From Patescibacteria group bacterium (GTDB lineage: Bacteria > Patescibacteriota > Minisyncoccia > UBA6257 > GWB1-50-10): a stretch of DNA of 35,648 nucleotides. The notes beneath the pieces are model-generated. The model ran no database searches, was not told the DNA's origin, and saw nothing but the letters and a program-made list of their open reading frames with translations. Both the position numbers and the translations under genes were made by a program. Shown here in pieces: positions 1 through 35,648 of this stretch (the stretch's first letter is position 1; every line of letters starts with the position of its first letter). The DNA lies in contig JBBTVZ010000006.1 in assembly GCA_038062995.1 (NCBI GenBank), positions 1-35,648 on the forward strand, written 5' to 3'.

Positions 1-1
1 C

Positions 2-235
2 TTCCTGCTTCAAAAAGTCTTGAAGAGAATCGAATTAGCTCTCAATGATCCTGACTATGCTCTTTACCTTCACACCGCGCCATGCAACCAACCAGAATTG
101 TCATATTACCACTGGCATCTCCAAATAGAGCCGGTCACTGAAGCGGTAGTAGCTGGTTTTGAAAAGGGTTCTGGAACCTTCATTAATCCCCGCACACCCG
201 AAGCAGCAGCAGAAGACCTAAGAAAAGTATTATAA
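2..235 (+). CDS. 3' fragment of a GalT-like (galactose-1-phosphate uridylyltransferase, HIT superfamily) gene; the 5' end lies outside the window
   Basis: The frame is open from base 2 (FLLQKV precedes the listed TTG at 20, which is probably internal). The C-terminal YHWHLQIEP...GFEKGSG.FIN...PE.AAEDLR resembles the GalT C-terminal region as I remember it. Confidence 0.55.
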   Translation, partial: FLLQKVLKRIELALNDPDYALYLHTAPCNQPELSYYHWHLQIEPVTEAVVAGFEKGSGTFINPRTPEAAAEDLRKVL

Positions 236-250
236 AACTTTCCAAATCAA

Positions 251-289
251 AGTCGCTTGCAAGTTCGCAGGCGACTCTTTGTTATTTTT
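251..289 (+). terminator. Rho-independent terminator after the GalT-like gene (possibly bidirectional)
   Basis: 10-bp stem AGTCGCTTGC/GCAGGCGACT with a 6-nt loop, followed by CTTTGTTATTTTT. Confidence 0.6.
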
Positions 290-290
290 C

Positions 291-450
291 TAAAGTGAAG
301 CTCCATGGGCTTACAACCGAGGCATCTTTCTGTTCAGGGCTCCGTGGAGCGGAACCCCGCACCGAAAGCCCTTAGGGCTTTTACCATTCATCCTCGGACT
401 TACGTCCAGGGCTTTCTGGTGCGGGGGTAACCACTAAAATCTAGTTTCTG
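291..450 (-). ncRNA. Unassigned structured RNA candidate, co-oriented with and directly downstream of tRNA-Arg(TCT)
   Basis: No credible ORF here. On the minus strand CCCCGCACC-A-GAAAGCCC pairs with GGGCUUUC-GGUGCGGGG (17 bp). This stem encloses a GGAC-GUAA-GUCC hairpin (GNRA loop) and a purine-rich loop. Further pairings are GCUCCA/UGGAGC and a possible long-range CCGAGG/CCUCGG. The class is not identified. Confidence 0.3.
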
Positions 451-522
451 TGCCCCCGGCAGGAATCGGACCCGCATCAATGCCTTAGAAGAGCACTGCT
501 CGATCCATTGAGCTACGGGGGC
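451..522 (-). tRNA. tRNA-Arg (anticodon TCT)
   Basis: Minus-strand cloverleaf. Acceptor GCCCCCG/CGGGGGC, D arm GCTC..GAGC, anticodon stem GTGCT/GGCAT (two G-U pairs) with loop CTTCTAA, T arm GCGGG-TCCGATT-CCTGC. 72 nt, no encoded CCA. Confidence 0.9.
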
Positions 523-632
523 CATTCTATAAAACTCTTTCAATGGATTTGATTCTATTCTAAATATGAGATAATTTCTAGAGATACCGCAAACTGCGGT
601 ATAGTGATATATCGGCAAGTTAGAAACAGAAA

Positions 633-703
633 CGGAGCGTAGTATACCGGTAGTACGTCTGCTTTGGGAGCAGATAGACCGGGTCCGATTCCCGGCGCTC
701 CGA
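633..703 (+). tRNA. tRNA-Pro (anticodon TGG)
   Basis: Acceptor CGGAGCG/CGCTCCG, D stem GTAT/GTAC, anticodon stem TCTGC/GCAGA with loop TTTGGGA, T arm CCGGG-TCCGATT-CCCGG. No encoded CCA. Confidence 0.9.
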
Positions 704-715
704 CATTTCCTCTAT

Positions 716-743
716 TTGACTTTATGTAAGTTTATGGTACACT
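716..743 (+). promoter_or_regulatory. Sigma70-type promoter for the DksA/TraR-like gene
   Basis: TTGACT (716-721), a 16-nt spacer, then TG-extended -10 TGGTACACT (735-743). Confidence 0.5.
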
Positions 744-806
744 AGTAAACGGCTTTTTAAATCTTAAATAACTAACCTTTTAATCTCGGTTTCAAAAGGA
801 GGCTTT

Positions 807-1250
807 ATGATCGGTGCAGGTAGTTTAACAACAGAGCAGGTAAAAGGAACGGGCACGACGCAAACACAAACACAAAAAGGAGGTGGCGAAAAAAGTTACC
901 TTACACAGAAAGATTTAAAGACAATCAGATTAAAGCTTGAGGATGAAAAGAAAAAATGCATCGAAACACTTGAAGCAAGTGACGAGACAATAAAAGAAGG
1001 AGTTACTCAAGTACATACATCCGGAGCGCACGACGAAAACGGGTCCCATGAAATAGGCATTGAAACAACTGCTCTCGGAGGGCAACGCGCTGGAGTTCAT
1101 CTCAAAAAAATACTCGCTGCTTTAGAAAGAATTAAAGAAAAAAACTACGACGGCATCTGTATAAGTTGCCGAAAACCGATTAATAAAGAAAGGTTAAAAG
1201 CTGTGCCAACAACAAGGCAATGTATAACTTGCAAAAACGGCCAGCATTAG
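807..1250 (+). CDS. DksA/TraR-family C4 zinc-finger protein
   Basis: C-terminal CISCRKPINKERLKAVPTTRQCITC (CxxC-17-CxxC) after a coiled-coil region. Strong RBS AAAGGAGG lies upstream of the ATG. Confidence 0.75.
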   Translation: MIGAGSLTTEQVKGTGTTQTQTQKGGGEKSYLTQKDLKTIRLKLEDEKKKCIETLEASDETIKEGVTQVHTSGAHDENGSHEIGIETTALGGQRAGVHLKKILAALERIKEKNYDGICISCRKPINKERLKAVPTTRQCITCKNGQH

Positions 1251-1282
1251 TCACTTAGCAAACTCAAACGAAGGAACATTAT

Positions 1283-1314
1283 GGGTAGTACTAAAAGTAC
1301 TGCCCATTTTTATT
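1283..1314 (+). terminator. Rho-independent terminator (convergent gene pair)
   Basis: GGGTAGTAC-TAAAA-GTACTGCCC hairpin followed by ATTTTTATTT. Confidence 0.6.
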
Positions 1315-1336
1315 TCTATTTAGTTTCGCGATTGGT

Positions 1337-1960
1337 CTATTGCAAAGATTCATCAAATTTCCCCATCTTTTCCAAAAACTGCGCGTTCAAATCATTTATC
1401 TTCTTAGCGCTGGCACTGACATCAAAAAGCAGCTTTTCCGCAGCTCCGGCTCTCGTTTGAATTTCATCCGGTGTTGAATATGAAAGCATATCAAGAAATT
1501 CATTTACATATCTTGTATACACTATGAACTCATTAATAAGTGAAAGTTCGGTTATTGAGGCATCATACGCAAGCCGCTGGCTTTTAGTATTTAAAATACC
1601 CCCAAGAGATTCCGCGATTTTTTGAAGATACCGAGAAAGTGCAAACACCTCATCGTACGCGTTGTTGTTTGTTTTTCTTGCTTCTTCAAAAAGACGAAGC
1701 ATCTCACTATATTCTTTTTGCGGATTTAAAAGTATCGCGCGCTTCAGCGTGCTGTTTGTTTCATTCGCTAACCCGACAGCCTCCCTACTTACAGTAGCCG
1801 CATCATTTCTCGCCGCAATAAACTCCGGCGAAAGTGTGACTGGTCCGCTACCAGCAGAAAACGCAATATAAATCCCATATACAATCATAAGAACTAAAAT
1901 AACCCCAGTAACAATCAAGGTCTTTTTGTCGCGAGACTTAAGATGTTCTAAACGCATCAT
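1337..1960 (-). CDS. Hypothetical membrane-anchored protein (one N-terminal TM helix, helical ectodomain)
   Basis: 207-aa ORF with the hydrophobic segment LIVTGVILVLMIVYGIYIAF near the N-terminus. No motif recognised. Confidence 0.6.
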   Translation of the reverse strand: MMRLEHLKSRDKKTLIVTGVILVLMIVYGIYIAFSAGSGPVTLSPEFIAARNDAATVSREAVGLANETNSTLKRAILLNPQKEYSEMLRLFEEARKTNNNAYDEVFALSRYLQKIAESLGGILNTKSQRLAYDASITELSLINEFIVYTRYVNEFLDMLSYSTPDEIQTRAGAAEKLLFDVSASAKKINDLNAQFLEKMGKFDESLQ

Positions 1961-2158
1961 TTACAACAAAAACACTACTACAAAACAAATTCCTTTTCAA
2001 TACCAAGAAATAGGCCAAATCTCTCTAAATCTTGTATTTTGATAAACAATCATGCAATAATTACATATACAGAGCCAATGTTACACTTGTAACGCGAGAG
2101 TAGCACAACCCCGACGTTTTAGTAGTCAGGGGCGCCGACTCCAAAATGGGCATCGGCG

Positions 2159-2167
2159 TGGTAATAA
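2159..2167 (+). promoter_or_regulatory. TG-extended -10 element placed to start transcription at or near the first base of tRNA-Gly
   Basis: TGGTAATAA ends 5 nt before the tRNA 5' end at 2172. Confidence 0.35.
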
Positions 2168-2171
2168 ATAA

Positions 2172-2242
2172 GCGGGATTCGTATAGTGGTAGTACATCAC
2201 CCTTCCAAGGTGAAGGCGCCAGTTCAATTCTGGTATCCCGCT
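2172..2242 (+). tRNA. tRNA-Gly (anticodon TCC)
   Basis: Acceptor GCGGGAT/ATCCCGC, anticodon stem TCACC/GGTGA with loop CTTCCAA, T arm with TTCAATT loop. No encoded CCA. Confidence 0.9.
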
Positions 2243-2299
2243 CTAAAATATGTTACACAAGCACCACGAAACAAAAGTCGCCCTGGTTCGTTCTACTAT

Positions 2300-2866
2300 A
2301 TGAAGGACGAAATATTGCTCGTTCAAAAAGCAAAAAATGGCGACAATAAAGCCTTCGGAGACCTCTATGACTATTATCTTCCGAAAATCTATAGGTTTAT
2401 ATTTCTTAAGATAGGCGGGAGAAAACAGGACGCGGAGGACATTTCCCATCACGTCTTCACGCAAGCATGGGAAAATATGAGTAAGTTTGAATTTCAGGGA
2501 TTCCCATTTGGAAGCTGGCTGTATAGAATCGCGTCAAACGCTGTCATTGATTATTACCGCACTTTCAAAAATCATTTTGATATTGATGAAACTGCGCAAG
2601 AAACTTTGGCGCGCGATTCGGGATTCGAAAATCGCATTGATACGGCATTCGATATTGAACTCGCGAAAACGGCGATTTCTAAATTGGAGCACGACCAACA
2701 AAACGTAGTAATCATGAAATTCATAGACGAGTTATCGACAAAGGAAATAGCCCAAGCGCTTGGAAAAACCGAGGGAGCTATTCGGGTAATACAACACAGG
2801 GCATTGAAACAAATAAAAAGTCATATAGATGCATCAAGAAATAATCCAACAATTAAAGAAGCTTAA
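2300..2866 (+). CDS. ECF-type (sigma-70 family, group 4) RNA polymerase sigma factor
   Basis: The listed ORF (2186) overlaps tRNA-Gly, so I trimmed it to the ATG at 2300 (MKDEILLVQKAKNGDNKAFGDLY...). The region 2 motif DAEDISHHVFTQAW and the region 4 HTH LSTKEIAQALGKTEGAIRVIQHRALKQ are both present. Confidence 0.85.
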   Translation: MKDEILLVQKAKNGDNKAFGDLYDYYLPKIYRFIFLKIGGRKQDAEDISHHVFTQAWENMSKFEFQGFPFGSWLYRIASNAVIDYYRTFKNHFDIDETAQETLARDSGFENRIDTAFDIELAKTAISKLEHDQQNVVIMKFIDELSTKEIAQALGKTEGAIRVIQHRALKQIKSHIDASRNNPTIKEA

Positions 2867-3296
2867 CGCGATAGAACCTGACGCGGAATTTGTCAGGCGT
2901 TCACGCAATCATATCGTATCAATGAAGAACGAGCCTGCTTTCGCGTTTCCGTCGTTTTCATTTTTCCCAAGATTGAGTCTTGTGGGAGCTTTCGTATTCG
3001 CCGGCCTTCTTCTCGCAATTTTCTATCCATTTTCTTTTTCTTCAAACCAAACATTTTCTGCGTTGAGCGCGAAAGCGATAAACCGCGAATTCGACAACTT
3101 AAGCATTAATATGCAGCTCAATGAAATAAAATTCGACCAGAACGCGCACCAAACAATCGCCGCGGCAATTATGGAAATTACCGATATGAAAACCCAACAC
3201 CTAAGCTCGCAAATTCTTGAATCGGAAAATGTAGGCATGACAATTGACGAAACTGGAAATCAAATCGATGAACTGCTAAACCAGGTCATCAATTAA
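2829..3296 (+). CDS. Putative single-pass membrane anti-sigma-like protein
   Basis: Overlaps the sigma gene by 38 nt. Short cytoplasmic N-terminus, one TM helix (LSLVGAFVFAGLLLAIFYPF), then an extracytoplasmic tail. The call rests on context only. Confidence 0.45.
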   Translation: MHQEIIQQLKKLNAIEPDAEFVRRSRNHIVSMKNEPAFAFPSFSFFPRLSLVGAFVFAGLLLAIFYPFSFSSNQTFSALSAKAINREFDNLSINMQLNEIKFDQNAHQTIAAAIMEITDMKTQHLSSQILESENVGMTIDETGNQIDELLNQVIN

Positions 3297-3300
3297 CATC

Positions 3301-4314
3301 GTGAAAAAACATCTCGCAAATATAGGCGCGGCAATTCTTCTTATAGGAGTATTATTTTCCATAAAGGCGGCGAGAGCGACAGAATCGCCCGTGCAAAAAG
3401 CATTAGATGATGTAAAGGGAACATTCGACAGCCTGATTAATGCGAAGGATGAAAATAACCCGCAAGAGCTCTCATTTCGCATCGAAACATATAAAAAAGT
3501 AATTGACTTCTCAATAACTGAAGCAAAAGACCTGAAGGTAAGGCTTCTTTCTATTGACCCGATAGAAAAGGATCTTTTGGTATGGAAAAAAAGTGTCTTG
3601 GAAAATATCGGAAAAGCCTTGGAATATTATGATTCACAAAACAAACTCTTTAGCGACAAAGAAAAAACAATTGCAACAATAGAGCAGTTGAAAGAGCTCG
3701 CGAAAAATTTCAAAGAAGAACGCGACAGCAAGTTTTCCGCGTCAATAAACCAAATAAAAGACTTCATAATGACTACGCAGGAAAAAGAATCCATAGAAGT
3801 CGCTAAAAGCCGATTGGGAAAAATCCAGGAAGACGTGAATAAATTACAAAAGGCAAGGATAAAAAACATTAATGAGCTCGTAAATATGCTAGGAAAAGCG
3901 AAAATATTAATCGATGTGGCGCAAGGTCTAAGTAAAGAGGCGGATGGAATGTTTACAAGAAGCATTATCGTTGTTTCAACAACATCAACTAATGAGCTCG
4001 TAAATGCGTCTAGTACAGAAACAACGTCTTCAACATTAATAAAAATCAAAGAAGAAACAACATTAGTTTCAACAAGTACTACGGCTACATCAACAGACGA
4101 TACAATAGGCAATAGCGCGCTCATTATTACGACAACAACAGTAGTAAGCGCTTCAAGTACGCCAAGTAATGCAACCAGTACGGAAGTAACTATTATTACC
4201 ACAACCCAATCACCGTCAATAAAAGATTTGGTAAAAAACTCCTTAATGAAAATTAAGGAGGCCTATCAAGTCTTTATTGAGATGAGCTCTCTTGTGAGGA
4301 AAGGGCTCAAGTAG
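3301..4314 (+). CDS. Secreted coiled-coil protein with a Ser/Thr-rich C-terminal tract
   Basis: GTG start. Signal peptide MKKHLANIGAAILLIGVLFSIKAARA/TE, a long helical region, then about 100 aa dominated by S/T (STTSTNE...TTATSTDD...TTTTVVSASSTPSNATST). Confidence 0.65.
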   Translation: MKKHLANIGAAILLIGVLFSIKAARATESPVQKALDDVKGTFDSLINAKDENNPQELSFRIETYKKVIDFSITEAKDLKVRLLSIDPIEKDLLVWKKSVLENIGKALEYYDSQNKLFSDKEKTIATIEQLKELAKNFKEERDSKFSASINQIKDFIMTTQEKESIEVAKSRLGKIQEDVNKLQKARIKNINELVNMLGKAKILIDVAQGLSKEADGMFTRSIIVVSTTSTNELVNASSTETTSSTLIKIKEETTLVSTSTTATSTDDTIGNSALIITTTTVVSASSTPSNATSTEVTIITTTQSPSIKDLVKNSLMKIKEAYQVFIEMSSLVRKGLK

Positions 4315-4361
4315 GCCCTGCTTGCAGGGCAAACTAAAATCCCCTCCATGGAGGGGATTTT
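4315..4361. terminator. Two adjacent hairpins forming a bidirectional terminator between convergent genes
   Basis: GCCCTG-CTTG-CAGGGC, then AAAATCCCCTCC-ATGG-AGGGGATTTT flanked by A and T runs. Confidence 0.7.
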
Positions 4362-4382
4362 AGTTTCTGAAAACAAAACGGC

Positions 4383-4658
4383 TTATAGAATTGCTTCTTT
4401 TAAAAGTTTTCCTGCTCGGAATTTTGGTTTCTTTGATGCCTTAATCTGAATCTTTTCTCCAGTTTTCGGGTTTACACCCATGCGAGCAGCCCTATCAGCA
4501 ACGCGAAAAACCCCAAAGCCGCTTACAGCGACTTCTTCTCCTTTACTCATGGTCTTAACTATTGTATCAAAAACCGCGTCAACGGCCTGTTGCGCTTGCT
4601 TCTTTACCTCAATCCCCGCCTCCTTCATTACCGCTTCAACTAATCCATCCTTTTTCAT
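4383..4658 (-). CDS. hup: HU-family nucleoid-associated DNA-binding protein
   Basis: 91 aa. GFGVFRVADRAARMGVNPKTGEKIQIKASKKPKFRAGK matches the HU/IHF beta-arm signature. Confidence 0.9.
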   Translation of the reverse strand: MKKDGLVEAVMKEAGIEVKKQAQQAVDAVFDTIVKTMSKGEEVAVSGFGVFRVADRAARMGVNPKTGEKIQIKASKKPKFRAGKLLKEAIL

Positions 4659-4709
4659 ATAAATTTATTTAATGCTGTAAATCGACCTTTTATCATTCCG
4701 ACTTCATAC

Positions 4710-4718
4710 AGTATAGCA
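4710..4718 (-). promoter_or_regulatory. TG-extended -10 element upstream of hup
   Basis: Minus strand reads TGCTATACT about 50 nt upstream of the hup ATG. Confidence 0.35.
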
Positions 4719-4747
4719 AATAATATAGATTATTACTATACAAACTG

Positions 4748-6271
4748 CTACTTCGCGTATTCTATCGCCCGAACCTCGCGTACAACCGTAACTTTTATTT
4801 CTCCGGGGTACTGCATATCTGATTGAATCTTTCCCGCAATTTGTTTGGCTAATTGGAACGCTCCAAAGTCGTCAATTTTTTCAGGAACAACGAAAACGCG
4901 CACTTCGCGTCCGGCGGAAACCGCGTATGCCTGTTTTACGCCTTCAAAGCCCCTAGTTATAGTTTCGATTTCCTCAAGCCGCTTCAGATATTTCTCAAGC
5001 GAATCGCGCCTTGCGCCAGGACGAGCCGCCGAGATGACATCAGCAGCGGCTACGACATACGCTTCCGGAATCAAGTATGGATAATCGTCATGATGCGATT
5101 CCATCGCTTTTATAACAGCTTCGTCAATGTTGTACTTTTTAAGAAGTTTCCTGCCAAGTTCCACGTGGCTTCCTTCAACTTCGTGGTCAATTGCTTTCCC
5201 AATATCATGAAGCAACGCGCCTTTCTTCGCTACCGCCACATTTAATCCGAGTTCTGCCGCGATCATTCCGGTGATGTGCGTCATTTCAATTGAATGCTGT
5301 AAAACATTCTGCCCGTAACTCGTCCTGTAATTGAGTTTACCAAGCATGTTGGTAATCTCTTTTGGAAGGTCAAGTATTCCGACTTCGTATGCCGCATCTT
5401 CCCCGACTTTCTTAACGTGTTCCTCAAACTCGGTTCTCGTCTGTTCTACAATTTCCTCGATTCGAGCTGGCTGAATTCGCCCGTCTTTCATAAGTTTTTC
5501 AAGCGACAGTCTTGCAAGCTCCCTCCTCATTGGGTCAAATGAAGAAATAACAAGGCTTTCAGGCGTCTCATCTATTATCACTTCAACGCCTGTCGCGCGC
5601 TCAAAAGCGCGCACATTTCTCCCCTCTCGGCCGATTATTTTTCCTTTTATATCTTCATTAGGCAATGGAACAATACTCGTCGTAGCATCGGAAATTTTAT
5701 CGCGCGCGCATCGTTGAATCGCCGTTGTAATCACCTCAAGTGTTTTTGCTTCTATCGCATCGTGTTTATCGCGTTCAAGCGAGGCAAGAAGCCGCGCCAA
5801 CTCGTCCCTGTTTGCGTCTTCAAATTTTGCAAAAATTTTCTCGCGGGCCTCTTCATGCGTTATTCCAGATATCCTTTCAAGTTCAGCCAAGGCTTTATCG
5901 CGAAGCGTTTTTGTCTCCTTTTGAACCTCCTCTACGCGCAAAAGCCCTTTCGAAAGTTGCAATGATTTTTCTTCAAGCGAGGCGCGATCTTTCTCAAAAG
6001 AGTCCTCGCGTTTAAGCAGCCGTTCTTCCAGGCGTCTAACGTCCTGCTTTCGTTCGCGTTCTTCTTTTTGCGCCTCCATAAGAATGGAAGCTGCGCTATC
6101 CTTTGCGGAGACAACCAACTCCTTCGCCTTTGCGCGGGCACTTTCAAATTCCTCTTCAAGTTTTCGTTCAAATGACTCTTTAGAGCGCCGAGCGAAGAAG
6201 AATCTTATTCCGTATCCAAGCGCAATGCATAGAACCGCAATAACCCCGACAAATAACGGGTTTGTAATCAT
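4748..6271 (-). CDS. rny: Ribonuclease Y
   Basis: 507 aa with an N-terminal TM helix, a coiled coil, a KH domain (GKIIGREGRNVRAFERATG) and an HD domain (HSIEMTHI...LLHDIGKA). Confidence 0.9.
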   Translation of the reverse strand: MITNPLFVGVIAVLCIALGYGIRFFFARRSKESFERKLEEEFESARAKAKELVVSAKDSAASILMEAQKEERERKQDVRRLEERLLKREDSFEKDRASLEEKSLQLSKGLLRVEEVQKETKTLRDKALAELERISGITHEEAREKIFAKFEDANRDELARLLASLERDKHDAIEAKTLEVITTAIQRCARDKISDATTSIVPLPNEDIKGKIIGREGRNVRAFERATGVEVIIDETPESLVISSFDPMRRELARLSLEKLMKDGRIQPARIEEIVEQTRTEFEEHVKKVGEDAAYEVGILDLPKEITNMLGKLNYRTSYGQNVLQHSIEMTHITGMIAAELGLNVAVAKKGALLHDIGKAIDHEVEGSHVELGRKLLKKYNIDEAVIKAMESHHDDYPYLIPEAYVVAAADVISAARPGARRDSLEKYLKRLEEIETITRGFEGVKQAYAVSAGREVRVFVVPEKIDDFGAFQLAKQIAGKIQSDMQYPGEIKVTVVREVRAIEYAK

Positions 6272-6354
6272 AAGCGAAATTGATTTTTTGACTTATCGAC
6301 ATTTGTAATGTAACTATACTACTTGGCTATAAAGGAATCAATACGGCAAATATA

Positions 6355-6363
6355 TGGTAAGAT
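6355..6363 (+). promoter_or_regulatory. TG-extended -10 element; predicts a leaderless or near-leaderless mRNA for the next gene
   Basis: TGGTAAGAT ends 8 nt before the ATG at 6372. Confidence 0.35.
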
Positions 6364-6371
6364 AAAATGCA

Positions 6372-7313
6372 ATGAAACAAACCGTAATATTAGTAATCGT
6401 GGATGGTTTTGGGATTGGAAATCTTGATGAGAGCAACCCTATCCACGCTGCAAAACCCAAAATTATCTCGGAAATCCAAAACAATTTTCCCGGAGGAGCA
6501 CTCCACGCGTCTGGAAGTGTTGTCGGACTTTCATGGCAGGAAGAAGGCTCAAGCTCGCTTGGGCACCTTATGATAGGAGGGGGAAGAATTGCCGAAGAAA
6601 AAGCAATGAGCGTAATAAAAGAAGTTGAATCGGGGAAAATCGACATAAACAGGCCAGTTGAGCTTATTCATAAAACGCTGGGAGAAGTCCTTACAAATAA
6701 TGAGAAATTCCAGTTGCGAGTCGCGGAAACCGCGAGAGAAAATCAAATTATGTATGTCTTTAGTGGATTTAGAAAAGACCCGTTTCCAAACGAATACAGG
6801 GTTGTTATTCCATCCGAACGCGTCGCGCGTCCCGATGAATATCCTGAAATGCGCGCGCAGGCAATAACTGACAGGCTTATAATCGCAATAAAAGAAGGCA
6901 CGTTTGATTTTATACTCGTCAATTATGCGAACGCTGATATTGTCGCATCAACTGGAAACTATGACGCGACCATTAAAGCAGTGGAAATAATCGACCGCGA
7001 ACTTGAAAGAGTTGTAAAAGCCGTTTATGAGGAAAATCATATATTAATAGTAACCTCAAGCCACGGAAACGCCGAGAATGTGATGAATCTAAAAACAGGG
7101 CTTTCCCAGAAAACAAATGACGCGAGTCCTGTTCCGTTCTACATAGTCGAAAAAAAATTCGTGCTTCCGAAACCGAACGAAAATCCGTTTCGCCCGCATA
7201 TTATAGGCATGCTTCCTGATATAGCGCCTACAATTTTAAACCTAATGTGTATTCCAAAACCTGACGAAATGACAGGAGAGAGCCTGCTCCCGCAGTTCGG
7301 GATACAAACATAA
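6372..7313 (+). CDS. Truncated cofactor-independent phosphoglycerate mutase (iPGM)-like, alkaline-phosphatase-superfamily protein
   Basis: 313 aa. iPGM-like N-terminus VILVIVDGFGIG and EGSSSLGHLMIGGGR, and C-terminal half KTLGEVL...LRVAETA...NYANADIVASTG...TSSHGNAE...PVPFYIV...DIAPTILNL...EMTGESLL. The central ~200-aa transferase domain is missing. Confidence 0.7.
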   Translation: MKQTVILVIVDGFGIGNLDESNPIHAAKPKIISEIQNNFPGGALHASGSVVGLSWQEEGSSSLGHLMIGGGRIAEEKAMSVIKEVESGKIDINRPVELIHKTLGEVLTNNEKFQLRVAETARENQIMYVFSGFRKDPFPNEYRVVIPSERVARPDEYPEMRAQAITDRLIIAIKEGTFDFILVNYANADIVASTGNYDATIKAVEIIDRELERVVKAVYEENHILIVTSSHGNAENVMNLKTGLSQKTNDASPVPFYIVEKKFVLPKPNENPFRPHIIGMLPDIAPTILNLMCIPKPDEMTGESLLPQFGIQT

Positions 7314-7325
7314 CTGGCTGTGCAA

Positions 7326-7334
7326 TGGTATAAT
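7326..7334 (+). promoter_or_regulatory. TG-extended -10 element upstream of the DUF360-like gene
   Basis: TGGTATAAT ends 11 nt before the ATG at 7346. Confidence 0.4.
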
Positions 7335-7345
7335 AATCACTTTAT

Positions 7346-7708
7346 ATGGGCTTTTTCGGAAAATTAGCACTTCACGTCGTCGCGAACGCGATAGGAATAT
7401 CCGTTGCGAACTATTTTATACTTGGATTTTCCTTTTCCGGCGATTTTATAGCACTTATCATCGCTGCAATCATATTGACCGCGATTCAAACATTTCTGAA
7501 ACCAGTTCTTAAATTATTCTTCGGTCCACTCATAGTCATGTCTTTAGGGCTTTTTATAATAGTGATTAACGCGATAATCCTTATAATTCTTGACTTTTTC
7601 TCAAATGAACTTACAATCCAAGGGTATCTTCCGCTTCTCTACGCCACGCTTATTATCAGCGCGATAAACATAATAATAGGATTGGCGGGAAAAGAAACGA
7701 AGAAATAA
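7346..7708 (+). CDS. Four-TM membrane protein of the DUF360 / phage-holin-4-like family
   Basis: 120 aa. PVLKLFFGPLIVMSLGLFIIVINAIILIILDFF resembles the family core (..P.L..L.LP....TLGLF..V.NA..) as I remember it. Confidence 0.6.
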   Translation: MGFFGKLALHVVANAIGISVANYFILGFSFSGDFIALIIAAIILTAIQTFLKPVLKLFFGPLIVMSLGLFIIVINAIILIILDFFSNELTIQGYLPLLYATLIISAINIIIGLAGKETKK

Positions 7709-7712
7709 ATAT

Positions 7713-7928
7713 ATGCTCATACTAGGAGAAGTCGTGATTTCTGCGGTGCTTATAGTGCTTATTCTCGCGCAAGAGAGGTCGGCTGGAGCGTCCGGAATAT
7801 TTGGAGCCGGAGGAGGAGAAGGAGCAAGTTATCAAACGCGCCGCGGCCTTGAGAAGGGAATCTTTTGGGCAACTATAGTTGCGGCCGCTGTTTTTGCGGG
7901 ACTTGCCGTAATAAAACTGATTCTCTAA
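7713..7928 (+). CDS. secG: Preprotein translocase subunit SecG
   Basis: 71 aa with two TM helices separated by a Gly-rich loop (SAGASGIFGAGGGEGASYQTRRG). Confidence 0.75.
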   Translation: MLILGEVVISAVLIVLILAQERSAGASGIFGAGGGEGASYQTRRGLEKGIFWATIVAAAVFAGLAVIKLIL

Positions 7929-7950
7929 ATCTTTTTATATCCCCTCCGTC

Positions 7951-9549
7951 ATGCCGTTAATTGGAGCTATAAGAAACTCTTTATCTACCCGAGAATGGGC
8001 AGTTTTTATCGCTGCGATTTTTATCTTTATAGCGTCGCTCGTAGCCCGCGCGGCAATTATCGTAAATGAAAATAGCGTTTATATTCCAGTCCGCGGCGGC
8101 TCATACATTGAGGGGGTTCTGGGCCAGCCAATCACCATAAATCCCGCCGTTTCAAAAAATCTGGCCGACCTTGATATCTCTTCGCTAGTTTACAGTCCGA
8201 TATCCGACCTCATTCTCACGACAGAGGTGAGTCCGGATGGAAAAACATACTCAATAAAACTTAAAGAAAACCTTAAATGGGATGACGGAGTGCCGCTCAC
8301 AAGCGACGACATAATTTTTACCATTCAAACAATTCAAAGTTCGGAATCACGCTCCCCGTCCGCGAAAAACTGGCAGGGCGTTTCGATGGAACGCGTAAGC
8401 GAACTGCATGTGATATTTATGCTTCCGGACCCGTTCTCGTTTTTCCCGAACGTGCTTAAGAGAACGCGGGTAATTCCAAAACACATCTTCGGAAACATAC
8501 CGATTGAAAATTTCAGGTTGTCCGCGTACAATCTCGAACCGGTTAGTAGTGGGCCATACAAGGTAAAAGGGTTTAGTAAAAGGCGGGATGGCTTTATAAC
8601 CGAGTATCATCTCATTCCAAACCCGAATTATTTCGGAGAAGCTCCGCGCATTGAAAACTTTTATTTCAAATTCTATCAAACTTCGGACGAACTGGCTGAA
8701 GCGTTTCGTTTAAGAGAAGTGAATGGATTTGGAAGCTTGTCCCCCATTGACAGTATGATGCAAGGAACAAGCCGAGTAAAAGTGGAAACCATTCCGATGC
8801 CGCGCTACTACGCTATTTTCATAAATCAAGCGAATAATACAACGCTAAAAAACTCGTCAATACGGGAAGCGCTCGATATTTCAATCAATAAGGCAAAACT
8901 CGCGGAATTGCTCGGTAAGGGAAACGCGTCCCCCATTTCCGGCCCGTTAACGCTTCCTGAAAACGCGTCTGAACCGAATAATGCATACAACCCAGATATG
9001 GCGAGAGAAATTCTTGAAAAAGCAAAGGCGCAGGAAATGAAACTGAATCTTGTCGTGCCAAACGAACAAATTTTCATGGATGCGGCCGACTTCGTGAAAC
9101 GTTCATGGGTCGGAGTTGGCGTTGGCGAGGTTAATATATTCCCGATTGATACGGAAACAGTCCTCGAAAGCACGGTAAAAACAAGGGATTATGAGATGCT
9201 GCTCTTTGGTAATATTCTTGAAAACCCGCTCGATCTTTTTCCGTTCTGGTATTCATCACAGCGGCTATCGCCGAAATTAAACCTCTCGGCATATCAAAAT
9301 TCCGAAGTTGATATATTTATTGAAAACGTGCGAAAATCAAATAACGAGAAAGAGCGCTCCGTGAACGCGACGCGCGCCGCGTCAATAATTCAAAATGACG
9401 TACCGGCTATTTTCCTGTTTACTATTCCCTATTTCTATGCCCACACGGAAAAACTTGCTGGCGTGGACGCTAATTATGTCGTTACGCCGTCCGATAGATT
9501 TGAAAATATCACAAGGTGGAGCGTTGTGCGCGCGAGAGTCCTGCGATAA
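7951..9549 (+). CDS. Membrane-anchored ABC-transporter substrate-binding protein, family 5 (peptide/nickel, OppA/DppA-like)
   Basis: 532 aa with an N-terminal TM anchor. Family-5-like blocks LKENLKWDDGVPLTSDDIIFT and SGPYKVK. No cognate permease or ATPase genes nearby. Confidence 0.7.
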   Translation: MPLIGAIRNSLSTREWAVFIAAIFIFIASLVARAAIIVNENSVYIPVRGGSYIEGVLGQPITINPAVSKNLADLDISSLVYSPISDLILTTEVSPDGKTYSIKLKENLKWDDGVPLTSDDIIFTIQTIQSSESRSPSAKNWQGVSMERVSELHVIFMLPDPFSFFPNVLKRTRVIPKHIFGNIPIENFRLSAYNLEPVSSGPYKVKGFSKRRDGFITEYHLIPNPNYFGEAPRIENFYFKFYQTSDELAEAFRLREVNGFGSLSPIDSMMQGTSRVKVETIPMPRYYAIFINQANNTTLKNSSIREALDISINKAKLAELLGKGNASPISGPLTLPENASEPNNAYNPDMAREILEKAKAQEMKLNLVVPNEQIFMDAADFVKRSWVGVGVGEVNIFPIDTETVLESTVKTRDYEMLLFGNILENPLDLFPFWYSSQRLSPKLNLSAYQNSEVDIFIENVRKSNNEKERSVNATRAASIIQNDVPAIFLFTIPYFYAHTEKLAGVDANYVVTPSDRFENITRWSVVRARVLR

Positions 9550-9552
9550 AAT

Positions 9553-9581
9553 TTGACAAATTACAATTGAGGGATTATAAT
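9553..9581 (+). promoter_or_regulatory. Perfect-consensus sigma70 promoter
   Basis: TTGACA (9553-9558), a 17-nt spacer, then TATAAT (9576-9581). It lies about 200 nt upstream of tRNA-Leu with no ORF in between. Confidence 0.6.
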
Positions 9582-9782
9582 GCTTTTATACGCTAATTTC
9601 TCCAAAATTTTGATTATTTGAAATTGTGCTTTGTGATATTTATACATACACATTGGCTTTTAGCGCGTCGTTCACTATTCAGCCGTTTAATTGCATATAA
9701 TATATTCTTTAACGCTGAGGTGGCGATCCGCCTCCGCCAGTTGGCGGATAGCGGAGATGAGCCTGCCCGCCATGCGCCTCTT

Positions 9783-9864
9783 GCCGGAGTGGTGGAACTG
9801 GCAGACACGTACGGTTCAGGGCCGTATACCGAAAGGTTTGAGGGTTCGAGTCCCTCCTCCGGCA
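9783..9864 (+). tRNA. tRNA-Leu (anticodon CAG), class II with long variable arm
   Basis: Acceptor GCCGGAG/CTCCGGC, anticodon stem TACGG/CCGTA with loop TTCAGGG, variable arm TACCGAAAGGTTT, T arm GAGGG-TTCGAGT-CCCTC. 82 nt. Confidence 0.9.
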
Positions 9865-9943
9865 CATTCGACTCGCTTTACTCGCTCAGTGCAAGTACAT
9901 AAATCAAAAAGTCGTTTATAAAACAAATAAAAAAATAATAAAT

Positions 9944-11677
9944 ATGATTCCACGACTAGTAAGAACGCCCAAAAGGGCGGATTCTAGAGTTACAAAAAAA
10001 ATAGACGAAGAAACGGTGAGATTTTGCGCGCTTGGAGGCCTTGAAGAAATCGGGCGCAATATGATGTTCTTTGAATATCGCGATGAAATATTAGTCATAG
10101 ACGCCGGCCTTCAATTCCCGGCGCAAGAAACTCCCGGCATTGATTACATTATTCCGAACACGGAATATCTGGAGGGCAAAAAAGGAAATATAAAAGGCAT
10201 TATTATAACGCACGCCCACTACGACCATATCGGCGCGATTCCGCATATACTTGAAAAACTTGGCAATCCTCCGATTTACACGACAATCCTGACAAAAGAA
10301 GTTATCATGCGCAGACAGGAAGATTATAGAAACTCGCCCAAGCCGATCTTTGTGATAGTAAAGGGAGGAGAAACTCACAAATTCGGACAATATTTCTCGG
10401 TATCTTTCTTTGATGTATTCCACAATGTGCCGGACGGCATCGGGTCGGTAATACATACGCCAATTGGAAATATTCTCCACCCCGGCGAATTTAAATTTAA
10501 CTATGACAACGACGGGAAACCGAAAAATTTGGATATTTGGAAAAAAGTCGGAGAAGGAGGGGTTCATACGCTTCTCCTGGACTCAACAGGAGCGGAAACA
10601 CCGGGATTTTCCGTGTCAGAACGCATTGTAGAAGCAGAACTTGAAAAAACATTTAGAGCCGCAAAAGGAAGAATTCTTGTTGGGACGTTTGCTTCGCTTC
10701 TCGACAGGCTTGGAGAAATTATAAAAATCGCTGAAAAACTCGGGCGCAAAGTCGCGATTAGCGGCCTTTCAATGAAAACGAATATGCAAATCGTGCAGAA
10801 TCTCGGATATTTGAAATTTGAAAAAGGCACAATAATTCCGCTCGAAGACATAGGAAAATATCACGACGAAAAACTTCTGATACTATGCACCGGCGCCCAA
10901 GGAGAATCAAAAGGAAGCTTAATGCGCATCGCAAACGGAGAACATAAGCAAATTAGAGCAAGACCAGGAGACACGATAATTCTCTCATCTTCAGTAATTC
11001 CCGGAAACGAAATGAGCGTGCAAAATCTAAAGGATAACCTCGCCAGGCAAGGCGCTATCATATATCACTATAAGATGCTTGATATCCACTCATCCGGACA
11101 TGCCGCGCAAGAAGAACTTAAAATGGTTATGACGCTTACAAAGCCAAGGTTTTTTATACCGATTCACGGCTACTACTTCATGCGGCAACGCAACGCGAAA
11201 CTCGCGGAAGAAGTGTTGGGATTGAAACCGGAAGAAATAATCCTCTCTGATAATGGGCTTGTAATTGAAATGAATAAAAACTCCGTTCGTATAACAAATG
11301 AACAGCTCCCAGCTTATTATGTCATGGTTGACGGATTAGGCGTCGGCGACGTCGGCGAAATAGTGCTTCGCGACCGCCTTACCCTCTCGCAGGAAGGGAT
11401 GCTTGTGATTATCGCGACAGTAAGCAAGCAGGGCGGAAAAATGCTCAAGAATCCTGATATTATATCGCGCGGATTTATCTACTTAAAAGAAAACCAGGAA
11501 TTATTGGACGAAATCCGCAGAAAAATTCGCGGCATCATCGGCCGCATCCCACATGGGCATCACCAGTCGCTCGACGCCGACTACATAAAAACGCTTATCC
11601 GCGACCAAATCGGACAATTCTTGTATACTAAGACGAAGCGAAGACCGATGGTTCTGCCGGTGGTAATCGAAGTATAA
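9944..11677 (+). CDS. rnj: Ribonuclease J (metallo-beta-lactamase / beta-CASP)
   Basis: 577 aa. HAHYDHIG motif, the LLLDSTG and HSSGHA blocks, and a C-terminal domain typical of RNase J. Confidence 0.85.
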   Translation: MIPRLVRTPKRADSRVTKKIDEETVRFCALGGLEEIGRNMMFFEYRDEILVIDAGLQFPAQETPGIDYIIPNTEYLEGKKGNIKGIIITHAHYDHIGAIPHILEKLGNPPIYTTILTKEVIMRRQEDYRNSPKPIFVIVKGGETHKFGQYFSVSFFDVFHNVPDGIGSVIHTPIGNILHPGEFKFNYDNDGKPKNLDIWKKVGEGGVHTLLLDSTGAETPGFSVSERIVEAELEKTFRAAKGRILVGTFASLLDRLGEIIKIAEKLGRKVAISGLSMKTNMQIVQNLGYLKFEKGTIIPLEDIGKYHDEKLLILCTGAQGESKGSLMRIANGEHKQIRARPGDTIILSSSVIPGNEMSVQNLKDNLARQGAIIYHYKMLDIHSSGHAAQEELKMVMTLTKPRFFIPIHGYYFMRQRNAKLAEEVLGLKPEEIILSDNGLVIEMNKNSVRITNEQLPAYYVMVDGLGVGDVGEIVLRDRLTLSQEGMLVIIATVSKQGGKMLKNPDIISRGFIYLKENQELLDEIRRKIRGIIGRIPHGHHQSLDADYIKTLIRDQIGQFLYTKTKRRPMVLPVVIEV

Positions 11678-11680
11678 ATT

Positions 11681-12667
11681 ATGAAACCAATCTTAGTTTC
11701 AGGAATTCAGCCAACTGGAAAACTTCATCTTGGAAATTATCTTGGCGCGCTAAAAAATTTTGTTGAGCTTCAAAATTCGGGAAAATACGAGTGTTACTTT
11801 TTTGTTGCCGATCTCCACTCACTCACTAAAGATTGCGAACCGAAAGAAAGGCAAAAACGGACACTGGATGTCGCGTTGGATTTTCTCGCTGCGGGCATTG
11901 ACCCCAAAAAATCTGTCGTATTTATACAATCGCAAATTCCGGCGCATTCCGAGCTCACGTGGATTTTAAACACCATTACGCCGTTCGGCGAACTCCGCAG
12001 AATGACGCAGTTCAAAGAAAAAGCCGGTTCCGAAGAAGCGATAACCACAAATGTCGGTCTTTTTGATTATCCTGTCCTTATGGCTGCCGATATTTTCCTT
12101 TATGACGCGGCTTTTGTCCCGATTGGAGACGACCAGCTTCAGCACCTTGAACTCACCCGCACGCTCGCGCGAAAATTCAACGCAAAATTCGGTGAAACAT
12201 TTCTGGAACCCAAGGCACTGTTAACCCCAGCGCCTAGGATAATGAGCTTGGATAACCCGACAAAGAAAATGTCCAAGTCTCAGCCGGAAGGAAGTATTTT
12301 TATTGACGACTCGCCGGCAACAATAAGAGAAAAGATAAAGCGTGCAGTAACTGACTCATATAAGACAACCGCCTACGACCCCAAGAACCGCCACGGCATT
12401 TCAAATCTTGTGCTTATCTATTCTGCAATGAGCGGTATTTCGATTGATAAAGTTATAGAGCAATCCGCCGGAAAAAAATATTCAGAATTCAAAGAAGAGC
12501 TTGCGAAAATCGTAATAAAATCTCTCGCCCCGTTTCAGGCAAAAAAGAAAAAACTTTCCGCGGACGCAAAAAGAGTGTCTTCCGCGCTCGCGTCAGGCAA
12601 TAAAATTGCAAACTCGGTTGCCGGCAAAAAATTACTGGAGATAAAGAAAAAGATTGGTTTGATATAA
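11681..12667 (+). CDS. trpS: Tryptophan--tRNA ligase
   Basis: 328 aa. SGIQPTGKLHLGNYLG (HIGH-type) and KMSKS motifs, plus the GDDQLQHLELTR block. Confidence 0.9.
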   Translation: MKPILVSGIQPTGKLHLGNYLGALKNFVELQNSGKYECYFFVADLHSLTKDCEPKERQKRTLDVALDFLAAGIDPKKSVVFIQSQIPAHSELTWILNTITPFGELRRMTQFKEKAGSEEAITTNVGLFDYPVLMAADIFLYDAAFVPIGDDQLQHLELTRTLARKFNAKFGETFLEPKALLTPAPRIMSLDNPTKKMSKSQPEGSIFIDDSPATIREKIKRAVTDSYKTTAYDPKNRHGISNLVLIYSAMSGISIDKVIEQSAGKKYSEFKEELAKIVIKSLAPFQAKKKKLSADAKRVSSALASGNKIANSVAGKKLLEIKKKIGLI

Positions 12668-12678
12668 TACGCAAATTG

Positions 12679-12707
12679 AAAAGCTCCCTAATTATGGGGG
12701 AGCTTTT
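12679..12707. terminator. Bidirectional hairpin terminator between trpS and the convergent small membrane-protein operon
   Basis: AAAAGCTCCC...GGGAGCTTTT, a 10-bp stem flanked by A and T runs. It overlaps the last codons of the minus-strand ORF. Confidence 0.55.
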
Positions 12708-12988
12708 AAAATTTCATTTTCCCTTCTTCGGTCCTTTCTGAATATAATGAACATTGAAATGCAAGAAGCTACAAACAGCAGCAAAAAAAGCCCGAAAAAA
12801 CCTGCAATGTAACCAGCGACTACGGACACGGCCTGGTAAAATCCCCAGATAAAGGAAACTAACACAAAAGAAACTGCGGCTATTATTAACAATGCCGTCC
12901 TTCTCCCGTTTACCTCTGGCCGCGGTCCTGAGCGCCAGATCACAGTGGCAAAAGCACCGATGATCGCAGCCACTAAAAAAAATTTCAA
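12692..12988 (-). CDS. Small membrane protein (about 3 TM helices), unknown function
   Basis: 98 aa, TTG start with AAGGAGGG about 10 nt upstream. Last gene of a three-gene coupled set. Confidence 0.55.
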   Translation of the reverse strand: MKFFLVAAIIGAFATVIWRSGPRPEVNGRRTALLIIAAVSFVLVSFIWGFYQAVSVVAGYIAGFFGLFLLLFVASCISMFIIFRKDRRRENEILKAPP

Positions 12989-12992
12989 TACA

Positions 12993-13103
12993 TCAGTCCC
13001 TCCTTACGTCTCTTTCGTGAATCATTTTACTTGCAGTGAAACCAGAAATTACACTCACCGCACAATACAACAATATGATCGCGCCAAGAATATAAATAAT
13101 CAT
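12993..13103 (-). CDS. 36-aa single-TM micro-protein (below the ORF-track size cut-off)
   Basis: ATG preceded by AGGAGG at 6-nt spacing. Translation is MIIYILGAIILLYCAVSVISGFTASKMIHERDVRRD, with a TGA stop. It sits between two small membrane-protein genes with gaps of 11 and 4 nt. Confidence 0.5.
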   Translation of the reverse strand: MIIYILGAIILLYCAVSVISGFTASKMIHERDVRRD

Positions 13104-13114
13104 TTACGCCTCCT

Positions 13115-13339
13115 CTAGCTTATAAAGTACACCAAACAAACTATTTCCCCGACAACCCCACCAATAATGAGCATCATTCCAGGAAAAATCCCTGTTATAC
13201 ATATTTCAGCAGGACCTTCCATGGTAACATTTCCGATGCCTAAACTATCGCACAAAATACAGCGATGGAAAAAGCGCACGCGTTTGATGCCATAGGATAT
13301 CGCTGTAAGGCACAGTATTGCAATGAATGCGGCTCCCAT
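13115..13339 (-). CDS. Small membrane protein (2 TM helices), unknown function
   Basis: I moved the start to the second ATG (MGAAFIAIL...). The first listed ATG is part of ATGGAGG, which is a good RBS 9 nt upstream of the second ATG. Confidence 0.55.
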   Translation of the reverse strand: MGAAFIAILCLTAISYGIKRVRFFHRCILCDSLGIGNVTMEGPAEICITGIFPGMMLIIGGVVGEIVCLVYFIS

Positions 13340-13421
13340 TTTTCGTACCTCCATATATTAATTTTTCAATAGATTTCCTGATTAAAGAGTACCACGGACG
13401 TGGCCTGGCGTCAATAATTGT

Positions 13422-16400
13422 TTAGATTTTTCTTACACCAATCCAAAGCTGTGTATTTTCAAACGTCGTGTCGAGTTCGGCTAAAAATTTTTTCTCTCGG
13501 CGAGGAATAATATCTTTTGCATTCACTTCTCTGAGAATCACGTCATCATATTTGCGCGTCACGCCGTCAAGCTCGCCCTGCGCGTCGATCATAACAACAA
13601 TCTTATCCTTAGGTTCCAATTTCGCGCTTTGGCGCAAATCCTGAATCATGCGTACAAGCTCGCGCACAAGCCCTTCCTCGCGCAATTCAATTGTTACATT
13701 CGTATCAAGCTCAATTTCATCCTTAATATTTGAATCTACAACAACCTTCTTCACATTTACCTCGTCTGCTAAAACCTCAAGCAGCTCGCTGGTGATTTTG
13801 ATTTTTGTCCGCCGGCTGGCGGATTGATTTTTGATTTTGAGCGTAGCGAGTGGTTGGCGCACCTTAATTCCCGCTTCGGCCCGCTTTGCGAGCGCAATAC
13901 TTGCAAGCCGGCGGATTTCTGCCATTTTTGCTAATAGTTTTGAACTTTGAGATTTGAGATTTGAGATTACTACCGGCCAATTATCCAAATGAACCGACTC
14001 TATTTTTCCGTGTTCGAATGACTTATAAAGCATGTCGGCAAAAAACGGCGTGAACGGGGCGATGAGTTTTGAGAGTTCAATTAGAACATAACCAAGAGTC
14101 ATAGACGCTTTTTTGTGGTCGTTTCTTCCTCCTACTGATTGGTCGGGACGCTGAAATCTCCTGCGGGACCGGCGGATATACCACCGCGACAAATCTTCTA
14201 CAAAATCCTGAATGACGCGCGCCGCATCCCCTATCTCATAGGCATCGAGTAATTTCGTTGCTTGAGAAACCGTTTCGTTTAATCTCGCCACAACCCACAC
14301 ATCCAATACGTTCCGCGACTTTGGCTGCTTTGATATTTGGATTTTGACATTTGGATTTTCCGTTATTCCATACGTCTTCCAAAAAACAAACGAATTGTAT
14401 GCGAGAAGAATGAATTGGCGCATTACTTTACCGAAATCCGTCTCATCAATTCTTTTAGGCTCGCCTGGCGGGTTCATTGTGTAGAAATGCCACCGCACAG
14501 CGTCAATGCCATACTTTTTCGCCATCTCCCACGGGTCAATGATATTTCCCTTTGATTTGGACATTTTCTGCCCGTTTTTATCCAAGATGTGTCCGAGGGA
14601 AATAACATTGCGGTACGGCTCGCCTCGGCCTAAAAGCGTCGAGATGGCTAGAAGCGTATAGAACCACCCGCGCGTCTGGTCAACTGCTTCACAGATATAT
14701 TCCGCAGGAAAATCCAGCGAGTCCTTGTTTTCAAATGGCCAGTGCGCTTGAGCGAACGGCATGGCGCCGGAATCAAACCAGCAATCAAGCACATCGGGAA
14801 TTCTTTTCATGGTTCCTTTCCTGCATTTCGGACACTTGAATTTCACATTATCAATATATGGTTTATGAATATCACAACCACCAGATGCGTTGCGCGGAAA
14901 TTTTAAAAACTCGCCGCCAATTACTTCTGCATTAGCAATAAAATCTATATATGACGCTTTTTTATGTCTCACAGACTCTTCATCAGACCATCCGTTTAAA
15001 ATACTCTCCCCCATCCAGATAGGATATTCATGACTAATAAGCAGTATTGTCTTTCCAGAATATTTCTTTTCAAAATCCAAAATAAGATCGTAAACACGCG
15101 TGCGTACATCAGTAAGCGTCTCTCCATTTGGCGCAGGCTTTGTAAATTTTTCAATATCGGACGTGTAATAATTTCCATAAAATTCTTGGCTTCGCCCATG
15201 AAAATCGCCAACATCAATTTCACGAAGCCTTTTATCAAGCACTACTTTTGTATTAAGAATCTTTTCAAAAATCTGCGCTGTTTCTTTCGCGCGCGTGATA
15301 TCCGAACTCACAATACAATCGATTTTTTGTTCTTTCGCGAGCTTCTTGGCCACGTGTTCAACTTGGGTAACGCCTTTGAGTGTCAGATGATGTTTAAGGT
15401 CGGGCAACGCGCTGCAGACTCGCAGTTTGTTGTTCTGCGCCTCGCCGTGCCGCACAAAAAGATAGCGGTTTCGTTTCTTCTTCGTTTCTTGGAGCGAGAT
15501 GAGTTCCTGGATGCTTCCCACAGCGTGCGTTTCGCCGCACGCGCCGCACACCCAAATCGGAAGAGGCGTTCCCCAATACCGCTCGCGCGAAATTGCCCAA
15601 TCCTTTGCTTCTTTGAGCCACTCGCCAAACCGTCCATTACGGAGATGTTCCGGAATCCATCCGATTCGATTATTTGCCGAAATAAGCTCTTTCTGAAGTT
15701 TGCTCATCGCGATGAACCACGAGTCGCGAGCGTAATAGAGTAATGGCGAATCGCACCGCCAGCAAAACGGATATTCGTGTGTATACTGCTCGGTCTTCAA
15801 TAAAAGATTTTTACTCTCAAGGTATTTTAATATTTTTACTTCCGTATCTTTCGCCTTCACATAGAGTCCGGCGAGCACCGGCACATCTTTTGTAAACTTT
15901 CCGCGCTCATCAACGGTATGATGCTCCGGCAAACCGACTTTCTTTCCGAGATTATAGTCGTCTTCTCCGTACATGACTGCTGTATGTACCACGCCGGTTC
16001 CGTCAGTAGTCGTTACAAAATCAGCAGGGTAGATTTTGTATGCCGTCGGTTTCTGAAGCGGTTTTATATCAAAAAGCGGTTCATAAGAAAGCCCGACTAA
16101 TTGAGAGTCTTTTATTTTCTGCCCTGTGTTTTCCAAACCAAGAACGCTCCCTCGCACGCCGGCGTAAATCAATTGTTCTCCGTCTTTTTCAGTCAGGACG
16201 TATCCAATATCCTTCCCCACCGCGAGCGCGACATTCCCCGGCAGCGTCCATAGTGTCGTTGTCCACGCGAGAATGTAAGTTTTGTCATTGGTTGTGAAAT
16301 CCCCCGCTTTACCCTGAGCCTGCTGAAGGGCGACTTTCTGTCCCGGCTTTAATCTAAACTTGATGTACACAGACGTGTCTTCTGTCTCCTTATATCCTTG

Positions 16401-16985
16401 CGCAACCTCATGTGACGAAAGCACCGTTCCGCACCGCGTGCACCATGGCACAACTTTGTGCCCTTTATAAAACAATTTTTTCTTCCAAACTTCTTTCAGA
16501 ATGCTCCACACTGATTCCATATACCTATTGTCATAGGTGATGTATGGATGCTTGAGATCAAGCCAAAACCCGATGCGCTCGGTAAGTTTTTCCCACTCGT
16601 CCTTGTATTTCCACACTGACTCTTTGCATTTTGCATTGAATTCAGCGATGCCGTATTGCTCAACTTCTTTTTTCGACTTCAGTCCAAGCGCTTTCTCTAT
16701 TTCAATTTCAACCGGAAGCCCGTGAGTGTCCCACCCGCTTTTGCGCGGCACATAAAATCCGCGCATCGTTTTGTAACGAAGTACAATATCTTTAAAAACG
16801 CGCGCAATGACATGGTGTAATCCGGGACGCCCATTCGCCGTAGGCGGCCCTTCGTAAAACACGAATTTCTTTCCGCGAGCGCGGTTTTTCTCAAGCGACT
16901 TCTCAAAAATTTTATTCGTTTTCCAAAACTCAAGCACCTTCTCCTCTATCTCGGGAAGAGAAAATTGCTTTATATGGCGCAACAT
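13422..16985 (-). CDS. ileS: Isoleucine--tRNA ligase, oversized (1187 aa) with an internal histidine-phosphatase domain
   Basis: [13 protein letters not shown] (HIGH-type), [11 protein letters not shown] (editing domain), [36 protein letters not shown] and KMSKSKGN. Single uninterrupted ORF. Confidence 0.92.
   Translation of the reverse strand: [1187 protein letters not shown]
13794..13837. repeat. Heptad-periodic T-rich arrays flanking a GC hairpin, in frame inside ileS
   Basis: GATTTTG ATTTTTG - TCCGCC GGCT GGCGGA - TTGATTT TTGATTT. On the coding strand this encodes ..[14 protein letters not shown].. Confidence 0.6.
13938..13965. repeat. Four tandem heptamers TTTGAAC TTTGAGA TTTGAGA TTTGAGA, in frame inside ileS
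   Basis: Direct reading. It encodes ..[10 protein letters not shown].. on the minus strand. Confidence 0.7.
14329..14363. repeat. Five tandem heptamers (TTTGATA TTTGGAT TTTGACA TTTGGAT TTTCCGT), in frame inside ileS
   Basis: Direct reading. It matches 21 of 24 nt of the intergenic array at 27816-27839 and encodes ..[11 protein letters not shown].. Confidence 0.7.
14976..15470 (-). other. Histidine-phosphatase (phosphoglycerate-mutase superfamily) domain embedded in IleRS (about aa 506-670)
   Basis: [12 protein letters not shown] (R512-H513-G-E), [35 protein letters not shown] and ILLISHEYP (H652). Motif order and spacing are typical of His_Phos_1 enzymes such as GpmB/CobC. Confidence 0.75.
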
Positions 16986-17033
16986 AAGTAATTAATCCTA
17001 TAGTAGCTGAAATCCGCTTCGTTTTCCATTCTG

Positions 17034-17984
17034 GTGCTGTATAATAAAACAATGCTTATCATCGGCACGATACTTGCAATAGTAATTCTATTCTTTCTTC
17101 TCGGCAAATCCGCCGACATTGTAGTTACTCAAATTCGCACATTGGGACACCGCTTCGGCATTCCCCTTTCATTTCTAGGCATTGTTCTCGGCCTTTTAAC
17201 TATGCTTCCGGAACTTTCAATTGGAGTAAACGCCGTAATTGAAAATATTCCAACGGTTTCATTGGGAAACATCTGGGGAGGAGTAATTGTTATTATTGGG
17301 CTCATATTTGGAACAAGTCTTCTGCTTAACCGCCGGATAACAACGGATGGAAATATCTGGCACATACTCCCGATTTTCGCTTTCATACTGCTTTCATTCA
17401 TTTTCGGATTAGACGGGCTTATTAGCGAGACGGACGGACTATTGTTTATACTCATATATTTGATTTTCCTCTCGGTTATTTATACAAGATTCAGAAAATA
17501 TGAAAAACCGCCGGAAAATGTAAAGCATAAAAAACTAAGCAAAGTTGTTATTCATACAGTTATGGGCGTCATAGCAGTCGTGATTCTGGCAAAAATCATC
17601 GTTTCACTCTCGGTTGAATTGTTACAAGCCTTTGAAATACCGGTGTTCATAATAGGGCTCCTTATGTTTTCAATAGGTACGAATCTTCCTGAAATCGTCG
17701 TAACTATCCGTTCATGGCGAAAACATATAAAAGAGCTATCAACGGGAAATCTCATCGGGTCCGCGATGGCAAGTCCGATGATTATAGGGATTCTTGCTTT
17801 TCTAAAACCGATTCCGGTAGCGGTTGATAAATCTTTTTATATTACTGCGGTATTTGTCGCCATTCTTTCTACGGCTTTTTTAATTTTCTACAAAACAGGA
17901 AAGCGACTTACGAACAAGGAGGGCGCTATTCTTATCTCTATTTACGCGCTTTTTGTAATATCCCAATTTCTATTCGGTATATAA
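17034..17984 (+). CDS. Na+/Ca2+ exchanger (CaCA, YrbG-like) family membrane protein
   Basis: 316 aa, about 10 TM helices. Two alpha-repeat-like motifs (LGNIWGGVIVIIGLIFG and GTNLPEIVVTIRS). GTG start at 17034, with an alternative ATG at 17052. Confidence 0.75.
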   Translation: MLYNKTMLIIGTILAIVILFFLLGKSADIVVTQIRTLGHRFGIPLSFLGIVLGLLTMLPELSIGVNAVIENIPTVSLGNIWGGVIVIIGLIFGTSLLLNRRITTDGNIWHILPIFAFILLSFIFGLDGLISETDGLLFILIYLIFLSVIYTRFRKYEKPPENVKHKKLSKVVIHTVMGVIAVVILAKIIVSLSVELLQAFEIPVFIIGLLMFSIGTNLPEIVVTIRSWRKHIKELSTGNLIGSAMASPMIIGILAFLKPIPVAVDKSFYITAVFVAILSTAFLIFYKTGKRLTNKEGAILISIYALFVISQFLFGI

Positions 17985-18008
17985 TAGCGAACGAATAGAT
18001 AAGGACTA

Positions 18009-19742
18009 TTACATTTTCTTTGGTGTTTTAACGCCGAGAAGAGTCAATCCGTTCCTTAAAATACTTGCGACAATTTGAATAAGTCCGAGGCGCGCTGCGC
18101 GGCGGGCAGAATTATTATCTTTCAAAATCGGCGTCGTTTCATAAAAACGGTTTGCAGTCGTCGCAAGTTCGTAAAGATAGAGAGCGAGGTTATTGGTGTA
18201 AAGCGTCTCTGCGGAAGTAAGGACTACATGCGGAAACTCAAGCGCTTTACGCATAAGCGCAAGGTCATTATCGGCGGTAAGCTTTGAGAAATCGGGTTGA
18301 TTTTTTCCGCGCGACTTGCCGACTATCCGTAAAAGCCGCACGCAAGCGTATTGAAGATACGGCGCGCTGTCGCCGGTAAAATCAAGCATGTGTTTCCAAT
18401 TAAATACGATGTCGGAGTTTCGGTTCTCGCGAAGGTCATTGTATTTCAAAGCGCCAACGCCGATAACGCTTGCGGTCAAGTCCTTTTCTTTTGAGGAAAG
18501 TTTTGAGTACTTATCATCAATCGCCTTGCGCGTCTCGCGCACCATGCTTTCAATTAATTCATCAAGAGCGACCACCAACCCGCCTCGCGTTGAAAGTTTT
18601 TTATGGTTTTCCCCGAGCATGAGCCCGAACTTAACATGAGCAAGCTCGGCATTATTCCAAGAAAGCTTTTTTGCAACCGCGAATAGCTGTTCAAAATGAA
18701 GCGACTGTTCATTGGAAACGACATAGAGGATTTTTGCAGGCTTATATTTTCGTATGCGGTGCCGCAAACTCGCGATGTCGCGCGTGAGATAAATACTCGC
18801 GCCGTCTGACTTTTGAATAAGCGCCGGCGGAAGCTTTTCTTCATCTAACGGCACAATCACCGCTCCCTCGCTGTTTTTTGCGATTCCTTTCGTTTTTAGC
18901 TCCAGAACAATTCCCTGAAGATCTTTTTCGTACGCGCTCTCGCCCGTCCAAACATCAAAGCGAATATCAAGAAATTTGTATATGCGCTTGTATTCAATAA
19001 GCGATTCGTCGCGAAACCATTTCCACAATTTTCTGTTTTCTTTGTCGCCCGCCTCCAACTTCTTAAATTCTTCCTGCCCGCGCGCTTCAAGCGACGGATT
19101 TTTTGCCATCTCGTTATGAAACCTTACATAAAGATGAAGGAGTGTTTCAATGGGGTCTTTCTCTACCTCTTTCTTGCTTCCCCAGAGTTTGTATGCGGCG
19201 ATAAGCTTTCCAAATTGTGTTCCCCAGTCTCCGATATAATTCCAGCGGATAACTTTATAGCCGGCAAATTCGTAAATATTCGCGAGCGCATCGCCGATAA
19301 TAGTTGAACGGATATGTCCGGCGTGCATCCGTTTTGCTATATTCGGCTGGGAATATTCAATAATGACTTTCTTCCCCTTCCCTATTTTACTTCGCCCGAA
19401 ATTTTTCTCGTCTTTCAAAATATCTTGGAACGCTCCCTGAATCGCTTTTGGCTTTATCCATATATTTATAAATCCCGGGGACACTGCCTCAACCCGTTCA
19501 AATAATTCCGCTTGCCAGAACGGTCGCTTCGCGACTGTTTTAGGGGGCGCGGATTCCAAAAGTTTTGTCGCTATCCTTTTCGCCTCCTCCATTGGCGCAA
19601 CTCCCTTCTGCTTCGCAATCCTAAACGCGATATTCGTGCTGTAATGCCCCTGCGTATCGTTCTCCGGCACAGAAAGCGAAATATCCATGCCCTTGGGAAT
19701 AATGCTCTTAATTTTCGCGGTTATTTTTTCCCGAAGCGTCAT
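18009..19742 (-). CDS. argS: Arginine--tRNA ligase
   Basis: 577 aa. IEYSQPNIAKRMHAGHIRSTIIGDAL (HIGH-type), an N-terminal Arg_tRNA_synt_N-like segment and a C-terminal DALR-type anticodon-binding region. Confidence 0.9.
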   Translation of the reverse strand: MTLREKITAKIKSIIPKGMDISLSVPENDTQGHYSTNIAFRIAKQKGVAPMEEAKRIATKLLESAPPKTVAKRPFWQAELFERVEAVSPGFINIWIKPKAIQGAFQDILKDEKNFGRSKIGKGKKVIIEYSQPNIAKRMHAGHIRSTIIGDALANIYEFAGYKVIRWNYIGDWGTQFGKLIAAYKLWGSKKEVEKDPIETLLHLYVRFHNEMAKNPSLEARGQEEFKKLEAGDKENRKLWKWFRDESLIEYKRIYKFLDIRFDVWTGESAYEKDLQGIVLELKTKGIAKNSEGAVIVPLDEEKLPPALIQKSDGASIYLTRDIASLRHRIRKYKPAKILYVVSNEQSLHFEQLFAVAKKLSWNNAELAHVKFGLMLGENHKKLSTRGGLVVALDELIESMVRETRKAIDDKYSKLSSKEKDLTASVIGVGALKYNDLRENRNSDIVFNWKHMLDFTGDSAPYLQYACVRLLRIVGKSRGKNQPDFSKLTADNDLALMRKALEFPHVVLTSAETLYTNNLALYLYELATTANRFYETTPILKDNNSARRAARLGLIQIVASILRNGLTLLGVKTPKKM

Positions 19743-19768
19743 AGTAAAGATTAACCCTCATTGTACAT

Positions 19769-19801
19769 AAAAAAAGTCCCCTTTCCAAATGGAAAAGGGA
19801 C
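19769..19801 (-). terminator. Rho-independent terminator of the orphan 189-aa gene
   Basis: Minus strand: GTCCCTTTTCC-ATTT-GGAAAGGGGAC (10 of 11 bp) followed by TTTTTTT. Confidence 0.7.
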
Positions 19802-19838
19802 GGATAGTACAAAAAACAAGAGCACAATAAAGAAATAC

Positions 19839-20408
19839 TTAGCGGAGAATCATTCTAATCGGGACTGTCTTTTTAGAAAAAAAACAACCATCGCTTTCCC
19901 ACGAATGCGAGAGGTCAGTTGGGCTACCTAAAAAAAGTCCACTAAAGTACCATATGCGTTCTTTAGGAAACCAGCTTATTCTCACCGCAACATGGTACCC
20001 ACTTTTTAACCGCACACAGAAAATATTTGTATCGCCAACAATATTACTATCGCCCACGAGAAGCGCGCCCTTGTTACCATTCTTCTGTTTTTTGAGAAGC
20101 GTACAAATGATTGTTAAGAACTCTCCGATTGAGAAGGTGCTAGTAACAGATAGAATTGAGTCATATGTCGTAGACTTCGCAAGTAAGTTTTTTGTGAGTG
20201 TGCCCGTAAATGCCCTGATTAAATTTGGAATTTCCGGCACGATCAATTCTTTAAAACCTCTGTCAAACTCAGCTTTTATACGAAATTTCTCGAAACTAAA
20301 AGTTTTTGGAAGCGCGAATTTTCTGTAAAATTTCTCGGGAAAAAGTGTGTTTTTCCCAAAAGATTTAGTTTTTACTTGAACATCAGCGATAAATTTCATA
20401 GTTTCCAT
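19839..20408 (-). CDS. Orphan hypothetical protein, 189 aa, no motif recognised
   Basis: Intact ORF with a GAGGA RBS, its own near-consensus promoter and its own terminator. It looks soluble (no TM segment). Confidence 0.6.
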   Translation of the reverse strand: METMKFIADVQVKTKSFGKNTLFPEKFYRKFALPKTFSFEKFRIKAEFDRGFKELIVPEIPNLIRAFTGTLTKNLLAKSTTYDSILSVTSTFSIGEFLTIICTLLKKQKNGNKGALLVGDSNIVGDTNIFCVRLKSGYHVAVRISWFPKERIWYFSGLFLGSPTDLSHSWESDGCFFSKKTVPIRMILR

Positions 20409-20498
20409 AGCTTTTCCTCATATTTTTAACCCATCTTCCGTCCACACAGTCTGCGGGACTAAAGATGAATTGATAGGTTGTTTTTAACGTGCGTTCGC

Positions 20499-20528
20499 AT
20501 TGTAGCACGACATAATATATTATGTCAA
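20499..20528 (-). promoter_or_regulatory. Near-consensus sigma70 promoter for the orphan 189-aa gene
   Basis: Minus strand TTGACA (20528-20523), an 18-nt spacer, then TACAAT (20504-20499). Confidence 0.55.
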
Positions 20529-20550
20529 GCGTCGTAAGTAGCCTAAAACA

Positions 20551-21009
20551 ATGATAATCTTAAATCCAATGGCGGTTTTTGCAATAAATAAGCGCGCATC
20601 GTTTGATTACAGCATCCTTGAGATATTTGAGGCAGGATTAGAGTTAAAAGGTTTTGAAGTGAAATCAATTGTTGCCGGACGGGCAAACTTATCAGGCGCG
20701 CACGCAACCCTGAAAGGAAACGAGATGTGGCTTCTGAATCTTGATATTCCCCCATACCAACCGAGCAACACGCCGGAAATGTATGACTCAAAACGCACGC
20801 GAAAACTTCTCCTGAACCGTGCGGAAATAAATCAGCTTATCGGGCGCACGAAAGAGAAAGGATTGACGCTAATACCACTCAAGCTGTATAATAAGCACGG
20901 CAGGATTAAGGTTGAAATCGGTCTCGCGCGGAGCAAGAAAAAGGGAGATAAGCGCGAAGCGATTAAAAAGCGCGACGTTGAGCGCGAGATCCGAAAATCA
21001 ATCTCTTAG
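20551..21009 (+). CDS. smpB: SsrA-binding protein SmpB
   Basis: NKRASFDYSILEIFEAGLELKGFEVKS, the RTRKLLL block and a basic C-terminal tail. It sits directly upstream of tmRNA. An alternative start is the ATG at 20569. Confidence 0.9.
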   Translation: MIILNPMAVFAINKRASFDYSILEIFEAGLELKGFEVKSIVAGRANLSGAHATLKGNEMWLLNLDIPPYQPSNTPEMYDSKRTRKLLLNRAEINQLIGRTKEKGLTLIPLKLYNKHGRIKVEIGLARSKKKGDKREAIKKRDVEREIRKSIS

Positions 21010-21028
21010 TTATTTAATAACTAAATAC

Positions 21029-21447
21029 GGGGGCGCATGTTTCGACAGAGGATGAGCTTCAGTGTGAAGCGAGTTGAGCTGATTGTCTCGTATCCTTCGA
21101 CTTCGCTCAGGATACCCTGAGCCTGCCGAAGGGTAAATCCAATCAAAATATAACTGCTAACAAAACTGTTGCAGTACCAGCTTTTGCTTATGCGTAAGAT
21201 TGGCTTTGCCCGTCCGTAGCTTTAGTGAAAGAGGGTATTCTCTCCCTTATTTAATCGGGAGGGCATCGGTTCCCAAGGTTCCATAGGGAAATAACCGGTG
21301 TAATACATGGTACTCGCCGATTGTAACACTCGTCTTTTGTGCAATCGGTTAAATCTAAAGACGACCTTCGTTCTTCATTTGAGGAACTACACTCGTACAC
21401 TTTGCCTAAAGACACTTCTGGACGAGGGTTCAATCCCTCCGCCTCCA
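21029..21447 (+). ncRNA. ssrA: Transfer-messenger RNA (tmRNA)
   Basis: 5' GGGGGCGCATGTTTCGACAGAGG and 3' GGACGAGGGTTCAATCCCTCCGCCTCCA form the tRNA-like domain (acceptor GGGGGCG/CGCCTCC). The internal tag frame GCT AAC AAA ACT GTT GCA GTA CCA GCT TTT GCT TAT GCG TAA (21156-21197) gives ANKTVAVPAFAYA. CCA is not encoded (CAA follows). Confidence 0.9.
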
Positions 21448-21487
21448 CAAAATAAAACACCCGCTATTAGAGTGGCTTTTTTACTTC

Positions 21488-21516
21488 TTGACGCTCCCCG
21501 CCCGCGGAGGTATAAG
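21488..21516 (+). promoter_or_regulatory. Sigma70-type promoter for the 72-aa gene
   Basis: TTGACG, a 17-nt spacer, then TATAAG. It begins about 40 nt after the tmRNA 3' end. Confidence 0.45.
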
Positions 21517-21560
21517 AGTGATAGACAACTGAAATTTGAAAATTTAAAAAGGAGCGAACC

Positions 21561-21779
21561 ATGAAAACAACGCTTGAGATTCTTGATAATTTACTAATTC
21601 TTTCTCAAGAATTAGTAGGGGAAATTGAGGGCTTAAATTTCCTCTTTAAGGCAAGTGGAGTAAAGGCAGTGCACGAACAACTTACTAGTGAAACGGCATT
21701 AAATCTTGAACGAGTACAAGTATCATTAGCACAGTCTATTCTTGAATTGAAAGAATCAGCCGCTGAAGAAAACAAATAA
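21561..21779 (+). CDS. Small helical hypothetical protein (72 aa)
   Basis: RBS AAAGGAG upstream. The sequence is predicted all-helical and acidic. No motif recognised. Confidence 0.5.
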   Translation: MKTTLEILDNLLILSQELVGEIEGLNFLFKASGVKAVHEQLTSETALNLERVQVSLAQSILELKESAAEENK

Positions 21780-21874
21780 TGAACGTGTGCAAATAAGAAG
21801 TTCCGATCGTCTCTGGCTAAATCTTATCCACAGCCTGCTATTGCGGGGTTTGGCAGAAAGGGTATACTAATGTC

Positions 21875-22004
21875 AGATTCTTTGACATATTTAATCGCAA
21901 GCAAAACGGCCATTTTCCGGCCGAATCTAATGCGGCACACGAGTGCCCAATATTATCAAAAAGCCCTGCAACTTATCGTCTATTATTATCGCGGGGCTTT
22001 TTTA
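21875..22004 (+). ncRNA. Candidate small RNA or leader between the two small orphan genes
   Basis: Possible promoter TTGCGG-16-TATACT (21841-21868). Downstream hairpins are AGATTC/GAATCT, CGGCC-ATTTTCC-GGCCG and GGCAC-ACGA-GTGCC. A terminal stem AAGCCCTGC/GCGGGGCTT is followed by TTTTTTATTT. Confidence 0.25.
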
Positions 22005-22082
22005 TTTGACTTTGATATAGCCAGCATGCTACGTTATCCGCAGTAGATTAAGTAAATATAAACCCGATAACAAGGAGGGGGT

Positions 22083-22364
22083 ATGGAAGAAACGAAAACA
22101 ATAAATAAAACCATCACTGTTGTCTTTGTGGAATTCACTACTGAACTTGGGAAAAAAGAGCTCTTTGTAGGAAGTGACGTCGAAAGTGTTCTTTCCAGCA
22201 CTAAAAACGGAAGTGAATTTGCAGATGTAAAATACACCGAATACCGCGAGGTAACTTCTGAAGATGTAAGTGCGATAGAAAATTTAAACGCGAGCATCTT
22301 AAAACATGGGATTGAGTGCGTCAAAAAGGGACTGATGAAGACTTATTTTTTAGGTGTGGCGTAG
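22083..22364 (+). CDS. Small hypothetical protein (93 aa)
   Basis: Strong RBS AAGGAGGGGG upstream of the ATG. No motif recognised. Confidence 0.55.
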   Translation: MEETKTINKTITVVFVEFTTELGKKELFVGSDVESVLSSTKNGSEFADVKYTEYREVTSEDVSAIENLNASILKHGIECVKKGLMKTYFLGVA

Positions 22365-22390
22365 TTTGAAAAATTTGATTAATCTCGCAC

Positions 22391-22418
22391 AGAGCCGATT
22401 AAAACCCGGCTCTTTTTA
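22391..22418 (+). terminator. Rho-independent terminator of the 93-aa gene
   Basis: AGAGCCG...CGGCTCT stem followed by TTTTTATTT. Confidence 0.6.
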
Positions 22419-22419
22419 T

Positions 22420-22448
22420 TTGACTCTGCCCGCAAAGTGCCATATTAT
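22420..22448 (+). promoter_or_regulatory. Sigma70 promoter of the infC-rpmI-rplT operon
   Basis: TTGACT (22420-22425), a 17-nt spacer, then TATTAT (22443-22448). Confidence 0.55.
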
Positions 22449-22958
22449 ACTTTCATCCACACAAAGATAAACAATCAGATAACGGCGCCGGAACTCCGCG
22501 TAATAGACGAGAACGGGGCAAACCTCGGAGTTTTAAAGCGGGATGAAGCATTGCGCCTCGCTAAAGAACGCGGTTTTGACCTTGTGGAAATAGCCAGTAC
22601 GGCAAACCCGCCTGTTGCGAAAATCATCAGTTTTGATAAGTTCAGATATCAAAAAGAAAAAGAGGAGAAAAAACAGTATGCCGCGCAGAATAAGGTAAAA
22701 GAATTAAAACAAATTCGCATTACTCCGAGAGCCGCTAAAAACGACCTGGAAATAAAAATACGAAAGATTGAGGAATTCCTAAAAGAAGGCCACAAGGTGG
22801 AAATTGGAATCTTCTTGCGCGGCAGGGAAAAAGCAAATCGTGACTGGGCTCTTAAGAAAATCAACGAATTCTTACAGATGATAAAAACACCGCACGTAGT
22901 AACGCTTCCACCGCGTCCGGGCGGAAGAGGGTTCATATCGCAAGTAACGAAAAAATAA
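22437..22958 (+). CDS. infC: Translation initiation factor IF-3 (5' boundary uncertain)
   Basis: INNQITAPELRVIDENGANLGVLKRDEALRLAKERGFDLVEI and the C-domain KELKQIRITP...IKIRKIEEFL. The listed GTG start lies inside the predicted promoter, so the real start is probably a downstream in-frame ATC (22455) or ATA (22467). Confidence 0.85.
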   Translation: MPYYTFIHTKINNQITAPELRVIDENGANLGVLKRDEALRLAKERGFDLVEIASTANPPVAKIISFDKFRYQKEKEEKKQYAAQNKVKELKQIRITPRAAKNDLEIKIRKIEEFLKEGHKVEIGIFLRGREKANRDWALKKINEFLQMIKTPHVVTLPPRPGGRGFISQVTKK

Positions 22959-22962
22959 AATT

Positions 22963-23154
22963 ATGAAACATTCAACACAAAAAAGCGCGACAAAAAGAAT
23001 GCGCGTTACAAGAAATGGAAAACTCATTCGTATGGCAATGGGACTTAGCCATAATCGCGCGAACAAGTCCGCGAAACAGCTTCAAAGAAGGCGCGGAGAA
23101 CGCACGCTATCCTGCAATAAAATTCGCAGAACGATCATGCATAAATACCTTTAG
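22963..23154 (+). CDS. rpmI: 50S ribosomal protein L35
   Basis: 63 aa, very basic, K.KS.AKR..VT..GK motif, positioned between infC and rplT. Confidence 0.85.
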   Translation: MKHSTQKSATKRMRVTRNGKLIRMAMGLSHNRANKSAKQLQRRRGERTLSCNKIRRTIMHKYL

Positions 23155-23216
23155 TATTGACTTTATCGCCTAACTTTCGTTAGACTGTTCCTGCTAAAAC
23201 TATTTACTGATAATAT

Positions 23217-23561
23217 ATGTCACGTGTAAAACGCGGAAAAACATCAAATAAGAAACGCGCGAGTATACTAAAACTCACAAAGGGGTTTAAATGGGGGCGA
23301 AAATCAAAAGAGCGCGCCGCAAAAGAAGCGCTTCTCCACGCGCTTCCCCGCATGTTCCGCGGAAGAAAAGAAAAGAAACGCGAGTATCGCGCGCTTTGGA
23401 ATGTAAAAATAAACGCGGGAGCGAGAGAAGAAGGCATGACATACGGCAATTTTATAAGCGCTCTCAAAAAACAAAACATTCGCCTTGATAGAAAAATTCT
23501 CGCCGGTCTCGCCGAGCACGAACCTAAAGTTTTTAAAAAAATAATCGAGTTTATAAAATAA
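23217..23561 (+). CDS. rplT: 50S ribosomal protein L20
   Basis: MSRVKRGKTSNKKRASILKLTKGF.GR....RAAKEA and YRALWNVKINAGAREEGMTYGNFI are classic L20 blocks. Confidence 0.92.
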   Translation: MSRVKRGKTSNKKRASILKLTKGFKWGRKSKERAAKEALLHALPRMFRGRKEKKREYRALWNVKINAGAREEGMTYGNFISALKKQNIRLDRKILAGLAEHEPKVFKKIIEFIK

Positions 23562-23562
23562 A

Positions 23563-23597
23563 AACCGCTCCGATGTTATATCGAAGCGGTTTTTATT
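23563..23597. terminator. Bidirectional terminator between rplT and the convergent Nudix gene
   Basis: AACCGCTCCGA-TGTTATA-TCGAAGCGGTT (10 of 11 bp) flanked by A and T runs. Confidence 0.65.
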
Positions 23598-24087
23598 TGC
23601 CTAGAGCCGGCTTAGGTTGCGCAAGAACTAGCCCGCGTTTGCGCCTGCGCAGAATGACATCGTGTATGTATTTCAAATGCCTTTGGAGATTCGGCGCAGT
23701 GAGCATCTTCACGGCGTCTCTACATAAAAACCATCCGTACCCTTCGTGTCGCTCCCCTTGGTAGCTTTCGCCGACAAGTTTAATGCGTATCTCCTGATTT
23801 CGCGTCTCGGCAAGGTAATACGTAACAGTTTTATAAATTTTCTGCCGGTCGCGGACATACGTGAACCGGTCTTCCACGCGGAACCAGTTTTTGAATTGTA
23901 AATCGCGCGGCCGGAGCCCGGTTTCTTCCCACACTTCGCGGAGCGCTGCGCGGAAACTCCGCTCCCCTTCCTCAAGTTTCCCCTTCGGAAAATTCCAATA
24001 CGTCCCGCCGTTGTAGAGCAATAAAAATTTCGGTCCTTCTTTTGTTGCTCGATAAATTATTATGCCGGCAGAAAATTCTCTGTTCAT
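23593..24087 (-). CDS. NUDIX hydrolase
   Basis: Nudix box GKLEEGERSFRAALREVWEETGL (G.5E.7REU.EE.GU). 164 aa. Confidence 0.85.
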   Translation of the reverse strand: MNREFSAGIIIYRATKEGPKFLLLYNGGTYWNFPKGKLEEGERSFRAALREVWEETGLRPRDLQFKNWFRVEDRFTYVRDRQKIYKTVTYYLAETRNQEIRIKLVGESYQGERHEGYGWFLCRDAVKMLTAPNLQRHLKYIHDVILRRRKRGLVLAQPKPALGK

Positions 24088-24088
24088 G

Positions 24089-24760
24089 TTATTTCTGGAT
24101 ATTCGAAGGAAGATGGTCTACCCTAATCGGTTCATTTGTTGTCTTTTTGGGAAATATAAGATTAGGCAAAGACATAAGAACAAGTGCGCTCGCCAACGAG
24201 AAAACACTGACAAGAATATAAACAGCGGAAAAGCCGATATAATTTGCTATCGTACCGCCGACAAGAGCCGTGATTCCGGAAGCGATGCCAAGCGAAGTGC
24301 TGTCAAGCGACCAATCAAACGCAAAACGGTCTTTGTCCAAATGCCGTGAAAAAATAGAATACCACGAAGGAATATATAATCCAAAGGAAACGCCCTGCAG
24401 AAACATCACGATAAAAAGCCATGTGACGGAGTCGACGAGTAAAAACGCCATAGCCGTAAATCCGGCAAGTATAAGGCTTGTAATTAGCGCGTAAAAATCG
24501 TCCCTTTCGCCTTCGTGCTTATCCAGATACAGCGACACGGGAATTTGAACAATTGATTTTACAATCCAATAAACGGCGGACGTAGCGCCAATGGTCACTA
24601 GGCTGATTCCGGGAATTCGTTCAATCAAAAAAACAGCGAATATCGGGCTGATAAGGCCCCATCCGCCAAAAAGAAACAGGTCCGCGAGAACAAAGTGGCG
24701 CACCACCCTATTAACCTTAAACCTTCCAAAATCAAAATGTATATTGAACTGCATGTTCAC
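24089..24760 (-). CDS. Half-size (6-TM) MFS-like transporter protein
   Basis: 223 aa with about six hydrophobic helices and MFS-like loop features. No second six-helix half is encoded on either side. Confidence 0.5.
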   Translation of the reverse strand: MNMQFNIHFDFGRFKVNRVVRHFVLADLFLFGGWGLISPIFAVFLIERIPGISLVTIGATSAVYWIVKSIVQIPVSLYLDKHEGERDDFYALITSLILAGFTAMAFLLVDSVTWLFIVMFLQGVSFGLYIPSWYSIFSRHLDKDRFAFDWSLDSTSLGIASGITALVGGTIANYIGFSAVYILVSVFSLASALVLMSLPNLIFPKKTTNEPIRVDHLPSNIQK

Positions 24761-24787
24761 AAATATAACACGCGTTTCATGGCTTTA

Positions 24788-27289
24788 CTACCGCATTGTT
24801 TTTCTCCATATGAAATCGCCGTCCCGAAAAAGCAGCATAAGCGTGTCGCCTCTTCCGATTTCTTTCCGCAATATTTTTTCAGCAAGCGCGCTTCGTATTT
24901 TCTCTGATATAACCTGCCTCAATGGGCGCGCGCCAAACACCGGACTGTATCCCAACTCGGAAATGCGCTGAAGCGCGGCATCATCAATCCCCAACTCAAT
25001 GCCGTGAGTTTCCCGAAGCGCCGTGACCACCTCGTTTACAAGTATTCTCGCGACGGCAAAAATTTCCTCCTGCTTCAAATTCCTAAAAACGATTATTTCC
25101 GAAAAACGGTTAAGAAGTTCCGGTTTGAAATAGTCAGTCAATTTTTTCTTTAATTCCTCGCCAACTTCTTCAATCTGCCTTCCTTTTTCCACTTCCGTCT
25201 TAATAAATTCCGAGTGCGCGTTTGATGTCGCGATAATAATCGTGTTTTCAAAATTCACCGTCCGGCCAAGTCCGTCGGTAAGCCGTCCATCGTCAAACAC
25301 CTGTAGAAATAAATTTAAAATATCCGGATGCGCTTTTTCAAACTCATCAAGAAGCACCATGCTGTAGGGATTCGCGAGAATGGTGTCGGTAAGCGCGCCG
25401 GTCCGCTCGCCATCGGGCGTTCCGATTAAACTGAATATACTCTGCTTATCCTGATACTCCGACATGTCGAAGCGGCGGATTGCGTCGCGTGTTCCAAACT
25501 GTACCTCGGTTAATATCTTCGCCAACTCGGTTTTTCCGACGCCGGTCGGACCGACAAAAAGAAACACGGCTATTGGACCGCCCTTTCTTGAAAGCCCGCT
25601 TCTATATTCCCGTAAGGCGCTCGAAACCGCTTTGACCGCGGCATCCTGATTAATAAGCCGCTTATGAATAATCTCTTCAAGGTTTAAAAGTTTCTCTGTT
25701 TCCGCCCCTCCGGCTCTTTGAATCGGAATCTTGCTTTGTTCCTCCGCGATTTCCGCGATAAGGTCGTAATCAACCAAGTCAAGTTTCCGTTCCTGCGCAC
25801 GTGAAAACGCCTGCTTTAAAATATCCAGCGCGCTCCCGGGCAATTGCAAGTTCGGAAAATATCGGTGCGCGATTTGAACCGCTCCGCGAATTGCCTGAAG
25901 CATCACAAATATTCCAAACTGCCTTTCTAGAATAAGGCTTGTGTGGATTAAAAAACGCGTCGCTTCTTCTTCAGTAATTTCTTCAACTCGCACAACCTGA
26001 AACTGGTCAAGAAAATCCGTCCGCGGTTCTATATATTGTTTGAACTCGCGCGGATATGTTTCGCCGATTGTTGGAATCGCCTCGGATTTTATAATCGGCA
26101 AAAGAATATCTATCGCGTTAATTCCCTTGGCCTGCGCTGTCCTGAAAAAATTATGAATGTCGGGAATAAAAAGAACAATGTTTTGAGCGAGAAAAATTTC
26201 CTCCACTATTTTCCTCAACCTTGAAGCCAAAATTTCCATAGACGCCTCGGCGATAAGACCGCCGACGTCAAGCGAGACAAGCCGCTTGTCAAAAAGCACT
26301 GGAGGAACTTTGTCTTTTATTATATTGAACGCGAGGTGCGCCATAATGGTTGATTTTCCGGAACCCGGCTCGCCGACAAGAATGGCGTTCGGCTTCCCGG
26401 CGCGCGAAATTAACTGCGTAAGCATCTCATATTCTTTTTTGTGCCCGATAAGAAACCCGACTTTCTCTTCGCGCGCGAGGTCGGTAAGGTCAGCGCTATA
26501 CGAATCAAGTATCGGAGTCGGACGCGACGTCCACGCGCGATTCATAATTCTGTGGCGTAAAAATCTTGGCTGGTGCGCAAATCCTCCCAATACGGCCGGA
26601 ATCCTCCGTATTCTGGAAAACATCCCGCTCCATTTTGCGAATATTACGGCTTCCTGAACGTCTTCCGGAGAAAGATTGATAATCTCAAAAAATTTTCTTG
26701 CAATCGGGTCGCCCGCCGCGAATATGGACGCGAACATATTTCTCGGCTCTATAAAACGTTCTCCGCTTATTTGCGCGCTTCGAAACGCCCCGCGCATGAA
26801 AATTTCAGCGTGAAGCATAAGTTCGTCGCGCGAAAGCGATTGCGCCAAAATATCCGCTTTATATTCCTCAAGTTTTTTAAGCAAATCATCAGCCGTAAGG
26901 CCTAATCTGCGCGCGGCTTCGCGCACGTCTCTCCGCGCCATAAGTTCTTGGAATAAAGCGAGATAAAAGTTTTCTCCGCGCAAAAGCGATTTTCTGAAAG
27001 TTGAGCTCAAAATTCTGTAGCTCTTTGGGGTTAGGGATTCCGCTGTATTCCCGCTCCCCTCCTCAACTTCATTTATCGTCCTCTCGCCTTCGCCGATATG
27101 CATTGTCCGGTCTATGAGAAAAAATAAAAACATAATGCCAAGCCCTTCAAGAAGCGCGCTTTCAAAAGTGAGGAGGAAAATGGAAAAAAGGAAAAAAACT
27201 ATGTAAAAAGCGGAGGCGGAAAAATGCACAAAAAGCTCGCCGAATCTTGATAGCGATAACTTTGACTCCTTGAATGAAAGCGGTTTCAT
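24788..27289 (-). CDS. Membrane-anchored Clp/Hsp100-family double AAA+ ATPase
   Basis: 833 aa. N-terminal hydrophobic helices (FYIVFFLFSIFLLTF, LGIMFLFFLI), two Clp_N-like repeats, NBD1 Walker A GEPGSGKST, NBD2 Walker A GPTGVGKTE with Walker B MVLLDEFEKAH, and sensor-2 GARPLRQ. Confidence 0.85.
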   Translation of the reverse strand: MKPLSFKESKLSLSRFGELFVHFSASAFYIVFFLFSIFLLTFESALLEGLGIMFLFFLIDRTMHIGEGERTINEVEEGSGNTAESLTPKSYRILSSTFRKSLLRGENFYLALFQELMARRDVREAARRLGLTADDLLKKLEEYKADILAQSLSRDELMLHAEIFMRGAFRSAQISGERFIEPRNMFASIFAAGDPIARKFFEIINLSPEDVQEAVIFAKWSGMFSRIRRIPAVLGGFAHQPRFLRHRIMNRAWTSRPTPILDSYSADLTDLAREEKVGFLIGHKKEYEMLTQLISRAGKPNAILVGEPGSGKSTIMAHLAFNIIKDKVPPVLFDKRLVSLDVGGLIAEASMEILASRLRKIVEEIFLAQNIVLFIPDIHNFFRTAQAKGINAIDILLPIIKSEAIPTIGETYPREFKQYIEPRTDFLDQFQVVRVEEITEEEATRFLIHTSLILERQFGIFVMLQAIRGAVQIAHRYFPNLQLPGSALDILKQAFSRAQERKLDLVDYDLIAEIAEEQSKIPIQRAGGAETEKLLNLEEIIHKRLINQDAAVKAVSSALREYRSGLSRKGGPIAVFLFVGPTGVGKTELAKILTEVQFGTRDAIRRFDMSEYQDKQSIFSLIGTPDGERTGALTDTILANPYSMVLLDEFEKAHPDILNLFLQVFDDGRLTDGLGRTVNFENTIIIATSNAHSEFIKTEVEKGRQIEEVGEELKKKLTDYFKPELLNRFSEIIVFRNLKQEEIFAVARILVNEVVTALRETHGIELGIDDAALQRISELGYSPVFGARPLRQVISEKIRSALAEKILRKEIGRGDTLMLLFRDGDFIWRKTMR

Positions 27290-27307
27290 GGTTCGGTTGG
27301 TTAGCTG

Positions 27308-27709
27308 TTAAAATAGGTAGTTGATAAAAGGGCGGAGTATGAGATAGGGCGGAATAATAACCCATATCGCGTACAAAATAACAGCGATGAAAAACATAAC
27401 CGCGTATATGATAAGCGCGACAATGAGCCGTAAAATACGGAAAATAAATCCTAGCGCGTAACCGATTATAGTGTAATCGCCATAGAGCGGATGAAAAATA
27501 AAATGGAGCGTCACTTTCCAGGCAAAGTACCGGTCAACTGCCTGAAAAATATTAATAACGAAATTCAGATAAATCCTAACGCTCTTTATATACCAGTGCC
27601 TGAAAAATTCAATAATTCTGTAGATAAAGCGGTTAGCAATATATGAAATTGCTGTCATTACTTCAATTATACATTTTGAAACAAAGGAATACGAGGCGCA
27701 TAAATCCAA
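27308..27709 (-). CDS. Hypothetical multi-pass membrane protein, 18 nt upstream of the Clp ATPase gene
   Basis: 133-aa ORF with a TTG start. The first ATG (M18, 27658) is preceded by TGTATAAT-7 nt, so a leaderless start there is possible. Confidence 0.5.
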   Translation of the reverse strand: MDLCASYSFVSKCIIEVMTAISYIANRFIYRIIEFFRHWYIKSVRIYLNFVINIFQAVDRYFAWKVTLHFIFHPLYGDYTIIGYALGFIFRILRLIVALIIYAVMFFIAVILYAIWVIIPPYLILRPFINYLF

Positions 27710-27775
27710 ATGACAAAATCCCTGCCTGCCGGCAGGCAGGCAAATTTCAAATCAAGCCCAAAGTTCAAATGTCTG
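27701..27775. repeat. Perfect 20-bp palindrome flanked by CAAAT/ATTTG-rich heptad-like repeats (probable terminator of the udg gene plus a repeat element)
   Basis: CCTGCCTGCC GGCAGGCAGG (27721-27740) lies between ..CAAATGACAAAATC and CAAATTTCAAATCAAGCCCAAAGTTCAAATG. This is the same architecture as the ileS-internal element at 13794-13837, in the opposite orientation. Confidence 0.65.
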
Positions 27776-27808
27776 AAATTTTAGTCATTTGAGCTTTCTG
27801 CCTATTGA

Positions 27809-27840
27809 TTTGGCATTTGATATTTGGGTTTTGAATTTTC
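27809..27840. repeat. Five TTTG-phased heptamers overlapping the udg stop codon
   Basis: TTTG occurs at 27809, 27816, 27823 and 27830, and TTTC at 27837, an exact 7-nt period. The 12-mer TTTGATATTTGG is identical to 14329-14340. Confidence 0.7.
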
Positions 27841-28465
27841 AAAGCAACCGCTCCTGTTCCTGCTCCAATTCCTTGTTTTTCTCTTCAGTAACATGCGGCG
27901 CGGCAACAAGCTCGTCATATTTCTTTATTATCGCGGGCAGTTTCTTAAAACTTTCCTTAAGAGAATTAAGCGCTCCCGTTCCGCGCAACGCCGCCGCGGG
28001 ATGAAGGAGCGGAACAATGAGTTTATCTTTCATGCGAAAAATTTTCCCCTGGTCGCGCGAGATTTTCGCGTTCGGAAGAAAGTAATTCATTGAAAACCTG
28101 CCTAGTGGAGCAATGATTTTCGGATTGATAATTTGTATCTGTTCCCGCAGGTACGGCTTGTACGCTTCAATTTCTTCCGGCAACGGGTCGCGGTTCTCGG
28201 GAGGCCTGCGTTTCACGATATTAGTAATATAAACATCCTCGCGTTTCCATCCCACGCCCAAAATAAGCTTATCAAGCAATTGCCCAGCGCGCCCTACAAA
28301 GGGCCGTTTCAATTGGTCTTCATAAAACCCGGGAGCTTCGCCGATAAACATCACAGAACAATCAATATTCCCCTCTCCAAACACAAGGTTTCCATCCCGC
28401 AACGGCAAGTTTTCATCTTCCGCTATTCTCTTTTCCAGCTCTTTTAGCGCCTCTGCTTTGTCCAT
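27839..28465 (-). CDS. Uracil-DNA glycosylase, family 4-like
   Basis: VMFIGEAPGFYEDQLKRPFVGRAGQLLDKLI and the HPAAALR block. The N-terminal Cys motif of Fe-S family-4 enzymes is not visible. Confidence 0.8.
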   Translation of the reverse strand: MDKAEALKELEKRIAEDENLPLRDGNLVFGEGNIDCSVMFIGEAPGFYEDQLKRPFVGRAGQLLDKLILGVGWKREDVYITNIVKRRPPENRDPLPEEIEAYKPYLREQIQIINPKIIAPLGRFSMNYFLPNAKISRDQGKIFRMKDKLIVPLLHPAAALRGTGALNSLKESFKKLPAIIKKYDELVAAPHVTEEKNKELEQEQERLL

Positions 28466-28504
28466 TGATTCTGCTTATTCTAGCGAAAATTGAGAGAAAA
28501 TAAA

Positions 28505-28535
28505 AAGCCCTGCATGCCAAGTAAATACAGGGCTT
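28505..28535 (-). terminator. Rho-independent terminator of the small membrane-protein gene
   Basis: Minus strand AAGCCCTG...CAGGGCTT stem followed by TTTTATTTTCTCTC. Confidence 0.6.
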
Positions 28536-28565
28536 AATATTGATTTCTACAAAATGCAATACTGG

Positions 28566-28799
28566 CTATTTTCCAAGACGGAAAATGACAAAATAAAATA
28601 CCGAGAGAAGCGCCGCTCCAGCAACCATATACACGAGCTCGTACAATGAAAATTGCAGGGCGCTATCCGGTTGAAGGCAAAACATATCTTTGATCAACGC
28701 AATTACCGCCATAATGGCTATTCCACAAAAAATGGCTACCACAGCCCTCAGCCCTACATTGCTAGCTCCAAATAAAGCTCGTTCATTATCTCTACTCAT
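28566..28799 (-). CDS. Small 2-TM membrane protein, unknown function
   Basis: I moved the start to the ATG at 28799 (MSRDNERALF...), which is preceded by TAAGGAGGTTATT. The longer listed ORF has no RBS. Confidence 0.55.
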   Translation of the reverse strand: MSRDNERALFGASNVGLRAVVAIFCGIAIMAVIALIKDMFCLQPDSALQFSLYELVYMVAGAALLSVFYFVIFRLGK

Positions 28800-28950
28800 A
28801 ATAACCTCCTTACACAATGAACTTAAAACACACAATCTACTGCCACACAGCATAGAATAAACAACGAATTACGTCAAATGTACCTTACGCTGAGCCTGCC
28901 GAAGCGTGTCCTTGTGGGTACATCTGCTTCGCAGTTCCTCATTTTTAACT

Positions 28951-28978
28951 TTTGATATTTAATCTTTGATATTTATTG
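28951..28978. repeat. Two tandem 14-nt units (TTTGATATTTAATC / TTTGATATTTATTG) abutting the 3' end of tRNA-Arg(CCG)
   Basis: Direct reading, 12 of 14 nt identical between the units. The 10-mer TTTGATATTT is shared with 14329 and 27816. Confidence 0.7.
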
Positions 28979-29050
28979 TGCCCTCGTGAGGAATCGAACC
29001 TCAATTTCCAGCTTCGGAGGCCAGCGTTCTATCCGTTGAACGACGAGGGC
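28979..29050 (-). tRNA. tRNA-Arg (anticodon CCG)
   Basis: Minus strand: acceptor GCCCTCG/CGAGGGC, D arm GTTC..GAAC, anticodon stem CTGGC/GCTGG with loop CTCCGAA, T arm TGAGG-TTCGATT-CCTCA. 72 nt. Confidence 0.9.
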
Positions 29051-29148
29051 CGTTAGAAATTTGTCTAGCGCAGTTTCATCTTATACCCAGCGTACTGAAA
29101 ACGGCAATGTTTTACCTCAAAGTAAATTTGGCAAATTTCTAACGGCCC
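29047..29148. repeat. Perfect 17-bp inverted repeat whose proximal arm includes the first 4 nt of tRNA-Arg(CCG)
   Basis: GGGCCGTTAGAAATTTG (29047-29063) and CAAATTTCTAACGGCCC (29132-29148), separated by a 68-nt spacer that contains the candidate promoter. A competing local palindrome AAATTTG-G-CAAATTT lies at 29124-29138. Confidence 0.75.
29080..29107 (-). promoter_or_regulatory. Candidate promoter of tRNA-Arg(CCG)
   Basis: Minus strand TTGCCG, a 16-nt spacer, then TATAAG, about 30 nt upstream of the tRNA 5' end. Confidence 0.4.
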
Positions 29149-29319
29149 GAGGGTATCTTTACTTTCATGTATATTTCTCCAATTGGTAGACCGATATACT
29201 AGTATGGGGGTGGTCTTCTAATGCAAGTATGGCGCTTCAGTTAACTGAGGCACCGCCACACTGATTACTGATATTGAATGTTATGTGTTGTGCGTGGTTT
29301 GTTATTGGTCTATGTCATT

Positions 29320-29360
29320 AGTTATCCGTTACAAGTTATCTATCGCGAGTTATTAGTTAT
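29320..29360. repeat. Four phased AGTTAT direct repeats (spacing 14, 14 and 7 nt) at the 3' end of the O-antigen-ligase-like gene
   Basis: AGTTAT at 29320, 29334, 29348 and 29355. The last copy overlaps the stop codon. Confidence 0.6.
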
Positions 29361-30643
29361 TTATTATCAGTTGTCCCGAGCACAAGCCCTACCGAAAGCC
29401 ACAACATTAACTGTCCCGCCGGCAAATCCCACGGAAAGTGGTCTATAAGCCCAAAGAAAAGCGACACAGCAAGCATGCCAAGCGCGACTGTGCCCTCGGG
29501 GCTTCGTAAAAGGTTTTTTTTATATCTAAAGAAAATCAAACCAAGAAGCGCGAGAAAAGCCAGAATCCCCTGAATGCCGACTTCTGACGCGATAAGAATA
29601 TAAATATTATGCACCGGCTGCCAGCGCCAATCATTTATAAGTCCTCTCGCTTGATACAGTCCCTCTTGAACACTTACAAGTTCCTGATTCCCTATTCCGA
29701 CACCCAATGGATGTTTCAAAATAAGTTCCGCCCCGATTTTATTGTATATAATTCTGTCATTTACAGAATTTTCTCCGGATGCGAATCCGGCGCGCGGGAT
29801 AATCGCCCAAGAAAGAGCAGTGAATAGTAAGTAGGTTGTAGTGAGTAGAATAAGGAATAGACCGAAAGCGGAACGGCGGTATTCTTTATGCCAAAAGCCC
29901 CACGCAAGCACAAAAAGCGTGACAAGCAACGCAATAATCCACCCCGAGCGCGAAAATGTAAACGCAAGCCCAAAAATGGTTATAAACACCCCGACCGCGG
30001 AATAAATCCTAATCCACGCATGTTTTACATTTCTATCACTATACTTAATATACAAATAGAAAAAACTTAAAAGTCCGAGAATAAGAAACGAAGCAAGAAT
30101 ATTCGCGTGCGACATCGTGCCATACGCGCGAAGATATTTCACCCCTTCAATTGTGACGCGCGCGACGTTTGGCGTTGTTATATTAATCACCGACTCTCCA
30201 AGTATCCATAAACCGATACTTTTCCCGTACAAAAACTGGAGAAAACCGACAATGGACTGCAATATCGCCGATATTCCTATCGCGAAACAAATATATTCAA
30301 AAAGTTTCCGCGTTCGTGAAAGCGAAACTCCGACAACTAACGCGAATAAAATATACAAAGTAAGACGCGCGAATCGGTAAAGCGCGAGCTCCGGATAAAA
30401 AGCGAGAAGTACGGATAAGCTTGCAAAAAACCAAAAAACAAACGCAGACAGTTTCACAGAAATCGGAACAAGATGGAATTTTCGGATAGCGAAAAAAAAC
30501 GATATAAGAAACAAAATGAGAAGAATATCCGTGCCGTAAAGGAATATCGCGTGATATTCATCTACGCTCGGAGTAAATGAATACAAAAACTTCTTCGTTC
30601 CAAAAGGGATTAAAAACGCAAGTAATATTAGAAACGCGTTCAT
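29357..30643 (-). CDS. O-antigen ligase / Wzy_C-family polytopic membrane protein
   Basis: 428 aa with more than 10 TM helices. TFSRSGWIIALLV and the HNIYILIASEVGIQG block (H..Y...L.E.G..G) are typical of the family. Confidence 0.7.
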   Translation of the reverse strand: MNAFLILLAFLIPFGTKKFLYSFTPSVDEYHAIFLYGTDILLILFLISFFFAIRKFHLVPISVKLSAFVFWFFASLSVLLAFYPELALYRFARLTLYILFALVVGVSLSRTRKLFEYICFAIGISAILQSIVGFLQFLYGKSIGLWILGESVINITTPNVARVTIEGVKYLRAYGTMSHANILASFLILGLLSFFYLYIKYSDRNVKHAWIRIYSAVGVFITIFGLAFTFSRSGWIIALLVTLFVLAWGFWHKEYRRSAFGLFLILLTTTYLLFTALSWAIIPRAGFASGENSVNDRIIYNKIGAELILKHPLGVGIGNQELVSVQEGLYQARGLINDWRWQPVHNIYILIASEVGIQGILAFLALLGLIFFRYKKNLLRSPEGTVALGMLAVSLFFGLIDHFPWDLPAGQLMLWLSVGLVLGTTDNK

Positions 30644-31755
30644 ATTATATTGAAAAACATGGCGACCTCATATCCAAGCGCGATAACAAAAACCGCGTAT
30701 AAAAGAAAACTCAATAATCTTAATGGATTTTTAGGAAACGCCTTCCTCCACATCATCACAATAAATATCCCCTCAAGTGCGAGAAACACGCTCCCGATAA
30801 AACTCACGGCAGGAAGAAAATTTTGAAATCCGAGAGCATAAAGCAAAAGCGGAGCAATAAGCACCACCGCGGCGCCTTCAATTTTCGGCCTCCGCAAATC
30901 AACGCGCATAATATCGCGGACATTTATTCCAATTACGAAATATGACGTCCACAGCGCGATAAGCCCAAACACTCCGAGAAGCATCTGTGTTGAATTAGAA
31001 AGCGCGCCTAAACTGTTAAGCGTCTCCGGGGTTACAAACGGATTCAATTTCAGTACGCCAAGCGTGAAGAAAAAATATACAACAGCAGGAATCGCAGTTC
31101 CTAAAAAAATTACCAAACCTACGGAAAATGACTTTCCAACCGCGCGCGCTTTTTTATACTCTTTAAGAACCGCCGACACCGCTGGCCTCCCGCTAAAAGC
31201 GAAAAGAAGCGGACCGAACGGCAAGAAAGCGGTCACCCAGCCAAAATCCCCTACAAGAGGAGTGATAAATTCTCGCGGGGCGGACAAGTAAATTACAAAT
31301 CCCACAATTCCGACAATACCGAGCGTCCCCAAAATTTCCGCCCATCCGACCCACTCCAAACGGACAAAAATAAAAAACGAACCCAAAAACCAGAAAATAA
31401 AAAGCGCGAGTAGGGCCGGAAGTTCCACGATTGTATTTAAAAAAACTGATGCGAGAATAAGATATGTAGTCAGAACAAAAATAAGCTCAAGAAAAACTGA
31501 AAACGAAGCAACATTGCTTACTATCCTCGGCAAATATTTTTTAGCGAGGTAAAAAAATTGGTGCTCTCCGGAGTTTACTTCTAGCACTTTCGCATACATA
31601 AAGTGCACCGCGAAATAAACTGCCCCGAAAAACACCAAATACGCCGTCCCTATGCCGAAACCTACAATACTAAAAACAAATGGTAAAGAAAAAATGCCAG
31701 CGCCAATAATAGTGCCCGCGAGTAAACTCGTCGCGGCTACAAAATATTTATTCAT
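30640..31755 (-). CDS. Amino-acid-permease-like polytopic membrane transporter
   Basis: 371 aa, about 11 TM helices. N-terminal SLLAGTIIGAGIFSLPFVF resembles amino-acid transporter (Trp/Tyr/Ser permease-type) signatures. 4-nt overlap (ATGA) with the downstream gene. Confidence 0.55.
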   Translation of the reverse strand: MNKYFVAATSLLAGTIIGAGIFSLPFVFSIVGFGIGTAYLVFFGAVYFAVHFMYAKVLEVNSGEHQFFYLAKKYLPRIVSNVASFSVFLELIFVLTTYLILASVFLNTIVELPALLALFIFWFLGSFFIFVRLEWVGWAEILGTLGIVGIVGFVIYLSAPREFITPLVGDFGWVTAFLPFGPLLFAFSGRPAVSAVLKEYKKARAVGKSFSVGLVIFLGTAIPAVVYFFFTLGVLKLNPFVTPETLNSLGALSNSTQMLLGVFGLIALWTSYFVIGINVRDIMRVDLRRPKIEGAAVVLIAPLLLYALGFQNFLPAVSFIGSVFLALEGIFIVMMWRKAFPKNPLRLLSFLLYAVFVIALGYEVAMFFNII

Positions 31756-31761
31756 GGCCCC

Positions 31762-32019
31762 CTACTCTATTGGGTACACTAAATCACCTTCCCGCACCTT
31801 GTCTTCAATTTTAATTCCAACCTCCTGGTCTTTTTTTGCGATATCTATATCTTTATGGTCATACTGCATTGATTTTATGGTTTCCTCGAAATCCGTTGTC
31901 GCGCCTTTGAAACGAATTTCTGTCCCAATCTTGACTGGTTTATTAAACTTCACAATAGCGACATTTATTCCGCTAAAAAAATGCGTTACTTCGCCGATTG
32001 GTTTTGGTTCTTTTGGCAT
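31762..32019 (-). CDS. Small EF-Tu-domain-2-like beta-barrel protein ('translation elongation factor-like')
   Basis: 85 aa. IGEVTHFFSGINVAIVKF..PVKIGTEIRFKGATTDFEETIKSMQYDHKDI..A.KDQEVGIKI...VREGDLVY matches a small-protein family I recall with this annotation. Confidence 0.55.
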   Translation of the reverse strand: MPKEPKPIGEVTHFFSGINVAIVKFNKPVKIGTEIRFKGATTDFEETIKSMQYDHKDIDIAKKDQEVGIKIEDKVREGDLVYPIE

Positions 32020-32054
32020 ATAAATTAAATTTATCTTAATATTCGACCTTTTGT

Positions 32055-32642
32055 TTAGTGTTTTTCCTCCTCTTTTTTTATAAGAGCTTCAAGTTTCTCG
32101 ACTAAATCCGCCGGGTCGCGGGAGAATATGACTTTTCCGAATCCGCGATGAGACTGTTCAAGTATGTTTCGCGCCATATCGGCAAAACCGCCGGTGCCTT
32201 CAAGAACGCCTATTGGCTTTTCATTTTCAAAAGCTGAAGTAAATTCATTGATCGTGCCAATCCTCCCGCACACGATTATCATTCCATCCGCAACGCGCGT
32301 AAGCATAAGATTCCTGCCGACATAATCCGCTCCCGTAAAAAATATAGAATCGTGATATTCTATCGGCAACCGATATGTTTTAAGATGCGCCGATTTCGTG
32401 CTCGCTGGAGAAAATCCAATCACTGTGCCGCCATCTGTTTTCGCGCCTTTCGCGGTCCAATATGGAATCCCTGTCGTGGCGCCGGTAACAAGAACTATCC
32501 CGCGCCTCGCGATTTCGCGTCCAATTACCTCGGCCTTCTCCACGGCATCGCGCGAACAATGTCCTGTATCCGACGCTCCAGAAATACAGATTTTATACTG
32601 CAATCTTATGCTCTTCCCGCGTTCTTTTCTTTGTTTTACCAT
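32055..32642 (-). CDS. LOG/SLOG-superfamily Rossmann-like protein (TIGR00725-like)
   Basis: ICISGASDTGHC...AEVIGREIARRGIVLVTGATTGIPYWTAKGAKTDGGTVIGFSP...GRIGTINEF. I prefer the ATG at 32642 over the listed TTG at 32654. Confidence 0.6.
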   Translation of the reverse strand: MVKQRKERGKSIRLQYKICISGASDTGHCSRDAVEKAEVIGREIARRGIVLVTGATTGIPYWTAKGAKTDGGTVIGFSPASTKSAHLKTYRLPIEYHDSIFFTGADYVGRNLMLTRVADGMIIVCGRIGTINEFTSAFENEKPIGVLEGTGGFADMARNILEQSHRGFGKVIFSRDPADLVEKLEALIKKEEEKH

Positions 32643-32654
32643 ATATAATTCCAA

Positions 32655-34010
32655 TTATAACACCACTGTCTCTCCCATAGAAGGAACTACTGCGTCCAGT
32701 TTAAAATTCTGATGAATATTCTGCGCTAACGACTTTAATTGGTCTTCTTCTCCCTGCACGACAAAAACTTTCTTAAGAGTTTTTTTCATCGGGGCAAGCC
32801 ACTTCATAAGCTGCGACTGGTCGGCATGAGCGGAATATCCGCTAATTGAAACAACTTTAGAGCGGACTGGCACATTTTCACTGTTGATTTGTACGGTTTT
32901 CGCGCCTTCTAAAATTCTTCTCCCGAGAGAGCCCTGTACCTGAAAGCCTATAAAGAGGATTGTATTCTTTGAACTCGGAAGATACCGCATCTCATGCCTG
33001 CGAATACGGCCTCCTTGCGACATCCCCGCGCCCGCTATAACAATCTTCGGCGCAGGAATCTTATCAATGGTTTTTGACTCCTCTGTTGTAAGCGTGGCTT
33101 TAAGTCCAGGGAAACTGAAAATAGCGTCGCCACCCTCCGTTCTCGCAATTGACTCCGCGTTGAAATACATCGGGTCGCGCGAATATTTCTGGTATACGGA
33201 TGTCAGTTTTATCGCAAGCGGACTATCTATAAAAATCGGAACGCGTGGAATCCGCTTGCTTTCTGCCAAATCATTGAGTTCAAAAATAATTTCCTGTGTT
33301 CTCTCAAGCGCAAATGTTGGAATTAAAAGAACACCTCTATTTTTAATAATATTGATAATTGTTTTTCGGAGCTCTTCTTTTCTGGTATCCGCTCCTTCAT
33401 GAATTTTGTCACCGTACGCGGACTCAATAAGCGTGTAATCCGCCTCTTTTATGTATTCGGTATCTGTAATAAACGGATTTGGAATATTACCTAAATCCCC
33501 GCTAAAAACTATCCGCTTCCCTTCAGTCAAAACTACAACCGAGCTTGACCCTAAAATATGTCCGGCATTCCATAACTCAATTTCAAACGGCCCTATTTGC
33601 ATTTTTTTATGATATTGAACCCCTTCCCACATAGAACAAATTTTATCAATGTCTTCCGTGGTATAAAGCGGCTTTTCCCCGCAATGCGACGCCTCCTCAA
33701 GAAGAACGTGTTCGGAATCAAGAAGCATCGCTTCCGCAAAATCTTTCGCCGGCGGAGTTGATATAACCCGCTCTTTGAAACCGCATCGCGCGAGCTGGGG
33801 CAATCTCCCGGTATGGTCAATGTGCGAATGCGTTACAAAAACCGCGGAAATTTCTTTCGGGTTGTACGGAAACGGCTTGAAATTCGGAAGTTCGCAATAA
33901 TTTTTTCCTTGGCGCAATCCGCAATCAATAAGAATTTTCGCGCCGCCGGATTCCAAAAGGTAATTCGCGCCGGTAACCTCTCCAGCCCCACCGTAGAAAG
34001 TTAGCTTCAT
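32655..34010 (-). CDS. Metallo-beta-lactamase / beta-CASP family RNA-processing nuclease (CPSF-like)
   Basis: Start set at MKLTFYGGAGEVTG. VTHSHIDHTGRLP (HxHxDH), GHILGSS, the beta-CASP segment, and C-terminal SGYSAHADQSQL. Confidence 0.8.
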   Translation of the reverse strand: MKLTFYGGAGEVTGANYLLESGGAKILIDCGLRQGKNYCELPNFKPFPYNPKEISAVFVTHSHIDHTGRLPQLARCGFKERVISTPPAKDFAEAMLLDSEHVLLEEASHCGEKPLYTTEDIDKICSMWEGVQYHKKMQIGPFEIELWNAGHILGSSSVVVLTEGKRIVFSGDLGNIPNPFITDTEYIKEADYTLIESAYGDKIHEGADTRKEELRKTIINIIKNRGVLLIPTFALERTQEIIFELNDLAESKRIPRVPIFIDSPLAIKLTSVYQKYSRDPMYFNAESIARTEGGDAIFSFPGLKATLTTEESKTIDKIPAPKIVIAGAGMSQGGRIRRHEMRYLPSSKNTILFIGFQVQGSLGRRILEGAKTVQINSENVPVRSKVVSISGYSAHADQSQLMKWLAPMKKTLKKVFVVQGEEDQLKSLAQNIHQNFKLDAVVPSMGETVVL

Positions 34011-34022
34011 AATATACGTTTT

Positions 34023-34031
34023 AGTATACCA
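34023..34031 (-). promoter_or_regulatory. TG-extended -10 for the beta-CASP operon (predicts a very short leader)
   Basis: Minus strand TGGTATACT ends 12 nt before the ATG at 34010. Confidence 0.4.
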
Positions 34032-34054
34032 GCGCATACGCGCTACATCATAGA

Positions 34055-34082
34055 TTGACTTTTTTAAATAGTATGGTATACT
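34055..34082 (+). promoter_or_regulatory. Sigma70 promoter for the 100-aa gene (divergent from the beta-CASP operon)
   Basis: TTGACT, a 16-nt spacer, then TG-extended TGGTATACT. Confidence 0.5.
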
Positions 34083-34129
34083 TTAGATAGTAAATAAAAA
34101 GTCAACCAAAAGGAAAGGAGAATTGCCTA

Positions 34130-34432
34130 ATGGGAACTTTGAAAAAATTTAGCGGCACAGGACAAAACGGAGAAATAAAAGTTGAGGGATTCGCGGTAAA
34201 TGACCTCCATTTCAGAACACTTACCCGCGCACTCTTCGCCAGAGAAAAAATGAAGAGGAAAATCTCATTCTTTGATGATGATTTCACCGTCAAAAAAATT
34301 GAGATCGAACCATGGGAAAATCCGGAAAGTCCGGAGGTTCATTTTATGGAAAGAGAATTACAAAAACCCGTGCCAATACATAAAACACTACCAACAAAAG
34401 AATACTGGTGGAAAAACAAGGAAAATTTTTAA
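34130..34432 (+). CDS. Hypothetical protein (100 aa)
   Basis: RBS AAAGGAAAGGAG upstream. No motif recognised. Confidence 0.55.
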   Translation: MGTLKKFSGTGQNGEIKVEGFAVNDLHFRTLTRALFAREKMKRKISFFDDDFTVKKIEIEPWENPESPEVHFMERELQKPVPIHKTLPTKEYWWKNKENF

Positions 34433-34466
34433 CCCTTGAACTATCTAGTTCAAGGGTGTTTTATTT
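34433..34466. terminator. Bidirectional terminator (convergent with murE)
   Basis: CCCTTGAAC-TATCTA-GTTCAAGGG followed by TGTTTTATTT. The murE stop codon lies in the loop. Confidence 0.7.
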
Positions 34467-35648
34467 CTCAACTCTTCCTCAAAAACTTCTCGCTCATTCC
34501 ATGGAATTGTTTTTCCGTGCGCTATATGGATTGAAGATTCGCTTCCCTTCCCCGTTGCGACTACAACATCGCCTGCGCGCGCAAGCGAGAGCGCTTTTCT
34601 AATCGCCTCGCGGCGGTCGACTATTTCATAAACATTGGATTCCGGAAAATTCGGCAAGATACCTGAATGAATCTGCGTGATAATCTCCGAGGGATTTTCA
34701 TCATACGGGTCTTCATTGGTAAGAATAATAATGTCGCATTTCTCTGAAGCGATTTTCCCCATTTTGGGTCGTTTCCACTTATCTCTTCCTCCGCCGGCAC
34801 AACCTAAAACGCACATCATTCGCCCATAAGAGGTTTTGTAATCGCTCCGTAAGACATCGTAAACCATAAAGAGCGAATCCGGCGTATGCGCGTAATCAAC
34901 CACAACTGAGAATGGTTCGCGCCGGACAACATCGAGCCGCCCAGGAACTCCTTTGAACGACGCGAGCGCGCGTTCAACTGTGGGCCATTCAATTCCTAAA
35001 ATCTGCGCGAGCGCGAATGATGCCGACGCGTTTTCAAGGTTGAAATCTGCTGACACCCATTCGCCAAGTTTTTTCTTATCGTCGGCGAGTTGTTCCATTA
35101 CAAACTTATTCTTGCTGAAAAAAATTACGTCGCATCCAGTCTTGTCTTTTATAACATCCAAAAAGTATGTATAACTTCCGTCATCCACATTGATGATGAA
35201 ATATTTGCGCAACTTGGGAGAATCAAGCACGTCTTTAAAAAATAATACTTTCGCGCCGCGATATCTCTCAAACGATCCGTGCGCCTCAATGTGCTCCGGA
35301 GTAATATTTAAAAACACGGCAGCGTCCCATTCTATAAACTTGTGTCTATACTGAAGAACTCCCTGCGAGCTAACTTCTATAAACGCGTGCGTACAACCGG
35401 CATTCACAGCATCGCGTAGGAATTTCTGAATCGCGAACCTGCCAGGCATCGTATTTTTCCCAGAACTTTTCTGCGACAATTCTCCAATCTTCCTGCGAAC
35501 CGACGAGAGAAGCGCTGTTCTCTTTCCAGACGCCTCAAGAATCGAGCTCATAAGTTCCAATGTCGTTGACTTCCCTTTCGTTCCAGTTACGCCTACGACA
35601 AAAAGCTTCCTGCTCGGAAACCGGTAAATGATATTTCCGAAAAATGCC
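34445..35648 (-). CDS. murE: Mur ligase, MurE-like (UDP-N-acetylmuramoyl-L-alanyl-D-glutamate--diamino acid ligase); N-terminus outside the window
   Basis: The frame stays open upstream of the listed Met to the window edge (..KLFVVGVTGTKGKSTT P-loop at 35575-35620). EVSSQG, NITPEHIEAHGS, VVDYAHTPDSL and ATGKGSE blocks are present. Confidence 0.8.
   Translation of the reverse strand, partial: AFFGNIIYRFPSRKLFVVGVTGTKGKSTTLELMSSILEASGKRTALLSSVRRKIGELSQKSSGKNTMPGRFAIQKFLRDAVNAGCTHAFIEVSSQGVLQYRHKFIEWDAAVFLNITPEHIEAHGSFERYRGAKVLFFKDVLDSPKLRKYFIINVDDGSYTYFLDVIKDKTGCDVIFFSKNKFVMEQLADDKKKLGEWVSADFNLENASASFALAQILGIEWPTVERALASFKGVPGRLDVVRREPFSVVVDYAHTPDSLFMVYDVLRSDYKTSYGRMMCVLGCAGGGRDKWKRPKMGKIASEKCDIIILTNEDPYDENPSEIITQIHSGILPNFPESNVYEIVDRREAIRKALSLARAGDVVVATGKGSESSIHIAHGKTIPWNEREVFEEELRNKTPLN

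What the first reader, a model, noticed from the sequence alone, without database searches (positions are those of the whole stretch)
14835..15536. Histidine-phosphatase (PGM-superfamily) domain inserted inside isoleucyl-tRNA synthetase, splitting its CxxC...CxxC zinc knuckle
The ileS ORF is uninterrupted and has all class-Ia landmarks: PGLHHV, WTTTLWTLPGN, KMSKS. Between the first cysteine pair (PIWVC480-G-A-C483) and the second (KFKC718-P-K-C721) there are 234 residues. IleRS sequences I remember (Thermus/Staphylococcus type) have a few tens there. Residues ~506-670 read as a complete histidine-phosphatase fold with its catalytic residues retained: YLFVR512-H513-GE, SSDITRAKETA, LREIDVGDFHG, PNGETLTDVRTRV and ILLISH652-E. 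At 1187 aa the protein is well beyond the ~920-1045 aa of characterised bacterial IleRS (E. coli is 938 aa). A catalytically competent-looking phosphatase/mutase module sits next to the aminoacylation core. I do not know of this architecture being described. Possible roles are all speculative: removing a phosphorylated by-product or signalling nucleotide made by the synthetase, healing 2'/3'-phosphate or cyclic-phosphate tRNA ends before charging, or regulatory coupling to phosphometabolite levels.
Basis: partly seen in the sequence, partly recalled or inferred. Interest (0 to 1): 0.82.

Follow-up and report, generated by a model that had tools for sequence, protein, structure and literature searches.

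The report
Active phosphatase embedded inside isoleucyl-tRNA synthetase
An essential protein-synthesis enzyme (isoleucyl-tRNA synthetase) of an ultra-small CPR bacterium carries a complete, catalytically intact phosphatase inside one of its surface loops, and this undescribed pairing recurs across hundreds of CPR lineages as a neighbouring gene or at three insertion sites, which points to an unknown working link between the two enzymes.

Summary
The minus-strand ORF 13422-16985 encodes a 1187-aa type-2 IleRS (TIGR00392, 862 bits). About 205 residues (aa 498-703) replace the ~10-residue loop between the two Cys pairs of the CP3 zinc knuckle. They form a complete branch-1 histidine phosphatase (PF00300, E = 8e-31; AF2 pLDDT 87; Foldseek hits PspA, GpgP, PhoE, CobC).

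It is not an assembly artefact or a one-off. At least 145 protein clusters (50% identity) and 42 Patescibacteria species genomes have the same architecture. The catalytic residues R512/H513/R565/E589/H652 are essentially invariant.

New findings:
- In sister CPR lineages the same phosphatase is a free ~190-aa gene, always between argS and ileS. It sometimes overlaps the ileS start.
- In other IleRS the domain sits at two further sites (~aa 750 and ~aa 880).
- Some IleRS carry two intact copies.

No paper, NCBIfam model or source annotation describes this.

My best reading (about 0.5) is an active small-substrate phosphomonoesterase that selection keeps physically tethered to IleRS. Its substrate is unknown. 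The main rival (about 0.3) is a housekeeping phosphatase captured from the neighbouring gene with no mechanistic link.

Verdict: a new variant of a known kind, and of high interest.

The parts
13422..16985 (-). ileS ORF, 1187 aa: type-2 (Thermus/eukaryote-like) isoleucyl-tRNA synthetase carrying the inserted domain
   Evidence: ORF. TIGR00392 scores 862 bits against a cut-off of 621. PDB 1ile and 8c8w match at E about 1e-234. NCBI accession MEK7542734.1.
15567..16985 (-). IleRS N-terminal part (aa 1-473): first half of the Rossmann fold with the GLHH (HIGH-type) motif at 16812-16823, CP core, CP1 editing domain (WTTTLWTLPGN at 16233-16265), CP2, and the CP2-CP3 linker AKDWAISRERYWG (15570-15608)
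   Evidence: The linker is homologous to the yeast IleRS element 'ARDWNVSRNRYWG', which lines the tRNA A76/reveromycin pocket (PMC7955072).
15537..15548 (-). First Cys pair of the CP3 zinc knuckle (C480-G-A-C483)
   Evidence: It aligns with the Tth 'CQAC'. The Tth CP3 contains a zinc-binding motif (PMC7191050).
14877..15494 (-). Inserted segment relative to T. thermophilus IleRS (aa 498-703). It corresponds to an entire free-standing phosphatase protein plus short linkers
   Evidence: The 1ile alignment breaks at query 497/704. Free-standing homologues P0007, P0008 and P0012-16 align end to end with it.
14979..15461 (-). His_Phos_1 (PF00300) domain core, aa 509-669
   Evidence: Pfam E = 8e-31. 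AF2 pLDDT is above 90 over most of the core. Foldseek matches PspA, GpgP, PhoE and CobC.
15447..15452 (-). Catalytic R512-H513 (RHG motif; H513 is the predicted phospho-accepting nucleophile)
   Evidence: R is present in 139/139 and H in 138/139 fused representatives. Both are present in every copy at sites A, B and C and in the free genes.
15291..15293 (-). R565, second phosphate-binding arginine (SSDITR motif)
   Evidence: 146/146 conserved.
15219..15221 (-). E589, predicted general acid/base (LREID motif)
   Evidence: 134 Glu and 11 Asp among 146 sequences.
15030..15032 (-). H652, distal catalytic histidine (ISHE motif)
   Evidence: 147/148 conserved.
14823..14834 (-). Second Cys pair of the zinc knuckle (C718-P-K-C721)
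14712..14753 (-). Loop AQAHWPFENKDSLD (aa 745-758). It is not occupied in this window, but it is alternative insertion site B for the same domain in other CPR IleRS (P0195, P0230, P0231)
14553..14567 (-). KMSKS signature loop (aa 807-811)
14322..14360 (-). Loop ENPNVKIQISKQP (aa 876-888) between the catalytic and anticodon-binding domains. It is not occupied here, but it is alternative insertion site C in P0195, P0228, P0230, P0259 and P0262
   Evidence: In P0259, His_Phos_1 (733-899) lies between tRNA-synt_1 (48-688) and Anticodon_1 (918-1062).
13848..14303 (-). Anticodon-binding domain (PF08264, aa 895-1046), followed by the C-terminal DUF5915 domain
18009..19742 (-). argS (ArgRS), the conserved upstream neighbour. 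In related genomes the free-standing phosphatase gene sits between argS and ileS
   Evidence: Pfam result. Synteny across 82 loci. L082 gene map.

Best explanation
The gene encodes a working type-2 isoleucyl-tRNA synthetase. The zinc-knuckle loop of its CP3 subdomain hosts a complete, catalytically active branch-1 histidine phosphatase.

The phosphatase should work like its relatives. His513 attacks a terminal phosphoryl group and forms a phospho-histidine intermediate. Arg512, Arg565 and His652 hold the phosphate, and Glu589 acts as the acid/base. The net reaction is hydrolysis of a phosphomonoester. Its sequence and fold are closest to ~200-aa small-substrate phosphatases (PspA, GpgP, PhoE, CobC), not to phosphoglycerate mutases.

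The module began as a separate gene lying between argS and ileS. It still exists in that form in sister CPR lineages. It was relocated whole into surface loops of IleRS: the CP3 loop as in this window, and in other lineages the CP3-to-Rossmann junction or the junction between the catalytic and anticodon-binding domains. Some IleRS carry two copies.

I infer that selection keeps this phosphatase physically tethered to IleRS because the two act together. The phosphatase would remove a phosphate from a small or nucleotide-like ligand that is made at, binds to, or blocks the aminoacylation site or the tRNA acceptor-end pocket. Candidates are a 2'/3'-phosphorylated tRNA A76 end or a nucleotide monophosphate.

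Shown: the domain's identity, its intact catalytic set, the insertion points, the recurrence, the neighbour-or-fused pattern and the CPR restriction. Inferred: that the domain is enzymatically active, that tethering is selected, and the class of substrate. The actual substrate is unknown.
For: Identity and fold:
- PF00300 E = 8e-31.
- AF2 pLDDT 86.8.
- Foldseek top hits are GpgP, PspA, CobC, PhoE and the riboflavin HFP, with TM 0.70-0.77.
- The best PDB sequence hit is PspA 4ij5.

IleRS is intact:
- TIGR00392 scores above its cut-off.
- The protein aligns over its full length to 1ile and 8c8w apart from the insert.

Purifying selection on catalysis:
- R512 139/139, H513 138/139, R565 146/146, E589 134 Glu + 11 Asp of 146, H652 147/148.
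- The zinc cysteines are kept in only 66-82% of sequences.
- Against the closest relative (L001, Ca. Jorgensenbacteria) the insert is 82.5% identical, compared with 73-75% for the IleRS flanks.

Recurrence:
- 162 cluster representatives score E <= 1e-30. Among the best 148, which I aligned, 145 carry the domain, and the 52 full-length ones have a median length of 1174 aa.
- 42 of 80 GTDB species loci carry the domain inside IleRS, and all 80 are Patescibacteria.

Fused-or-neighbour (Rosetta-stone) pattern:
- In 40 loci the homologue is a free ~190-230-aa gene. ArgRS lies upstream in 36 of these 40, and an uninterrupted ileS lies downstream on the same strand in 27 of 40.
- The two free genes closest to the window's insert abut ileS, with a 4-nt overlap in L082 and a 5-nt gap in L081.
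- No locus has both states.

Repeated capture:
- There are three insertion sites (A 191 copies, B 3, C 5) and five two-copy proteins.
- Every copy keeps the full catalytic set, and the copies share only 30-45% identity with one another.
- No simple end-to-end fusion was seen among about 200 fused copies, although that is the easier genetic route.

Geometry hints:
- Site A lies in CP3, starting about 25 residues after the CP2-CP3 linker that lines the tRNA A76 pocket.
- The entry-side spacing is fixed at 36-37 residues in 94 of 122 sequences, despite about 30% linker identity.
Against: - No substrate is identified and no experiment exists.
- The argS-[phosphatase]-ileS-recO block is deeply conserved in these CPR and also contains unrelated genes such as recO and smpB. 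Adjacency alone may therefore be inherited synteny rather than functional coupling.
- The three insertion sites are not obviously on one face of the enzyme. Site C lies at the start of the anticodon-binding domain. This argues for loose tethering rather than a precise cis geometry.
- The domain is on average electrically neutral (net charge about 0, pI about 6.6-6.8), so it has no generic RNA-binding surface.
- The domain core evolves faster (mean pairwise identity 0.34) than the Rossmann core (0.49-0.52).
- Its closest characterised relatives are ordinary metabolic phosphatases.
- The genes between the free phosphatase and ileS are variable, and no conserved third partner was found.
- I could not obtain model coordinates, so the distance between the two active sites is unknown.
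Confidence: 0.5

Rival explanations
1. Hitch-hiker. The domain is an ordinary housekeeping small-molecule phosphatase of these reduced genomes, for example a phosphoserine, sugar-phosphate or nucleotide phosphatase. It happened to be encoded next to ileS and was captured into tolerant surface loops of IleRS by local rearrangement. It works independently, and IleRS serves only as a constitutively expressed carrier.
For: - The closest sequence and fold relatives are metabolic phosphatases.
- The domain is electrically neutral.
- The free gene sits in a deeply conserved syntenic block with unrelated genes (smpB, argS, recO), so adjacency can be inherited.
- The insertion sites are spread over different parts of IleRS.
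- Conservation of the catalytic residues is equally expected for any essential enzyme.
- CPR genomes are streamlined, which favours fusions (general knowledge).
Against: - Internal domain insertion is a rare event, yet it was fixed at three different loops of the same host protein.
- Two ancient copies (30-40% identical to each other) both keep all seven catalytic or structural residues. Simple redundancy would predict decay of one copy.
- The easy end-to-end fusion from the overlapping stop/start was never seen.
- Only IleRS acquired the domain. The equally adjacent ArgRS never did.
- The entry-linker length is tightly fixed.
Confidence: 0.3
2. Cis-acting protein phosphatase. The domain removes an inhibitory phosphate from IleRS itself, for example from a Ser of the KMSKS loop. 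It would thereby counter Ser/Thr kinases of the HipA/HipT type, which are known to switch off other class I synthetases.
For: - HipA phosphorylates GltX and HipT phosphorylates TrpS, which inactivates them (PMC8262856 and PMC6581861).
- Some branch-1 histidine phosphatases are protein phosphatases (SixA, PGAM5, Sts-1; general knowledge).
- A cis-acting enzyme would explain tethering to IleRS at variable surface sites, and also the co-translated free form.
- The best PDB sequence hit is a phosphoserine phosphatase.
Against: - No kinase that targets IleRS is known.
- No kinase gene is conserved in the loci.
- The match to SixA is weak and partial (32.6 bits against a cut-off of 74.5).
- The structural neighbours are small-molecule enzymes with a cap subdomain.
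- PspA acts on free phosphoserine, not on proteins.
Confidence: 0.08
3. Non-catalytic module. The domain has been co-opted as a structural prop or a phosphometabolite sensor that regulates IleRS allosterically, without turning substrate over.
For: Insertion modules in the CP3 region of class Ia synthetases often have structural or tRNA-binding roles (general knowledge). The zinc knuckle it interrupts is itself dispensable in many members.
Against: The nucleophile His and the acid/base Glu are invariant across more than 240 copies in all states, including the free-standing genes. That pattern is typical of catalysis, not of binding alone.
Confidence: 0.05
4. Artefact. The architecture is an assembly chimera or a gene-calling error that joins a phosphatase gene to ileS.
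For: The window is a metagenome-assembled contig. The GC content of the insert (0.415) is slightly below that of the ileS flanks (0.45-0.47).
Against: - The same in-frame architecture, with the same insertion point, occurs in 42 independent species genomes and in at least 145 clusters at 50% identity.
- A second cluster member at >= 90% identity, also 1187 aa (P0270), lies on another contig of 81,949 nt.
- The Jorgensenbacteria relative L001 is collinear across both junctions.
Confidence: 0.01

Closest known systems
Type-2 (Thermus/eukaryote-like) isoleucyl-tRNA synthetase, e.g. T. thermophilus IleRS (PDB 1ILE) and Priestia megaterium IleRS2 (PDB 8C8W)
   Same: The domain order is the same along the full length: Rossmann fold, CP core, CP1 editing, CP2, CP3 with CxxC...CxxC, KMSKS, anticodon-binding domain and C-terminal domain. 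The match is at E about 1e-234. The HIGH position reads GxHH, as in 8C8W.
   Different: About 205 residues forming a complete phosphatase replace the ~10-residue CP3 loop between Tth residues 478 and 488. No solved or described IleRS has a catalytic domain at this position.
Small branch-1 histidine phosphatases: PspA phosphoserine phosphatase (4IJ5), GpgP Rv2419c (4PZ9), PhoE (1H2E), CobC alpha-ribazole phosphatase (6E4B)
   Same: The fold is the same (TM 0.70-0.77). The size is the same (about 190-205 aa). The catalytic R-H...R...E...H set is the same.
   Different: Sequence identity is only 19-26%. The domain scores below the curated cut-off of every characterised equivalog. Its subfamily is confined to CPR and is always encoded either inside ileS or just upstream of it.
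NCBIfam NF040702, 'isoleucine--tRNA ligase, N-acetyltransferase domain-containing' (ileS_w_GNAT)
   Same: It is a precedent for an IleRS that carries an extra, unrelated catalytic domain.
   Different: The extra domain belongs to a different family (GNAT, not a histidine phosphatase). The window protein scores 306 bits against a cut-off of 1999, so it is not a member.
Bifunctional RNase H / CobC-like acid phosphatase (M. tuberculosis Rv2228c type, NCBIfam NF005567)
   Same: A branch-1 histidine phosphatase is fused to an enzyme that acts on nucleic acid. The insert matches its phosphatase half at E = 1.3e-22.
   Different: That protein is an end-to-end fusion with RNase H, not an insertion into a synthetase. 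The window protein scores 80.7 bits against a cut-off of 326, so it is not a member.
Insertion modules of class Ia synthetases (CP1 editing domain, CP3 variants, the LeuRS leucine-specific domain)
   Same: An autonomous module is inserted into a loop of the Rossmann-fold catalytic domain and is tolerated by the synthetase. CP3 is known to vary in topology between IleRS types (PMC7191050).
   Different: The known modules bind or edit tRNA or aminoacyl-tRNA. None is a phosphomonoesterase. None is known to alternate between a free neighbouring gene and three different insertion sites.

Membership tests
Isoleucyl-tRNA synthetase (TIGR00392 ileS equivalog) | Whole-protein score above the curated cut-off | tested here: met
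   862 bits against a cut-off of 621.4, matched in two stretches that flank the insert.
Isoleucyl-tRNA synthetase (TIGR00392 ileS equivalog) | Class I signature motifs (HIGH-type and KMSKS) and the CP1 editing domain with its Thr-rich motif | tested here: met
   GLHH at aa 55-58, KMSKS at 807-811 and WTTTLWTLPGN at 241-251. The editing domain matches 1wk8 at E = 6.7e-27.
Isoleucyl-tRNA synthetase (TIGR00392 ileS equivalog) | Isoleucine-specific aminoacylation of tRNA-Ile | not testable with these tools
   This needs an enzyme assay.
Histidine phosphatase superfamily, branch 1 (Pfam PF00300) | Score above the Pfam gathering threshold | tested here: met
   107.7 bits against a cut-off of 21.7, E = 8e-31, aa 509-669.
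Histidine phosphatase superfamily, branch 1 (Pfam PF00300) | Catalytic core RHG His nucleophile, second Arg, Glu acid/base and distal His | tested here: met
   R512, H513, R565, E589 and H652 are present here. They are 92-100% conserved in the family (E589 92% Glu, 99% Glu or Asp; the other four 99-100%).
Histidine phosphatase superfamily, branch 1 (Pfam PF00300) | Alpha/beta fold of the superfamily | tested here: met
   The AF2 model has pLDDT 86.8. All 50 Foldseek matches listed are superfamily members (E from about 1e-13 to 2e-11 for the 50 listed); 315 matches in all have E <= 0.001.
Histidine phosphatase superfamily, branch 1 (Pfam PF00300) | Phosphomonoesterase or mutase activity | not testable with these tools
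   This needs an enzyme assay.
Cofactor-dependent phosphoglycerate mutase (NF038349 dPGM_arch; PRK03482 GpmB) | Equivalog score above the cut-off | tested here: not met
   83.3 bits against 225, and 51.2 bits against 261. The fold neighbours are the ~200-aa phosphatases rather than the ~250-aa mutases.
Phosphoserine phosphatase PspA (NF045917) | Equivalog score above the cut-off | tested here: not met
   65.4 bits against 350, although PspA 4ij5 is the best PDB sequence hit (E = 4.8e-9).
Alpha-ribazole phosphatase CobC (TIGR03162) | Equivalog score above the cut-off | tested here: not met
   65.2 bits against 162.9.
Phosphohistidine phosphatase SixA (TIGR00249) | Equivalog score above the cut-off | tested here: not met
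   32.6 bits against 74.5, and the match covers only aa 510-578.
IleRS with GNAT domain (NF040702) | Model score above the cut-off, with a GNAT domain present | tested here: not met
   306 bits against 1999. Pfam finds no GNAT domain.
Known anti-phage defence proteins (PADLOC-DB) | Match to any defence-system model | tested here: not met
   No hit for the insert, for the free homologue P0013 or for the whole protein.

The most novel reading that the evidence does not exclude
The embedded phosphatase is a new kind of synthetase-resident repair or clearance domain, comparable in logic to the CP1 editing domain. It would act in cis on a phosphorylated species at the aminoacylation site. That species could be a 2'/3'-(pyro)phosphorylated tRNA-Ile CCA end, a phosphorylated KMSKS-loop serine, or an inhibitory phospho-nucleotide. 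Removing the phosphate would keep IleRS or tRNA-Ile chargeable in CPR bacteria. Its wandering between a co-translated neighbouring gene and three insertion sites would then record selection for proximity to IleRS.
Probability: 0.3. Interest if true: 0.9.

Novelty: new variant of a known kind. Interest (0 to 1): 0.72.

Why it matters
Aminoacyl-tRNA synthetases acquire extra domains only rarely. When they do, the domains have usually revealed new biology, such as editing, tRNA binding or signalling.

Here a catalytically intact phosphatase has been kept with IleRS across a large part of the Candidate Phyla Radiation in four configurations: a neighbouring gene and three insertion sites. Some proteins carry it in duplicate. 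That pattern is the classic signature of a functional partnership, yet no phosphate-removing step is known in isoleucine charging.

If the coupling is real, it would define a new auxiliary activity of a class I synthetase. It would also point to an unrecognised phosphorylated intermediate, damage product or inhibitor of translation in CPR bacteria, which cannot be cultured alone and whose physiology is largely inferred.

If the coupling is not real, this is still an unusually clear natural example of a whole enzyme being relocated repeatedly into loops of an essential protein. That is useful for protein engineering, because it shows that CP3 and the catalytic/anticodon junction tolerate 200-aa inserts. 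It is also useful for genome annotation, because NCBI currently downgrades these genes to 'class I tRNA ligase family protein'.

Tried and rejected
1. The first genome scan used an 8-sequence insert alignment (A2). A 4-sequence alignment (A3) worked.
2. The search for homologous proteins returned only hits shorter than 500 aa for the 276-aa query. It therefore could not show full-length architectures. The exhaustive representative search did.
3. I looked for a conserved third gene between the free phosphatase and ileS. The intervening genes are variable: a HIT gene in 2 loci, an AOX-like gene in 4, and the rest unrelated. No partner emerged.
4. I tested for a basic, RNA-binding-like surface by net charge and pI. 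The domain is neutral on average, which gives no support.
5. A PADLOC defence-system search found nothing.
6. Five literature searches for the architecture found no description, and one for CPR aaRS insertions in general returned four papers whose listed titles and abstracts do not concern this. Only open-access text was searched.
7. NJ trees of the domain copies and of the IleRS core show fused and unfused states interleaved and roughly congruent. The trees are too noisy, at 30-50% identity, to count events or to say whether the changes were fusions or fissions. I do not rely on them for direction.
8. An intein or mobile-element reading was rejected. There are no splicing or endonuclease motifs. 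The free gene sits at a fixed syntenic position. The catalytic phosphatase residues are conserved.
9. I did not predict the full-length structure. The tool returns no coordinates or PAE, so the docking question could not have been answered.
10. Whether the genome has a second ileS, another histidine phosphatase or a PGM could not be tested from a 35-kb window. No second copy of the domain is present in the window.


Full report
**1. The observation**

The window's minus-strand ORF 13422-16985 is uninterrupted and encodes 1187 aa. The finding's coordinates, 14835-15536, are exactly residues 484-717. That is the stretch between C480-G-A-C483 and C718-P-K-C721.

- Pfam places His_Phos_1 (PF00300) at aa 509-669, with E = 8e-31 and 107.7 bits against a gathering score of 21.7. 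The match lies between two halves of tRNA-synt_1 and is followed by Anticodon_1 and DUF5915.
- NCBIfam scores the protein as ileS (TIGR00392) at 862 bits, against a cut-off of 621.
- T. thermophilus IleRS (1ile) aligns to query 2-497 (chain 2-478) and to query 704-1040 (chain 488-821). So about 205 residues here replace a ~10-residue loop.
- An AlphaFold2 model of aa 470-704 is confident, with mean pLDDT 86.8 and pTM 0.82.
- All its best PDB fold matches are ~200-aa branch-1 histidine phosphatases: the mycobacterial hydrolases 6s2q and 6s2r, GpgP 4pz9, PspA 4ij5/4ij6, the riboflavin HFP 9mmh, CobC 6e4b and PhoE 1h2e. E is about 1e-13 and TM normalised to the target is 0.70-0.77.

**2. Where the insert sits in IleRS**

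Two published IleRS structure papers help here.

- The zinc-binding motif of T. thermophilus IleRS lies in the CP3 subdomain. The CP3 subdomains of Candida and S. aureus IleRS lack it (PMC7191050).
- The CP2-CP3 linker 'ARDWNVSRNRYWG' of yeast IleRS forms part of the tRNA A76/reveromycin pocket (PMC7955072).

The window's equivalent linker, AKDWAISRERYWG, is aa 460-472. The first Cys pair follows at 480-483. After one short helix (SIQELISL), the phosphatase begins.

The free-standing homologues align end to end with the insert, from their first residues (MNNKYF.LRHGEA) to their last beta-strand (GE.R.L). A whole protein was therefore inserted, not a fragment.

**3. It is a family, not a curiosity or a chimera**

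An exhaustive search of 1.84 billion cluster representatives used a junction-spanning 276-aa query. It found 162 proteins with E <= 1e-30. Nearly all of the best 150 matched the whole query in one stretch.

- I aligned 148 of the listed representatives. Of these, 145 carry the domain.
- 108 of them have both IleRS flanks.
- 52 are full-length, with a median length of 1174 aa.

A domain-only scan of one genome per GTDB species returned 80 loci, all from Patescibacteria/CPR MAGs. They include Jorgensenbacteria, Paceibacterota/Minisyncoccia, Sungbacteria, Campbellbacteria, Zambryskibacteria, Terrybacteria, Doudnabacteria and Moranbacteria. Some records carry evidently unreliable TPA labels.

The closest locus is a Ca. 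Jorgensenbacteria MAG (L001). It is collinear across both junctions. Its insert is 82.5% identical to the window's, compared with 73-75% for the flanking IleRS parts.

The window protein is NCBI MEK7542734.1, named only 'class I tRNA ligase family protein [Patescibacteria group bacterium]'. A second cluster member at >= 90% identity, also 1187 aa (P0270), lies on an 82-kb contig. Assembly chimerism is excluded.

**4. The catalytic machinery is under selection**

Across the representatives the conservation is as follows:

| Residue | Conserved |
|---|---|
| R512 | 139/139 |
| H513 | 138/139 |
| R565 | 146/146 |
| E589 | 134 Glu + 11 Asp of 146 |
| E622 | 148/148 |
| R630 | 146/148 |
| H652 | 147/148 |
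| Zn-knuckle cysteines | 66-82% |

The mean pairwise identity of the phosphatase core among 51 full-length members is 0.34. That is lower than the Rossmann core (0.49-0.52) and similar to the peripheral IleRS domains (0.31-0.41). The linkers are at 0.20-0.30.

The domain scores below the curated cut-off of every characterised equivalog: dPGM, GpmB, PspA, CobC, SixA and the RNase H/acid phosphatase. It is therefore an uncharacterised subfamily, closest to small-substrate phosphomonoesterases.

**5. New finding: fused in some lineages, a neighbouring gene in others**

I classified the 80 genome loci, plus two contigs fetched for the closest free homologues.

- 42 loci have the domain inside IleRS.
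- 40 loci have a free ~190-230-aa gene.

Among the 40 free-gene loci:

- The free gene lies directly downstream of argS in 36.
- An uninterrupted ileS follows on the same strand in 27. Its two halves are only about 100 nt apart, so it has a normal CP3.
- Of the other 13, 8 have short downstream flanks and 5 have no ileS within 6 kb.

The two free genes most similar to the window's insert (P0013 and P0007, about 43% identical) abut ileS. L082 has a 4-nt ATGA overlap and L081 has a 5-nt gap.

The surrounding block is conserved in both states and in the window itself: smpB(-) | argS(+) - [phosphatase] - ileS(+) - recO or trpS. In the window these genes are smpB at 20551-21009, argS at 18009-19742, ileS, and trpS at 11681-12667.

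No locus has both a free and a fused copy. In fused genomes the argS-ileS gap can be as short as 28-87 nt, so the slot is empty.

**6. New finding: three insertion sites and double insertions**

Mapping each domain copy onto window numbering gives three sites.

| Site | Location | Copies |
|---|---|---|
| A | CP3 loop, as in this window | 191 |
| B | About aa 746-758, the loop joining CP3 to the second half of the Rossmann fold | 3 |
| C | About aa 876-888, between the catalytic and anticodon-binding domains | 5 |

- P0259 has only site C and a normal CP3.
- P0195 and P0230 have B + C and no A.
- P0228 and P0262 have A + C.
- P0231 has A + B.

Pfam independently reports two His_Phos_1 stretches in the four two-copy proteins that were scanned (P0195, P0228, P0230, P0231). 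In P0259 it reports an unbroken tRNA-synt_1 followed by His_Phos_1 and then Anticodon_1.

Every copy at every site keeps the full catalytic set. The copies are only 30-45% identical to one another, so the doubles are old and both copies are maintained.

No end-to-end (N-terminal) fusion was seen among about 200 fused copies. That would have been the simplest route from an overlapping stop/start.

In site-A proteins, the spacing from the residue after RYWG to the catalytic Arg is 36-37 residues in 94 of 122 sequences. The exit side varies from 42 to 69 residues apart from a single 36-residue outlier.

Rough NJ trees show the free/unfused and fused states interleaved in both the domain tree and the IleRS-core tree. 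The A+C and B+C forms cluster together. This suggests several state changes, but the trees are not reliable enough to count them or to give a direction.

**7. What it most likely is and does**

Shown:
- The IleRS is intact, and its CP3 loop carries a complete, selection-maintained histidine phosphatase of an uncharacterised, CPR-restricted subfamily.
- That subfamily is always encoded either in ileS or just upstream of it.

Inferred from family knowledge:
- His513 forms a phospho-enzyme intermediate.
- R512, R565 and H652 bind the phosphoryl group, and E589 is the acid/base.
- The substrate is a phosphomonoester.

Inferred from comparative genomics, at about 0.5 confidence:
- Selection favours physical tethering to IleRS because the two enzymes act together.
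- The supporting evidence is the repeated internal capture, the two maintained copies, the translationally coupled free form, the absence of capture by ArgRS, and the fixed entry-linker length.

The substrate is not identified. I rank the candidates in this order:
1. A nucleotide-like phosphomonoester at the acceptor-end or ATP pocket, for example a 2'/3'-phosphorylated tRNA end.
2. A phospho-serine on IleRS, by analogy with the way HipA and HipT inactivate GltX and TrpS (PMC8262856, PMC6581861).

Evidence against coupling:
- The syntenic block is deeply conserved and includes unrelated genes, so adjacency may be inherited.
- The three sites are not obviously on one face of the enzyme.
- The domain is electrically neutral.
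- No conserved third partner exists.
- The nearest characterised relatives are metabolic phosphatases.

The main rival, at about 0.3, is therefore a housekeeping phosphatase captured from next door with no mechanistic link. A purely structural or sensor role (about 0.05) fits poorly with an invariant nucleophile. An artefact is excluded.

**8. Comparison with what is known, and novelty**

Both parent families are well known, and synthetases with extra modules are a known phenomenon. NCBIfam even has a model for an IleRS-GNAT fusion. However:

- No solved IleRS has a catalytic domain in CP3.
- No NCBIfam or PADLOC model covers this architecture.
- The sources name these proteins generically.
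- Five full-text searches for the architecture found no description.

I rate it a new variant of a known kind. It is abundant in databases but apparently undescribed, and its evolutionary pattern is unusually informative.

Interest is 0.72. An aaRS specialist would be surprised by a conserved, intact phosphatase in IleRS at three sites. The question is directly testable with recombinant protein.

**9. Limits**

- No coordinates or PAE were available, so the docking geometry is unknown.
- The taxonomic fraction of CPR carrying each state was not measured, because the genome scan was pattern-limited and capped at 80 loci.
- The rest of the genome is not in the window, so I could not check for a second ileS or for other phosphatases.
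- The trees are approximate.

Noticed in passing
window 16812-16823 (-), aa 55-58: The HIGH signature of this IleRS reads G-L-H-H (GxHH) rather than HxGH. P. megaterium IleRS2 (8c8w) shows 'GVHH' at the same place in the alignment. From memory, this swapped motif has been linked to mupirocin hyper-resistance in IleRS2 (Brkic et al. 2023). I did not check how general it is among the CPR proteins.
   Followed up: no
window 20551-21009 (+) and 21029-21450 (+): smpB is followed 20 nt later by the tmRNA gene (Rfam RF00023, 92.5 bits; tag peptide ANKTVAVPAFAYA). The two partners of trans-translation are adjacent here.
   Followed up: no
window 9944-19742: The neighbourhood is dense in translation and RNA genes: RNase J (9944-11677, +), TrpRS (11681-12667, +), IleRS, a Na/Ca-exchanger-family membrane protein on the opposite strand (17034-17984, +) and ArgRS (18009-19742, -). 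IF3 lies at 22437-22958 and a ClpB-like AAA+ protein at 24788-27289.
   Followed up: partly
window 15030-15743 (+): A 237-aa ORF runs antisense to ileS across the insert region, and a second, 84-aa ORF in another frame lies at 15383-15637 on the ileS strand. They are most likely spurious, given the strong coding signal of ileS.
   Followed up: no
L037 6578-7054 (+) and one other locus: A HIT-family gene (PF01230, E = 2.6e-15) lies between the free phosphatase gene and ileS in two Moranbacteria loci. HIT/HinT enzymes hydrolyse aminoacyl-adenylate-type compounds, so this may be relevant, but it is seen in only 2 loci.
   Followed up: partly
L046 6522-7316 (+) and three other loci: An alternative-oxidase-like gene (PF01786, E = 1.7e-10) occupies the space between the free phosphatase and ileS in 4 loci. 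This is unexpected in CPR genomes.
   Followed up: no
P0011 (fragment) and alignment A4: Some fused IleRS have lost one or both CxxC pairs of the CP3 zinc knuckle. The cysteines are kept in only 66-82% of sequences, while the phosphatase residues stay invariant. Zinc binding therefore appears dispensable once the domain is present.
   Followed up: partly
L081 about 1900-1990: The apparent split of ileS into 231-aa and 704-aa genes on this contig coincides with a run of N (translated as XXXX). It is an assembly gap and not a real split gene.
   Followed up: yes
window 19839-20408 (-) and 12692-12988 (-): Two ORFs have no Pfam match: a 189-aa ORF between argS and smpB, and a 98-aa predicted membrane protein downstream of trpS. 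A stretch of about 430 nt without a listed ORF separates the latter from the ileS stop.
   Followed up: no
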